Below are positions 1 to 32,000 of a DNA stretch of 32,000 nt, one piece after another. Position 1 is the first letter of the stretch; every line of letters starts with the position of its first letter. The stretch spans positions 810,001-842,000 of the forward strand of contig NZ_LNTB01000001.1 of the NCBI RefSeq assembly GCF_001462395.1. Reading direction: 5' to 3'. The translations under genes and the position numbers were made by a program. Source of the DNA: Pyrodictium occultum. Lineage in GTDB: Archaea > Thermoproteota > Thermoprotei_A > Sulfolobales > Pyrodictiaceae. A model generated the notes under the pieces. That model did no database searches and was not told the DNA's origin. It worked only from the letters and a program-made list of their open reading frames with translations.

Positions 1-275
1 GTCACATCCCTGCCCCCGACCAGCACGCGGCCCTCATCGGGCTCCAGCAGCCCTGCTATGGTGCGGAGCAGCGTTGTCTTCCCCGAGCCGCTGGGACCGA
101 GTACCACCAGGTAGCCCGCTTCCTCGAGGCCGAAGCTCACCCGGTGGAGAACCCTCCTACCCCCAAGGCTGACGCTGAGGCCCTCAACCCGTATGCCGTA
201 TGCCACAGCTCTCAGGGCCCAGGCTCTAGCAGCACTCTCCAGCCGAATAGGCTCAAAAGGCCGGTGGAGCGGCAT
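1..275 (-). CDS. ABC transporter ATP-binding protein, N-terminal fragment (gene continues off the left edge)
   Basis: Not in the ORF track because it runs off the edge. My reverse-strand translation reads MPLHRPFEPIRLESAARAWALRAVAYGIRVEGLSVSLGGRRVLHRVSFGLEEAGYLVVLGPSGSGKTTLLRTIAGLLEPDEGRVLVGGRDV. Walker A GPSGSGKTT is encoded at 72-98. ATG at 275-273. An in-frame GTG at 206-204 would give a more typical N-terminus (MAYGIRVEGLS...). Confidence 0.8.
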   Translation of the reverse strand, partial: MPLHRPFEPIRLESAARAWALRAVAYGIRVEGLSVSLGGRRVLHRVSFGLEEAGYLVVLGPSGSGKTTLLRTIAGLLEPDEGRVLVGGRDV

Positions 276-377
276 AGCCGCCGGCCCGGGGCGCAGGGCG
301 CCGGGGCCCTCGCGTCCATGGAGCCGGCTCGTCGCGGGCTGTGCTTGTCCACATCGTTCCACCCGGAAGATCCACCT

Positions 378-425
378 TAGGAGAAATTAAATTAGAATTA
401 AAGAAGAAGAAATTATTAATGGTAG
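378..425. promoter_or_regulatory. AT-rich divergent promoter region between the ABC gene and the KamA-like gene
   Basis: This is the only strongly AT-rich stretch in the 186-nt spacer (gagaaattaaattagaattaaagaagaagaaattattaatgg). The TATA-like aaattattaat lies about 45-50 nt upstream of the TTG start at 462. Confidence 0.4.
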
Positions 426-461
426 TGGTGCCCTCCAGGTAACATTGCAGGGTGGAGCAAC

Positions 462-2369
462 TTGGCCTCTATATTGCAGAGCCACTACGGGCACTACGAT
501 TACTCCCGTATACACAGCACGGACGTGCCCCTCCAGGTAGTGAAGCCGGCCACCAGCATAGACCTGGAGGGGTTCCTCTGGAGGGAGGACCCCAGTATAA
601 AGGAGATATTGGCCTCCTCGAGCAGCCTCGAGGAGGCCAGGAGGAGCCTATTCCTCTACCTAAACCAGCTCGAGTGGCGCCTCTACAGCGGCGAGGATAA
701 GCTCCACCCCCTAGTGGAGGCCGTGGCGAGGGACGCTATACGCGTATTCAAGAACATAATATCGCCTAGGAACGAGAAGCTGACCGGCTACAGCGCCCTC
801 TACTGTCTCTGGAGGCTCGCCCGGGAGGGGAGAGCGGCCGCCAGGGAGGTTGACGAGGGCTTCGTATACGAGTTCAAGCACCTATTCAAGGCTATAAACG
901 GGAGGCCGGACATCTACCCCGCCAAGTACGCGGAGGGCCTGGAACAGGTAGACTTCACCAGGATAAAGGGCCGCAGGGCCGGCATAGCCAGGAGCAACTA
1001 CCTCGACGAACTCGCCAGGAGGGTTAGGGAGTACCTCAAACGCTACCCCAGCGGCCTCGACCCGGAGGTGGTGAAGCGGAGGCGGAGGAATGTCGAGAGG
1101 ATACTCCAGGTGCTGGGAGGCTCGCCCGACGATTGGAGAGACTACCGCTGGCACTTCCGCAACGCGCTCAAGGGCCGCCGCGGGATAAAGGTGCTGCGAG
1201 AGCTCCTTGGCCTCGAGGGCGAGGACCTGGAGGCGCTCACCAAGGCCCTGGAGCACCGTGTACCCTTCGGCATAACCCCCTACTACCTCCACCTCTTCGA
1301 CCTCGACAGCCCGTGGAGCCACGACCACCAGGTGAGGAGGCAGGTCCTCCCACCGCTCCACTACGTGAAGACGATGATAGAGCATAGGGATGACAGGGAG
1401 TACTACTTCGACTTCATGGGGGAGCACGACACCAGCCCCCACCCCTTGATAACTCGCCGCTACCCGATGGTGGCTATACTCAAGGCGGCTAACACCTGCC
1501 CGCAGATATGCGTCTACTGCCAGCGCAACTGGGAGATAGTGACCGCCCTAGACCCCCAGGGGATACCCGCCAGGAAGCTGATAGATAAGGCGATAGACTG
1601 GTTCGCGGAGCACCCGGAGATAAGGGATGTACTGGTAACCGGCGGCGACTCTATGATACTCGATGACGCCACTATAGAGCATATAGTGAAGAGGCTCTCC
1701 GAGCTGGACCACGTGGAGCTGATAAGGATAGGCACGAGGATACTCGTAACAGTGCCCTTCAGGATAACCGAGGAGCTGGCCGAGATGCTTGGCAGCTACG
1801 TCGAGCCCGGCAAGAGGGTGATAAGCATCTCGACCCACGTGGAGTCCGCCTACGAGGTCACGCCCGAGATGGCTGAGGCCGTCTACAAGCTCCGCCGCAA
1901 CGGGATAATGGTGTACAACCAGCAGGTCTACACCTTCTGGGTGAGCCGCCGCTTCGAGACGGTGGCGCTGAGAATAGCCCTCAAGAAGGCCGGGATAGAC
2001 CCCTACTACACCTTCTACCCCAAGGGCAAGTGGGAGACCAAGGACTACCTCGTGCCGGTGGCCAGGATACTCCAGGAGAGGAAGGAGGAGGCCCGCCTCC
2101 TCCCAGGAACCTTCCGGACCGAGGAACCGGTGTTCAACGTGCCGAGGCTCGGCAAGAACCATCTCCGCGCCGGCCAGGACCACGAGTTGATAATGATAAG
2201 GCCTGACGGCCGCCGCGTCTACCTCTGGCACCCCTGGGAGAAGAACATCCAGCTGGTGGACCCCTACATATACACCGACATGGTATCGATAAAGATGTAT
2301 CTAGACAAGCTCCGGGAGGTGTTCGGCGAGGACCCCGAGGACTACAAAAGCATATGGTACTACTACTAG
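462..2369 (+). CDS. KamA-family radical SAM protein (lysine 2,3-aminomutase-like), long form with N-terminal extension
   Basis: ORF track, 635 aa, TTG start. RRYPMVAILKAANTCPQICVYCQRNWE carries the KamA-type CxxxCxxC motif. It is preceded by the family segment FGITPYYLHLFDL...RRQVLPP. The Cys motif is at about residue 345, versus about 125-135 in canonical aminomutases. Confidence 0.85.
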   Translation: MASILQSHYGHYDYSRIHSTDVPLQVVKPATSIDLEGFLWREDPSIKEILASSSSLEEARRSLFLYLNQLEWRLYSGEDKLHPLVEAVARDAIRVFKNIISPRNEKLTGYSALYCLWRLAREGRAAAREVDEGFVYEFKHLFKAINGRPDIYPAKYAEGLEQVDFTRIKGRRAGIARSNYLDELARRVREYLKRYPSGLDPEVVKRRRRNVERILQVLGGSPDDWRDYRWHFRNALKGRRGIKVLRELLGLEGEDLEALTKALEHRVPFGITPYYLHLFDLDSPWSHDHQVRRQVLPPLHYVKTMIEHRDDREYYFDFMGEHDTSPHPLITRRYPMVAILKAANTCPQICVYCQRNWEIVTALDPQGIPARKLIDKAIDWFAEHPEIRDVLVTGGDSMILDDATIEHIVKRLSELDHVELIRIGTRILVTVPFRITEELAEMLGSYVEPGKRVISISTHVESAYEVTPEMAEAVYKLRRNGIMVYNQQVYTFWVSRRFETVALRIALKKAGIDPYYTFYPKGKWETKDYLVPVARILQERKEEARLLPGTFRTEEPVFNVPRLGKNHLRAGQDHELIMIRPDGRRVYLWHPWEKNIQLVDPYIYTDMVSIKMYLDKLREVFGEDPEDYKSIWYYY

Positions 2370-2869
2370 GCATCTAGCGCAGGGCTCGGCCCCTGCAAGG
2401 CGCCATTGTCCCGACTTTTCCGCGCGCATTCCTCTCCCCGCCCTTCTCCCAGGCCCCCCTTACTGGCGAACGCTTCTCCAGCTCCTATGGCCTGGAAGCA
2501 ACACAGTAGTTAGGAGGGATCCCGGCGGGGCGGCTTCAGAACGTTCGGCGACAACGCATGGTAACTGCGGAACCTGGCCTTTCCCCCTGCTCTCTGGCCC
2601 GGATACCGGATCCATTATGCACTAGGCGCTTCGGGATCCGTTCTAGGCTGGGAGGGGTGCGGGTTACACGAGCAGAGGTGCGGAAACAGTAGCTGTGAAG
2701 CATCTCCGCCGGCCAGGAGTCCGGCGCCCATTACCGGCATATTATTAGCTGGTGGATCGGCTGAGGCCCTCTGTCCCCGGGTTGCAGGAGCGGGGCCTGC
2801 CGCCGTCCTGGAGCCCCGCCGCCACGCCATCGGGGGTGGTGCGGGTTTACGGAGGTAGCGGGGCTGGAG

Positions 2870-4156
2870 TTGTACCGGGACGTATTCCCCCGGGGGGAGC
2901 CTCCTCGAATACTGTTCGATGGCGGGGCTCCCCGCTGGTTTGAGCCGGACCGGATAGCCGTCACCGATACCACGCTGAGGGATGGGCAGCAGGGCTGGAG
3001 GCCGATAACCGTCGAGGAGGGGCTGAGGATATATGAGCTGCTCGTCGAGCTCGGCGGCCGCGGCTCGATAGTGTCCACCGAGCTGTTCCTCTACACGCCT
3101 AGGGACCGGGAGCTGGCCAGGAAGATAATAGAGTATGGCGTCGAGTACCCGAGGCCCATAGGCTGGATAAGGGCCACTATGAACGACCTGAAGCTGGTCG
3201 TGGAGGCAGGTCTTGAGGAGACGACGCTACTTACTAGTATAAGCGACTACCACATCTACTACAAGTTCGGCGTTACAAGGGAGAGGGCGTTCGAGAAGTA
3301 TCTCTCGGTCGTCGAGGAGGCTATGAAGCGGGGCATAGTGGTGCGCTGCACACTGGAGGACGCTACAAGGGCCAGCCTCGAGAAGAACGTACTGCCCTTC
3401 GTGGAGAGGCTTATGAGGCTCAGCGAGCGCTACGGTGTGGACTTCCGCGTGAAGGTGGCCGACACCCTGGGCCTGGGGCTCCCCTTCCCGGAGGTCCCGC
3501 CTCCACGCGGCGTGCCTGCCCTGGTGTCGGCGCTGCGGGAGGCCGGGCTACGGGCCGACCAGATAGAGTTTCATGGCCACAACGATCTGGGCCTTGTTGT
3601 GGCGAACCACCTGGCTGCCTGGATCTACGGGGCGGGGCTGAGCAACTGCACACTGCTAGGTATAGGGGAGAGGGCTGGGAACTGCCCGCTCGAGGTGATG
3701 CTGCTCCACTACGCCGGGCTCACCGGCCGCCTCGACAGGGTGAACCTCAAGGCGCTCCCCAGGGTGGTGGAGACGCTGGAGGCGATGGGCTATCAGGTAC
3801 CCGAGTACCAGCCGCTGGTCGGGAGGAACGCCTTCCGCACCAAGGCGGGGGTGCATATAGACGGGCTGCTGAAGAACCCGGAGGTCTACCTCCCCTTCGA
3901 CCCCGCCATAGTGGGGAGGAAGGCCGAGGTGGCGGTCACCGCCTACGGGGGCCGCGCGGCGGTCCTCATGTGGCTCCGCAGCAGGCTCCCCAGGGAGGCC
4001 GCCGAGCGGCTGAGCAAGAACGATCCCAGGGTGGAGGCGGTCTATAGGGAGGTTGTGAGGGTGTTTGATGAGAGCGGCCGCCACACGCCGCTCAGCGACG
4101 AGGAAATGGAGAGGATTGCCGCACGCTACTTCCCGGAGCTAGGGGGCCGGGACTAG
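2870..4156 (+). CDS. 2-isopropylmalate / homocitrate / citramalate synthase family protein (HMGL-like aldolase-type TIM barrel); substrate not assignable
   Basis: ORF track, 428 aa, TTG start. Motifs: IAVTDTTLRDGQQGW and EFHGHNDLGLVVANHLAA (HxH metal site). It is too short to carry the LeuA C-terminal regulatory domain. Confidence 0.85.
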   Translation: MYRDVFPRGEPPRILFDGGAPRWFEPDRIAVTDTTLRDGQQGWRPITVEEGLRIYELLVELGGRGSIVSTELFLYTPRDRELARKIIEYGVEYPRPIGWIRATMNDLKLVVEAGLEETTLLTSISDYHIYYKFGVTRERAFEKYLSVVEEAMKRGIVVRCTLEDATRASLEKNVLPFVERLMRLSERYGVDFRVKVADTLGLGLPFPEVPPPRGVPALVSALREAGLRADQIEFHGHNDLGLVVANHLAAWIYGAGLSNCTLLGIGERAGNCPLEVMLLHYAGLTGRLDRVNLKALPRVVETLEAMGYQVPEYQPLVGRNAFRTKAGVHIDGLLKNPEVYLPFDPAIVGRKAEVAVTAYGGRAAVLMWLRSRLPREAAERLSKNDPRVEAVYREVVRVFDESGRHTPLSDEEMERIAARYFPELGGRD

Positions 4157-4331
4157 CCCCTCCACACTTGTTCCATGCAGGGTTTACCGTGTGCGCGGAG
4201 TTATAAGGGTGGGCGCGTCCGCAGGCCGCCGCGGGCACCATCCCGTGCATGCCTCTGCGCACGGCCCAATGTCATGGAGGGTGTGAGCCTCCGGAAGCAT
4301 AGGGTGATGGCCTGAGGAGAGGTGTTGCGGG

Positions 4332-5645
4332 TTGGGCAGCGGTCTAACCCTCACCGAGAAGCTGTTCAAGGGCAAGCTCGGCAGGGTGCCCGAGAGGGGA
4401 GAGATAGCAGTAGTCCCGGTGGACCTTGTCTACGCCCATGACGGCACCTTCACACTGGCCCTGGAGGTCATGAAGAAGACGCAGCTGCTCGACAGGATAT
4501 TCGACCCGGATAAGGTGGCGCTCTTCATAGACCATGCAGCGCCGCCGCCGACTGTGGCGGCCGCAATGGTCCACGAGGTGATGCGGAGGTTCGCCAGGGA
4601 GCGCGGCGTGAGGTTCTACGACGTCGGCACCGGGATATGCCACCAGGTGGTCGCGGACGAGGCGCTGGCGCGGCCGGGCATGTTCATCGTCGGCGCTGAC
4701 AGCCACACGGTGACCGGGGGCGCTTTCGCAGCCTTCGCCACGGGTGTGGGGAGCACGGACGCGGCTGTAGCCATGGCTACTGGGAAGATATGGCTCCGTG
4801 TCCCCGAGCAGGTGCGGGTCCGGCTCTCAGGCGAGCCTCCCGGCTACATAATGGGCAAGGATATCGTGCTCAGCATTATAGGCAAGGTGGGCTCCGACGG
4901 CATGATATACAAGGCCGCGGAGTTCCAGGGCGAGGGGCTCAAGAGTATATCGATGGACTCGAGGATGACTATAAGCAACATGTCCGTTGAGATGGGGGCT
5001 AAGGTGGGCCTCTTCCCCTCCGACGACGTCACGGTGGAGTGGTTCCGCGGTGTCCACGGCCTAGAGGTGCCTAGGCTGGAGCCCGACCCCGGCGCCGACT
5101 ACGACGACGAGCTGGAGGTGGAGCTGCCTAGCCTGGAGCCCGTGGTGGCGGCGCCACCGAACGTGGACAACGTAAAGCCCGTGAGGGAGGTTGAGGGTGT
5201 CGAGGTCAACCAGGTGTTCATAGGGAGCTGCACCAACGGCCGCTACGAGGACTACGTGGCGGCCGCGAGGATACTGAAGGGCCGGAGAGTGAAGGAGGGG
5301 GTGCGCTGCATAGCCATACCCGCGTCCAGGAAGGTCTACGAGAGACTCCTCCGCAACGGGGTCATAGACATACTGGTCAAGGCGGGCTGCTTCGTAGCCT
5401 TCGGCACCTGCGGCCCCTGCATAGGCGCCCACCTGGGCCTCCTCGGCGAGGGCGAGGTGGCGGTATCGACGAGCAACAGGAACTTCCCAGGCCGCATGGG
5501 CCACAAGGACTCAAGGATATACCTGGCCAGCCCCGCCACGGCGGCCGCGGCGGCGGCGACGGGGAGGATAACCGACCCCCGCGAGCTGCTGCCCCCGGAC
5601 GCAAGGCTCATGGTTGTTGACCCTAGCTACAGCTACAAGCCCTAA
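4332..5645 (+). CDS. 3-isopropylmalate dehydratase / homoaconitase large subunit (aconitase family, LeuC/HacA type)
   Basis: ORF track, 437 aa, TTG start, GAGGTG-like SD just upstream. Motifs: VGADSHTVTGG, FIGSCTNGRYED and GTCGPCIG (Fe-S cluster Cys ligands). Confidence 0.9.
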   Translation: MGSGLTLTEKLFKGKLGRVPERGEIAVVPVDLVYAHDGTFTLALEVMKKTQLLDRIFDPDKVALFIDHAAPPPTVAAAMVHEVMRRFARERGVRFYDVGTGICHQVVADEALARPGMFIVGADSHTVTGGAFAAFATGVGSTDAAVAMATGKIWLRVPEQVRVRLSGEPPGYIMGKDIVLSIIGKVGSDGMIYKAAEFQGEGLKSISMDSRMTISNMSVEMGAKVGLFPSDDVTVEWFRGVHGLEVPRLEPDPGADYDDELEVELPSLEPVVAAPPNVDNVKPVREVEGVEVNQVFIGSCTNGRYEDYVAAARILKGRRVKEGVRCIAIPASRKVYERLLRNGVIDILVKAGCFVAFGTCGPCIGAHLGLLGEGEVAVSTSNRNFPGRMGHKDSRIYLASPATAAAAAATGRITDPRELLPPDARLMVVDPSYSYKP

Positions 5646-5655
5646 GCCCTCTGCC

Positions 5656-6186
5656 ATGGAGGTGTCGAGCGGCATGGCCCGGGTCATACGTGGGAGGGCG
5701 TGGGTCCTCGGGGACAATATAAGCACGGACCACATAATAAGCGGGAAGTACAAGTTCGCTAAGATAAATAGGCTAGAGGACATGCTGCCCTACGTGTTGG
5801 AGGAGGTCATACCAGGCTTCTACAAGAAGCTCAGGCCCGGCGACGTGATTGTGGCGGGCCGGGGCTTCGGCTACGGCAGCAGCAGGGAGCACGCGCCGAG
5901 GCTCCTCAAACTAGCCGGCGTAGGAGCGGTGCTCGCCAAGAGCTTCCACAGGATATTCTACAGGAACTCGATAAACATAGGCCTCCCGGTGATAGTGGTC
6001 AGGAAGCTGCCCGACGTGACCAGGCAGGGCGACAAGGTGGAGGTGGACCTGGAGGCGGGCGTGGCGAGGAACCTCACCAGGGGGGTGGAGGAGAGGTTCC
6101 AGCCCCCGCCGGCCAGGCTCCTAGAGATACTCGAGGCCGGGGGCATAGTGGAGTACATACGGAAGACCGGCAGGCTCCCCTGGTGA
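5656..6186 (+). CDS. 3-isopropylmalate dehydratase / homoaconitase small subunit (LeuD/HacB type)
   Basis: Track ORF is 5614..6186, but its first 14 codons overlap the large-subunit gene. The first ATG after that gene's stop (5643-5645) is 5656; a second ATG is at 5674. Motifs: VLGDNISTDHIISGKY and GRGFGYGSSREHAP. Confidence 0.85.
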   Translation: MEVSSGMARVIRGRAWVLGDNISTDHIISGKYKFAKINRLEDMLPYVLEEVIPGFYKKLRPGDVIVAGRGFGYGSSREHAPRLLKLAGVGAVLAKSFHRIFYRNSINIGLPVIVVRKLPDVTRQGDKVEVDLEAGVARNLTRGVEERFQPPPARLLEILEAGGIVEYIRKTGRLPW

Positions 6187-6193
6187 AGGCCTC

Positions 6194-7222
6194 ATGCCAC
6201 GCCGCTACCACGTGGTGGTCATACCCGGCGACGGGATAGGCCCGGAGGTCGTAGCGGCCGCCCGCCGGGTGATAGAGCCCCTCGGCTTCTTCGAGCTAGA
6301 GGAGCTGGAGGCGGGGCTAGCCTACTACAAGCGGACAGGCCGGCCATACCCCGACGACTTCCTCGACCGGCTACGCGCCGCCGACGCGGTGCTGAAGGGG
6401 CCCCTCGCAACCCCCGTGGGCCCTGGGGGCTACAGGAGCATCAACGTCTTCATCAGGCAGAGCCTGGACCTCTACGCCAACCTTAGGCCCTGCCGCGGCT
6501 ACCCCGGCGTCTCCCCCAGAGTGTTCAACATGGTTATAGTGAGAGAGAACACCGAGGGCCTCTACACCGGGATCGAGGGCTCGTTCCGCGACCAGGCGGT
6601 GGCGCTGAAGATAGTGACGCGCAGGGGCTCCGAGAGGATAGCGAGGTTCGCCCTTGACTACGCGTCTAGGAAGGGCTACAGGAGGATCACAGCAGTCCAC
6701 AAGGCCAACATACTCAAGCTGAGCGACGGCCTCTTCCTCGAGGCCTTCCGGGAGCTGGCCAGGGAGTACCCGGGGATAGAGGCGGACGACATGATAGTCG
6801 ACGCCGCAGCCTACAACATGGCGCGGACGCCGGAGCGCTTCCAGGTAATAGTGACCCTCAACCTGTACGGCGACATACTCAGCGACCTCGCCGCGGGGCT
6901 CGCCGGCAGCCTGGGGCTATGCGGCTCCGGCCAGATAGGGGAGCGCTACGCCGTCTTCGAGCCGGTCCATGGGGCGGGCTTCGACATAGCCGGTAAGGGG
7001 GTGGCGAACCCCGTGGCGGCAATCCACGCCGCCCGGCTCATGATGGAGCACCTGGCCGAGAGGCACGGCGACCGGAGGCTGGCGGAGGCGGCTGAGAAGC
7101 TGGACCAGGCGGTGGAGAAGACGCTGGTCGAGGACCGCGTGCTCACTCCGGACCTAGGCGGCACAGCCAAGACGATGGATGTGGCCGAGAACGTGGCCCG
7201 AAGGCTTGGAGAGATGCTCTAG
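6194..7222 (+). CDS. Isopropylmalate / homoisocitrate / isocitrate dehydrogenase family (beta-decarboxylating dehydrogenase)
   Basis: ORF track, 342 aa. Motifs: VVIPGDGIGPEV, NLYGDILSDLAAGLAGSLG and FEPVHGAGFDIAGKGVANP. It starts 8 nt after the small-subunit stop. Confidence 0.9.
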   Translation: MPRRYHVVVIPGDGIGPEVVAAARRVIEPLGFFELEELEAGLAYYKRTGRPYPDDFLDRLRAADAVLKGPLATPVGPGGYRSINVFIRQSLDLYANLRPCRGYPGVSPRVFNMVIVRENTEGLYTGIEGSFRDQAVALKIVTRRGSERIARFALDYASRKGYRRITAVHKANILKLSDGLFLEAFRELAREYPGIEADDMIVDAAAYNMARTPERFQVIVTLNLYGDILSDLAAGLAGSLGLCGSGQIGERYAVFEPVHGAGFDIAGKGVANPVAAIHAARLMMEHLAERHGDRRLAEAAEKLDQAVEKTLVEDRVLTPDLGGTAKTMDVAENVARRLGEML

Positions 7223-7266
7223 GAGCACCCCCGGGCCGCCTCCCCGGGTTTAAACCCCTGGGGCTA

Positions 7267-8031
7267 GTGCACCCCTCCTCCCCGGTGCTTGGCGCTGTGC
7301 ACCCCATCCTAGAGGCTCTGGGCCGCCGGCCCTTCGCCGTGGTGGGCCACCGTGGGGCGAAGGGCCTGGCGCCCGAGAACACGCTGGCGGCGCTCCGCAG
7401 GGCGGTGGAGGCCGGGGCTGATATAGCGGAGTTCGACATGCAGGTCACGGCTGATGGCCGCGTCGTGGCCTCCCACGACCCGGTTATCAAGGGCGTCGAC
7501 GACAGGACCCTGAACGTGAGGAAGGCCAGCCTGGACGAGGTCAAGGCGGTGGACCTGGGCGGAGGCGAGCATCCGCCGACCCTGGAGGAGCTGCTGGCCG
7601 AGGCTCGTGGCAGGATCCTCCTCTTCCTGGAGGTCAAGGAGCCCGGGGACACGGGGCGCGTGCTGGAGGTGGTGAGGAGGGAGAAGGCGGTGGACATGGT
7701 GGCGCTGATAAGCTTCCACGACGAGGCCCTCCTCGAGGCCAGGAGGCTGGAGCCGGGGCTGCCCACGGGGATAGTCTACTTCAAGCCCCCGGGCAGGATC
7801 CTCGACTGCCGCAGGCTGGGCTGCAGGATAGTCCTCCCCCGCTACCCCCTGGCCACGGAGAAGGCTGCGGCCCTCGCCCACCGCCTCGGCCTTCGCGTCG
7901 TAGCCTGGACGGTGAACGAGGAGCGCTGGATCCTAGAGCTGGCCCGCCGCGGGGTGGACGGGATAGCCACCGACTACCCAGACATGGCGGCAGCTGTGAG
8001 AAGCCGGCTGGCCGCCGGGCAGGCGGGGTAG
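7267..8031 (+). CDS. Glycerophosphodiester phosphodiesterase (GDPD family)
   Basis: ORF track, 254 aa. VVGHRGAKGLAPENTLAALRRAVEAGADIAEFDMQVTADGRVVASHD matches the GDPD HR(G)..ENT..E.D...T.D signature. The start codon is uncertain. Confidence 0.85.
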   Translation: MHPSSPVLGAVHPILEALGRRPFAVVGHRGAKGLAPENTLAALRRAVEAGADIAEFDMQVTADGRVVASHDPVIKGVDDRTLNVRKASLDEVKAVDLGGGEHPPTLEELLAEARGRILLFLEVKEPGDTGRVLEVVRREKAVDMVALISFHDEALLEARRLEPGLPTGIVYFKPPGRILDCRRLGCRIVLPRYPLATEKAAALAHRLGLRVVAWTVNEERWILELARRGVDGIATDYPDMAAAVRSRLAAGQAG

Positions 8032-8274
8032 CCCTCATTGGGGCCTGGGGCCCGGTTCCCTGGCCTAAGGAGCCTCCTCAGCCTCTCCACGAGATTCTCC
8101 ACGTCCCTGACGCCATCTCTCACCATCTCCGCGGGGAGCCAGTTCTCGTAGAAGTCCTTCTCCGCTCGAAGGGGGCTCGGCCCCGCGCGCCCCTTTGGGT
8201 CCCGTGTGCCTACTGCAGGACTGTTCGCCCTTATACCCCCGCCGGGGCGATGGCGCCTGGACGGGGTGGCGGGT

Positions 8275-8439
8275 GTGAGCCGGAAGCTGCGCATGATAAG
8301 GAGGCTTGAGAGGCACCTACGCAAACACCCGAATGACCGGGTGGCTCGAGAGATACTGGAGGCGCTCCGGGAGGGCCGCTACGAGTGGAGGGGCCGCAGC
8401 CTCGTAGTCAAGCCCGCGGGGGAGCAGCAGTCCTCCTAG
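8275..8439 (+). CDS. Small basic hypothetical protein (54 aa from GTG 8275; ATG alternative at 8293)
   Basis: Track ORF is 8206..8439. The plausible coding part is VSRKLRMIRRLERHLRKHPNDRVAREILEALREGRYEWRGRSLVVKPAGEQQSS, with host-like codons (agg, ata). A TATA-like ccttatacc at 8229-8237 lies about 40 nt upstream of GTG 8275. No family recognised. Confidence 0.35.
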   Translation: MSRKLRMIRRLERHLRKHPNDRVAREILEALREGRYEWRGRSLVVKPAGEQQSS

Positions 8440-10073
8440 CCTCTATTTTCCGGCTTCACCACCCTCCTCTCCCTGGCGCTGTACCTCTTGCACCGGGTCC
8501 AGGGGGGCTCTATGAGGGGCTCGTCCTGGGCGTAGCTCCTCCTCATCAGCGCCGCCAGCTCGGCCTTGCAGAGCTCGTAGCCCAGGTAGGCGTAGTGGCT
8601 GGGCTCGCTCGCGAGGCGTAGGAAGGCCGCCGCCTTGTAGACCTGCTCCGCGCTCACCCCACTCAGCTCCAGCACGCCCTTTCTCCCTATGTAGACGTCC
8701 CTGATCACGCCGTCCTCCACCGATATGAGGTGGCTGCCGGCCCTGTCCACCCGGAAGCCCTGCCACCCGGCTATGCTCGCCGCGTCCAGCCTCTTCCTCC
8801 TCCTGGGCAGCCTCGGGGGCCGGCCGCGCGGCTTCTTCTCCTTAGCGTAGAGGAGGTCCACCCCGAGGTCCTTGGGCCACCTCCTCTTGAGCAACGCCAC
8901 CCCCGCCATGGTGGCGGCGATGGATGCCTCTGCCACAGCCATCCTGGACTTCCAGCTCTCCTCGGTCACCAGCAGCACCGAGGCGCCTGCCTCAGCGTAG
9001 AGCATTGCCAGTACCGCTATCTGGCCATGGGTGTCCGCGTCGACAAGCTCGTAGACGTTGGCTATCCCCGCCATGAGAGGGGTGCCGGGCAGCCTCCTCG
9101 AGGCCTCCAGGTAGGCGGCCACGCTGGAGGCGAAGCCCATGCCTGGCGGGTCCACCAGCGGGTCCGCTATAGGCTCCAGGCCCGCCCCCCGGGCCTTCTC
9201 GACGAGGCGTGCGAGCAGCTCAGCCCTCTCCGCCGGGTCCCGCGGCGGGGCCCCCTCCCGGAGGGGGATAACAACGGCCCTGCTCCCCCGCGGCAGCTTC
9301 TCCAGGAGGGGGTCGCCCCAGCCGATGCTGAGGGTTAGGCAGCTCAGCCCCCTCGCCGCGGCCTCCGCCGCCAGCCCCTTATCCGGGGTGTCGAGCGCCA
9401 CAGGCCCAACCCTATCGGCTATGGCGCGTAGCACCTCGAGGGCCTCTCCGCGGTCCCAGTCGCTGCCGAAGCCGGCCACGAGTATGTCGGCTCCGCGGCC
9501 CAGCAGCTCCCACGCCTTCTCGGCGGCCTCCTCGCCGCCCGTGTGGGGCTGGATGTAGAGCTCGGCCGCCACCACTAGGGGAGGCGGCCGGGCCGGGACC
9601 CTGACCCCGCAGGCCTCCAGCCCCGGGGCGGAGAGGTGGCGCTTCCTCAGCTCCTCGAGCCACTTGTCCAGGAGGAGTGAGGGCTCCAGCTCGCCCCGCT
9701 CAGCGAGCTTCTCGAGGCCCTCCTCGCCCAGCTCCGCGAGGAGCAGGAGTGCCTCCGGCTCCCTGGGCCCCTTAACCACCGGGGCCCCGGCCTCTCTCCC
9801 CAGCCCCTCCAGGCTGTACTCCAGCGTGCCCGGCACAATGACCAGGTCGTACCGGCCCCTCAGCCTCCTCAGCGTGGCGGCGAGGACGTCCCTGGGGATC
9901 AGGGCGGCAACCTCGGCCGGCGCCTCTACGACCTCTATTCTCCAGCCGGTCCTCCTCAGCTCCCCCACGATATCCTCCAGGTAGCTCCTGGCCCTCCTAC
10001 CCGTCACCACCGCTATTCTAGGCGCCACGTCCAGGCCCCTCTCTGCCGGTGCACAGCTCGGGGGAGGGGGCAC
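8436..10073 (-). CDS. Dihydropteroate synthase-like (pterin-binding) protein, archaeal long form (MJ0107-like architecture)
   Basis: ORF track, 545 aa, GTG start. An in-frame GTG at 10028 gives VAPRIAVVTGRRA.... Segments VALDTPDKG, DPLVDPPGMGF and LMAGIANVYELVDADTHGQIAVLAMLYAEAGASVLLV resemble my recollection of the archaeal DHPS-related family. The family call is from memory only. Confidence 0.55.
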   Translation of the reverse strand: MPPPPSCAPAERGLDVAPRIAVVTGRRARSYLEDIVGELRRTGWRIEVVEAPAEVAALIPRDVLAATLRRLRGRYDLVIVPGTLEYSLEGLGREAGAPVVKGPREPEALLLLAELGEEGLEKLAERGELEPSLLLDKWLEELRKRHLSAPGLEACGVRVPARPPPLVVAAELYIQPHTGGEEAAEKAWELLGRGADILVAGFGSDWDRGEALEVLRAIADRVGPVALDTPDKGLAAEAAARGLSCLTLSIGWGDPLLEKLPRGSRAVVIPLREGAPPRDPAERAELLARLVEKARGAGLEPIADPLVDPPGMGFASSVAAYLEASRRLPGTPLMAGIANVYELVDADTHGQIAVLAMLYAEAGASVLLVTEESWKSRMAVAEASIAATMAGVALLKRRWPKDLGVDLLYAKEKKPRGRPPRLPRRRKRLDAASIAGWQGFRVDRAGSHLISVEDGVIRDVYIGRKGVLELSGVSAEQVYKAAAFLRLASEPSHYAYLGYELCKAELAALMRRSYAQDEPLIEPPWTRCKRYSARERRVVKPENRG

Positions 10074-10116
10074 CTTGAAAACCCCCGGGACAACACACGG
10101 TCTTCGGTGAACCTAT

Positions 10117-11056
10117 TTGCCCACGATGGAACATGTTCTGGGCCTGGCGGGCGACTGCGGCAGCCTGGCAGTGCTGGCCAGGAGGGTCATGAGGGAGGGC
10201 GTGGACCCCTGCACCGGTATGAGCCTCGTAGGCCGCTGCGTCGCTAGGCGCATCCTCCATAGGCTAGGCGTGGAGGCTCCGGAGGGGCTGCTATCCCCCG
10301 CCCTAACCGAGCCCAGGGGGGCTCCGACCCAGCCAGGGTCGAGACCAGGGCCGAGGTGCTGGAAGGGGGGAGGGCCAGGCTGACGGGGGAGAAGGTGTTC
10401 GCCACCAATGCTCTCCACGCCTCCGCTATACTAGTCCTGGCCCGGAGCGGGGACGGCTACGCTCTAGCCCTTGCCGAGCCCGGCTCCAGGGGCCTCGCAG
10501 CGGAGCCCCTCGACATCGAGGCCTACCGGTGCAGCGGGATAGCGAGGCTCCGGCTCGAGGGCGTGGAGGCGAGGCTTGTCGCCGGCCCCGGCCGCGAGCC
10601 CTACCTTGCCGTCCTCCGCTCGCTCGCCGAGAGCAGGGTCCTCGTAGCAGCGCTCGCAGTCTCCCTGGGCAGGAGGGCGCTCGAGAAGGCCCTATCGTGG
10701 GCGCTGGAGCGGGGCGTATACAGGTTCCAGGCCGTGAGCCACCGGATTGCCCGCAGCCACGCCCTCCTAGAGGCGGCGGGGGCGCTTGTGGAGAAGGCTG
10801 CGGAGGCCCTGGAGAGGGAGGGGGAGCCGGACTGGGCCCTAACCAGCGCAGCCAAGTACGTAGCTGTCGAGGCGGGGCTCGAGGCCGCGGACACGCTCGC
10901 CAGGACTATGGGCGGCCACGCGGTGAGGAGCGGGAGCGGGGCCCCGAGCTGCTCCTCCACCTCTACGGCCTCGAGCCGGCCGAGGGCACAGGGGATATAC
11001 AGCTAGAGATTATAGCGAGGAGCCTCGCCCGCCGCCCCAGGGCGGTGAGGGGTTGA
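10117..11056 (+). pseudogene. Acyl-CoA dehydrogenase-like gene, N-terminally short and broken by two -1 frameshifts
   Basis: Three track ORFs in three frames (10117..10383, 10356..11006, 10529..11056) together read like one ACAD. Frame 1 ends ...SPALTEPRG. Frame 0 continues GGSDPARVETRAEVLEGGRARLTGEKVFATNA (my translation upstream of 10356). Frame 2 supplies the C-terminal PELLLHLYGLEPAEGTGDIQLEIIARSL. The first junction is at the G6 run 10316-10321. The second lies within 10920-10945. Confidence 0.6.
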
Positions 11057-11067
11057 GCGGAGACAGG

Positions 11068-11928
11068 ATGGCCAGGCTCGGCTGGCTCCTGCTGACGGCC
11101 GGCGGCCTCGCCTCGCTCCTAGCCTGCCTGGCCCGCCTTGTCGGCGTGTGCCGCCTCGTCTCCCTGGCCGGAGGCGAGGCAGCCTACATGCTCCTCGGGG
11201 TGCTGGTCTACGCGCTGGTGGACGGCCTTCTAGGGGTTGAGATAGTCTCCGGCCTCGCCCTCGCAGCCAGCGCCGCGGTGTTCCTGAAGGTCTACTTGAA
11301 CCTGCCCAGGCCGCCCATGAGCCTCTGGCTCGCAGAGGCCCACGGCCCCGGGTTCCCCAGCGGCCACGCCACCACAGCCTCCGCCTTCTGGACCCTGGTA
11401 GCCCTCCATGCGGGCAGCCCGGTGGCAGCGCTGGCGGGCGCCCTCTACGCCGGAGCGGTGTCGCTGTCCAGGCTCGTGCTCCACGTCCACTACCCCAGAG
11501 ACGTGGCCGGCGGCCTCGTCCTCGGCCTCGCCTCCGCCCTCGCCGCCCACGCCGCGGCCAGGAGGCTCGGCCGGCTCCGCGCGGCGGCCCTGCTGGGTCT
11601 CGCTTCCCTCCCCATGGCAGCCCTGGCGCTCTCTAGGAGCCCGGGCTACGCCTCCGCGGCGAGGCTGGCCGGGATAGATGCGGGGCTCGCCGCCGCGGCC
11701 TTGCTCCTGGGGCGCGCCCGGTGGGCCCCCGGGGCCCTGTCCTCGGGAAGCCGCCGCCTCCGCCTCCTCTCCCTACTGGCCTCGCTCGCGGCCATGGCGG
11801 TGGCTGCCGTGCTCGACGGCCTGGGCCTGGCCGCGAGGGTGGCCGGTTTCGCCCTCTTCGCCGGCCTTGTAGCGGCCTCCCGGCCTCTAGCCGCCCTTGT
11901 CCTCCGGCTTCGGGGGCGCGGCTCCTAG
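11068..11928 (+). CDS. PAP2-superfamily membrane phosphatase (phosphatidic acid / polyprenyl-diphosphate phosphatase type)
   Basis: Track ORF starts at 11053 (TTG); the first ATG is 11068 (MARLGWLLLTAGG). The tripartite PAP2 motif is present: KVYLNLPRP, PSGH and SRLVLHVHYPRD. The protein is multi-TM and Ala/Leu-rich. Confidence 0.8.
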   Translation: MARLGWLLLTAGGLASLLACLARLVGVCRLVSLAGGEAAYMLLGVLVYALVDGLLGVEIVSGLALAASAAVFLKVYLNLPRPPMSLWLAEAHGPGFPSGHATTASAFWTLVALHAGSPVAALAGALYAGAVSLSRLVLHVHYPRDVAGGLVLGLASALAAHAAARRLGRLRAAALLGLASLPMAALALSRSPGYASAARLAGIDAGLAAAALLLGRARWAPGALSSGSRRLRLLSLLASLAAMAVAAVLDGLGLAARVAGFALFAGLVAASRPLAALVLRLRGRGS

Positions 11929-13281
11929 CTGCCGGAAGAGCAGCCTCGCGGCCACGGTCAGCGGGTCCCAGACCGGGTTGAGGCCGGGCCAGTAGCCTAC
12001 ATCTACGCCGAAGAGGTCCCAGACTGTGGCGCCCTTGTAGAGGAGGGAGGCGACCACATTCACCCTCCAGAAGCCGCTGGGGTCGCCGGAGACCGCCTGG
12101 GCGCCCAGCAGCCTCCCGGTATCGGCGTCGGCCACGACCTTGAGCACTATCTCCTCGCCGCCCATGTAGTGGGCCCTAGTCCTGGCCTTCAGCCTCGCGG
12201 CCACCGGGTTGAAGCCGTGGCGTCTGGCCTCCTCCTCGCCGAGCCCGGTGGCCGCCACGTAGAACCCGAAGGCCCCCACAGCGCTGGTCCGGACCACGCC
12301 GGGGAACCGGGCGTCCCCACCGGCTATGTTCGTGCCGGCCACGTACCCCATTTTGTTCGCGGCGGGGGCGAAGGGCCACCAGACCCTCCCGCCGGTCACC
12401 AGGTCCCTGGTCTCAGCGACGTCGCCGACAGCGTACACGTTGTCAACGCTGGTCCTCATCCTCTCGTCCGTCCACACGGCCCCCGTCTCGCCCAGCCTTA
12501 TGCCAGCCTTCTCAGCGATATCCGCCGCGGGCTCGATGCCGCCGGCCACTATGAAGAGGTCTCCGCCGACCCTCTCCCCGTTGTCGAGCACAGCCGATAC
12601 AGCCAGGTCCCCGGAGCCCTCCAGGCCCTCCACCCTCCTCCCGAGGACGAGCTCGACCCCCGCCGCCCGGGCCCTCTCCTCCACAAGCCCCTTCATATCC
12701 TCGTCCAGCATCCTGTTCAGCAGCCAGCCACGCCGGTGGATGATCGTAACCCTCCTCCCGAGCCCGGCGAGGTTCTCGGCTGCCTCGACGCCCGTATAGC
12801 CGCCGCCTATGACCACGATCCTCCTCACATCGTCCCGGACAGCGGCCGCCCTTACCCTGTCGGCGTCGCCGAGGCTATGGAGGGTGTAGACGTTACGGTA
12901 CCGGAGCCACTCGCCCAGCACGCGGGGCCGGGCACCGGTGGCTAGGACGAGGTAGTCGTACTCGTACCAGCCCTCCTCCCCGGTCGAGAGGCTGCGGTAC
13001 CGCAGCCTCCCCTCCCCCGGCTCCAGCTCCGTCACAAGCGTCCTCAGCATCACCCTTATCCCGCGGCGCCTGGTGAACTCCTCGGGCGGGTAGTAGAGGA
13101 GATCGTCAAGCCTGCGGACCCTGCAGCCGATGTAGTAGGGGGTGCCGCAGAGCGCGAAGCTGACCCAGCTCCCCTTCTCGAAAACCACCACCTCGGCCCG
13201 GTCGCCCAGCATCCTCTTAGCCCTGCTAGCCGCGGCCATCCCCGCGGCTCCGCCGCCCACCACGGCGACTCGGACAGCCAC
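11887..13281 (-). CDS. FAD-dependent pyridine nucleotide-disulfide oxidoreductase (CoA-disulfide reductase / NADH oxidase family)
   Basis: The track ORF (706 aa) is over-extended. The real start is probably GTG 13281 (VAVRVAVVGGGAAGMAAA). Motifs: redox Cys motif SFALCGTPYYIG, second dinucleotide fold RIVVIGGGYTGVEAAENL, and YAVGDVAE. The 3' end overlaps the convergent PAP2 gene by 42 nt. Confidence 0.85.
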   Translation of the reverse strand: MAVRVAVVGGGAAGMAAASRAKRMLGDRAEVVVFEKGSWVSFALCGTPYYIGCRVRRLDDLLYYPPEEFTRRRGIRVMLRTLVTELEPGEGRLRYRSLSTGEEGWYEYDYLVLATGARPRVLGEWLRYRNVYTLHSLGDADRVRAAAVRDDVRRIVVIGGGYTGVEAAENLAGLGRRVTIIHRRGWLLNRMLDEDMKGLVEERARAAGVELVLGRRVEGLEGSGDLAVSAVLDNGERVGGDLFIVAGGIEPAADIAEKAGIRLGETGAVWTDERMRTSVDNVYAVGDVAETRDLVTGGRVWWPFAPAANKMGYVAGTNIAGGDARFPGVVRTSAVGAFGFYVAATGLGEEEARRHGFNPVAARLKARTRAHYMGGEEIVLKVVADADTGRLLGAQAVSGDPSGFWRVNVVASLLYKGATVWDLFGVDVGYWPGLNPVWDPLTVAARLLFRQLGAAPPKPEDKGG

Positions 13282-13325
13282 GGCGGCCTTCCCAGGAGCC
13301 TCCAGGGCCCGGGGGCCGGCCAGCC

Positions 13326-13904
13326 TTATAGCGAGCGCCCCTCCCCGTAGCCGCAGAAGCCGCAGCGGCCCTCCACGAGGGGCCTCCCGCAGACCGGGCA
13401 GGCCCCGCCCCTGGCCTCCGGCAGCGCCTCCCGCTCCTCGAGCAGCAGCCTCACCGCCCTGGCGGCGCCGGCGGCCAGTGTGGCGGCGAGGACGCGGACA
13501 AGCCACGCCGGCGCCCCCGCCTCCTCCGCGACGTGGTCTACGAACCCCGTATCGCCGAGGAGGTAGCTGCGGGCCAGGTCGTAGACCGGGAGCCTCCCGG
13601 CGGCGAGGGCGCTGCGGAGAGGCCTGGCCTCCTCGTAGAACCCGCTCGACTCCAGCCTCGCTATGGTCTCGGCCGCGAAGTCCGCGTACTGGGCCGGGCT
13701 GAGCGGCGGGGGCCCGCCGCGGACCGCGACCGGGAGGCCGCCGGCCCGGGCCAGCATGGCGTAGACCTCCACCGCCTTCCCGGGCGCCGTCCTCCGGGCG
13801 GCGAGCGCCATCCTGTCCGCCAGCTCCTCGAGCACAGTCAGCAGCTCCCTGCCGCCCCGCGGCGCCGCCTCCACCGCCTCCCGGAGGCCCGGGAGCCGGG
13901 TCAA
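13326..13904 (-). CDS. Short FdhE-like protein (helical domain plus one CxxC-x8-CxxC knuckle)
   Basis: This is the lower part of track ORF 13326..14315. Proposed TTG start at 13904 (ELTRLPGLREAVEAA...). APAWLVRVLAATLAAGAARAVRLLLEEREALPEARGGACPVCGRPLVEGRCGFCG parallels RALALWLLQPLLSALRLAAGPALDWAREYWQQGVCPVCGS of the adjacent full-length FdhE. The start is uncertain. Confidence 0.5.
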   Translation of the reverse strand: MTRLPGLREAVEAAPRGGRELLTVLEELADRMALAARRTAPGKAVEVYAMLARAGGLPVAVRGGPPPLSPAQYADFAAETIARLESSGFYEEARPLRSALAAGRLPVYDLARSYLLGDTGFVDHVAEEAGAPAWLVRVLAATLAAGAARAVRLLLEEREALPEARGGACPVCGRPLVEGRCGFCGYGEGRSL

Positions 13905-14056
13905 CTCCTCTCCTCCTCCAGCACCCGGTCCTCGGTCTTCCTCTTCCTCTTCTTGCCCATGCCCCTGCACTTGGAGAGCCTCCCCAGCTCCAGCTCCTCG
14001 GCTGCATAGAAGTCCTCCGGCATCTCCTCGTAGAAGCCGCCCTCCTCCTCGCTCAT
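13901..14056 (-). CDS. Possible 51-aa micro-ORF wedged between the two FdhE-like genes (acidic N-terminus, KKRKRK patch)
   Basis: My translation: MSEEEGGFYEEMPEDFYAAEELELGRLSKCRGMGKKRKRKTEDRVLEEERS. Its ATG at 14056 is 3 nt after the fdhE stop. Its TGA (13903-13901) overlaps the TTG 13904 of the next gene. It is below the track size cutoff. It could instead be the frameshifted N-terminus of the downstream gene. Confidence 0.3.
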   Translation of the reverse strand: MSEEEGGFYEEMPEDFYAAEELELGRLSKCRGMGKKRKRKTEDRVLEEERS

Positions 14057-14059
14057 GCC

Positions 14060-14995
14060 TCACCGCCTCTCCTCCAGCGCTGCTCCCTCGGCTATCTCGT
14101 CCAGGGCGAAGCTGTAGACGTTGTATAGCCCCCTCGGGGGCAGCCCCGCCTTGACAGCCTTCTCGTCCTCCTCGTCGACCACCTTCCAGTAGCCGCCGCA
14201 GCGCCTGCACCGGTAGAGCCGGAGCCAGGGCTTGTCGGGGAGCGGGCGGTAGAGCACCACGTCTCCGGGCCTCTCGGCGCCGCAGTAGGGGCAGCGGGCC
14301 CTGGGGAACACCCACTCCATGCCGCAGGCCTGGCAGATCAGGTACTGGCGGCGGCCCTCACCCCTCATGTAGCCGACGCGGGTGGCGGAGCCGCAGACCG
14401 GGCAGACGCCCTGCTGCCAGTACTCCCTGGCCCAGTCGAGCGCGGGCCCGGCGGCCAGGCGGAGGGCGCTGAGGAGGGGCTGGAGGAGCCAGAGGGCGAG
14501 GGCGCGCACCCGGTCCCGGTCGGCTGAGACCGCGCCCGCCCAGGCGTGTATGCTGTCCTCCCTCCCCTGGAGCAGCTCCTCGACCAGCTGGGATAGGCTG
14601 AGCACAGCCTTCTCCACGGGGTCCCGCAGCGAGGCGGCGGCGCCCTCCAGGCTGAACCCGGCCCCGGCCGCGGCGTCCATTATAGCCAGCATGGAGTCGC
14701 GGAGGAACGCCTCGCCCATCAGCGGGCGGGGGAGCCCGCCGAGCAGGGCTACGAGAGGCTTACGCTCCACGGCTATCCTCCGCGCCGCGGCCTGGACCTC
14801 CTCCACGAGGCCCGCTTCCCGGAGGCGGCGGAGCGCCTCCTCCTCTACCCGTGCCTGGGCCTCGTAGAGGGCCTCGAGGATGCGGTAGGTACGGCTATTC
14901 TCCGGCTCCTCCTGGGCCAGCCGGTCGAGCCACGCCCTTATCTCGGGAAGCCTATCCTTCAGGAGCCTAAGACCATGCCCCGACTCTACCATCAC
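14060..14995 (-). CDS. fdhE: Formate dehydrogenase accessory protein FdhE
   Basis: ORF track, 311 aa. It has the FdhE Cys pattern: CPVCGS...RRQYLICQACGMEW..RARCPYCG...YRCRRCGGYW (four CxxC pairs) after a helical N-terminal domain. It lies in the fdh cluster. Confidence 0.8.
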   Translation of the reverse strand: MMVESGHGLRLLKDRLPEIRAWLDRLAQEEPENSRTYRILEALYEAQARVEEEALRRLREAGLVEEVQAAARRIAVERKPLVALLGGLPRPLMGEAFLRDSMLAIMDAAAGAGFSLEGAAASLRDPVEKAVLSLSQLVEELLQGREDSIHAWAGAVSADRDRVRALALWLLQPLLSALRLAAGPALDWAREYWQQGVCPVCGSATRVGYMRGEGRRQYLICQACGMEWVFPRARCPYCGAERPGDVVLYRPLPDKPWLRLYRCRRCGGYWKVVDEEDEKAVKAGLPPRGLYNVYSFALDEIAEGAALEERR

Positions 14996-15122
14996 GCACA
15001 GCCTCTAGCTAGTGATACGCGGGGATGCTCCAGCGGGCGGAGCACCAAGCGGCTAAGAAGACACTGGGCAGTGAATAAAGCAAGCGGGAACAACGGGGAC
15101 ACCCCATGCGAGCCCCTCGGGG

Positions 15123-15941
15123 CTAGCAGAGGGGCGATAGGGGGCTAGCCTCTGCATAGGGCTCCAGCCCCAGGCGGCCTAGGGGCATAACGAGTGGCGC
15201 CCCCTGGATCCTCTCCGGGGCCGTGTAGACTGCCAGGCCCCGGCCATCCGGCCTGCGGAGCACGAGCGTGACGCCATGCTTCCTCGCGGCCGCGAGCCCG
15301 CTGAGCAGGGGGTGGTGGTTGGCCACGATGACCCGGACCCCCGCCCTCGCGAGAGCCTTGACCGCGTCCCCCGACACCCTGCCGGTCGAGACGGCCACCA
15401 GGGCTAGCCCCCTGAGCCTCCCGGCCGCGGCGAGCCTGGACAGCATCCCCGCCGCCTTCAACATGGCGCTGTGCCTGCTGACATCGCTTACGAGCAGCAG
15501 CCTCTCCGCGGAGCCCGAGCCGCGCTCCACCCCGTAGACGGCGACCGAGTGGAGCGCGTAGGGGCACCGGTGCTTCGGCACCATATGCACCAGGTCGCGG
15601 TAGGCCTCCTCCACCAGGCTCCACTCGACCCTGCGGTCCTCGGGTAGCCCGGCGGCGGCCGCCCTAGCGAGCCGGGCCCTCACGAGGAAGCTCATATCCC
15701 CGGTGCCCGTGACGGATAGGAGCTCTACGTGGTCCCCCAGCTCCGCCAGCTCCTCGCGCAGCGCCAGCCCCGCCACGGCGTCGGCGAGGTAGTTTGGGCT
15801 AGTGTATATCGAGCCTAGCCTCCTCCCGTCCAGCTCAACCACGTACTCGTAGTCGGCTGCCACGCGCAGCCCCGAGACCATGGTGGTGGCCAGGCTGCAC
15901 TCACGGGCAGCGTCCACGGCCCTGGCTACACGCTCCTCCAT
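15123..15941 (-). CDS. fdhD: FdhD-like formate dehydrogenase sulfurtransferase/accessory protein (divergent)
   Basis: ORF track, 272 aa, ATG with GGAGGG about 10 nt upstream. The C-terminal VAVSTGRVSGDAVKALARAGVRVIVANHHPLLSGLAAARKHGVTLV matches the FdhD pattern SGR.S.E...KA..AG........P...A...A...G.TL. Size and position fit FdhD. Confidence 0.65.
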   Translation of the reverse strand: MEERVARAVDAARECSLATTMVSGLRVAADYEYVVELDGRRLGSIYTSPNYLADAVAGLALREELAELGDHVELLSVTGTGDMSFLVRARLARAAAAGLPEDRRVEWSLVEEAYRDLVHMVPKHRCPYALHSVAVYGVERGSGSAERLLLVSDVSRHSAMLKAAGMLSRLAAAGRLRGLALVAVSTGRVSGDAVKALARAGVRVIVANHHPLLSGLAAARKHGVTLVLRRPDGRGLAVYTAPERIQGAPLVMPLGRLGLEPYAEASPLSPLC

Positions 15942-15994
15942 GCCTATTTGCCCTCCATGGCAGGGTTAAGGCGTGCATAACCGCTGGTACGGGG

Positions 15995-15999
15995 AAAAA
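15995..15999 (-). terminator. Oligo-T (T5 on the minus strand) 25-29 nt downstream of the cytochrome b gene
   Basis: The + strand reads ggggaaaaagg. Archaeal terminators are typically oligo-T tracts. This could attenuate transcription between the structural and accessory fdh genes. Confidence 0.25.
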
Positions 16000-16023
16000 G
16001 GTGTGTGGGCTGGTTGAGCGCCT

Positions 16024-16794
16024 CTAGGCCTCCTCGGCCTCTTTGGCGGCCTTCTCGTAGTATAGCGGGTGGTGGTGCTTCACGAAGTCCTCGGGAGCGG
16101 TGCCGGTGCGGAAGATAGCCCTCACCATGGGCCTGTGCTCCGGTATCCCTATGGCGAGGTACACGTGCACTATGAGCCCTGCTATGCCGAGCCATGCTGC
16201 CCACACGTGTATTGTGTGCGCCAGCGCCACTGTCTCCGGGCTGAAGCTGCTGCGGAACCACATTACCATGCCCGTGGCGAAGAGTATTGCGAAGCCTATG
16301 AACACGCTCAATATCCACAGCTTCTGGCCTAGATTATACTTGCCGAACCTGACGCTCCTCCTCCCGAGGTAGTAGGCTGCCAGGTTCCTCACTGCCTCGC
16401 CCAGCCCGCCCTCAGGCCAGATCTGCCACTTCCTTATCCTCGGCAGCTCGCCGAGAAGCCATACCAAGCCTATAGCCGCCATGCCTACTCCTGCCAGCCT
16501 GTGGATTACCCTGGCCACCTGCACCCCTAGGCTGTAGGCGCTGTAGCCCTGCTCAAACGGGGAGTAGCCGAGCGCCTTAGCCAGGTAGGAGGCCGGTGTG
16601 CCGAGCGCGTAGGCTAGCCAGCCGAAGAAGCTGTCCAGCGGGCTCGGCAGCTTGGCGGCCGATATTATTAGCCCCGTGAGTATCAGCGCCGCCGCGAAGT
16701 GTACCACATGCTTATGCGTCCATATCTCCAGCTCGCTGAAGAGCCTAATCTCGCGCGCCACCTGGAGCCACCTCCCAGGGCGTGGGTGGGTCAT
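16024..16794 (-). CDS. fdnI: Formate dehydrogenase gamma subunit-like membrane cytochrome b (FdnI / Ni-Fe hydrogenase b-type cytochrome family)
   Basis: ORF track, 256 aa. RLFSELEIWTHKHVVHFAAALILTGL, FGKYNLGQKLWILSVFIGFAILFATG and HTIHVWAAWLGIAGLIVHVYLAI give multi-TM helices with conserved His positions. It starts 21 nt after the beta gene. Confidence 0.75.
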   Translation of the reverse strand: MTHPRPGRWLQVAREIRLFSELEIWTHKHVVHFAAALILTGLIISAAKLPSPLDSFFGWLAYALGTPASYLAKALGYSPFEQGYSAYSLGVQVARVIHRLAGVGMAAIGLVWLLGELPRIRKWQIWPEGGLGEAVRNLAAYYLGRRSVRFGKYNLGQKLWILSVFIGFAILFATGMVMWFRSSFSPETVALAHTIHVWAAWLGIAGLIVHVYLAIGIPEHRPMVRAIFRTGTAPEDFVKHHHPLYYEKAAKEAEEA

Positions 16795-16815
16795 GGGAGA
16801 AAGGGGTGAGCCTGG

Positions 16816-17619
16816 CTACCCGCCCTTGGAGCCGCTGCGCTTCTCCATCCTCTTGGCCCGCCAGTAGACGGCGTGCGCCACCGCGCCTAGCGCGGCCAGC
16901 GCCGCCAGCCCGACGCCGACCTCGCGGCCTAGCTGCACGCCTGGCAGGCGGCCTCTCGGGTCGGCGGGGAGCCCCAATACCTCGTACCACTTCTTGCCCT
17001 GCTTGGCGCCGAGGCTCCTATACTTCCTGGTCACGTAGAGGTAGTGGGTGTGCCCCACGTAGTCGTTCACGTGGTCGCCGTAGACCTCGTAGCCTGCTGC
17101 ACGGTACTTCTCCACAAGCTCCCTCCACGGCCCGAACTCGAGCGCGTCGGTAGGGCAGGCCTCGACGCAGGCGGGCTGGAGCCCGTTCTGTATACGGTCT
17201 ATGCAGAGCGTGCACTTGTACACCTTGTTCGTCTTAGGGTCGTAGCGCGGCACATTGTAGGGGCAGGCCTCGATGCAGTAGCGGCAGCCGATGCACCTGT
17301 CGGAGCGTATCACCACGGCGCCCTCGGGGTGGACCTCGATGGCGTTGACCGGGCACGCCTTGGCGCAGGGCGCCTCGCTGCAGTGGAGGCACTGGTGCTT
17401 CTTGAACAGCCAGAAGGGCTCCCCGTCCTCGACGCCCTCCAGGAACTGCATTATCATCCAGGTGTTCGGGGTGAGGTCCGGCGGGTTGGTGTAGCCCTGG
17501 GGGTTGAAGCTGGTCTCCTCGGCTTTGAGCCCGTTCCACACCTTGCATGCTACCTGGCATGCCCTGCAGCCTATGCAGGTGTCCAGGTTGACTACTATCC
17601 CATACTCCGTCACGGGCAT
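16816..17619 (-). CDS. fdnH: Formate dehydrogenase beta subunit, 4x[4Fe-4S] ferredoxin-type with C-terminal TM anchor (FdnH-like)
   Basis: The track ORF is over-extended to 17832. The real start is ATG 17619 (MPVTEYGIVVNLDTCIGCRACQVACK), preceded by GGAGGTGAG. Cys clusters: CIGCRACQVAC, CLHCSEAPCAKACP, CIGCRYCIEACP and CTLCIDR...CVEACP. The C-terminal helix is VGVGLAALAALGAVAHAVYW. Confidence 0.9.
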   Translation of the reverse strand: MPVTEYGIVVNLDTCIGCRACQVACKVWNGLKAEETSFNPQGYTNPPDLTPNTWMIMQFLEGVEDGEPFWLFKKHQCLHCSEAPCAKACPVNAIEVHPEGAVVIRSDRCIGCRYCIEACPYNVPRYDPKTNKVYKCTLCIDRIQNGLQPACVEACPTDALEFGPWRELVEKYRAAGYEVYGDHVNDYVGHTHYLYVTRKYRSLGAKQGKKWYEVLGLPADPRGRLPGVQLGREVGVGLAALAALGAVAHAVYWRAKRMEKRSGSKGG

Positions 17620-17651
17620 CTCACCTCCCGGTCCGTTGGGCGGAAGAAGGG

Positions 17652-20600
17652 TTAGAGTATGGGCTGCACGCTGGGCTTCGACTGGTAGGTGTATTTCTCG
17701 GGGCTCGCCTTCCTCACCCATGCCAGGAACGCCTTGGTCTCCTGCATGGTTGTCACTATGTCGAGCAGCAGTATCGATATAGTGTTGGCTACGTCGAAGC
17801 TGTTGTGGGCGCCGCTCCAGCCCCAGTGCCACGGCACGTTTACCACGTAGACCTCCCTGCCCGCTATCCTCAGCTTCGGCATACGGTTGGTCACCAGGGC
17901 TCTCACGTATATCCTGTTGCGGTTGTTGCCCAGCTCGACAATATCGCCGCTCTTTATCCCGAGCTTCTCAGCCAGCTCGACCGGTATCTCCGCGAAGGGC
18001 TCCGGCACCATCTCGGCGAGATAGGGGACGTTCCTGGTCATTATGCCGGTGTGCCAGTGCTCCTCCAGCCTATTCTCGGTAACCACTACCACCTCGGACC
18101 CGCTGGGAGCGTACTTCTTCAGCTCCTCGTAGCTAGCCGTAATCGCCTTGTAGAGCTCTGGCATCTGCTCCGGCGGCTCTATGTAGAAGAGGTTCTCTAT
18201 CCTCCTCCACGCCAGCGCCGGGTACTCCGTCGCCAGCTCCAGGCTCGGGCTCTCGCCGGGCTCGAAGTGGAACGGGTAGTCGATGCTGTACGCCCAGACC
18301 TTGCCGTCGGGCCCTAGGGTGGCGTACCACTCGCCGTACCGGGATATTAGCTCCTTCACGCACTTCTTGTAGTTGTCGGGGCTGCCGTCGACGCAGGACT
18401 TGAACTCGTTGATGAACTTGTCGTGCACCCGGCGCCACTCCTTCCAGTCCTTGTATACTATGGTCTTGCCGTTGACGGTCTTGGATCCCTTGAAGTAGGG
18501 CTTGTAGAAGTTCGCCTTGCCGTAGTCGAGCACCAGCTCGGGGTCGTAGTAGAAGCTCTCGCACATCGGGCACTTGATTCCAAGCTCCTCCACGGTCTTT
18601 ACCTCGTAGCCGCCGCCGGGCTTCCAGAACACTATCCTGCCCACGGTCTTGCCGTAGCGTATCATAGCCTCCGGGTCGGCTGCGCCGGTGAATATGTCGG
18701 CCGTGGTCTTCTGGCTGCAGCGCTCGTTGAGGCATGTCCAGGCCCGCTTGTAGAACTTTCCTATCAGGAAGTTGTGGCCGGGTATGAACGCTGGTCTCAT
18801 CTCACCAGTCTTGGCGTCTACTATGTCGCCGGCCTCGCCCAGTATCTCGACCGTCTTGCCGTCCAGCTCGGGGCCTACAGCCCACCTGCCCGCCTCGAAG
18901 GTGAACCTGTCTTTGCGGCCGAAGGTCTTCTCTAGCGTGTAGAGGTTGTAGAGTATCCTCACGTTTCTGGGCCAGCTCCATCCCCAGTCCTTGTAGAGCC
19001 TCAGCGGCGCCTTGGCTCCAGGGTGTGTGAGGGTGCCGCTGTCCAGCAGCCCGTCGGGCTGGCCGGGCGACCGCGGTGCCGAGACCCTCCTCGCGGCCAG
19101 CACCCTATTGTGGGCCCAGTCGTACTGGCCATAGTAGAGGTCGACGGCCGCGTCTATCTCCTTGTAGACGAGTACTGGGTCTACCTCCTGGTAGTCGCTC
19201 CACGGGTACCTGTCACTGCTGTAGTTCATGTAGGGGGCTATCCTCCGCCTGTACAGCTCCACAAGAGTATCGGCCTCGGGATGCTTCACCAGCACGCGCT
19301 CCACGTGCTTGCCGTACTCCTCGCTGGGCAGCTTCGCCAGCCCAGCCCTCCTCATGTGCTCCCAGAGCTTGTACATTATCCACAGGTCCGGCTTGGCGTC
19401 GCCGGGCGGCGAGACCACGCGGTGCTGCCACTGTATCCAGCGGTTGCTGTTGGTTATGCTGCCCTCCTTCTCGTACTGGAAGGCTGCGGGGAGGAAGACG
19501 TCGGCGAACCAGGCTGTCTCCGTGAGGAAGATGTCCGAGACGACTAGGAACTTGAGCGCGGAGAGCGCTGCCATAGTCATCTTGGAGTCTGCGTCGCTTA
19601 TCGCTATGTTCTCGCCGAACAGCCACATAGCCTCAATCTTGCCGCCCAGCTTCCTAGTCCTCGGGTCATCGGGCAATAGTACGCCCATCCACCAGTTGTT
19701 CTCGGTGTAGCCCTTGTTGAAGGGCAGGTCGCTGATAACCACGCTGTCCTCGTCCCAGGGCCTGTCCTCGGGGTCGGTGCCGACGAAGATCCCCATGGAC
19801 AGCTCGTAGCGGCGCCAGTTCATGAACCACCATGACCAGAGCAGCGCCGTGCTGTTGACCGTGAGCCTGCAGTTGTCGCCCTTCTCGTCGCAGCCGCTGC
19901 ACTTCAGCCCCAGGGCCTTGCAGGTCTTCATGCTGGGGCGCCAGTTGAAGGCGTCGGGGAAGCCCTTGAGCTTCCACTCCTGGTAGGCGCGCACCTGCTT
20001 ACTGTTGGTTGGTATCTTCACGTAGCCTGGGAATATGTGGCTCAGTATGCAGAGGTCGGTGGTGCCCTGCACGTTGCTGTGGCCGCGGTAGGGGTTGAGG
20101 CCGCCGCCGGGGAAGCCCAGGTTGCCGAGGACCAGCTGGACCAGCGCGGCCATTCGGGTGTTCTGGGTCCCCACGTGGTGCTGGGTGAGCCCCATAGCCC
20201 ACTCTATGGAGGCGAACCTCTTGAAGTTTGTTGTTACACCGCTGTTCTCGACAAAGAGCTTCGCTATCTGTCTAAGCTTCTCGACCGGTATACCGGTTAT
20301 CCTCGAGACCTCCTCGGCGGTGAACCTCTTTGCTATATCCTTTATCTCCGAGATCTCCTCCAGGTCTATGTTGAACCTCTTGGCGTACTCCCTGAACGTG
20401 GGGAGCTGGTCTACGGGCGGGTTGCGCTCGTAGAACGCGTAGTGGAGAAGGTAGTACATCACGGGTATGTCGGTCCCGGGCCTGTGGAAGGCGAACACCT
20501 GGGCCTTGGAGGCTGTGCGGCCGTACTTCGGGTCGACGACTACCAGGGTGAGGGTGCCGCGCTTAATACCCTTCATCACGTGCCTCATGGAGACCGGGTG

Positions 20601-21332
20601 GGCCTCGGCGGGGTTGCCGCCTAGGATGAGGTAGACACTGATGTACTGGGTGTCGGGGAAGCTCTGAGTCTGGGCCCCGAAGCCCACGGTGCCCGCTAGG
20701 CCGGCCACGGTGGTGGAGTGGCAGCGGCGCGCATCATGGTCTATATTGTTGCTGCCGAGGAGCATTGAGATCTTCCTTATCAGGTATGCCTCCTCGTTCA
20801 GCATCTTAGCCCCGGCCATTATCATGAGCGGGTACTGGTTGCCCAGTCGGAAGTAGCAGCCCTTCCTGCTGCCGCACAGCTTCCCGTCGTAGGGGTGGTA
20901 AGAGCGCACCGCGCCAGCATTCTCCCCGAGTATCTCCTTCATCCTCCTCGCTATGTAGGCGAACGCCTCCTCCCAGGTCACCGGCTTCCAGACGGGCTTG
21001 TACTTCTCCAGCACCCTCCGGAGCTCGTTGGAGTCCCTGGCGGCGAGTATCTCCTCGGGCCGGGGCTTGGGGTTTACACGTATCAGCGGCTTCCTCGCCC
21101 GCAGCCCGTTGTAGGCGCCGAAGAGCTGGATGGAGGCCTTGCCCTTGGCGCAGAGCTTGCCCTCGTTAAGCGGGTTATCGGGGTCGCCCTCGAGGTAGAC
21201 TACCTTGTCGCCCCTCTTGTAGAATATGATGCCGCAGCCCACGCTACAGTAGGTGCAGACACCCCGGACCTCAACGGTCTCCTCGAGGTTCTTGCCCCCT
21301 ATCTCGCCGAGACGGTAGCGCTTCGGGGCCAT
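17652..21332 (-). CDS. fdnG: Formate dehydrogenase-N-type catalytic alpha subunit (bis-MGD molybdo/tungstopterin oxidoreductase), Cys-type, with large insertions
   Basis: ORF track, 1226 aa. It is collinear with E. coli FdnG as I recall it. VCTYCSVGCG is the N-terminal [4Fe-4S] site. DARRCHSTTVAGL aligns with ARVUHGPTVASL, so Cys replaces Sec. Other matches: GGNPAEAHPV, VVDPKYGRTAS, GLTQHHVGTQNTRMAALVQLVLGNLGFPGGGLNPYRGHSNVQGTTD. Confidence 0.95.
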   Translation of the reverse strand: MAPKRYRLGEIGGKNLEETVEVRGVCTYCSVGCGIIFYKRGDKVVYLEGDPDNPLNEGKLCAKGKASIQLFGAYNGLRARKPLIRVNPKPRPEEILAARDSNELRRVLEKYKPVWKPVTWEEAFAYIARRMKEILGENAGAVRSYHPYDGKLCGSRKGCYFRLGNQYPLMIMAGAKMLNEEAYLIRKISMLLGSNNIDHDARRCHSTTVAGLAGTVGFGAQTQSFPDTQYISVYLILGGNPAEAHPVSMRHVMKGIKRGTLTLVVVDPKYGRTASKAQVFAFHRPGTDIPVMYYLLHYAFYERNPPVDQLPTFREYAKRFNIDLEEISEIKDIAKRFTAEEVSRITGIPVEKLRQIAKLFVENSGVTTNFKRFASIEWAMGLTQHHVGTQNTRMAALVQLVLGNLGFPGGGLNPYRGHSNVQGTTDLCILSHIFPGYVKIPTNSKQVRAYQEWKLKGFPDAFNWRPSMKTCKALGLKCSGCDEKGDNCRLTVNSTALLWSWWFMNWRRYELSMGIFVGTDPEDRPWDEDSVVISDLPFNKGYTENNWWMGVLLPDDPRTRKLGGKIEAMWLFGENIAISDADSKMTMAALSALKFLVVSDIFLTETAWFADVFLPAAFQYEKEGSITNSNRWIQWQHRVVSPPGDAKPDLWIMYKLWEHMRRAGLAKLPSEEYGKHVERVLVKHPEADTLVELYRRRIAPYMNYSSDRYPWSDYQEVDPVLVYKEIDAAVDLYYGQYDWAHNRVLAARRVSAPRSPGQPDGLLDSGTLTHPGAKAPLRLYKDWGWSWPRNVRILYNLYTLEKTFGRKDRFTFEAGRWAVGPELDGKTVEILGEAGDIVDAKTGEMRPAFIPGHNFLIGKFYKRAWTCLNERCSQKTTADIFTGAADPEAMIRYGKTVGRIVFWKPGGGYEVKTVEELGIKCPMCESFYYDPELVLDYGKANFYKPYFKGSKTVNGKTIVYKDWKEWRRVHDKFINEFKSCVDGSPDNYKKCVKELISRYGEWYATLGPDGKVWAYSIDYPFHFEPGESPSLELATEYPALAWRRIENLFYIEPPEQMPELYKAITASYEELKKYAPSGSEVVVVTENRLEEHWHTGIMTRNVPYLAEMVPEPFAEIPVELAEKLGIKSGDIVELGNNRNRIYVRALVTNRMPKLRIAGREVYVVNVPWHWGWSGAHNSFDVANTISILLLDIVTTMQETKAFLAWVRKASPEKYTYQSKPSVQPIL

Positions 21333-21447
21333 GTAGCCGAGGGCCCTCCTAACGCTACCCGGCAGCGCGGCGAGCGTGGCAACCGTCGCGGCGGTTTTTC
21401 AGGAAGTTCCGTCTGTCCAGGCGGAGAACATGGCCCGACTGTGCCAA
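21333..21447 (-). other. Remnant or frameshifted twin-arginine (Tat) leader of the formate dehydrogenase alpha subunit
   Basis: My translation of one frame, from TTG 21447: (M)AQSGHVLRLDRRNFLK. The fdnG frame immediately continues KTAATVATLAALPGSVRRALGY-MAPKRY. The two halves are offset by 1 nt at the A5 run (T5 on + at 21395-21399). The fdnG frame has TGA just 5' of the run (21401-21399). Confidence 0.6.
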
Positions 21448-21488
21448 GGCTGGCAGGGCACCCCACGCAGCCCCTTAACATCGCTGTT

Positions 21489-21507
21489 GTTTAAAATATA
21501 TTTTCGG
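21489..21507 (-). promoter_or_regulatory. TATA-box candidate for the fdh operon
   Basis: The + strand reads gtttaaaatatattttcgg, which is aaaatatattttaaa on the minus strand. It is centred about 50 nt upstream of TTG 21447. It lies in a 190-nt AT-rich spacer (21481-21669). Confidence 0.4.
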
Positions 21508-21669
21508 TATCAGTGCCGATTTTAGTGGATAACCGGTGTTTAAGGCAGCCATCGTATTAGCGTGATAATTTAACCTATAATTCGAATCACACATAGTATA
21601 CGTTATATACGTGAAATGGGCAGCCATCACGGTGTTTTTGGAGGATTCGCGCCGGCCGCCCCCCGAGGG

Positions 21670-22455
21670 CTATGGGCTGCAGAGCCTCTCCATGTCCCTC
21701 GCAGCCTGCCTCTCGAGGTGGCGTATGCCGAGCCTCCTGTACTCCTCCAGCTCCATCCCCAGCCCCCTGCAGAGCCTGCCGCGGGGCGCCGCGGGGTCCA
21801 GGCCCGGCTCCAGAATATAGGCCTGCTTGGGGCCCAGGGGGTTCTTGGGCTCCCTGCTGCGGAGGGCCTCCCTCGTGTTTATGTGGGCAAACGCCAGCGG
21901 GCTTGAGGCGAGGAGCCCGGAGCCTACGAGGACCAGCCTCTCGGCCGCCCTGGCCGGGTCGCTGGCGCGCAGCTCGCCGCGGAGCCTGCAGAGCCGCCCC
22001 AGCACGCCCGGGAGCCTCTCTACCAGGCTCCAGCTCATAGCCGCCGCCAAGGTGTCCAGGTAGCCCCCGGCGTGGAGGGGGAGCGCCGCCTCCGCCCCCG
22101 CCTCCTCCATGAACGCCTCCAGGCCCCGGAGCACCCCCGGCTCCAGCCAGGGCATGTCGCCCGGCGCTACCAGGAGCACCTTGCCCCGGAGCCCCCCGAG
22201 CCCTGCCAGCGCGGCGGCGGGGCCGCCGCAGCCGAGCCACGGGGGGTCGTAGATGCAGCCGTCGAGCCCCGCGGCCTCGGTGTAGAGGCGGCACCTCTCC
22301 CCGCTCCTGGTGGCCGCGTAGACGAGGCTTGCGCCCGCCTCCCGGAGCGCCTCAGCCACCCTGGCTATGGAGACCTCGCCGTCGACGAGGGCTAGGAGCT
22401 TGTCGCCCCCGAACCTCCTCCCCTCGCCCCCGGCCAGCACCAGGCCTATCCTCAT
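21670..22455 (-). CDS. mobA: Molybdenum cofactor guanylyltransferase MobA with C-terminal extension
   Basis: Track ORF starts at 22473; the ATG at 22455 gives [21 protein letters not shown] (LAGG.G.R.G.DK motif). [11 protein letters not shown] is the P.D.P region. About 60-70 aa extend beyond a typical ~200-aa MobA. Confidence 0.8.
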
Positions 22456-22859
22456 CCCTTGCGCGCCCCACACTCCACCTCAACCACTACCCGATCGCCG
22501 GGGAGGAGGGGCTCGAGGCGCCTGCAGGCGACCAGCTCCAGCACCCGTGGCCCGTGCCGGCTGAGGAGCGGGCGGATAAGCATAGCCTCCACGCTGCCCT
22601 CCCGCGTCCTGACACGGGCCCTCCAGGCATAGACGGCGCCCAGCCTCCTACCCTCCCAGATGGTCTCGGGGATGACGAGGGGCTCGCACTCCCCGGCCAG
22701 CTGCCTCCAGTCGACGCCAGCCTCTATGTTCAGGGTGCCGGGGAAGGGCCTGCAGCCGAGGAGCCGCTCGAACCACCCGCTGTAGTAGGGGTGGGAGACG
22801 TAGCGGCCGCCCTCGCCGAAGCCCGGGGCCCTCCTGCCCTCCACCAGCCTAGAGCCCAT
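22452..22859 (-). CDS. ribK: CTP-dependent riboflavin kinase, archaeal type (MJ0056 family)
   Basis: ORF track, 135 aa. [34 protein letters not shown] matches the archaeal RibK G.GEG.Y......Y...F...LGF.P..GTLN pattern. [11 protein letters not shown] is the H....E..A segment. Its stop overlaps the mobA ATG (ATGA at 22455-22452). Confidence 0.75.
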
Positions 22860-22892
22860 CCAGCTGCCCCGGAGGAGCCCGGGGACGAGAGG

Positions 22893-23649
22893 CTAAGAAG
22901 ATAGCCTAGTGCCCCAGGGGCGGCCCCGGCCATAGAAGCCGCCTTGGCTGCCCCGAGCCGCCGGCATACCCCCGGGCCCCCGCCTCCCCGAGGCCGCGTA
23001 GAGGGCGAGGCCTGCGAGAAGGCCGGCCAGGGCCAGGGGCTCCAGCCCCCAGAGCCCCTGGTAGGGGTCCTCGAAGCGGAGCACGAGCGTCCCGCTGCCC
23101 GACGGGACGCGGACGAGGATCACGTTGGCCTCGGCATCCCTCGCCAGGGGGACCGGCGACCCGTTGAAGTAGGCCCTCCAGTGGGGGTACCAGGCCTGGC
23201 TCACCAGGAGCCAGGCAGGCTTATCGGGCTCCACGCTGAACTCTATCAGCCCGTCGCCGACGTGCATGCCCGACACATGAAGCCTGGGCGGCCGGTAGAA
23301 CGCGTACACCAGCTCCCCCAGGAACTCCTCCTCGGCCCTGCTGTGGCTGTAGAGGCGTGGTAGAACATGTTAAGCGAGACAAAGACGGCCAGCCCCCTGC
23401 CCGCCCTCCTCGCCGCCACCACGGGGGTCCCGTTAGCCTCCAGGAGCACGGAGTTCCAGGACCCGCCGCTGTAGACCGTGGCGACCCATGCGTCTCCCTG
23501 GTAGCTGTACTCGGCCTCCCAGCCAGCGGCGCCGGGCACCGAGCTCGGCGGGCTAGATATCGCCGGCCCTGGAGGCGGGGGAACCCGGCGCCGAGGTAGC
23601 TGTGGGCGAGGAGGAGAGCAAGCAGCACAGCCGTGGAGAGGAACACCAT
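22893..23649 (-). pseudogene. Frameshifted secreted/membrane-anchored protein, third paralogue of the extracytoplasmic domain found in the two wHTH membrane proteins
   Basis: Three overlapping track ORFs in three frames. 23649 starts with signal peptide MVFLSTAVLLALLLAHSYLGAGFP. The next frame reads GWEAEYSYQGDAWVATVYSGGSWNSVLLEANGTPVVAARRAGRGLAVFVSLNMFYHA. The last frame reads LYSHSRAEEEFLGELVYAFYRPP...WYPHWRAYFNGSPVPLARDAEANVILVRVPSGSGTLVLRFEDP...LEPLALAGLLAGLALYAASGRRG. The first junction is at the G5 run 23577-23581. The second is near 23350-23362. Confidence 0.5.
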
Positions 23650-23691
23650 GGTCTATAACACGTCCTCCAGCCTGCCCCGCTGGCACCGCTC

Positions 23692-25140
23692 CTAGCCCCT
23701 GGGGGCCCCCAGGGCCGCCGAGCCCTCCCCGAGGACGTAGTGGTAGCGGTAGAGCAGCCTCGTAGGGTAGACCTCGTACTCGAAGAGGGATTTGCGCAGC
23801 TCGAGGAGGCCGTAGCCGGCCAGCCTCCTACAAGCCTTCAGCACCGCGCCGGGCGGTATCGAGAGCCTGGCCGCTATCTCGTGCACCGTTACCCCGGGCT
23901 CCCGGGCGGCCAGGCGGGCTATCTCCTCGTAGAGCGGGTCGACGGCCAGTAGCGCCGCCGGCAGGTCCTCGGGGTATACGTAGAGCCGCCCCCGGGCCTC
24001 CGGCACCGAGGCCACGGCGCCCCGCAGCTCGAGCAGGGTGAGGCGGCGGCACAGCCTACGCCAGCCCGCCCCCAGCCTGGCCGCCAGCTCCTCAAGGCTC
24101 ATAGGCCCCGAGTCCCTCAGCAGCTCGACTATCCTCGCATCCATCTCGCGCGGCTTGTAGAGCCTGGCCAGGGGCCTCAGCACCAGCAGTCGGATCCTGC
24201 GGGGCGCCAGGCAGGCCAGCGAGGCGGCGAGCAACGCCAGGTAGGCGGGGAATGCCACGAGGGCTGCCGCGGCCAGGGCTCCGGGCAGCCCGCCTCCCGC
24301 GGCAGCCGCCACTCTCCCGAAAGGCCTGAGGAGGGCCAGGGCCGCGTTGTGCAGCACAGCCTTCACACGGTGCCTTGCCGGAGGGGGCTCCGGGGTGACG
24401 GCCTGCATCTCCTCCACCACTATGCCTGCTAGGAGCCCTGCCATCTCCGCCCCGTTGCCCTGGCTCACCACCGCCTTAACCGGGTTGAACGCGGCAGTGA
24501 CAACGACTCCGCGGCCGTACCTGTTGGCCAGTATGGCTGGGTGTCCCTCCTGGAAGGCGGCGAGCACACGGGCTCCCTGGGGCTCGAGGTGCATGGCGCC
24601 GTAGGTGTCGTTGTAGGCGTATACCCGCCCCCGGTAGACTATGTCGTAGAGGGGCGTGTCGGCGCTACTGGATGCTACACCGGCTACCCTGGCCCCAGCC
24701 ATGGACTCTAGAAGAGGGTGCCAGTGCTGCACGAAGGTGTTCATGCCTATGAAGAGCAGGTGGCCTCCCCTAACATACTCCGCCAGCGCCTCTATCTCAG
24801 CTGGTGTAAGCCGCCCGCCGTAGGTGAAGAGCCTGTTAAGGTCTGGTATGAGCACTGCGTCGTAGCGCCAGAGGAACGCGGGATCGCTGAGCCTTGCGCG
24901 CTCCGCGCCGGCGGAGGGGTAGCTCTTGCTCAGGTACAGCACTCTCACATCCACTTGGAGCCCGGCGGCGGCAGCGCTGTCGGCTATGCTGCGGGCCCAT
25001 AGTATGTCGTCAAAATCGCTGGCCACCACTAGCATGGAGCGGGGGCGGCCCGGGCCCCCGGCAGCGGAGGCGGCGGAGACGCTGCAGGCTAGGATAGCGG
25101 CTGCCAGCACCACTAGAACCGGGGCAGCGCTCCTAGGCAA
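23692..25140 (-). CDS. Membrane-spanning protein: signal peptide + extracytoplasmic domain + TM segment + two cytoplasmic winged-helix (ArsR/MarR-like) domains
   Basis: ORF track, 482 aa, TTG start. The N-terminus is MPRSAAPVLVVLAAAILACSVSAASAA. The hydrophobic block is GALAAAALVAFPAYLALLAASLACLA. The wHTH-like segments are RIVELLRDSGPMSLEELAARLGAGWRRLCRRLTLLELRG and VTVHEIAARLSIPPGAVLKACRRLAGYGLLE. It is a paralogue of 27170..28459. Confidence 0.7.
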   Translation of the reverse strand: MPRSAAPVLVVLAAAILACSVSAASAAGGPGRPRSMLVVASDFDDILWARSIADSAAAAGLQVDVRVLYLSKSYPSAGAERARLSDPAFLWRYDAVLIPDLNRLFTYGGRLTPAEIEALAEYVRGGHLLFIGMNTFVQHWHPLLESMAGARVAGVASSSADTPLYDIVYRGRVYAYNDTYGAMHLEPQGARVLAAFQEGHPAILANRYGRGVVVTAAFNPVKAVVSQGNGAEMAGLLAGIVVEEMQAVTPEPPPARHRVKAVLHNAALALLRPFGRVAAAAGGGLPGALAAAALVAFPAYLALLAASLACLAPRRIRLLVLRPLARLYKPREMDARIVELLRDSGPMSLEELAARLGAGWRRLCRRLTLLELRGAVASVPEARGRLYVYPEDLPAALLAVDPLYEEIARLAAREPGVTVHEIAARLSIPPGAVLKACRRLAGYGLLELRKSLFEYEVYPTRLLYRYHYVLGEGSAALGAPRG

Positions 25141-25188
25141 ATACTACACCCTTCGCCTGAGCCTGGAGAGCCTCTAGGCGGCCTCCGG

Positions 25189-25196
25189 CTTTAAAG
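25189..25196 (-). promoter_or_regulatory. TATA-box candidate (ctttaaag) for the 482-aa gene
   Basis: The palindromic TTTAAA at 25190-25195 lies about 50 nt upstream of TTG 25140, in the 79-nt spacer after the GT2 gene. Confidence 0.35.
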
Positions 25197-25219
25197 CTGC
25201 CAGCACGGCTCTCCAACAA

Positions 25220-26677
25220 TTATGCAGCGCCCCATGTAATCCTCTCGCGGAGCAGCGCTCTTATCATGGCATCAGTCTTAGCCACCGCCAGCAGCGGGAT
25301 GTAGAGGAGCGTGTATATGAACGCGTAGGGCGCTATCCTCACGGCACTCCCTGCCCCGTACTCGGCCCCATACGCTACTATAATGCTGAGAGACCCCATT
25401 ATGACCGTGGAAGCCAGCGCGGCCAGATAGGCTGCCAGGAAGACCGGCAGGGGGAGGGCCAGCACCTCTAGCCCGAGCAGCCCGTAGACAGCCACTATAG
25501 CTGCCAGCGTTATGTAGCCGGCTACATGGAGCAGGGGGAGGAGATACTCGACGCCCAGAAGGTAGACAGCCAGCAGCCGCCCATAGAGGTAGGAGGCGTG
25601 CCCAGCCCTCCGGAGGCCCAGCAGGTTTGCATGCTTGAGGAGAACCTGGAGGCCCCCAGCATACCAGCGTATCCGCTGCCTATAGAGGCCCCGGAGGCTC
25701 GAGGGCGTGATGGTGTAAGCCACGGCGCTGTGCTCGTAGCCAGTCCTCAGCCCCCTCTTCCACACCATTACGGTGAGGTCGAAGTCCTCCGCTAGAGTGT
25801 CCTCCGGTATGCCACGCTCAGCCAGGGGCTTCAATACTATGGAGCGGAAGGCGCTGAACGCGCCCGAGAGTATCAGCGTGGCCCTGCTGACCGCGTCCTC
25901 CATGAAGCGGCCCAGCTCAAAGCCGAGGAAGTACTCTATGCGCTGCATCCAGTAGAGGAGGCCCCCATGCCCGGCCGGGATGAGGCGGCCGCACACGGCC
26001 CCCAGCCCGTCCTCGTAGAGGAGCCTGGACACGAGCCTCCTGACCGCGTCCCTCTCCGGCACCGTGTCAGCGTCAAGGACGATTATGACGTCTCCAGTGG
26101 CTCTCCGTATACCCGTGGTTAGCGCCTCGGCCTTCCCCAGGTTGACCTCGTGCCTCACAGCCCTTATGAACGGGTACCTCCTAGCATAGCTGCTCACTAT
26201 AGACCAGGTGCCGTCCGTGGAGCCGTCGTCAACGATTATCACCTCCATCAGCTCCCTCGGGTAGTCCTGATGGAGGAGGGCGCGCAGGACACGGCCGATA
26301 ACCTGCTCGCCATTGAACACCGGGATCTCTACCGAGACCCTCGCCGGTATCCCCGGGTGCAGCCGCCCCCCGGGATGAGCCTTGTAGACCCTGGCCAGCA
26401 CGAGCTTACTGAAGACCCTCGACGCGTAGAAGGCTGCCGTCACGCCCCCGATGAGGCTGTAGAGGAGGACGACCAAGGGGAGCCCCGGGCTAGCCGCGCC
26501 CCGGCCGAGGTGGAGGGCCTCCACCAGCCGGTCCATGATCACGCGGGCTAGGAGGAGCCCTAGGGCGAACCAGAGTACGCCCCCGGCTATCCCCACGAGC
26601 CTGGTCTGCCACCTGGCTGCACTCCCCAGCCTGTAGCCCTTCCCCGCGGTCATTGAGCCCTCTACGCTACCGGTCAC
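25220..26677 (-). CDS. Processive family-2 glycosyltransferase (PgaC/NodC/cellulose-synthase-like beta-glycan synthase), multi-TM
   Basis: ORF track, 485 aa (GTG 26677; ATG alternative at 26653). Motifs in canonical order: VIIVDDGSTDGT, VLDADT, SGAFSAFR, TLAEDFDLT and YRQRIRWYAGG (QxxRW). There are two N-terminal and several C-terminal TM helices. Confidence 0.9.
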   Translation of the reverse strand: MTGSVEGSMTAGKGYRLGSAARWQTRLVGIAGGVLWFALGLLLARVIMDRLVEALHLGRGAASPGLPLVVLLYSLIGGVTAAFYASRVFSKLVLARVYKAHPGGRLHPGIPARVSVEIPVFNGEQVIGRVLRALLHQDYPRELMEVIIVDDGSTDGTWSIVSSYARRYPFIRAVRHEVNLGKAEALTTGIRRATGDVIIVLDADTVPERDAVRRLVSRLLYEDGLGAVCGRLIPAGHGGLLYWMQRIEYFLGFELGRFMEDAVSRATLILSGAFSAFRSIVLKPLAERGIPEDTLAEDFDLTVMVWKRGLRTGYEHSAVAYTITPSSLRGLYRQRIRWYAGGLQVLLKHANLLGLRRAGHASYLYGRLLAVYLLGVEYLLPLLHVAGYITLAAIVAVYGLLGLEVLALPLPVFLAAYLAALASTVIMGSLSIIVAYGAEYGAGSAVRIAPYAFIYTLLYIPLLAVAKTDAMIRALLRERITWGAA

Positions 26678-27189
26678 AGCCTCCCCCCTCTCCTAATGAC
26701 CTCTGCCGCCTCAAGCGAGAGGAGTAGCGCCACGCTGCCGAGGAGGAGCAGGGGCCCGGCAATACTGTGCATCGATGCCGCAGCCTCCACGCCAAGCTTC
26801 TCAGCGGCAGCGGCTACGAGGAGTATGCGCAGTATGTTGGCGAGGTATATGACGAGGAAGCCTGCCGTGAGCCAGTAGAGCCTCCTCCAGAGCCTCATGG
26901 GGAGGAGCAGCGAGGCGGCTAGGAATATCGTGTAGGATACCAGGCCGCTGCAATGCCAGTCTATCCTAAGCCCGACCACCTCCCCGCCGCGGATGATGTA
27001 GATAGTCCTCCCTACCCTTACATGGCTCACCCCGGCCAGGTCCAGTATGGCGCTCAGGCTGGCCGCCTCCACCTCCAACGGCCTGTCGCCGGCCAGGCCC
27101 GCCGCAGCCCAGACCAGGACCGCGGCCGCTAGGGCGGCAGCCGCCCGGCCGGCCAGCCTGCCCAGCAGCCTAGGCATAGGCCTCGCCAC
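26674..27189 (-). CDS. Minimal exosortase/archaeosortase-family protein (171 aa)
   Basis: ORF track, 171 aa (GTG 27189; ATG at 27177). It has the ordered Cys/Arg/His hallmarks of the family, set in TM helices: RIDWHCSGLVSYTIFL, VIYLANILRILLV and ASMHSIAGPLLLLG. Its TGA 26676-26674 overlaps the GT2 GTG 26677. Its start overlaps the upstream gene's stop (27172-27170). Confidence 0.6.
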   Translation of the reverse strand: MARPMPRLLGRLAGRAAAALAAAVLVWAAAGLAGDRPLEVEAASLSAILDLAGVSHVRVGRTIYIIRGGEVVGLRIDWHCSGLVSYTIFLAASLLLPMRLWRRLYWLTAGFLVIYLANILRILLVAAAAEKLGVEAAASMHSIAGPLLLLGSVALLLSLEAAEVIRRGGRL

Positions 27190-28459
27190 CGCGGGCTAGA
27201 AGCCTGGGTACCAGCCTAAGGGCCCAGTCGGAGAGCCGGTAGCCGTAGCCGGCCTCCTCCACGACGTTATGCACGCGTAGAACATCGATATGATGCTTAA
27301 CGGTGGACTTGCTCATGCCCAGAGCGCGGGCGAGCTGAGATATACTGGCAGGCGACTGGAGCAGCGCCTCCGCTATCCGGCGCCGCGGCTCAGCCTCGAG
27401 GAGGAATGCGAGCACGGCTTCAACGGCTCTCCCCCTCCTATAGTATATCTGCGTGTTCAGCACCCTGCGGGTCTCGAGGAGCCCCGCGTCCACGAGCAGG
27501 GTTAGGTGCCAGAGCGCCGGCGTCCTCTTCAGCCCCAGCTCCCTCACAACCATGCCGAGCGTCACGTAGCCCCGCCTCTCAGCCAGCTCCAGGATCTTAG
27601 CCCTCACCGGGTGCTTGGCGGCGTCCGCCCCGCGTATTCGGTGGGCCAGTACCGCTACAGCCGCCCAGGGCCTCATGAGGTGCCGGAGCATCCTCTCTCC
27701 ACGGCTGCTGCTGGAGCTAGACTGGGCGGCGGCAGCGCTGAGGGCGGCGGCGACAGCTGCGGCGGCCAGAGCCGTGCCCAGGCCCCCGGCCAGGTAGCTG
27801 TGGAGGGCCCGGACCAGCCTGGTGAACCCCTTCTCCCCGTCGATGGTGGGCCAGACCGGGTTGAAGAAGAGGAGCACCAGCCTCCCACGGCCATAATGCA
27901 TCGCAACTATCGCCGGGTCGCCGTCGCTGAACCGCGCCAGCACCCTCCAGCCCGCCTGAGGCAGGACGCGGAAACGGCGGTACTTCCACGTCTTGTACAC
28001 TATGCTCGCCGGAGCACCGTGGAGCTGGAGGCCGAGGGAAGCGTGGATAGCGTGAACACCGCTCCCCTCATCCTTAGCCACCAACCCTACTCTTGCGAGC
28101 ACGCCCGGCTCGTAGACGCTGATAGCCCGCAGCGTGTTGTAGCCGAGCACCACGGTGGCGCCCTTCTCCGCGAGCTCTAGCAGCCTCTCCCCGAGGCCCC
28201 GGGGCCAGCCGCCGCAGCTGGGGGCGTTGTAGTCGAGCACGTACACGTAGCCGGGGACCGTGTCCGGCAGCACGCACTTCGCGGGCGTGAACCCGGCCCC
28301 AAGCTCCTCGAGGAAGAGTAGATCGCCCCGGTCGCTCGCCAGGAATACTGCCCCCTGCCCCGCCAGGGCCGGCGCGGCTGCAGCGGCCGCAAGCGCGGCG
28401 GCCAGCGCCACCGCCACCGGCTGGAGCCTTGCCCCCACCCTGCCCATAGCCGTGTACAC
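27170..28459 (-). CDS. Membrane-spanning protein: signal peptide + extracytoplasmic domain + TM segment + two cytoplasmic ArsR-type winged-helix domains
   Basis: ORF track, 429 aa (GTG 28459; ATG at 28447 gives MGRVGARLQPVAVALAAALAAAAAAPALAG). The TM segment is GLGTALAAAAVAAALSAAAA. The wHTH segments are HPVRAKILELAERRGYVTLGMVVRELGLKRTPALWHLTLLVDAGLLE and RRRIAEALLQSPASISQLARALGMSKSTVKHHIDVLRVHNVVE. Confidence 0.7.
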   Translation of the reverse strand: MYTAMGRVGARLQPVAVALAAALAAAAAAPALAGQGAVFLASDRGDLLFLEELGAGFTPAKCVLPDTVPGYVYVLDYNAPSCGGWPRGLGERLLELAEKGATVVLGYNTLRAISVYEPGVLARVGLVAKDEGSGVHAIHASLGLQLHGAPASIVYKTWKYRRFRVLPQAGWRVLARFSDGDPAIVAMHYGRGRLVLLFFNPVWPTIDGEKGFTRLVRALHSYLAGGLGTALAAAAVAAALSAAAAQSSSSSSRGERMLRHLMRPWAAVAVLAHRIRGADAAKHPVRAKILELAERRGYVTLGMVVRELGLKRTPALWHLTLLVDAGLLETRRVLNTQIYYRRGRAVEAVLAFLLEAEPRRRIAEALLQSPASISQLARALGMSKSTVKHHIDVLRVHNVVEEAGYGYRLSDWALRLVPRLLARGGEAYA

Positions 28460-28670
28460 CCTAGGCTCCGTCGAGCGGCGCCCCAGTCCTCCTGGCGGCC
28501 GAGGCTGCCCCCGGGGCCTCGGCCCCTCCCAGCCCTCCCGCGAGCGTAATGCAGCACAGCGCCGGTGCGCGGCCCCCCCCGGGGAGCCCTCTGGTATAGC
28601 TGTGCGCGACCGGCCTTATAGCGGGGATAGAACGGTGCTCGAACACCCAGGGGTACGGGGGCCCGAGGGG

Positions 28671-29429
28671 CTAGAGGCTCTCGAGGATGGCCCTGGCGAG
28701 CAGGGCCACGCCGCCACCGCTCTCGCCGGGGAGGATCAGGTCCGCCCCCTCCCGCAGCCTCGGGTCCGCGTTCCCCACGGCGGCCAGGGTTACGCCCGCA
28801 TCCCTCATCTCGAGGTCCATGGCCGAGTCCCCGACGGCCACCACGCAGCCGGGCTCCAGCCCCGCCATGCGCATGGCCACCCGGAGCCCCAGACCCTTGC
28901 TCGCCTCCAGCGGCCTCACGTGGAGCGCGTAGCCGCTATGGCTCAGCTTGGCCCGGAGCCCCCTCTCCCGGAGCACCCTCTCCGCCATCCTCCAGGCCTC
29001 CTCCGGGCCCACGCGGCGCACCAGGAACGCGTAGTCGTGGATCCTGCACCGGTTCTGCCAGCTCGGCTCCAGCAGCCCCCCGAGCTCCTCCTCCAGCGCC
29101 TCCGCGGCAGCCCTCGCAGTCCCCCGGCAGGCGTGGACAACGCTGCCACGCTGGTAGACCAGGCACCCGTTCTCCGCCACATGCGGGCCCCGCACCCCTA
29201 TGTACCGCGCGACCCCCGCAGCCACCATGACGGAGTTCCCGGTGACCAGGATAACCCGAACCCCGGCATCCTCCAGCCTCCTCAGCGCCTCCACAGCCTC
29301 CAGGCTCAGGCGGAAGTCGCCGCTAACCCTCCTCTCCGTAATCGTCCCGTCAATATCCACCGCAACCCCGCAGACCCTCCCAGGGAGGAGACGGGCCAGC
29401 TCACCCGCACTAGCCACACCCGCCAACAC
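28671..29429 (-). CDS. HAD-superfamily phosphatase, archaeal phosphoglycolate-phosphatase-like (Cof/IIB type)
   Basis: ORF track, 252 aa. Motifs: VAVDIDGTIT (motif I), ILVTGNS, SKG, and VAVGDSAMDLEM (motif IV). It is collinear with my recollection of Pyrococcus PH1421-type enzymes. Confidence 0.8.
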   Translation of the reverse strand: MLAGVASAGELARLLPGRVCGVAVDIDGTITERRVSGDFRLSLEAVEALRRLEDAGVRVILVTGNSVMVAAGVARYIGVRGPHVAENGCLVYQRGSVVHACRGTARAAAEALEEELGGLLEPSWQNRCRIHDYAFLVRRVGPEEAWRMAERVLRERGLRAKLSHSGYALHVRPLEASKGLGLRVAMRMAGLEPGCVVAVGDSAMDLEMRDAGVTLAAVGNADPRLREGADLILPGESGGGVALLARAILESL

Positions 29430-29746
29430 AGCCCCCAGGAGGCGCCCCCGGCCCCTGCCCCGCAGTAATTAGGATTCAAGCCCCCAGGAAGCAGGCACGG
29501 CAGCCCCGAAGACGCCTAGGTGGAGCACTGGCGCGGAACACGTGATGCCGGCGCCGAGCAGCCCTGTAGACCCCTACAGGCAACCAAACAATTACATGGT
29601 AAATCTCATAATAGTTTATTCCAAGCCTTAATACGTATTTATAATTCAGTTCGAGATACCGCAGCCTAATAACCGACTATAAGCTATAAACGGAATGGCC
29701 AGGACCCCGGGTGTTACCCGGCGAGGGCGGCAGCCGGGGCAGCTCA

Positions 29747-29788
29747 CCCCAGGAGCCCGGAGGGATCGTCGCCTCCGGGCTCCTGGGG
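29747..29788. repeat. Perfect 17-bp inverted repeat with 8-nt loop (strong hairpin) in an intergenic spacer
   Basis: ccccaggagcccggagg (29747-29763), loop gatcgtcg (29764-29771), cctccgggctcctgggg (29772-29788). The right arm is the exact reverse complement of the left arm. Confidence 0.9.
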
Positions 29789-29827
29789 AGGCGCCTCACA
29801 CCGCATTACAGGACCTTCCTCTCTCCC

Positions 29828-29837
29828 TTTATAAATT
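29828..29837 (+). promoter_or_regulatory. Consensus-like TATA element tttataaatt
   Basis: It lies 40 nt downstream of the hairpin and about 185-195 nt upstream of the wHTH regulator start. A second candidate, acatataatgg, lies near 29938-29948. Which one, if either, drives the regulator is unknown. Confidence 0.3.
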
Positions 29838-30021
29838 ATGTTATTCCTTAGTGAAGGATGCCCCGGGATTCCATGCGCCTCCCCTGCGGGCTTGTGGAGC
29901 TGTCTCGAAGCTGATTGTTCGAGAAACCGTCTAGCCTACATATAATGGTGTGCCCCAGCTTTCCTGGCGGATTAGGAGTTGCATAGATTAGAGTGTGCAG
30001 AGTACTAACATTACAGTTGTG

Positions 30022-30447
30022 ATGGTTGTGATGGAGGTAATATTCGTGGAGGAGCACCCGCTCCGGGCCCGGATACTCCAGCTGCTCAGGGAGCATGGCG
30101 CGGTATACTATAGCGAGCTCCTGCGCAGCCTTGAGGCCTCGCGGGCTACGCTCAGCTGGCACCTCTACGTGCTGCTGCGGGAGGGGCGTGTCGGGGCCAT
30201 CCGGTACCGTAGGTATACCATCTACTACCTCCGGGGCCGCGAGCTCGAGGCCGTCAGGAGTATAGCTGGGAGGGATAGGCTGTTCTGCAGCGTTCTACGC
30301 GACCTGGCGGCGGGCGCCCGGCCGGAGGAGGTGGCGGCTCGCTACGGGATAAGCGTCAGGGGGCTAGAGGGCCTGCGGGAGCTCGCCAGGAGGCTCCGGG
30401 GCAGGCTCGATGAGGTCTGCGGCGAGGAGCAGAATGTAGGCGAGTGA
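30022..30447 (+). CDS. Small winged-helix (ArsR-like) transcriptional regulator
   Basis: Track ORF starts at 29995; the likely starts are ATG 30022 or 30031 (MEVIFVEEHPLRARILQLL...). HPLRARILQLLREHGAVYYSELLRSLEASRATLSWHLYVLLREGRV resembles the first wHTH of the 429-aa membrane protein. Confidence 0.7.
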   Translation: MVVMEVIFVEEHPLRARILQLLREHGAVYYSELLRSLEASRATLSWHLYVLLREGRVGAIRYRRYTIYYLRGRELEAVRSIAGRDRLFCSVLRDLAAGARPEEVAARYGISVRGLEGLRELARRLRGRLDEVCGEEQNVGE

Positions 30448-30747
30448 ATGGCTCCCAGGCCAATCCCCGGGCTCTCCACGCCCGACCCCCCAGCCAGGCC
30501 CCTGCCCGGGCGGGGGTGGAGGGGCCCCGAAGGGATAGGGGGCTGGAGACACGTCCCCTAGGGGCAGCGTATCCGGCGGCCAGGGGGATGAGGCCCCTGC
30601 CCCCAGGCCTCCCCTCGGGGAGCCTCCACTGCATCACCCTGGCGGCAGTCTAGGGGGCTCGCAGCCGGCCTCCGCTGGAGGCAGCCCTCCCCTGCGGCAC
30701 CCCTGGGCACTCCCCCGGGGCTCTAGAGCAGTAGTGTTCGAGAGCCG

Positions 30748-30765
30748 TACTATACCCCTTATATT
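30748..30765 (+). promoter_or_regulatory. TATA-like elements (gtactatacc / cttatatt) upstream of the secreted-protein gene
   Basis: They lie about 55-70 nt upstream of GTG 30820. A GGAGGTGG Shine-Dalgarno-like sequence at 30805-30812 lies 8 nt before the start. Confidence 0.4.
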
Positions 30766-30819
30766 GGCTGAAAGCCTCCCAGAGGCCCCGGCGGCCATGG
30801 AGTTCGGAGGTGGCTGGCG

Positions 30820-31536
30820 GTGAGGCTGCAGGGCAGGCGCAGGGCAACCCTACTAGTCATCCTGGCGGCGGTGGCAGCCCTGTCGGTAGCTAACGCGAGC
30901 GTTTTCGCCTACCGGACACTCTATGGCAACGTCAAGATAGCTGATATAACGCAGGGCCAGGACCAGACCAGCATAACGCAGTATGGCCTGGCATGCGTAG
31001 GCTTCTACACGAGCGACTCTATAGAGGATCGGGGTGTGCTGCCCACCGCGGGCACGAACTACAACGCTGCGCCGATAGGGACCACGAGCACCGGCGGCTG
31101 GTACGGCGTGAATGTAGTCCCCGGAGACGTTGCCTGCAGCTGGACAAACACGAGCACCAATAACACCAACACGCTCTACAAGACAGCGACAGTGTATATA
31201 AACGTCACTAACGGTGACTGGTACTTCAAGGACATACTCGGCTTCGGCTACCCCAACATAACGAGCAGCCCAAGCCCCGCCTACGTGACAGTGCGTGTCG
31301 AGGGAGCCCTCAGCAACACCAACATAACTGAAGCTCTACTGAAGATATACGATGCTAGTAGCGGGAACCTCAGAGGGCAGATAGACCTGAAGAACAACGG
31401 CGACTACATCAACTTCACGCTGATGCCCGGCCAGGGAGTCCAGATAGACCTGGATCTCTCCGCCACCGGTGCTGTATCACTCGACAACTTCACAGTGAGG
31501 TTCTACATATCGCCGAGCAGCGAGCAGCCTAGGTAG
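30820..31536 (+). CDS. Secreted, sequon-rich beta-type protein; candidate TasA/AbpA-like fibre subunit with SipW-type signal peptide
   Basis: ORF track, 238 aa, GTG start. The N-terminus MRLQGRRRATLLVILAAVAALSVANASVFAYRTLYGNV has a basic n-region, an h-region and an A.A..FAY segment resembling SipW-dependent signals. It has at least 8 N-x-S/T sequons (NAS, NTS, NNT, NVT, NIT x2, NFT x2) and no C-terminal anchor. It is followed by a signal peptidase gene. Confidence 0.6.
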   Translation: MRLQGRRRATLLVILAAVAALSVANASVFAYRTLYGNVKIADITQGQDQTSITQYGLACVGFYTSDSIEDRGVLPTAGTNYNAAPIGTTSTGGWYGVNVVPGDVACSWTNTSTNNTNTLYKTATVYINVTNGDWYFKDILGFGYPNITSSPSPAYVTVRVEGALSNTNITEALLKIYDASSGNLRGQIDLKNNGDYINFTLMPGQGVQIDLDLSATGAVSLDNFTVRFYISPSSEQPR

Positions 31537-31575
31537 CCGGCACCCGGTGGCCGGGGTTAGCTCCCTCTCTTTTTC
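31537..31575 (+). terminator. Imperfect GC hairpin followed by T5 downstream of the secreted-protein gene
   Basis: ccggcacccggtggccgg is an imperfect palindrome. It is followed by ctccctctctttttcc, with T5 at 31570-31574, 34-38 nt after the stop. Confidence 0.3.
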
Positions 31576-31675
31576 CACGGTCTTTGCCGCCTCTTGCATC
31601 TGCTTCACCGCGCGGCTCCCAGAGGGTCTCGGGGGCGCCGGCCCCAGCAGGGGTGCTTGATGGTGCAGAGACGCC

Positions 31676-32000
31676 ATGCCGGGGCTTGCCAGGGCTCTGG
31701 GCTACCTAGCGGCTGGTGTGCTGCTAGTCCTCCTCGCGGGTAAGATGCTCCGCCTACCCGTGGCCCTCATGATTGTCTACGGCACCTCCATGGAGCCTAC
31801 GTTTGAGCCCCTGGACCTGGTTCTCGGGGTGGAGCCTTGGCTGGCTGGGGGCGTGGAGAAGGGCGATGTAGTGGTCTGGTGCCTTCCGGGCGACTTCTGG
31901 AGGAGCAGCTGCGTCGTCCACCGCGTGGTGGACCTGGTGAACACGAGCAGGGGGGTGCTGGTGGTCACTAAGGGCGACGCGTTGGATGTCAGCGACCCGC
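31676..32000 (+). CDS. Signal peptidase I, Sec11/SipW (S26B) type, 5' part (continues off the right edge)
   Basis: Not in the track (open-ended). My translation: MPGLARALGYLAAGVLLVLLAGKMLRLPVALMIVYGTSMEPTFEPLDLVLGV...GDVVVW...VVHRVVDL...VVTKGDALDVSDP. The boxes are present: GTSMEP (Ser nucleophile), GDVVV, HRV (His-type, as in archaeal/eukaryal and SipW enzymes) and TKGD. An in-frame TGA at 31657-31659 fixes the start at ATG 31676. Confidence 0.85.
   Translation, partial: MPGLARALGYLAAGVLLVLLAGKMLRLPVALMIVYGTSMEPTFEPLDLVLGVEPWLAGGVEKGDVVVWCLPGDFWRSSCVVHRVVDLVNTSRGVLVVTKGDALDVSDP

Follow-up and report, generated by a model that had tools for sequence, protein, structure and literature searches.

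A probable one-base insertion, private to its lineage, splits the Tat leader of a formate dehydrogenase N-like catalytic subunit in Pyrodictium occultum PL19

Introduction

In the formate dehydrogenase FdnGH of Escherichia coli, the alpha subunit alone carries a Tat signal, and the beta subunit is co-exported with it, its tail anchor being inserted by Tat. The alpha subunit of the complete complex, FDH-N (FdnGHI, PDB 1KQF), has an RRxF(L/F)K leader, an FS0 motif of the form CxxCxxxC, a (Sec/Cys)-His pair and a catalytic Arg. It is accompanied by a beta subunit with four Fe-S clusters and a C-terminal tail anchor, by a cytochrome b gamma subunit with four transmembrane (TM) helices, and by genes for FdhD and FdhE. 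The hyperthermophilic crenarchaeon P. occultum PL19 likewise encodes each of these elements, with the difference that a frameshift interrupts the leader of its alpha subunit.

PL19 is an obligate H2/S0 chemoautotroph, and its genome was assembled with SPAdes from 22.5 M Illumina MiSeq read pairs (PMC4767911). We have analysed a window of 32,000 nucleotides of this genome (contig NZ_LNTB01000001.1, positions 810,001 to 842,000), in which a first-pass annotation had reported a Tat leader displaced by one nucleotide within a run of five adenines (A5). The report proved correct to the base, and all of its coordinates were verified. Here we describe the split leader, compare it with the intact leaders of close and distant relatives, and weigh the explanations for it.

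Results

The minus-strand operon reads MobA, fdhA, fdhB, fdhC, fdhD, fdhE, with MobA upstream of the catalytic subunit gene fdhA (Table 1), and the products of fdhA and of the adjacent genes agree fully with the P. occultum PL19 proteins CF15_04425 to CF15_04450. Pfam domains Molybdop_Fe4S4, Molybdopterin and Molydop_binding were found in the alpha subunit, and C242, H243 and R454 are invariant in the orthologue alignment, as expected of an FDH-N alpha subunit. The active site RRCHSTT aligns with ARVUHGPTVA of FdnG (ARRCHSTTVA against ARVXHGPTVA in 1KQF). Compared with FdnG, the PL19 subunit has Cys for Sec and exceeds the E. coli protein in length by about 210-250 aa. Its Cys-rich insertions, CKALGLKCSGCDEKGDNC, CLNERC and CPMCES (19869-19922, 18717-18734 and 18555-18572), are absent from solved FDH structures.

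The first-pass assignment of the partner subunits to the FDH-N type also holds. The beta subunit has only one TM helix, at its C-terminus, with the Lys/Arg-rich tail RAKRMEKRSGSKGG behind it, the gamma subunit is a 4-TM cytochrome b, and the genes for FdhD and an FdhE-like protein come next. The FDH-N models of NCBIfam (TIGR01553, TIGR01582 and TIGR01583) were the best hits though below their equivalog cut-offs, with scores of 445.5 against 814.2 for alpha, 215.4 against 334.7 for beta and 54.9 against 115.85 for gamma. Because of these scores we call the enzyme FDH-N-like, presumably of the outward-facing type and with formate as its presumptive substrate. Formate-oxidising activity should be assumed with caution, since extracts of P. 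delaneyi showed no FDH activity although the genes are annotated (PMC8105010).

Two points of annotation in the window may be added. The beta subunit starts at ATG 17619, preceded by GGGAGGTGAG, in agreement with the gene calls of sister strains and with KSW12033.1; a mechanically called beta reading frame of 338 aa (16816-17832) would reach about 180 nt into the 3' end of fdhA. The gene density of about 1 per 1.2 kb, with locus tags advancing in steps of 5, corresponds to roughly half the gene figure given in PMC4767911, a figure that probably reflects miscounting, not gene fragmentation.

Direct reading of positions 21200-21620 showed that two leader frames meet at the A5 run. Frame A, opened by TTG 21447-21445, encodes MAQSGHVLRLDRRNFLK; its codons are TTG, GCA CAG TCG GGC CAT GTT CTC CGC CTG GAC AGA CGG AAC TTC CTG AAA AAC..., and up to its stop it is translated as (M)AQSGHVLRLDRRNFLK-NRRDGCHARRAAG. 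Within it, LDRRNFLK (21420-21397) agrees with the Tat n-region consensus S/T-R-R-x-F-L-K. Frame B, which is +1 relative to frame A, follows its TGA with AAA ACC GCC..., giving KTAATVATLAALPGSVRRALGY, then reaches the annotated start ATG 21332 (MAPKRY...) and remains open down to 17652. A Tat signal has its h- and c-region in the same frame as the motif and joined to the passenger; as encoded in PL19, the motif lies in frame A, and the h- and c-region and the passenger lie in frame B.

When one A is deleted, the leader passes the cut-offs of Pfam TAT_signal (PF10518; 23.5 bits against 22.7) and of TIGR01409 (21.3 against 16.7), and both matches cross the junction, at residues 10-31. The 30-aa frame-A peptide as encoded gave no family match in a search that included both models. 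The repaired leader matches 1KQF from RR through CTYCSVGCG, in keeping with the alignment to the E. coli FdnG precursor proposed in the first-pass annotation. Since the repaired leader passes the Tat models and aligns with FdnG, and since A4 exists in two close strains, the split leader is more than chance.

These two strains emerged from a search with the repaired protein, which found two proteins of 1264 aa (P0001 and P0121), in Logan assemblies of SRR5453782 and DRR667394 only; no paper on either run turned up in the literature. The corresponding contigs are 99.20% identical to the window over 7.4 kb (L001, SRR5453782) and 99.43% identical over 18.4 kb (L002, DRR667394). Both read CTG-AAAACC (A4), and hence ...RRSFLKTAATVATLAALPGSVRRALGYRAPKRY... 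in one frame; their h- and c-region DNA is identical to that of PL19 and stands in frame with the n-region. The sister strains thus encode exactly the predicted 1264-aa Tat precursor, with the fusion ...RRNFLKTAATV... that A4 had been expected to restore. Their alpha subunit is >99% identical to that of PL19, and the operon order is common to both. Over the 18.4 kb shared with L002, A5 is the single frame-breaking indel: with 21399 excepted, indels in or beside genes are of 3, 3 and 6 nt only, and the other 1-nt indels are all intergenic, which argues that the assembly is not generally frameshift-prone.

The frameshift is the 3'-most difference of a hyperdivergent patch. Relative to L001, the 241 nt of this patch show 26 substitutions and four indels, three of 1 nt and one of 8 nt (~11%), against ~0.3% over the remaining ~7.15 kb. 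The 8-nt indel sits between the TATA box and the start codon, and the TATA-like box is nearly conserved in the sister strains, with one substitution (21491) despite the surrounding divergence. In the n-region, four changes are synonymous and two non-synonymous, and D-R-R is kept, the two arginines being written AGA CGG in PL19 and AGG CGA in the sisters. By its pattern of differences, the patch looks like an imported or fast-diverged functional allele and not noise, perhaps a short segment imported by recombination or a regulatory region that evolves fast. Divergence continues weakly to about 21767. A second difference between A5 in PL19 and A4 in the sisters lies at 21639, in intergenic DNA 30 nt downstream of the MobA stop.

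Within the 1226-codon reading frame, 6 synonymous and 2 non-synonymous changes set PL19 apart from both sisters. At residue 192, where 9/9 relatives have D, PL19 carries the derived change D192G, which possibly hints at relaxed constraint on fdhA. Compared with L002, beta has 0 nucleotide differences and 3 of the 9 in alpha are non-synonymous, substitutions too few to show relaxed selection. In the gamma gene, 8 nucleotides differ from L002 and 6 of these differences are non-synonymous, as are 5 of 6 in the FdhE-like gene; relaxed or diversifying selection may act on these two genes across the strain group.

The annotated start is itself specific to PL19. ATG 21332 results from an AGG>ATG change at codon 39, 22 codons downstream of the frameshift and 22 nt past the stop of the upstream open reading frame (uORF). 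None of 34 aligned orthologues has Met at position 39, where the nearest of them have K, T and A. ATG 21332 is the sole usable restart codon that keeps the FS0 cysteines, and its context is comparable to that of the other operon genes, which have GGAGG(TG) 4-10 nt upstream of their starts.

The comparison was extended to 38 orthologous loci in species-representative genomes; P. occultum and Hyperthermus were not among the genomes returned. The twin arginines are in frame with the enzyme at 36 of the 38 loci, a split leader occurs at none (0/38), and the remaining two (L036 and L037) have no leader. R12 and R13 are invariant in the 34 aligned orthologues. The A run at the Tat-motif Lys codon varies from 1 to 5 nt in the orthologues and is always in frame. 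Intact orthologues (P0001 and P0121, and others from Pyrodictiaceae, Ignicoccus and Pyrobaculum) share the operon order of PL19, and differ from it in having A4 or another in-frame codon at the junction and Arg, Lys, Thr or Ala, not Met, at position 39. One protein that had appeared to lack RR, P0007, was mis-started, and a GTG start gives LTRRQFLK in frame. The suspicion that RRNFLK might be fortuitous, for which a comparison of orthologues had been suggested, is dispelled by the invariant RR and the absence of split loci. Judged from these alignments, the split is derived and private to PL19, because the sisters carry A4 and all 36 other leader-bearing loci are in frame; for the same reason, a conserved recoding site is excluded as a description.

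The two loci without a leader belong to natively leaderless alpha paralogues (L036 and L037; P0037 and P0045). Their N-termini, MRFFKGRWRLGELGGK and ...YKSTWELGEIGGK, start a few residues before the conserved LGEIGG, and the PL19 product from ATG 21332, MAPKRYRLGEIGGK, likewise begins shortly before LGEIGG; at the equivalent start position, L036/L037 read MRFFKGRWRLGELGG and PL19 reads MAPKRYRLGEIGG. The beta subunits of the leaderless paralogues have a different, basic/amphipathic and non-anchor-like C-terminus, whereas PL19 keeps export-type partners. A cytochrome b gene beside the leaderless paralogues was not found in the 2.5 kb downstream flank. L037 is a second copy in the same MAG as the Tat-bearing L031. 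The leaderless paralogues probably form a cytoplasmic branch of the family.

Table 1 Features of the fdh locus of P. occultum PL19 in window coordinates, with leaderless paralogues in the coordinates of their own loci
Feature	Position	Strand	Remark
Hyperdivergent patch: promoter, 5' UTR and n-region of fdhA	21399..21639	-	L001/L002 alignment
Archaeal TATA-like box AAAATATATTTTAAA upstream of fdhA	21490..21504	-	putative promoter function
Shine-Dalgarno-like GGGGTG, 11 nt upstream of native TTG start	21459..21464	-	sequence
Tat n-region with twin-arginine motif, (M)AQSGHVLRLDRRNFLK, frame A	21397..21447	-	homologous to codons 1-17 of intact P0001/P0121
30-codon upstream ORF as encoded: n-region and out-of-frame tail NRRDGCHARRAAG	21355..21447	-	ends at TAG 21357-21355
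A5 run, frameshift site	21395..21399	-	A4 in sister strains L001, L002
Tat h- and c-region KTAATVATLAALPGSVRRALGY, frame B	21333..21398	-	closed 5' by TGA 21401-21399
Shine-Dalgarno-like AGGAGGG, 12 nt upstream of ATG 21332, between uORF stop and ATG	21344..21350	-	sequence
Annotated start ATG, strain-specific	21330..21332	-	AGG (Arg39) in L001/L002
fdhA body, 1226 aa, CF15_04445	17652..21332	-	FS0, active-site and catalytic Arg motifs
fdhA FS0 motif CTYCSVGC	21257-21234	-	sequence
fdhA active-site Cys-His RRCHSTT, Cys instead of Sec	20729-20709	-	sequence
fdhA catalytic Arg in YRGHSNVQG	20090-20064	-	sequence
fdhB, 4x[4Fe-4S] beta subunit, 267 aa, C-terminal TM helix and positively charged tail	16816..17619	-	identical in L002
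fdhC, cytochrome b gamma subunit, 245 aa, 4 TM	16024..16761	-	domain/TM analysis
fdhD, sulfurtransferase accessory gene	15123..15941	-	family matches
FdhE-like accessory gene	14060..14992	-	family matches
Natively leaderless alpha paralogues, other Thermoproteota	L036 310-4493; L037 2426-6666		

Discussion

The most likely explanation, to which we give a probability of about 0.72, is that the fdhA leader has acquired an ordinary one-base insertion (A4 to A5), which is confined to the PL19 lineage and has left the alpha subunit leaderless or absent, with loss of export. This is not a new kind of system. The insertion may be the product of slippage within an A run of a kind that is very scarce in a GC-rich genome with a preference for AAG: A/T runs of at least 5 nt are missing from the coding sequence of 15 other genes in the window (21,255 nt). 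PL19, the sister strains and several relatives alike encode the Tat-motif Lys by AAA, a rare codon, and this makes for one of the genome's few sites prone to slippage.

The insertion would sever the twin-arginine n-region from the hydrophobic region and the enzyme. Ribosomes that initiate at the native TTG would make a 30-aa peptide and stop at the TAG, and the alpha subunit would then be made solely from ATG 21332, the start codon created by the second PL19-specific change. Its product would begin near the mature N-terminus, without a Tat signal. Most likely, the alpha subunit is either made without a leader, from what we take to be a functional start at ATG 21332, or not made. Because an FdnG-type alpha subunit has the sole signal for the alpha-beta pair, the FDH-N-like outward-facing complex would no longer be exported or assembled in PL19, and its function would be lost or at best relocated. 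Loss of the enzyme is plausible in this strain, since an obligate H2/S0 autotroph could tolerate it. As export-type partners have been kept, the state of PL19 is best read as a recent lesion and not as an evolved cytoplasmic enzyme.

A homopolymer error, the first explanation offered by the first-pass annotation, ranks below a real indel and appears rather unlikely. If the extra A were an artefact of sequencing or assembly, the PL19 chromosome would truly have A4 and an ordinary Tat-FdhA, and the ATG would encode Met39 as a neutral polymorphism. Both sister strains do have A4, and the downstream 1226-codon reading frame is intact and looks constrained, which would equally be expected of a functional gene whose assembly contained an error. 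The sole contig that reproduces A5 is, moreover, simulated. The A4-repaired PL19 protein is absent from a collection of 15 billion proteins, which shows only that this collection holds no reassembly of PL19 from real reads. Very deep Illumina MiSeq data rarely miscall a 5-base homopolymer, which counts against an artefact. The 18.4 kb compared with L002 hold no other frame-breaking indel, and the extra A lies at the edge of an unquestionably real divergence patch with other indels. It also coincides with a start-creating substitution, for which the chance is 0.6-2.7%, given 8-14 strain-specific substitutions in the gene; this argument is post hoc, and position 39 is naturally variable among orthologues. 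Given an assembly from deep Illumina MiSeq data (PMC4767911), the absence of other frame-breaking indels from the 18 kb around it and the linked substitution that creates a start, we rank a real indel as most likely and infer that the extra A is present in the DNA and not in the assembly alone. In total, it is likely a genuine strain-specific mutation.

One apparent confirmation had to be discarded. The Logan contig L049 (ERR2185279_903388) is 100.000% identical to window positions 22473-20849, including A5 and the ATG, and it is not independent, since the run ERR2185279 simulates a marine metagenome from 365 reference genomes of prokaryotes. Simulated data sets among assemblies of public reads such as Logan can echo references and so mimic independent confirmation. 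An exact-pattern scan of JGI metagenome contigs for the A4 or A5 allele gave 0 matches, MGnify 2020 and one further search for confirmation added nothing, and a gamma protein of the type in the window was not found outside NCBI sources.

Somewhat less probable still than an artefact is that PL19 has taken the first step of a topology switch, in which the frameshift and a compensating AGG-to-ATG change have produced a functional cytoplasmic FDH or CO2-reductase alpha subunit with partners that are not yet adapted. If so, a start would have been re-created at the mature N-terminus, matching the natively leaderless paralogues of other Thermoproteota. The retained export-type partners are accommodated by this possibility only as a transitional state; they favour the preferred reading of a recent lesion.

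The first-pass annotation had also considered a real inactivating or phase-variable indel, of which the real, strain-specific indel is the part that stands. In a phase-variable or heterogeneous locus, A4 and A5 cells would switch FDH export reversibly, and the assembly would show the majority state. The tract length does differ between close strains (A4 against A5), and the second A4/A5 difference, in intergenic DNA at 21639, is 240 nt upstream. Known contingency tracts are typically 7 nt or more, and a tract of 4-5 nt is no long homopolymer. The A5 run moreover goes together with the ATG substitution, which is fixed, and with the divergence of the promoter patch; this association points to a stable allele, and phase variation is thus very unlikely.

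Least probable of all is recoding, by which +1 slippage (CUG AAA|A ACC) or a polymerase dropping one A would restore the full Tat precursor in a fraction of the product, spanning the junction as ...NFLKTAATVATL... (FLK-TAATV). Programmed +1 frameshifting is exemplified by bacterial prfB and by archaeal and bacterial cases of the Mg-chelatase type, and PL19 resembles these in the one-base forward shift and in a P-site tRNA able to re-pair: on AAAA, tRNA-Lys can pair perfectly again after moving one base downstream. AAA itself is seldom used (8 AAA against 244 AAG in the 15 genes counted), and the n-region keeps a promoter and a Shine-Dalgarno-like motif upstream. Unlike programmed +1 sites, the PL19 junction lacks conservation, a slow or stop A-site codon, and an upstream Shine-Dalgarno-like stimulator or RNA structure. 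Neither the two sisters nor any of the 36 other loci with a leader show the split, and the A run is unconserved in orthologues and never out of frame. The site has neither an in-frame stop nor a rare A-site codon, AAC being common (17.8 per thousand). Around and downstream of the slip site, RNA folding does not reach significance (z = -0.75 and +1.02), and Rfam and tRNA scans of the window gave no match. Five A's are well below the lengths known for appreciable transcriptional slippage. A low background frame leak is conceivable; a programmed mechanism, and with it the +1 recoding suggested at first pass, is not supported.

In summary, CF15_04445 is annotated, unflagged, as a complete protein of 1226 aa, and it is actually an FDH-N-like alpha subunit that is missing its export signal. 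An outward-facing formate dehydrogenase can therefore not be credited to PL19 from the genome alone, while it can be credited to the sister strains. The value of the finding lies in the correction of an annotation, in a natural export mutant and, as a modest possibility, in a topology switch caught under way. Provided that the insertion is real, PL19 would form with its A4 relatives a natural, isogenic-like pair for the study of Tat hitch-hiker export in a hyperthermophilic crenarchaeon.

Follow-up and report, generated by a model that had tools for sequence, protein, structure and literature searches.

ToxR and CadC carry an N-terminal OmpR-type wHTH domain inside the cell and a C-terminal sensor outside, and in ArnR the wHTH is likewise N-terminal with the transmembrane (TM) segments placed C-terminally. 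Members of the ArsR/SmtB family are small and soluble, form homodimers and contain sites that sense metals or ligands. The operational definition of transmembrane transcription regulators (TTRs) covers one-component regulators that have both a TM region and a DNA-binding domain; examples are ToxR, TcpP, CadC and ChiS/TfoS in bacteria and ArnR/ArnR1 in Sulfolobus (PMC10269533, PMC6396743). Membrane-anchored DNA-binding proteins are an accepted class, with on average about four per archaeal genome and an enrichment in Thermoproteota (PMC10269533). In the XrtG/Firmicu-CTERM and ArtF systems (TIGR03110, TIGR03111, TIGR04293) a small exosortase-family protein is encoded together with a PgaC-like GT2. 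The published components of the XrtG system are the CTERM protein, XrtG and glycosyltransferases, and membrane winged-helix proteins are absent from that description (PMC12854382). Archaeosortases have been reviewed as occurring in a subset of Euryarchaeota (PMC6098224).

The window analysed here is a 32,000-nucleotide stretch of the Pyrodictium occultum genome. Between positions 23692 and 28459, on the minus strand, it holds genes for a 429-residue protein (type A), a 171-residue exosortase/archaeosortase-family protein, a 485-residue GT2 and a 482-residue protein (type B) (Table 1). A preliminary description had two membrane proteins bracketing a synthase module, and their open reading frames are found at exactly the positions it assigned to them, with the 171- and 485-residue frames in between; the exosortase/archaeosortase-family protein was absent from that description. 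The sortase frame overlaps the end of type A by 20 nt and the start of the GT2 by 4 nt. Type A begins either at the GTG at 28459 (429 residues) or at the NCBI start, Met5 at 28447 (425 residues). It is 100% identical to a P. occultum protein annotated as 'ArsR family transcriptional regulator', and type B is 100% identical to CF15_04465, a 'hypothetical protein'.

Table 1. Coordinates in the window of the type A and type B genes, their domains and the neighbouring genes.
Feature	Residues	Coordinates	Strand	Basis or remark
Type A gene	429 aa	27170..28459	-	ORF; signal-peptide-like N-terminus, outer domain, TM segment, two ArsR-type winged helices
Type A signal-peptide-like N-terminus	1-33	28361..28459	-	Hydropathy 2.19-2.53
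Type A outer domain, class-I glutamine-amidotransferase-like	~37-224	27788..28351	-	AF2, Foldseek
Type A Ala-rich TM segment, then SSSSSSRGERMLRH	~227-246	27722..27781	-	Hydropathy 1.86
Type A winged helix 1, recognition helix KRTPALWHLTLL	~284-341	27437..27610	-	AF2, NCBIfam
Type A winged helix 2, ArsR-type, recognition helix SKSTVKHHIDVL	~357-423	27191..27391	-	Pfam, NCBIfam
Exosortase/archaeosortase-family protein	171 aa	26674..27189	-	Pfam Exosortase_EpsH E=2.3e-12
Membrane GT2 synthase, PgaC/NodC/cellulose-synthase-like (predicted)	485 aa	25220..26677	-	Pfam Glycos_transf_2 E=8.6e-35
Type B gene, TTG start	482 aa	23692..25140	-	ORF
Type B outer domain, class-I glutamine-amidotransferase-like	~35-242	24415..25038	-	AF2, Foldseek
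Type B TM segment, then PRRIRLLVLRPLARLYKPRE	~285-314	24199..24288	-	Hydropathy 2.17
Type B winged helix 1	~332-388	23977..24147	-	Pfam DprA_WH 28.8 bits, cut-off 22.9, aa 334-380
Type B winged helix 2	~398-460	23761..23949	-	MarR_2, HTH_24, aa 412-451
Frameshifted remnant of PTPS_related membrane protein, three reading frames		22893..23686	-	tblastn

Like the TTRs, type A and type B are single polypeptides in which a putatively extracytoplasmic domain is joined through a membrane anchor to winged helices of the DNA-binding type, and their genes adjoin surface-structure genes. Their domain order is the reverse of that in ToxR and CadC. They differ from TTRs in that the chain opens with a signal-peptide-led sensor and closes with two tandem ArsR/MarR-type winged helices, in the glutamine-amidotransferase-like fold of the outer domain, and in that the two paralogues are always paired here inside one enzyme cassette.

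The common architecture proposed earlier (signal-peptide-like N-terminus, outer domain, one TM segment and two winged helices) holds for both proteins; in type B a linker precedes the TM segment and an Arg-rich juxtamembrane helix follows it. Hydropathy plots give every family member one N-terminal and one central hydrophobic stretch. The proposed paralogy is real and extends over outer domain and winged-helix tandem alike, with profile scores far above those of shuffled controls. The three peptide pairs on which it had been based are aligned columns in a MAFFT alignment, and the third of them reaches a BLASTP E of 1e-8 with composition-based statistics. With an HMM built from A-type outer domains only, each of the 14 B-type outer domains reaches 28-61 bits, compared with a maximum of 14.3 bits for 2,800 shuffled versions. 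The corresponding HMM of A-type cytoplasmic halves gives 18-56 bits for 11 of 12 B-type halves, mostly 24-56 bits over about 135 residues; the weakest half, P0028, reaches 4.8 bits and remains below the shuffle maximum of 9.2 bits. A purely compositional similarity was ruled out, as all HMM scores but that of P0028 exceed the shuffled maxima. On our preferred reading the two proteins go back to an ancient duplication, and both are bitopic membrane proteins.

The early impression that the outer domain has a class-I glutamine-amidotransferase/ThuA-like fold was correct. The AF2 model of the type B outer domain (pLDDT 90.5, pTM 0.91) retrieves 7bob, 4oif/5dfa, 3tts, 7x87 and 6t5o in Foldseek (E=3e-11 to 1e-8, TM up to 0.66), the matches being to GH42, GH5 and GH164 middle domains. 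For type A (overall pLDDT 77.7; ten-residue blocks of the outer domain mostly at 84-91, three blocks at 65-69) the best matches are STM3548, the GH42 middle domain and ThuA (E=2e-6 to 2e-5). The domain, about 190-210 residues long (the profile match covers residues 33-220 of P0001), has the same fold as the GH42 'trimerisation' domain (PF08532), ThuA-like proteins (1t0b, 4e5v) and STM3548 (2gk3). The predicted structures resemble the GH42 'trimerisation' and ThuA domains, both of them non-catalytic, most closely. The sequence likeness is weak, with type B matching Glyco_hydro_42M (E=1.7e-4) and DUF4350 (E=2e-3) below the Pfam cut-offs. Unlike any of these, the outer domain here is probably extracytoplasmic, shares its chain with a TM segment and winged helices and has its own motif set (SD..D, D.N, G.NT, G.G, FNP), in which the Asp, Asn, Thr and Gly residues of SD..D, D.N, G.NT, G.G and NP are invariant or near-invariant.

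The N-terminus of type A contains Arg7 and Arg11, an Ala/Leu core and A-L-A ahead of Gly34, a putative signal-peptide cleavage site. Its TM segment is a helix of low pLDDT in the AF2 model, and A-type TM segments are weakly hydrophobic (1.1-1.9). A short basic juxtamembrane helix lies between the TM helix and the winged helices. In type B, five Lys/Arg residues are found in the 15 residues after the TM segment and none in the 15 before it; the mean across members is 2.92 after and 1.32 before (Wilcoxon p=0.007), and in 25/25 members the C-terminal part is net positive. The N-out/C-in topology that had been put forward is borne out only indirectly, through this charge distribution, from which we infer that the N-terminal domain faces outward and that the winged helices are cytoplasmic. 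In some distant B-type members the TM segment is directly followed by a second, fully hydrophobic one (GLLPY...), which if membrane-spanning would place the winged helices outside.

The C-terminal halves of both proteins consist of two winged helices each, as anticipated (Pfam for both, AF2 for type A). AF2 predicts two H-H-H-E-E units in type A with pLDDT 83-96 (83-92 for the first). The stretch ISQLARALGMSKSTVKHHIDVL, taken earlier as the mark of an ArsR-type second winged helix, indeed lies within a match to Pfam HTH_5 (PF01022) at residues 359-401 (E=9.6e-11; 41.8 bits, cut-off 22) and inside one to NCBIfam NF033788 (56.3 bits, cut-off 55). NF033788 matches type A in two stretches; winged helix 1 matches the ArsR/SmtB models more weakly, and the NCBIfam BigR model covers residues 283-345. 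Sequence matches in the PDB are the ArsR-family DNA binders YgaV, BigR, SmtB, PH1932 and Phr, the first four being the nearest. The recognition helix S-K-S-T-V-K-H-H-I is largely invariant in A-type orthologues down to 36% identity, with Ser381, Thr382, His385 and Ile387 invariant. Both type A winged helices are of the ArsR type with canonical recognition helices. In contrast to ArsR/SmtB proteins, each chain has two copies in tandem, which a TM segment anchors to the membrane behind a large outer domain; a metal-site motif was not identified. Winged helix 1 of type B is homologous to the A-type winged helices as judged by the A-type profile, which also matches winged helix 2, where MarR_2 (29.7 bits, cut-off 27) and HTH_24 (28.6 bits, cut-off 21.9) are found. 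The type B cytoplasmic half has no significant sequence match among solved DNA-binding proteins (best E=0.03), and no convincing shared palindrome was found in the local intergenic regions.

The 171-residue protein matches the exosortase signature TIGR04178 with 63 bits (cut-off 23) and is nearest to the ArtF (53.5 bits) and XrtG (45.8 bits) subfamilies, both under their own cut-offs. It has Cys in WHCSG, Arg in NILRIL and His in SMHSIAGP. The 485-residue protein is predicted from its sequence to be a processive PgaC-like GT2 synthase: its best NCBIfam match is TIGR03937 PgaC_IcaA (E=1.6e-41, under the model cut-off), the XrtG-associated GT model TIGR03111 gives E=3.4e-28 (under cut-off), and the QRIRW motif is present. 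The pair is set apart from the XrtG/ArtF systems by scores under the ArtF, XrtG and TIGR03111 cut-offs, and the sortase from the reviewed archaeosortases of Euryarchaeota by its occurrence in a crenarchaeon.

The family is a rare one, with about 30 clusters in a set of 1.84 billion representatives. Its cassette comprises a small secreted protein whose C-terminus bears a GVPE-type signal, type A, an ArtF-like sortase, the GT2, type B and a PTPS_related membrane protein. It is complete in L001, L003, L008 and L010, permuted in L015 (a Thermococcus sp. MAG) and L021, and found in Pyrodictium-like metagenome contigs. The L015 sortase is a bona fide ArtF (177.9 bits, cut-off 150). The multi-TM PTPS_related protein (PF10131) and the small secreted protein with its sorting-signal-like C-terminal tail extend the likeness of the relatives' cassettes to XrtG/ArtF systems. 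In P. occultum the PTPS_related gene is a remnant: tblastn with the 840-residue protein of L001 aligns residues 653-804 to 23052-23258 (E=1.5e-8) and 23225-23518 (E=6e-5), and part of a third outer-domain copy (20.7 bits with the outer-domain HMM) is retained along with the last TM segment. The remnant adjoins the type B gene, and in related loci the PTPS_related gene follows type B.

We estimate a probability of about one half that type A and type B represent a putative new archaeal family of transmembrane transcription regulators, previously undescribed and built into a cassette of an archaeosortase (ArtF/XrtG-like) and a processive GT2 glycan synthase. The paralogy and architecture, the outer fold, the ArsR-type matches of type A and wHTH matches of type B, the charge-based topology and the gene context argue for it. 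So do orphan B-type genes in Desulfurococcales MAGs, which have no GT2 within about 7 kb and fit a factor able to act in trans. DNA binding by the winged helices, and with it the 'direct transmembrane transcription switch' of the preliminary description, is putative. Against a regulator speak the lack of a convincing shared palindrome, the weak A-type TM segment, the GLLPY segment and the type B half without a match to a solved DNA binder. The tight, overlapping operon, the strict pairing of type A with the sortase and type B with the GT2, and the third outer-domain copy are explained by a stoichiometric membrane complex no less well than by a regulator.

RodZ has an N-terminal HTH of the Xre type, and this membrane-anchored HTH binds MreB. 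In the BcsB/PgaD co-synthase subunits, a single-TM partner with a large outer domain escorts the product of the GT2 synthase. These are analogies only, no sequence or fold relationship of type A or type B to RodZ or BcsB/PgaD having been found, and they illustrate the main rival reading, which we consider possible but doubtful: type A and type B would be non-DNA-binding accessory subunits of a synthase/sortase membrane machine, type B as the GT2 co-synthase partner and type A as an ArtF-like sortase partner. The outer domains and the PTPS_related domain would then assemble outside the cell into a hetero-oligomeric platform for handling the nascent glycan or sorted protein, and the winged helices would serve protein-protein contacts. 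The overlapping stop and start codons agree with tight coupling of this kind; the operon is equally compatible with a regulator. Type A adjoins the sortase in 7/7 loci and type B the GT2 in 11/16, and both adjacencies survive the permutation of gene order between lineages. The nearest solved relatives of the outer fold are non-catalytic oligomerisation domains of GH42-type glycosidases, and the PTPS_related protein holds the third, weaker copy (17.7 bits; P0038 E=1.6e-4). The unmatched type B winged helices point the same way, whereas those of type A pass curated ArsR/SmtB thresholds with a highly conserved canonical recognition helix. The net positive cytoplasmic half of all 25 members, the B-type orphans and the absence of such proteins from the published component list of the Firmicutes XrtG/GT2 system (PMC12854382) are further arguments against accessory subunits.

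Across 25 diverse members Asp39, Asp42, Asp72, Asn74, Asn104, Thr105, Tyr151 and Asn196 are invariant or near-invariant, which suggests a conserved ligand site. The outer domain could on this basis be an enzyme that hydrolyses the polymer or acts on it as a transferase, with vestigial winged helices. In class-I amidotransferases the nucleophile sits at the strand-to-helix turn; here that turn reads G-x-N-T, and no Cys or His is invariant in the outer domains of the 25 members. As the closest structural neighbours are non-catalytic and the winged helices are conserved across the family as well as the outer domain, we find an enzyme very unlikely. Least likely of all is that type A and/or type B are substrates of the archaeosortase-like enzyme or another membrane protease, a cut at the outer TM edge (near GGGL/GGLG) shedding the outer domain and switching the activity or stability of a membrane-bound winged-helix stub in sortase-driven regulated proteolysis of a transmembrane regulator: the Pyrodictium-type sequence does resemble a tripartite sorting signal of small-residue motif, TM helix and Arg cluster (AGGGLPGA...LACLAPRRIR in type B, AGGLGTA...RGERMLRH in type A), and no GVPE-type candidate substrate was found in the P. 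occultum window for the intact sortase, but the signal is internal rather than C-terminal, its Gly-rich motif is not kept in more distant members, outer-face cleavage would leave the winged helices membrane-bound, and the relatives' cassette has a far better candidate in the protein with the conserved GVPE motif.

If type A and type B are transmembrane transcription regulators, their outer domains would bind or monitor the extracellular product, either nascent glycan or sorted protein, or would alternatively pair among themselves and with their counterpart in the PTPS_related protein. Through the one TM helix the state of the outer domains would reach the two winged helices in tandem, which may form an intramolecular pseudo-dimer and, while anchored in the membrane, bind operators in the promoter(s) of the cassette itself. 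We propose that surface-polymer assembly would in this way be coupled to transcription of the operon, with type A reporting on the sortase branch and type B on the synthase branch. As conserved parts of the operon, type A and type B probably tie cell-surface assembly to gene control.

The genes for the membrane winged-helix proteins A (429 aa) and B (482 aa) belong to a run of four minus-strand genes arranged head to tail in the order A, a 171-aa protein, a 485-aa glycan synthase (GT2) and B. A and B are 100% identical to the P. occultum database entries 'ArsR family transcriptional regulator' and 'hypothetical protein CF15_04465', respectively. The 171-aa protein, left unnamed in the preliminary description, carries the exosortase signature (TIGR04178, 63 bits against a cut-off of 23; Exosortase_EpsH, PF09721, E = 2.3e-12), and its sequence shows the conserved Cys, Arg and His motifs. 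Judged from these matches, it is a member of the exosortase/archaeosortase family (hereafter the sortase). Its nearest subfamilies are ArtF (53.5 bits, cut-off 150) and XrtG (45.8 bits, cut-off 102.75), both below cut-off. GT2 is a membrane protein of the processive-synthase type (Glycos_transf_2, E = 8.6e-35; QRIRW motif present). Among NCBIfam models it scores best with PgaC/IcaA, then with the XrtG-associated GT (TIGR03111, 98.6 bits against a cut-off of 364) and NodC, and reaches the cut-off of none of them. The window gave no match in Rfam or tRNA scans.

The peptide pairs from which A and B had originally been judged to be related fall into aligned columns, the strongest block giving a BLASTP E value of 1e-8. 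Because both proteins are rich in Ala, Leu and Arg at about 68% GC, compositional similarity was a risk, and HMMs built from A-type sequences only were therefore compared with shuffled controls. The HMM of the A-type outer domains picked up 14 of 14 B-type outer domains at 28-61 bits, with a shuffled maximum of 14.3 bits (n = 2,800). That of the cytoplasmic half picked up 11 of 12 B-type halves at 18-56 bits, mostly at 24-56 bits over about 135 residues; the B-type database relative P0028 reached just 4.8 bits, and the shuffled maximum was 9.2 bits. The similarity is thus not compositional, and A and B are on this profile evidence paralogues along their entire length.

The architecture first described for A and B, an N-terminal hydrophobic stretch, an outer (extracytoplasmic) domain, a TM segment and two winged helices, is common to all 25 aligned family members, which split into A-like and B-like subfamilies. 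In every member the N-terminal stretch is preceded by Arg or Lys and there is one central hydrophobic helix; in the two window proteins the stretch ends in A-L-A or A-S-A. The 15 residues past the central helix contain on average 2.92 Lys and Arg compared with 1.32 before it (25 members; Wilcoxon p = 0.007), and the C-terminal part is net positive in 25 of 25 members. From these positive-inside statistics and the net-positive C-terminal parts we infer N-out/C-in as the best-supported topology. The TM segment is followed by another short stretch, hydrophobic or amphipathic in character. In the Pyrodictium proteins it bears 4-5 Arg residues (PRRIRLLVLRPLARLYKPRE) and cannot span the membrane, and a two-TM hairpin with the winged helices outside was rejected for them on this ground. 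In several distant B-type members the stretch consists of GLLPY and about 12 apolar residues, and some of these may form such a hairpin.

AlphaFold2 (AF2), run with a nine-sequence alignment, gives a model of A with a mean pLDDT of 77.7, in which the outer domain lies mostly at 84-91 with three weaker ten-residue blocks at 65-69, the TM and linker region falls below 50 and both winged-helix domains lie at 83-96. The C-terminal half of this model consists of two canonical H-H-H-E-E winged helices, the first with helices 280-292, 297-304 and 308-320 and strands 324-329 and 332-337, and the second with helices 353-364, 369-376 and 380-392 and strands 396-399 and 402-405. A Foldseek search with the model matched the tandem winged helices of SelB. 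Winged helix 2 of A had been called ArsR-type, which agrees with its scores above the curated cut-offs of HTH_5 (PF01022, 41.8 bits against 22) and NF033788 (56.3 against 55); the recognition helix of winged helix 1 is also ArsR-like (RT.A.WHL.LL). The closest solved proteins by sequence are YgaV, BigR, SmtB, PH1932 and Phr, and the recognition helices rank among the most conserved segments of A. B scores below the ArsR/SmtB cut-offs (HTH_5, 14 bits; NF033788, 24.8 bits) and its winged helices have no significant match among PDB sequences. They pass the cut-offs of MarR_2 (29.7 bits against 27), HTH_24 (28.6 against 21.9) and DprA_WH (28.8 against 22.9). The assignment of both C-terminal halves as wHTH is borne out, for A by the model and the family cut-offs and for B by family cut-offs and A-profile homology, which together show at the level of profiles that the C-terminal half of B forms winged helices homologous to those of A.

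Transmembrane transcription regulators have been defined operationally as proteins combining at least one predicted TM segment with a predicted DNA-binding domain (Demey et al. 2023; PMC10269533), and A and B have both, with a central hydrophobic helix and winged-helix models above cut-off. They differ from the ArsR/SmtB family, which are small soluble homodimeric repressors that bind an operator and are released by a ligand, in carrying a predicted signal peptide, an outer domain and a TM segment. ToxR and CadC have an N-terminal cytoplasmic OmpR-type wHTH, a single TM segment and a C-terminal periplasmic sensor; the order in A and B is the reverse, and their winged helices are of the ArsR/MarR type, with no OmpR/Trans_reg_C match in Pfam or NCBIfam.

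The outer domain of B modelled alone has a pLDDT of 90.5 and a pTM of 0.91. Against the PDB, Foldseek matches this model at E values from 3e-11 to 1e-8 with TM scores of up to 0.66, and the A model at 2e-6. The top matches are the non-catalytic middle ('trimerisation') domains of GH42 beta-galactosidases, the GH5 mannosidase Op5Man5, GH164 and the beta-1,2-glucosyltransferase of Ignavibacterium album (7vkw/7x87), while ThuA-like proteins, STM3548 and true amidotransferases rank lower; 7bob, 4oif, 3tts, 1t0b, 2gk3 and 1qdl are among the matches. Because the outer-domain profile found nothing significant among PDB sequences (best E = 0.29; ThuA-like 4e5v, E = 1.2), the fold could be assigned solely through AF2 and Foldseek. 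In the models it is a GATase1-type doubly wound alpha/beta sheet, as anticipated by the preliminary description, which had noted an impression of a class-I glutamine-amidotransferase/ThuA-like fold. The weak scores of the B outer domain for Glyco_hydro_42M (21.6 bits) and DUF4350 (18.9 bits), below gathering scores of 25.8 and 30.4, agree with this.

Among 25 diverse members, the invariant or near-invariant residues of the outer domain are Asp39, Asp42, Asp72, Asn74, Gly96, Gly102, Asn104, Thr105, Gly121, Tyr151, Pro178, Gly186, Gly188 and Asn196; Leu315 in winged helix 1 is also among the conserved columns. A Cys-His-Glu catalytic triad was looked for, and neither Cys nor His occurs in these columns. 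By this criterion the outer domain is not an amidotransferase, and its conserved set looks like a ligand or contact surface.

An exhaustive profile search over 1.84 billion representatives gave 43 matches, about 30 of them 370-500 aa in length, and the family is rare. Word-indexed protein searches found at least five, at least four and at least 13 relatives, compared with about 30 clusters seen by the exhaustive search. One protein from the third homology search (P0055, 533 aa) was dropped as an unrelated HTH protein in an unrelated gene context. Related loci carry L numbers. A distant B-type alignment retrieved loci from genome and metagenome contigs; an A-type alignment recovered none there, not even that of P. 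occultum, so that its negative result carries no information. In contigs with A orthologues (45-62% identity) the order is a secreted protein of about 250 aa, A, sortase, GT2, B, an 840-aa PTPS_related multi-TM membrane protein (PF10131) and Memo. This order is complete in L001 and L010, and most junctions overlap. L003 and L008 carry the core; in L003 the secreted-protein gene lies downstream, and the L008 contig ends within B. In L015, a Thermococcus sp. MAG, and in L021, a metagenome contig, the order is permuted to B, GT2, A, ArtF and secreted protein, followed in L015 by PTPS_related; L021 ends before that position. The six components in L015 show that the cassette is common to Pyrodictium-like contigs and a Thermococcus MAG. 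The L015 sortase passes the ArtF cut-off (177.9 bits against 150). ArtF is not among the archaeosortase subfamilies ArtA-E named in a 2018 review, and it has a conserved gene neighbourhood.

A adjoins the sortase in all seven of seven loci and B adjoins GT2 in 11 of 16. In Desulfurococcales MAGs or contigs (L013, L014, L017, L018 and L020) B-type genes occur as orphans, GT2, sortase and A all being absent to a distance of about 7 kb; the gene of L013 adjoins very large secreted proteins. In L003, from one Pyrodictium-like metagenomic lineage, an exosortase-family protein and a GT2 synthase are fused into one 647-aa protein (2521-4464), an argument for physical cooperation between the two. A targeted search placed a third copy of the outer domain, weaker than the others, at residues ~580-721 of the PTPS_related protein (17.7 bits); an 844-aa protein was also matched at E = 1.6e-4 in a whole-library outer-domain search.

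The small secreted protein of the cassette ends in a tail that resembles a sorting signal (IGVPEVDAQGLAIVAPVAVAIMLYGRR, IGVPELELPGLIIGLALVLLLGYRR and, in the Thermococcus MAG, QVPEFPFLKPLF...). Tails in the relatives are of the form IGVPE(V/L)...TM...RR or VPEF...; a GVPE-type motif is followed by a TM helix and an RR cluster in L001, L008 and L010, and the tails of L015 and L003 are shorter and lack both. No NCBIfam sorting-signal model matches the protein. With this tail it is the obvious candidate substrate of the ArtF/XrtG-like archaeosortase.

In the P. occultum window a tblastn search with the candidate substrates of the relatives gave no significant match; a GVPE-tailed gene and Memo are both absent from the window. 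Directly downstream of B lies a pseudogene-like PTPS_related remnant in three frames, of which one holds a signal/TM-like start (ATG 23649), the second an outer-domain fragment and the third a beta-sandwich and the last TM segment. Unless the frameshifts are sequencing errors, this remnant indicates that the P. occultum cassette, as it appears from the sequence, is partly decayed. The genes for A, sortase, GT2 and B are intact, and every family-invariant residue is retained. A 238-aa secreted protein on the opposite strand was considered as the missing substrate or as a cannula-type protein and rejected: it has no C-terminal TM segment and no Pfam, NCBIfam or PDB sequence match, and the null tblastn result also speaks against it as substrate. 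Together with the adjacent 150-aa ArsR-type protein it could be a separate regulator/surface-protein pair.

An inverted-repeat scan of the four intergenic regions named in the preliminary description found only hairpins rich in GC; the regions upstream of A and of B had no motif in common. The upstream regions of A are not orthologous across species, another gene preceding A in the relatives. B overlaps GT2 in the relatives, whereas the two are separated by 79 nt in P. occultum. A palindromic TATA-like element (GCTTTAAAGC, 25188-25197) lies in this gap, about 50 nt ahead of the TTG start codon of B, so that in P. occultum B may be transcribed from a promoter of its own. The long intergenic region between a HAD phosphatase gene and the small ArsR-like gene contains a perfect 17-nt inverted repeat (CCCCAGGAGCCCGGAGG / CCTCCGGGCTCCTGGGG, 8-nt loop, 29747-29788), which has no Rfam match. 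By eye, the minus-strand neighbours at 17652-22859 look unrelated to the cassette; they include a 1226-aa protein resembling a molybdopterin oxidoreductase.

Features of the P. occultum window and of related loci (locus coordinates are those of the respective contig)
Feature	Location	Strand	Remarks
A	27170-28459	-	ORF, 429 aa
Sortase	26674-27189	-	ORF, 171 aa; overlaps the A end by 20 nt and the GT2 start by 4 nt
GT2	25220-26677	-	ORF, 485 aa
B	23692-25140	-	ORF, 482 aa; 79-nt gap between GT2 and B
PTPS_related (PF10131) remnant	22893-23686	-	Pseudogene-like, three frames; homology covers residues 653-804 of the 840-aa orthologue
Possible archaeal riboflavin-kinase-like gene	22452-22859	-	By eye
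Possible MobA-like gene	21670-22473	-	By eye
Small soluble ArsR-type protein	29995-30447	+	150 aa; HTH_20, E = 1.2e-8; near cassette, opposite strand
Secreted Asn/Thr-rich protein	30820-31536	+	238 aa; after small ArsR-type gene
Secreted protein with (I/V)GVPE or VPEF motif	L001 3893-4645; L008 5268-6089; L010 9473-9994; L015 14424-15209; L003 7370-8059		Candidate substrate
Permuted six-component cassette	L015 9956-17700		Thermococcus sp. MAG JALTBN010000020; same order in L021, which ends before PTPS_related

We propose, with a probability of about 0.5, that A and B represent a new family of transmembrane transcription regulators, through which the state of the surface-assembly machinery would be coupled to transcription. 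DNA binding by the winged helices, and what the outer domains sense, we infer. Alternatively, A and B may be structural or regulatory subunits of a sortase/synthase complex, their winged helices contacting proteins. This is a serious if less probable alternative, to which the strict pairing of A with the sortase and of B with GT2, the translational coupling of the operon and the resemblance of the outer fold to oligomerization domains, with a third copy in PTPS_related, all point. The regulator reading is favoured because the winged helices of A reach the curated thresholds of a DNA-binding family, few segments are as well conserved as their recognition helices, all cytoplasmic halves are basic and the class is well precedented in archaea (PMC10269533).

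A more speculative arrangement, which we regard as unlikely, would have the three paralogous outer domains of A, B and PTPS_related form one extracellular hetero-oligomer that physically unites archaeosortase, processive glycan synthase and the multi-TM PTPS_related protein in one machine for surface assembly. The tandem winged helices would have one of two roles: they would hold the DNA of their own operon at the machine, for co-transcriptional, membrane-localized assembly, or they would respond as a switch to sortase-dependent processing of A and B. In either case, if true, archaea would have a novel way to couple protein sorting, polysaccharide synthesis and transcription. That the outer domain is an enzyme is very improbable, and sortase-dependent processing of A and B in its own right is about equally so. 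A conceptual surprise would arise only from the hetero-oligomer or the processing scenario.

Thousands of membrane-anchored transcription factors are now on record, but few are understood; in archaea these are, to our knowledge, essentially only ArnR/ArnR1. Membrane-tethered winged-helix proteins are a known kind. In Pfam, NCBIfam and the searchable literature we found no description of the architecture and pairing seen here: a sensor-first protein with a glutamine-amidotransferase-like outer domain and tandem ArsR-type winged helices, present as an obligatory paralogue pair in an ArtF/GT2 cassette. The family is a sharply defined case lacking proper annotation, A being an 'ArsR family transcriptional regulator' and B a 'hypothetical protein' in GenBank, and it offers an unusual topology, a confidently predictable outer fold and an obvious likely target operon. 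The work defines a conserved six-gene archaeal cassette (GVPE-tailed secreted protein, A, ArtF-like sortase, GT2, B and PTPS_related), which is a useful annotation advance for ArtF-type cassettes and a clean, testable system. For the ArtF subfamily, an orphan until now, it supplies candidates for both the substrate and the polysaccharide partner, and it extends exosortase-type systems into a crenarchaeon known for its elaborate extracellular matrix. If the winged helices bind DNA, the cassette would be a simple system for the feedback of surface-polymer assembly on transcription at ~100 °C; otherwise it would illustrate, for archaea, how HTH domains can be recruited into a synthase complex as structural components.

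What the first reader, a model, noticed from the sequence alone, without database searches (positions are those of the whole stretch)
25220..27189. A half-size exosortase/archaeosortase-like protein translationally coupled to a processive GT2 polymer synthase
Three minus-strand genes are physically interlocked.
- The 429-aa membrane wHTH gene ends at TAG 27172-27170, inside the start region of the 171-aa ORF (ATG 27177 or GTG 27189).
- The 171-aa ORF ends with TGA 26676-26674, overlapping the GTG 26677 of the GT2 gene.

The 171-aa protein carries the catalytic-triad context of exosortases/archaeosortases in the correct order: DWHCSGLVSY (Cys), YLANILRILL (Arg) and SMHSIAGPLL (His). These sit within about 4 TM helices. 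The protein is roughly half the length of ArtA/EpsH-type enzymes (~300 aa).

The GT2 has every processive-synthase motif: DDGSTD, DAD, GAFSAFR, TLAEDFD and QRIRW.

In bacteria, exosortases are genomically tied to exopolysaccharide loci. A minimal sortase-like core wired directly to a PgaC/NodC-like synthase in a crenarchaeon, with no canonical PGF/PEP-CTERM substrate visible nearby, is not a system I can name. It could attach a protein to a secreted glycan or remodel it, or act on the synthase product itself. I vaguely recall a short crenarchaeal class (ArtE) in the exosortase classification but cannot verify that this gene belongs to it.
Basis: partly seen in the sequence, partly recalled or inferred. 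Interest (0 to 1): 0.85.

Follow-up and report, generated by a model that had tools for sequence, protein, structure and literature searches.

The report
Mini-archaeosortase coupled to glycan synthase
A small membrane enzyme of the protein-sorting "archaeosortase" family in the hyperthermophile Pyrodictium occultum is hard-wired to a sugar-polymer synthase (and physically fused to it in a relative) inside a gene cassette shared with Thermococcus; the family is named in databases, but I found no published study of it and its function is untested.

Summary
The window is from Pyrodictium occultum. The 167/171-aa ORF (CF15_04475) clears the exosortase/archaeosortase core models (TIGR04178 63 bits vs cutoff 23; Pfam 47 vs 25.7), and RefSeq already names it so. 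Cys80, Asn118, Arg121 and His141 are the only invariant columns across 26 short relatives. AlphaFold gives a confident 4-TM fold (pLDDT 94.9), but no solved structure was found to compare it with.

Coupling to the GT2 holds in 11 of 11 independent loci, including true Thermococcus ArtF loci, against 1 of 80 background GT2 loci. A Pyrodictium-like relative encodes both as one 647-aa protein. The invariant core is the GT2, the mini-sortase and two paralogous membrane proteins (ectodomain, TM, tandem wHTH). Optional members are a YfhO/PTPS-like protein, which is only a frameshifted remnant here, and a ~235-aa secreted protein with a conserved C-terminal tail, which is absent here.

The closest bacterial analogue is the XrtG system. 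Half-size exosortases are common. Function remains inferred. Verdict: a new variant of a known but apparently unstudied kind.

The parts
26674..27189 (-). Mini (4-TM) exosortase/archaeosortase-family protein, ArtF-like. It is CF15_04475 / KSW12040.1 as 171 aa from GTG 27189, and WP_168371271.1 as 167 aa from ATG 27177. Invariant residues: Cys80 (26950-26952), Asn118 (26836-26838), Arg121 (26827-26829), His141 (26767-26769).
   Evidence: TIGR04178 63 bits vs cutoff 23; PF09721 47.3 vs 25.7; ArtF 53.5 vs 150. Invariant columns. AF2 model pLDDT 94.9, pTM 0.86. Public names. Residue coordinates.
25220..26677 (-). Membrane GT2 of the PgaC/NodC/cellulose-synthase type (CF15_04470, 485 aa). It has 2 N-terminal and about 4 C-terminal TM helices. 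Motifs: DDGSTD 26213-26230, DAD 26066-26074, GAFSAFR 25844-25864, TLAEDFD 25778-25798, QRIRW 25664-25678.
   Evidence: Pfam Glycos_transf_2 120.6 bits. NCBIfam PgaC_IcaA 142.6 (cutoff 422), TIGR03111 98.6, NodC 91.8. PDB sequence hits to 6yv7, BcsA and hyaluronan synthases. TM scan. Motif coordinates.
27170..28459 (-). 'Type A' bitopic membrane protein (CF15_04480): signal peptide, ~190-aa ectodomain, Ala-rich TM, then two cytoplasmic ArsR-type wHTH domains. RefSeq starts it at ATG 28447 (425 aa). Its stop overlaps the mini-sortase start.
   Evidence: Pfam and NCBIfam HTH_5/HTH_20/ArsR hits. Orthologues lie directly upstream of the sortase in 9 of the 11 loci: 5 of the 6 Pyrodictium-type and all 5 Thermococcus-type/L006; in L011 it lies 5.5 kb downstream, and the window and L001 count as one locus (BLAST; alignments).
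23692..25140 (-). 'Type B' bitopic membrane protein (CF15_04465, 482 aa), a paralogue of type A. It has a signal peptide, an ectodomain with weak GH42M/DUF4350 (GATase1-like) similarity, a TM helix and two cytoplasmic wHTH domains.
   Evidence: Pfam hits. Orthologues adjacent to the GT2 in every locus with enough contig. Type A and type B are homologous over their full length: hhalign probability 99.8%, E=1.1e-27.
22893..23506 (-). Frameshifted C-terminal remnant of a YfhO/PTPS_related (GT-C-like) membrane protein. Pieces 23506-23354 and 23348-23058 match residues 678-828 of the intact 863-aa orthologue. The annotated 138-aa ORF CF15_04460 is 22893-23309.
   Evidence: BLAST and tblastn against L011_PTPS863. 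The two pieces are in different frames. The independent assembly L001 aligns at 99.85% identity with no gaps, so it has the same structure. UniRef calls it 'YfhO family protein'. Intact 807-863-aa orthologues sit in the cassettes of L011/L012, L093 and L094.

Best explanation
CF15_04475 of Pyrodictium occultum is a real four-helix 'mini' member of the exosortase/archaeosortase superfamily. It belongs to a divergent Pyrodictium-type branch of the lineage that NCBI calls ArtF in Thermococcus. It is one subunit of a conserved archaeal cassette. The invariant core of that cassette has four parts: (i) a PgaC/cellulose-synthase-like membrane GT2, (ii) the mini-sortase, and (iii, iv) two paralogous single-pass membrane proteins with an extracellular alpha/beta domain and two cytoplasmic wHTH domains. 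Optional members are a YfhO/PTPS_related GT-C-type membrane protein and a ~235-aa secreted protein whose C-terminus carries a conserved [PDN]-E-[FLYM]-[PG] tail.

Proposed mechanism: the GT2 polymerises and exports a glycan. The mini-sortase sits beside it, or is fused to it, with its Cys/Arg/His(+Asn) site at the outer face of the membrane. It acts as a cysteine transpeptidase on a cassette-encoded protein held at the membrane, and passes that protein to an acceptor linked to the exported glycan or to a lipid. The A/B pair scaffolds or transcriptionally regulates the machine. In P. occultum the YfhO-like gene is only a remnant and the small secreted protein is missing, so the system is reduced to the four-gene core.

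Shown here: family membership, residue invariance, predicted fold, synteny and the fusion. Inferred: catalysis, the substrate, the acceptor and the polymer made.
For: - Family: TIGR04178 63 bits vs 23, and PF09721 47.3 vs 25.7.
- Catalytic residues: Cys, Asn, Arg and His are the only invariant columns among 26 short homologues at 20-56% identity. In ArtA, Cys173, Arg214 and Arg253 are critical for activity (PMC9263693).
- Fold: a confident 4-TM model with a 3-stranded loop sheet, pLDDT 94.9. Cys, Arg and His lie 3-11 residues from the outer ends of TM2, TM3 and TM4.
- Lineage: ArtF is the top subclass model for every cassette-linked homologue, with scores stepping down 361, 162, 92, 68, then 51-60.
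- Synteny: the GT2 is adjacent or one gene away in 11/11 independent loci spanning Thermococcus and Pyrodictium-type archaea. Only 1/80 background GT2 loci has a sortase-family ORF, and that one is an XrtG-like pair.
- Fusion: a 647-aa sortase::GT2 protein with a continuous ORF appears in contigs from two sequencing runs. The join is topologically consistent, since basic residues place the sortase C-terminus and the GT2 N-terminus in the cytoplasm.
- Partners: types A and B are co-conserved paralogues.
- Candidate cargo: the small secreted proteins of both clades share a C-terminal tail although their bodies are unrelated by BLAST.
- Precedent: exosortases are linked to EPS production in the literature (PMC11980579; bioRxiv 10.1101/2023.06.07.544157).
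Against: - No enzymatic activity has been shown for any ArtF-type protein, and I found no publication on ArtF.
- The window holds no homologue of the small secreted protein, and a 5.8-billion-protein search returned none named for P. occultum.
- Most of the small proteins' tails lack a full TM helix and basic cluster, so they are not classical tripartite signals.
- The curated ArtF, XrtG and PgaC cutoffs are all missed by wide margins.
- The fusion is known from essentially one organism.
- The fusion model was unusable, so physical packing of the sortase against the synthase is not shown.
- The GT2 product and its processivity are inferred from motifs only.
Confidence: 0.5

Rival explanations
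1. The sortase's real substrates are the type A and/or type B membrane proteins. It cleaves them at the outer face, just before their central TM helix. That separates the ectodomain from the TM-wHTH part, giving a proteolytic switch that couples polymer export to transcription.
For: A and B are the only proteins besides the GT2 that accompany the sortase in every locus. P. occultum keeps them although the small secreted protein is gone. The type A stop overlaps the sortase start in most loci. Their layout of ectodomain, TM and basic stretch resembles an internal tripartite signal, and ArtA is known to process an internal one, HVO_0405 (PMC6098224). Haft's rule for dedicated systems is that enzyme and target are adjacent genes (bioRxiv 10.1101/2023.06.07.544157).
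Against: No PGF/PEP-like signature precedes the TM. Type A shows only a loose H-x-Y-[IL]-x-G that looks like the end of the folded domain, and the type B juxtamembrane region is variable. The type A TM is weakly hydrophobic and Ala-rich. There is no experimental support.
Confidence: 0.2
2. It is an ordinary ArtA-like sorting enzyme. It cleaves C-terminal signals of surface proteins encoded elsewhere in the genome and lipid-anchors them. The GT2 neighbourhood reflects only co-regulation of surface protein and exopolysaccharide for biofilm formation.
For: It belongs to the superfamily and has the conserved catalytic residues. ArtA works this way (PMC6098224, PMC7157517). Exosortase genes often sit in EPS loci without any proven chemical link (bioRxiv 10.1101/2023.06.07.544157).
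Against: A covalent sortase::GT2 fusion and 11/11 tight synteny, usually with overlapping or near-abutting genes, argue for a 1:1 physical partnership rather than loose co-regulation. No cargo is visible in 32 kb. The rest of the genome could not be scanned.
Confidence: 0.15
3. In P. occultum the cassette is decaying. The mini-sortase is a non-catalytic structural subunit of the synthase, or a relic without a current function.
For: The YfhO-like gene is a frameshifted remnant and the small secreted protein is missing. The closest relative (L004/L005) also carries only a fragment of the YfhO-like gene.
Against: The sortase, GT2, A and B ORFs are intact and retain every invariant residue. T. gammatolerans also lacks the YfhO-like gene but keeps an intact ArtF. 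Strict invariance of Cys, Asn, Arg and His down to 20% identity is what catalysis predicts, not a scaffold role.
Confidence: 0.08

Closest known systems
ArtF (NCBIfam TIGR04293, 'archaeosortase family protein ArtF') of Thermococcus gammatolerans, T. celer and other Thermococcus
   Same: Same size (165-166 aa), the same invariant Cys/Asn/Arg/His, and the best-scoring subclass model over nearly its full length. The same cassette partners are present: orthologous GT2 (36% identity), type A (28%) and type B (33%).
   Different: Only 24-26% identical to named Thermococcus ArtF. It scores 53.5 bits against a cutoff of 150, where true ArtF scores 361. Gene order differs: A-sortase-GT2-B here, B-GT2-A-ArtF-small protein-(YfhO) in Thermococcus. 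Here the small secreted protein is absent and the YfhO-like gene is a remnant. The phylum also differs (Thermoproteota rather than Thermococcales).
XrtG system of Gram-positive bacteria (XrtG TIGR03110, XrtG-associated GT2 TIGR03111, Firmicu-CTERM target)
   Same: A short exosortase sits directly upstream of a PgaC-like GT2. The XrtG-like metagenome locus L030 shows the same order with stop/start overlap. XrtG is the second-best subclass hit for the sortase (45.8 bits), and TIGR03111 is the second-best hit for the GT2 (98.6 bits). The system's composition is described in PMC12854382.
   Different: It is bacterial. Both curated cutoffs are missed (102.75 and 363.95). No Firmicu-CTERM-type target was detected. 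The XrtG system as described has no membrane wHTH paralogues.
ArtA of Haloferax volcanii (PGF-CTERM archaeosortase)
   Same: Same superfamily, with an active-site Cys and Arg. It cleaves membrane-anchored tripartite signals, including an internal one (PMC6098224, PMC9263693).
   Different: ArtA-class enzymes span the full 254-position EpsH profile, whereas this protein matches only positions 107-249. ArtA has many PGF-CTERM substrates and lipid-anchors them. It is not reported to be linked to a GT2.
EpsH/XrtA-type exosortases in bacterial EPS loci (PEP-CTERM)
   Same: The genomic tie between an exosortase-family enzyme and exopolysaccharide biosynthesis (PMC11980579; bioRxiv 10.1101/2023.06.07.544157).
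   Different: They have eight or more TM helices and one-to-many PEP-CTERM targets. The XrtA and 8TM_EpsH models score only 24-27 bits here.
PgaC/IcaA, NodC and BcsA-type GT2 synthases (for the partner gene)
   Same: The D, DxD, TED and QxxRW motifs; 2 N-terminal plus about 4 C-terminal TM helices; a near-full-length alignment to the PgaC model.
   Different: It scores 142.6 bits vs a cutoff of 422 for PgaC and 91.8 vs 550 for NodC. No PgaB/PgaD/IcaD-type partners were seen among the window's neighbours. The product is unknown.

Membership tests
Exosortase/archaeosortase superfamily (TIGR04178 / PF09721) | Score above the curated cutoff of the core signature models | tested here: met
   TIGR04178 63.0 bits vs 23; PF09721 47.3 vs 25.7.
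Exosortase/archaeosortase superfamily (TIGR04178 / PF09721) | Conserved catalytic Cys and Arg (plus a third His/Arg) near the outer membrane face of a polytopic protein | tested here: met
   Cys80, Asn118, Arg121 and His141 are the only invariant columns in 26 homologues. The 4-TM model has pLDDT 94.9, with these residues near the outer helix ends. Exact geometry was not measurable.
Exosortase/archaeosortase superfamily (TIGR04178 / PF09721) | Cognate proteins with a tripartite C-terminal sorting signal in the same genome | tested here: inconclusive
   None in the 32-kb window and none named for P. occultum in the homologue search. The whole genome could not be scanned. Relatives' cassettes encode candidates with a shared tail, but only 2 of 7 have a TM plus basic cluster.
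Exosortase/archaeosortase superfamily (TIGR04178 / PF09721) | Endopeptidase/transpeptidase activity | not testable with these tools
   Requires biochemistry or genetics.
ArtF (TIGR04293) | Score above the curated cutoff of 150 bits | tested here: not met
   53.5 bits. True T. gammatolerans ArtF scores 361.4.
ArtF (TIGR04293) | Gene neighbourhood as in Thermococcus ArtF loci (my own working criterion, not a curated definition) | tested here: met
   Orthologous GT2, type A and type B proteins are present in the ArtF loci of T. gammatolerans, T. celer and Thermococcus sp..
ArtE (TIGR04124) | Score above the curated cutoff of 95 bits | tested here: not met
   16.9 bits, ranking 14th among subclass models.
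XrtG system | XrtG model at or above 102.75 bits and partner GT2 at or above 363.95 bits on TIGR03111 | tested here: not met
   45.8 and 98.6 bits.
XrtG system | Adjacent Firmicu-CTERM target protein | tested here: not met
   No such gene lies in the cluster. NCBIfam found nothing in the cargo-like proteins of related loci.
PgaC/IcaA PNAG synthase (for the GT2) | Equivalog cutoff of 422.3 bits | tested here: not met
   142.6 bits, although the alignment is near full length.
Membrane-embedded GT2 synthases of the cellulose-synthase type | D, DxD, TED and QxxRW motifs with flanking TM helices | tested here: met
   DDGSTD, DAD, TLAEDFD and QRIRW are present. TM helices lie at about 25-52, 61-86 and 368-466. 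PDB hits include BcsA and hyaluronan synthases. Processivity itself cannot be tested here.

The most novel reading that the evidence does not exclude
The mini-sortase is a built-in subunit of a polysaccharide synthase complex. Either it covalently joins a protein to the nascent exported glycan (a protein-glycan ligase), or it clips the paired membrane-tethered wHTH regulators as feedback from polymer export. Either reading would give the first mechanistic explanation of why exosortase-family enzymes are tied to exopolysaccharide loci. The natural sortase::GT2 fusion would be a ready-made object for biochemistry and cryo-EM.
Probability: 0.2. Interest if true: 0.8.

Novelty: new variant of a known kind. 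Interest (0 to 1): 0.55.

Why it matters
Exosortases were named in 2006 for their link to exopolysaccharide loci. From the papers held here I found no demonstration of what that link is chemically. A 2018 review states that exosortases had not then been analysed experimentally (PMC6098224), and the 2023-2025 papers read here (bioRxiv 10.1101/2023.06.07.544157; PMC11980579) still describe transpeptidation and the attached moiety as proposals.

This locus belongs to a compact cassette, conserved across archaeal phyla, in which a minimal 4-helix sortase is always next to one glycan synthase and once fused to it. That reduces the problem to four to six proteins, in organisms such as Thermococcus for which genetic tools exist.

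It also extends archaeosortase-family enzymes into a crenarchaeon; reviews describe them as found in a subset of Euryarchaeota (PMC6098224). Finally, it flags two paralogous membrane-anchored wHTH proteins as obligate, unexplained partners. For Pyrodictium, which is known for its extracellular matrix of tubules (from general knowledge), a dedicated glycan-plus-sortase module could be relevant to surface or matrix biology. That connection is speculation.

Tried and rejected
- ArtE membership: rejected (16.9 bits vs 95).
- Structural superposition on an exosortase: not possible. The PDB profile search found nothing and Foldseek's best E-value was 1.3.
- Triad distances: model coordinates are not exposed to scripts.
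- AlphaFold model of the natural fusion. The permitted alignment had only three GT2 rows and gave pLDDT 51.8 and pTM 0.35, which is unusable.
- Scans for the close subfamily in 185,579 species genomes (errored) and in JGI metagenomes: no confirmed relatives. The lack of a self-hit is probably due to masking.
- The metagenome scan with the GT2 profile returned only generic GT2s at 42% identity or less. I used them as a background set instead.
- Cargo in the window: tblastn with five cargo-like proteins found nothing better than E=0.26.
- A sorting motif before the TM of types A and B: nothing convincing.
- The idea that long archaeosortases such as P0008 carry a C-terminal wHTH: Pfam found none.
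- Curated models for the partner proteins: none in NCBIfam.
- Literature on ArtF, or on this GT2 cluster in Thermococcus or Pyrodictium: nothing found. Haft et al. 2012 and Abdul Halim et al. 2018 are not held.
- The HAD-type hydrolase upstream (28671-29429) has no counterpart in related loci, so I excluded it from the cassette.
Full report
OBSERVATION. The 429-aa gene ends at TAG 27172-27170, inside the start region of the next ORF (ATG 27177 or GTG 27189). That ORF's TGA and the GT2's GTG share the tetranucleotide GTGA at 26677-26674. All quoted peptide motifs are present, and one search gives their coordinates. RefSeq and the N-termini of homologues favour the 167-aa form starting at ATG 27177.

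SOURCE. Exact-sequence look-ups identify the window as Pyrodictium occultum, locus tags CF15_04430 to CF15_04495. The mini-sortase is CF15_04475. GenBank calls it a hypothetical protein, and RefSeq WP_168371271.1 calls it 'exosortase/archaeosortase family protein'. The GT2 is CF15_04470. The flanking wHTH proteins are CF15_04480 and CF15_04465. 'Crenarchaeon' is therefore correct. The surrounding genes are housekeeping: a homocitrate/isopropylmalate-type pathway, a formate-dehydrogenase-like molybdoenzyme cluster, a riboflavin kinase and a MobA-like protein.

WHAT THE 171-aa PROTEIN IS. It clears the core models of the exosortase/archaeosortase superfamily: TIGR04178 63 bits against a cutoff of 23, and PF09721 47.3 against 25.7. 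The Pfam match covers only profile positions 107-249 of 254, so it really is a 'half-size' form. It fails every subclass model. ArtF is best (53.5 vs 150), followed by XrtG (45.8 vs 102.75). An exhaustive HMMER search of 1.84 billion representatives found only 88 hits below E=1e-3 and five below 1e-10, so the close lineage is rare. Across 26 short homologues at 20-56% identity, the only invariant columns are Cys80, Asn118, Arg121 and His141. AlphaFold2 gives a confident model (pLDDT 94.9, pTM 0.86). It has four long helices and a three-stranded sheet in the first outside loop. Cys, Arg and His lie 3-11 residues from the outer ends of helices 2, 3 and 4. Basic residues at the N-terminus, in the TM2-TM3 loop and at the C-terminus put all three on the cytoplasmic side, which is my inference from the positive-inside rule. 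No solved structure resembles the model. For ArtA, Cys173, Arg214 and Arg253 are experimentally critical (PMC9263693).

Half-size is not unusual. The curated ArtB, ArtD, ArtE, ArtF, XrtF, XrtG, XrtH, XrtK, XrtM, XrtR, XrtS, XrtX, XrtY and pacearchaeosortase models are all 150-187 positions long.

RELATION TO ArtF. NCBI names the Thermococcus relatives 'archaeosortase family protein ArtF', and the T. gammatolerans protein scores 361 bits on that model. For every cassette-linked homologue, ArtF is the top subclass model over nearly its full length. Scores step down from 361 to 162, 92 and 68, then 51-60 for the Pyrodictium-type clade. The window protein therefore belongs to a wider ArtF-like lineage but is not a member by the curated threshold.

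COUPLING TO THE GT2. I recovered eleven independent loci; the window and L001, and each pair of near-identical contigs, count once.
- Pyrodictium-type: the window/L001, L004/L005, L008, L009 and L010 have the order type A, sortase, GT2, type B. L011/L012 has type B, sortase, GT2, YfhO-like, type B', type A.
- Thermococcus-type: T. gammatolerans, T. celer, Thermococcus sp., L095 and L006/L007 have type B, GT2, type A, ArtF, small secreted protein, with a YfhO-like gene following in T. celer and Thermococcus sp.
The GT2 is adjacent or one gene away in 11 of 11 loci, usually with overlapping or nearly abutting genes. As a control, I searched 80 metagenome loci chosen only for encoding a PgaC-like GT2 (610 kb in total) with a sortase HMM. 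One had a hit. That locus, L030, is itself an XrtG-like sortase fragment (60.8 bits) whose stop overlaps the start of a TIGR03111-type GT2 (270.5 bits).

The strongest single item is P0003, a 647-aa protein in which the sortase module (residues 1-163) is joined by a ~30-residue basic linker to the complete GT2. The ORF is continuous in contigs from two sequencing runs, and a third variant exists. The source is probably a Pyrodictium species, because its cassette's small protein is 73% identical to one annotated 'Pyrodictium sp.'. The fusion is essentially one evolutionary event, so it is suggestive rather than conclusive.

THE GT2. It carries D, DxD, TED and QxxRW motifs, with two N-terminal and about four C-terminal TM helices. 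It aligns nearly end to end with the PgaC/IcaA model, but at 142.6 bits against a cutoff of 422. Its next-best hits are the XrtG-associated GT2 (98.6) and NodC (91.8). Its closest solved relatives by sequence are the GT2 of entry 6yv7, BcsA and hyaluronan synthases. The polymer it makes, and whether it is processive, are inferred only.

THE OTHER CASSETTE MEMBERS. The two flanking wHTH proteins are not incidental. They form two orthologous groups. Type A is the 429-aa protein, and type B is the 482-aa protein. At least one is present in every locus, and both wherever the contig extends far enough. The two groups are full-length paralogues of each other (hhalign 99.8%, E=1.1e-27). Each has a signal peptide, a ~190-aa extracellular alpha/beta domain with weak GH42M/DUF4350 similarity, one TM helix and two cytoplasmic ArsR-type wHTH domains.

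Downstream of type B, the window holds only a frameshifted remnant of a YfhO/PTPS_related membrane protein. It matches residues 678-828 of the 863-aa orthologue, and an independent assembly shows the same structure. Intact 807-863-aa copies exist in L011/L012, T. celer and Thermococcus sp..

Seven loci also encode a secreted protein of roughly 225-266 aa. The Thermococcus-type and Pyrodictium-type bodies are unrelated by BLAST, but all share a C-terminal tail: VPEFPFLE..., VDELPFLR..., VNEYP + TM + RK, or IPEMGPG + TM + RR. Unrelated bodies sharing a tail, encoded next to the enzyme, is what Haft describes for dedicated sorting systems (bioRxiv 10.1101/2023.06.07.544157). However, only two of the seven tails have a full TM helix plus basic cluster. 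The window has no such gene, and none of the hits in a search of 5.8 billion proteins carries a P. occultum name.

HOW IT MOST LIKELY WORKS. Four things are shown: superfamily membership, an invariant catalytic-type residue set, a confident 4-TM fold, and an obligate genomic (once covalent) partnership with one GT2 synthase and two paralogous membrane wHTH proteins.

The rest is inferred. I propose that the enzyme acts as an outer-face cysteine transpeptidase working beside the synthase, cleaving a cassette-encoded, membrane-held protein and passing it to an acceptor linked to the exported glycan or to a lipid. The A/B pair would scaffold or regulate.

The substrate is the weakest link. The small secreted protein is the best candidate in relatives. 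But P. occultum keeps an intact sortase without it, which shifts some weight to types A and B as substrates. ArtA offers a precedent, since it can process an internal tripartite signal (PMC6098224). Against that, I found no conserved signature before their TM helices. I put the general model at 0.5, A/B as substrates at 0.2, an ArtA-like enzyme with distant cargo at 0.15, and a non-catalytic subunit or relic at 0.08.

COMPARISON AND NOVELTY. The closest known family is ArtF. It shares the architecture, the invariant residues and the cassette, but the curated threshold is not met and the gene order and phylum differ. The closest bacterial system is XrtG with its associated GT2 (PMC12854382). 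It has the same sortase-then-GT2 design, but a Firmicu-CTERM target and no wHTH partners.

The gene is already labelled generically in RefSeq, and the pairing of a short exosortase with a GT2 is already curated. The finding is therefore not categorically new. I could not find any of the following described anywhere:
- the ArtF-like clade in a crenarchaeon;
- the six-component cassette shared between Thermococcales and Pyrodictium;
- the obligate paralogous membrane wHTH pair;
- the shared C-terminal tail of the small secreted proteins;
- the natural sortase::GT2 fusion.
I rate it a new variant of a known but apparently unstudied kind, with interest 0.55.

Noticed in passing
L004:7370-8059, L010:2-679, L002:8623-9336, L093:6715-7419, L094:6657-7376, L095:5398-6114, L006:8611-9411: Small secreted proteins (roughly 225-266 aa) are encoded inside ArtF-like cassettes. 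Their bodies are unrelated between clades, but they share a C-terminal [PDN]-E-[FLYM]-[PG] tail. In the Pyrodictium-type family, 8 of the 9 relatives retrieved end in 'IG[VI]DELP[FL]L...' or the variant 'IGVSEFPL' (the partial P0128 has no such tail), with no TM helix. This may be an undescribed dedicated sorting or docking signal. It is absent from the window.
   Followed up: partly
window 25141-25219: The 79-nt spacer between the GT2 stop and the type B start holds an 8-bp inverted repeat, GGAGAGCC ... GGCTCTCC. The repeat flanks a TTTAAA box about 50 nt upstream of the TTG start. It could be an internal promoter with an operator for the wHTH proteins. GGAGAGCC occurs only 3 times and GGCTCTCC only 5 times in the 32 kb.
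   Followed up: partly
window 30820-31536 (+): A 238-aa ORF (CF15_04495) has an N-terminal hydrophobic anchor or signal (RRRATLLVILAAVAALSVANA) and many N-x-S/T sequons. It matches no Pfam or NCBIfam family. It is a likely secreted glycoprotein of unknown function, 2.4 kb from the cassette, and lacks a C-terminal anchor.
   Followed up: partly
window 29995-30447 (+): A stand-alone 150-aa ArsR-type wHTH protein (CF15_04490 region), with differing annotated starts (138-150 aa). It lies between the cassette and the 238-aa secreted protein.
   Followed up: no
L030:74-1901: A high-GC, probably bacterial, metagenome contig carries an XrtG-like exosortase fragment whose stop overlaps the start of a TIGR03111-type GT2 (270 bits). 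This suggests XrtG-like pairs occur outside low-GC Firmicutes.
   Followed up: partly
L004:6008-6253 and L005:5986-6231: The fusion-bearing relative also has only a fragment of the YfhO/PTPS_related gene (residues 117-198 of 863). The gene therefore seems to be decaying independently in two Pyrodictium-type genomes.
   Followed up: partly
window 14060-21332 (-): A formate-dehydrogenase-like respiratory cluster: a 1226-aa molybdopterin oxidoreductase, a 4Fe-4S subunit, a cytochrome b, FdhD and an FdhE-like protein. It is unrelated to the finding.
   Followed up: no
window, whole: At 61-72% GC the window produces many long spurious ORFs on the opposite strands of real genes; the Arg/Pro/Gly-rich translations are examples. 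ORF length alone is therefore not evidence of a gene here. The species-genome scan did not return P. occultum itself, probably because the region is masked in that collection.
   Followed up: no

Follow-up and report, generated by a model that had tools for sequence, protein, structure and literature searches.

A four-gene cassette of Pyrodictium occultum, here called g1 to g4, probably makes a thin extracellular fibre by donor-strand complementation, and the fibre would belong to the TasA superfamily with a subunit whose fold is closest to that of AbpA. The window, meaning the whole stretch of 32,000 nucleotides that was analysed, holds all of g1 and the beginning of g2, whose reading frame extends past the window end; extension beyond that point, as the sequence-only reading had advised, found the full 395-aa g2 and then g3 and g4. 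The analysis shows the conserved gene order, the peptidase motifs, the predicted fold and a common N-terminal motif; we infer the cleavage site, the donation of the strand, the roles of g3 and g4, the attenuation behind g1 and the existence of the filament itself. The features of the window on which the argument draws are listed here.

29995..30447, + strand: ArsR/HTH_20-type winged-helix regulator, 150 aa (Pfam HTH_20, 1.2e-8)
30759..30766, + strand: candidate TATA box TTATATTG, predicted, about 55 nt 5' of the g1 start
30806..30812, + strand: putative Shine-Dalgarno-like GGAGGTG, 7 nt 5' of the GTG start
30820..31536, + strand: g1, open reading frame of 238 aa with a GTG start, putative precursor of an AbpA-like (TasA-superfamily) fibre subunit
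30820..30897, + strand: predicted Sec signal peptide, g1 aa 1-26 (MRLQGRRRA, h-region, ANA), with the cut placed after Ala26
30898..30939, + strand: predicted N-terminal donor strand, mature g1 aa 27-40, SVFAYRTLYGNVKI, from family conservation
31570..31574, + strand: T5 tract, 34 nt past the g1 stop
31676..32000, + strand: g2, first 108 of 395 aa from an ATG start, TM1 and Sec11/SipW-type signal peptidase I domain (translation, TIGR02228)

The g1 protein, WP_058370724.1 / CF15_04495, begins with exactly the N-terminus that had been quoted for it. Its single hydrophobic segment comprises residues 8-31 and none is present at the C-terminus, which reads ...FYISPSSEQPR; the protein is therefore without a C-terminal membrane anchor, as had been stated. 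The same reading had counted at least eight N-glycosylation sequons, and eight N-x-S/T sites are indeed present (25, 110, 114, 128, 146, 168, 198 and 223), as against 3.4 +/- 1.6 in composition-preserving shuffles (P = 0.009). Given that the orthologues carry only two to eight sequons each, this richness is a trait of the P. occultum protein and not of the g1 family. The sequon at N25 spans the predicted cleavage site. In the family alignment the Cys pair C59 and C106 is invariant. The family comprises 29 representatives (protein clusters), every named source being a hyperthermophilic archaeon, and spreads over the Desulfurococcales/Acidilobales with one Thermococcus; this spread was read from the protein clusters because a genome scan with a nine-sequence g1 alignment recovered a single locus.

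The N-terminus of g1 resembles a leader: its n-region contains four Arg, the h-region spans 15 residues, and positions -3 and -1 of ANA|S are small. Small residues (V/A-x-A/G) are kept at the predicted cleavage position in all seven g1 proteins compared and in most g4 proteins, and family comparison places the likely cut at ANA|SVF, after A26, with S-V-F-A as the predicted mature N-terminus, rather than after FA(Y) in an A.A..(F/Y)A(Y/F) junction as had first been supposed. When full g1 and the N-terminal 63 residues of both g1 and g4 were scanned against NCBIfam (E <= 10), no signal-peptide model in that library, of SipW-dependent type or other, was matched, and the Pfam scan likewise gave no match to the leader. 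Residues 27-40 are among the best-conserved segments of the family (consensus TVFAYRxLxGxVxV) and lie outside the packed fold in the monomer AF2 model, as coil with a pLDDT of 58-71. The leader and first mature residues of g4 copy those of g1, and in an hhalign comparison of the two profiles the first ~60 residues alone align (prob 83%, E 8.6e-6). This amphipathic N-terminal strand of g1 is proposed to act as the donor strand for a neighbouring subunit.

Comparison of the g1 model (pLDDT 88, pTM 0.79) with the PDB by Foldseek identified AbpA, the Pyrobaculum bundling pilin (7UEG_A), as the top match and the sole one at E <= 1e-3 (E 1.2e-5, prob 1.0). The superposition is moderate, with a TM of 0.46 on the query and 0.58 on the target and an rmsd of 8 A. 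Weaker matches include further donor-strand filaments, namely the Hyper2 cannula-like tube (9bab), CanA (9hdi) and the Fim, Csu and CFA/I pilins; TasA is absent from the top 50. The expectation of a TasA/AbpA fold was thus borne out through AbpA, itself a TasA homologue (PMC9245690). No Pfam or NCBIfam family was matched by g1, and phmmer and a 27-sequence g1 profile run against all PDB sequences returned nothing relevant. Since these searches tie g1 at the sequence level to none of AbpA, TasA or Peptidase_M73, its assignment depends on one predicted structure. The identification of g1 as a bundling-pilin-like subunit is not new: it was anticipated by Sleutel et al. 2025, who in one sentence named WP_058370724.1 "a putative ABP" (PMC12518558).

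It could be argued that g1 is instead a secreted glycoprotein, either monomeric or bound to the cell surface, whose PPC/CBM-like jelly-roll might serve as a binding module, and that g2-g4 belong to a non-polymeric surface complex. Residues 120-230 of g1 are weakly similar to the PPC jelly-roll repeats of giant proteins that do not form filaments, many Foldseek matches under AbpA are generic beta-sandwich binders (CPE C-domain, CUB, ColH CBD), and no ABP-like fibres were seen when P. occultum was examined earlier by EM (PMC12518558). Nevertheless, we consider this unlikely on two grounds. The one significant structural match is to a filament subunit, and the most conserved feature of g1 is an amphipathic N-terminal strand, external to the fold and repeated in g4, an arrangement typical of donor-strand systems and hard to reconcile with a monomeric binder.

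The spacing between g1 and g2 is 139 nt, where the sequence-only reading had given 140 nt, and all three boxes that it had ascribed to the peptidase gene were found: GTSMEP at 31781-31798, HRV at 31919-31927 and TKGD at 31967-31978. The residues visible within the window are S38 (GTSMEP), H82 (HRV) and D101 (KGD), with D107 at the window edge, and all four are invariant across six g2 orthologues. The catalytic pair is Ser/His, not Ser/Lys, accompanied by conserved Asp residues, in a spacing that we take to resemble that of S44/H83/D103/D109 in yeast Sec11. For the 108-residue fragment, the archaeal signal peptidase I model TIGR02228 gives an E of 4.7e-12. The full-length P. occultum protein (WP_058370725.1) scores 46.6 bits, just under the cutoff of 51.85, the Stetteria protein scores 54.0 bits, above that curated cutoff, and the other orthologues 41.6-48.2; six of the seven g2 proteins match the model (E 1e-10 to 1e-14), the exception being that of Thermococcus.

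In g2 proteins, which are 360-400 aa long, the catalytic domain is joined to two further TM helices, for a total of three, and to a tandem beta-sandwich; this fused architecture was seen only beside g1 homologues. Full-length g2, searched against 5.8 billion proteins, recovered two clusters, both of cassette-type length and one of them that of P. occultum g2 itself; the 108-aa fragment as query gave one match, of unrelated length. A model built from a two-sequence alignment has a pLDDT below 50 in the peptidase domain and of 65-92 in the C-terminal domain. Its Foldseek matches are generic tandem Ig/FN3 folds (IL-12 p40, NCAM, RbmA, EcpB chaperone) with TM <0.35, so no specific reading is drawn from them. 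Profile comparisons of g2 with g1 and with g4 showed no relationship, and neither g2 nor g3 gave a match to DUF5305, a domain known as an accessory of SPases.

The order g1-g2-g3-g4 is kept in seven loci from five genera, namely P. occultum (L006), Stetteria, Staphylothermus hellenicus, a Pyrodictium MAG, another MAG, Desulfurococcus amylolyticus and Thermococcus chitonophagus, and the flanks of the cassette are unrelated between these genomes. A g1 homologue and a peptidase gene (g2 or a standalone SPase) are adjacent in eight of nine homologous loci, all with different flanks, and an SPase model is matched in seven of those eight, the exception again being the Thermococcus g2. The adjacency of g1 and g2 exceeds chance, and the suggested link between the subunit and a Sec11/SipW-type peptidase is thus found among orthologues too. 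Downstream, g2 runs 8-17 nt into g3, which is separated from g4 by 15-36 nt. The g3 gene encodes a polytopic membrane protein, and its annotation in the draft genome of PL-19 is split into two fragments (CF15_04505/04510), so that the cassette may be impaired in the type strain. The g4 product is a large, highly variable, sequon-rich predicted secreted protein of 512-762 aa, whose C-terminus (...RIVFSAR) has no hydrophobic segment. At the Acidilobaceae locus (L014), where the peptidase domain of g2 has decayed, the cassette contains a standalone SPase I of 150 aa (86.7 bits) that overlaps g3; the domain is also decayed in T. chitonophagus.

These data also bear on whether g2 is simply the housekeeping signal peptidase I, its adjacency to g1 carrying no specific meaning, a view to which the NCBI annotation of g2, only 'S26 family signal peptidase', lends itself. 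This is quite improbable, given that the long fusion is confined to the neighbourhood of g1 homologues and to two clusters among billions of proteins, and that the fused domains score only 41-54 bits against TIGR02228 where the normal standalone enzyme scores 86.7. Moreover, T. chitonophagus and the organism of the Acidilobaceae locus must still secrete proteins although the domain has decayed in both, and P. abyssi is without an AbpA-type homologue (HMMER, Foldseek), yet processes its secreted proteins.

A further suggestion, which we put forward tentatively and hold to be rather doubtful, is that the non-catalytic part of g2, with its two TM helices and an extracellular tandem beta-sandwich of Ig/FN3-like type, and the co-translated g3 form a dedicated membrane platform for the assembly or anchoring of a TasA-superfamily fibre, an archaeal functional counterpart of the chaperone/usher physically coupled to the leader peptidase. 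Such a role fits the retention of this module in T. chitonophagus and the Acidilobaceae despite the decay of the fused peptidase domain; in the Acidilobaceae a separate SPase I has been drawn into the cassette. If true, leader cleavage and the hand-over of the strand would take place at one site.

P. occultum makes cannulae, and g1 might be thought a cannula-type subunit (CanA/CanX-like) of the wide tubes of Pyrodictium, given the Foldseek matches to the Hyper2 tube (E 2.9e-3) and to CanA (E 2.5e-2). However, the match to AbpA is better by two to three orders of magnitude, and five separate CanA-like genes lie elsewhere in the P. occultum genome. Cannula loci, furthermore, have no dedicated peptidases, whereas g1 is linked to one in nearly all of its loci, and CanX homologues occur in Pyrodictiaceae only, whereas the g1 family extends to Staphylothermus, Desulfurococcus, Acidilobaceae and a Thermococcus. 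A cannula subunit is accordingly very improbable.

The candidate TATA box is the only AT-rich patch of its stretch in a window of 66% GC. The ArsR/HTH_20 gene is possibly a regulator of the cassette: such a gene also lies upstream of it in the 98%-identical contig L006, and at the Acidilobaceae locus an ArsR-type HTH gene likewise lies ahead of the pilin genes, but the association is not conserved at other loci. An oligo-T after a hairpin had been proposed between g1 and g2 (31537-31575). The T5 tract is real and a run of T4-T6 occurs 9-40 nt past the g1 stop in six of six loci compared, which differ greatly in GC content, so that the tract likely represents an archaeal oligo-T attenuator or terminator. 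The hairpin did not hold up as a terminator: the folding of 31531-31566 was equalled by 93 of 200 shuffled sequences (z = -0.12). Finally, a PgaC-like GT2 and an ArtF-like archaeosortase are encoded 3.6-5.6 kb from g1, but the notion that g1 belongs with them, as a member of the matrix/biofilm island that had been imagined here or as an archaeosortase substrate, can hardly be credited, since both genes are on the opposite strand with a phosphoglycolate phosphatase gene between them and g1, the GT2/archaeosortase/regulator group stands beside the cassette in no other genome examined, and neither g1 nor g4 has the archaeosortase C-terminal signal (motif, TM helix and basic tail).

The preferred reading, a donor-strand fibre, suggests the following mechanism. 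Pre-g1 would be exported by Sec and kept in the membrane by its leader, which g2, with its Ser/His/Asp domain facing outward, would remove after Ala26. Cleavage would release the amphipathic strand, allowing it to enter the open jelly-roll groove of the next subunit and so to build a head-to-tail polymer. With the same leader and strand, g4 would likewise be processed by g2 and may sit at one end of the filament as nucleator, cap or adhesin, in a role likened to that of TapA, AbpB or Saci_0405. The translationally coupled g3 and the non-catalytic part of g2 would probably provide a membrane platform or anchor, and the oligo-T tract behind g1 would allow far more subunit than accessory protein to be made. 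If true, the fibre would be the second type of P. occultum, alongside its cannulae. The cassette is a compact and conserved four-gene unit in cultivable hyperthermophiles (P. occultum, S. hellenicus, D. amylolyticus and T. chitonophagus), of which S. hellenicus and D. amylolyticus grow more readily than Pyrodictium, and the fusion of the peptidase to a conserved membrane/beta-sandwich module, from which it is separable in some lineages, makes it a convenient system in which to ask whether such fibres need an assembly machine.

Among known systems, AbpA/AbpB of Pyrobaculum calidifontis (PDB 7UEG, Wang et al. 2022, PMC9245690) provides the best and sole significant structural match to g1. A jelly-roll core and an N-terminal strand proposed as donor are common to AbpA and g1, and the Sec leader and SPase I site of AbpA have predicted counterparts in g1. 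Each locus also encodes, downstream of the subunit, a larger beta-rich secreted protein, AbpB in Pyrobaculum and g4 in the cassette, and has genes for polytopic membrane proteins and a wHTH regulator nearby. However, sequence homology between the two is undetectable, and AbpA has been reported only from Thermoproteales and Thermofilales (PMC9245690). The sequence-only reading had taken a dedicated peptidase to be a hallmark of Pyrobaculum AbpA; this was mistaken, for Wang et al. report none near the ABP operon (PMC9245690), whereas g1 has no partner more constant than its peptidase. The tapA-sipW-tasA operon of Bacillus subtilis follows the logic predicted for the cassette: beside a major jelly-roll subunit it encodes a minor protein whose N-terminal strand matches that of the subunit, TapA in the place of g4, and an ER/archaeal-type signal peptidase dedicated to processing the two. 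It differs in that TasA is outside the top 50 folds of g1 and neither Peptidase_M73 nor a SipW-type signal-peptide model is matched, and also in gene order, in the fusion of the peptidase to two TM and a tandem beta-sandwich here, and in the additional g3.

The threads of Sulfolobus acidocaldarius (Saci_0406/0405) are heavily N-glycosylated donor-strand filaments, and the adjacent Saci_0405, which carries the donor strand and lacks an acceptor groove, is a proposed cap or nucleator (PMC9715654), as is proposed for g4. Unlike g4, which has a leader and 512-762 aa, Saci_0405 is pilin-sized and without a Sec leader; the thread structure 7PNB is outside the top 50 fold matches of g1, and the thread paper describes no peptidase in the locus, crediting processing to the general signal peptidase I (PMC9715654). 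AbpX of Pyrodictium abyssi (bioRxiv 10.64898/2026.01.04.697558) belongs to a species of the same genus, and its gene is directly followed by one for a signal peptidase; it forms a TasA-superfamily donor-strand fibre, as proposed for g1; both proteins have a Cys pair, predicted to form a disulfide in AbpX. The AbpX family is characterised by a pI of ~4, ~15% acidic residues, an aromatic residue at mature position 2, an acidic one at position 4 and a ten-TM peptidase partner (bioRxiv 10.64898/2026.01.04.697558). Membership of g1 in that family was considered and rejected, its pI being 5.05, its Asp/Glu content 7.1% and its mature N-terminus S-V-F-A, with three TM in g2. Haloarchaeal Tafi loci encode a pilin (TafA/E), a peptidase (TafD), a DUF5305 protein (TafG), a tip protein (TafC), an anchor (TafF) and a regulator (TafB), and most of their pilins use Tat (PMC12337348). 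In the cassette, by contrast, DUF5305 is not matched, the accessory module is fused to the peptidase and sequence similarity to Tafi was not detected. Nevertheless, the two lists of parts agree, g1 and g4 being the putative pilin and variable tip protein of the cassette: each also includes an SPase I of its own, an accessory protein in the membrane and, in some cases, an HTH regulator, and the blueprint of pilin, dedicated peptidase, accessory and tip protein is that described for the Tafi (PMC12337348) and AbpX (bioRxiv 10.64898/2026.01.04.697558) loci.

The sequence-only reading described a secreted protein of 238 residues followed by a signal peptidase gene, and this observation is confirmed. 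The ORF at 30820-31536 on the forward strand (g1) corresponds exactly to WP_058370724.1 (CF15_04495) of Pyrodictium occultum PL-19, annotated as a hypothetical protein. It begins with the N-terminus originally quoted, is free of a membrane anchor, residues 8-31 being its sole hydrophobic stretch, and is rich in N-x-S/T sequons (eight, against 3.4 +/- 1.6 in shuffled sequences, P = 0.009), although, given that its orthologues carry 2-8 each, sequon density is not a property of the family. That the pair represents a fibre module like that of TasA or the archaeal bundling pili (ABP), served by a Sec11/SipW-type peptidase of its own, is computationally well supported and probably correct; the core of the earlier interpretation thus stands, whereas several of its side claims do not.

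No sequence method used placed g1 in a known family. With 27 homologues as input, AlphaFold2 gave a confident model (pLDDT 88, pTM 0.79) that comprises a signal-peptide helix, unstructured residues 24-47, one short helix and an 11-strand beta-sandwich. In a Foldseek search of the PDB with this model, the single match at E <= 1e-3 was 7UEG chain A, the pilin AbpA of Pyrobaculum calidifontis (E 1.2e-5, prob 1.0, TM 0.58 on the target); below it came, among others, CanA, a cannula-like tube of Hyperthermus and chaperone-usher pilins of bacteria. Given that AbpA is an established TasA homologue (PMC9245690), the predicted fold agrees with the proposed relationship, via AbpA and not TasA itself. 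Residues ~120-230 of g1 (window 31177-31509) also match, weakly and several times over (E 1e-4 to 1e-9), four very large proteins with many domains; a Pfam scan of three of them identified the repeats as PPC (pre-peptidase C-terminal) domains, a hint that PPC modules and the cores of pilins may be distantly connected. The family is small, with nine clusters at 90% identity among 5.8 billion proteins and 29 representatives at 50% identity among 1.84 billion, and every named member is from a hyperthermophilic archaeon (Pyrodictium, Stetteria, Staphylothermus hellenicus, Desulfurococcus amylolyticus, Acidilobaceae MAGs and Thermococcus chitonophagus). The GC content of g1 is 57%, lower than in the window (66%) or in the neighbouring g2 fragment (65.5%); this may reflect the abundance of Asn, Thr, Tyr and Ile in its sequence, or may be a sign of high expression or foreign origin.

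The peptidase gene (g2) starts at 31676, after a 139-nt spacer that agrees with the ~140 nt first reported, and runs past the window end; its 108 in-window residues contain the GTSMEP, HRV and TKGD boxes and match TIGR02228 (archaeal signal peptidase I) at E 4.7e-12. The full-length protein, recovered through a 98%-identical contig (L006), is WP_058370725.1 of 395 aa and scores 46.6 bits against TIGR02228, slightly below the curated 51.85. It consists of one TM helix, the peptidase domain, two further TM helices and a ~200-aa C-terminal tandem beta-sandwich, a layout that places both soluble parts outside the cell. S38, H82, D101 and D107 are invariant among six aligned crenarchaeal-type sequences, a Ser/His/Asp/Asp spacing that resembles that of yeast Sec11. 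This fused architecture was found only adjoining g1 homologues, and its peptidase domains score 41-54 bits against 86.7 for an ordinary standalone enzyme; together with the decayed g2 loci, the sequences make a fairly strong indirect case that the peptidase would be dedicated to the cassette described below.

In seven loci with unrelated flanks (P. occultum L006, Stetteria L001, S. hellenicus L003, a Pyrodictium MAG L007, a further MAG L009, D. amylolyticus L012 and T. chitonophagus L013), four genes follow in the same order:

g1, pilin-like protein, 214-239 aa
g2, peptidase fusion, 361-403 aa
g3, 185-240 aa, overlapping g2 by 8-17 nt
g4, 512-762 aa, starting 15-36 nt after g3

The third protein has four to five TM helices and no family match. 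The PL-19 draft genome annotates it, just past the window end, as two pieces, CF15_04505 and CF15_04510 (87 and 144 aa), and in L006 it is whole (226 aa); the draft may contain an erroneous frameshift, or else the type strain has an impaired cassette. The fourth has no family match besides a DUF2341 domain in its two longest versions, carries 13-19 sequons and diverges far more than g1 (24% against 53% identity in the Pyrodictium MAG). Two loci show how g2 may be taken apart. In an Acidilobaceae MAG (L014), the g2 homologue (6705-7727) keeps its TM helices and beta-sandwich with a truncated, motif-less peptidase region, and a standalone 150-aa signal peptidase I (86.7 bits) overlaps the end of g3 in the usual position of g4, which is absent; this locus has two tandem pilin paralogues. 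In T. chitonophagus, g2 (L013 6653-7738) likewise keeps the TM helices and C-terminal beta-sandwich and the recognisable peptidase signature is gone. These decayed regions indicate that peptidase activity is separable from the rest of g2, and both are usually retained in the cassette. A dedicated assembly platform made up of g3 and the non-catalytic region of g2 is conceivable, although considered rather unlikely. An orphan g1 paralogue (P0029, L015 6001-6660) lies among unrelated housekeeping genes in an Acidilobaceae MAG with no peptidase, g3 or g4 nearby; its lineage also has the L014 cassette, for which it would presumably supply a second subunit in trans.

Profiles of g1 and g4 are related over the first ~60 residues only (hhalign prob 83%, E 8.6e-6), where both have a basic n-region, an h-region, a small-x-small site and then the motif (S/T/G/A)(V/L)F-x-x-(R/K)-x-L-x-G-x-V-x-(V/I). 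In P. occultum the junctions read ...SVANA|SVFAYRTLYGNVKI for g1 and ...LVADA|TLFAVRSLEGSVHA for g4. The -3/-1 rule is satisfied at the site equivalent to Ala26 in each of the seven g1 proteins and the majority of g4 proteins, and is broken four residues further on, at the FA(Y) junction favoured earlier, where Stetteria and Staphylothermus have Ile at -1; given this pattern across the family, cleavage is predicted after Ala26 instead. A sequon, N-A-(S/T), spans the predicted site (N25-A26-S27, window 30892-30900; ...VNA|T/S...) and is kept in most g1 homologues and not in g4; it may be a recognition element, or its glycosylation may compete with cleavage. The strand freed by cleavage alternates L-G-V-I on one face, is among the most conserved segments of the g1 family and lies outside the fold in the monomer model, the signature that would be expected of a putative donor strand. 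Because the strand is shared, g4 could plug into the g1 groove, and would then take the role given to TapA, AbpB and the thread cap Saci_0405.

A hairpin with oligo-T had been proposed between g1 and g2. The T5 tract is real (31570-31574); the hairpin preceding it does not exceed shuffled sequence in stability (z = -0.12). A T4-T6 run lies 9-40 nt past the g1 stop codon in every locus compared, irrespective of GC content, and oligo-T suffices for termination by archaeal RNA polymerase with no need of a hairpin. From the T-tract alone, it is therefore reasonable to propose that the subunit is expressed strongly and the accessory proteins weakly. Candidate signals upstream of g1 are:

30759-30766, TATA-like TTATATTG
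30806-30812, GGAGGTG

The remainder of the window is ordinary metabolism, with homocitrate/isopropylmalate-type genes and a molybdopterin oxidoreductase operon. The latter (14060-21332, reverse strand) has an unusually long catalytic subunit (1226 aa), a 4Fe-4S subunit, a cytochrome b-type membrane subunit and FdhD-like and FdhE-like genes. A module on the reverse strand resembles a membrane-tethered regulator with a sortase and a polysaccharide synthase:

28459-25220, reverse, apparent regulator/archaeosortase/GT2 operon, a second double-wHTH protein following (module span 23692-28459)
within it, reverse, 429-aa protein with signal peptide, ~200-aa ectodomain, one TM and two cytoplasmic ArsR-type wHTH domains
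within it, reverse, 171-aa ArtF-like exosortase/archaeosortase-family protein
within it, reverse, 485-aa PgaC/XrtG-associated-like GT2
after the GT2, reverse, 482-aa protein with the signal-ectodomain-TM-2xwHTH layout again

Given that this module was never beside the cassette in the other genomes examined, and that g1 and g4 both lack a sorting signal at the C-terminus, the suggestion of a biofilm island is unsupported. Separately, right after g4 in L006 (5945-6736, reverse strand), a 263-aa secreted protein ends in ...PSPLPHAGAGTALLAAALAAAAAAAAAARRRAGG, a motif, TM helix and basic tail that looks like an archaeosortase-type sorting signal; the ArtF-like enzyme of the window could act on it.

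Contrary to the earlier interpretation, a dedicated peptidase is not a hallmark of the Pyrobaculum ABP, whose operon is explicitly reported to be without one (PMC9245690). The subunit itself is not new, having been named a putative ABP (Sleutel et al. 2025, PMC12518558); the passages that cite WP_058370724.1 do not discuss the cassette, and no paper was found mentioning the orthologues searched. This analysis adds the four-gene cassette, the peptidase/beta-sandwich fusion and its separability, the leader and putative donor strand shared by g1 and g4, and the revised cleavage site. An AbpX-like identity for g1 was rejected (pI 5.05, 7% acidic residues, aromatic-2/acidic-4 motif absent), and no DUF5305 was found in g2 or g3. 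The g2 peptidase has three TM helices, against ten in the AbpX partner. A parts list like that of the cassette has already been described for haloarchaeal Tafi pili and AbpX-like loci: a pilin, a dedicated signal peptidase I, a membrane accessory, a variable tip protein and sometimes an HTH regulator.
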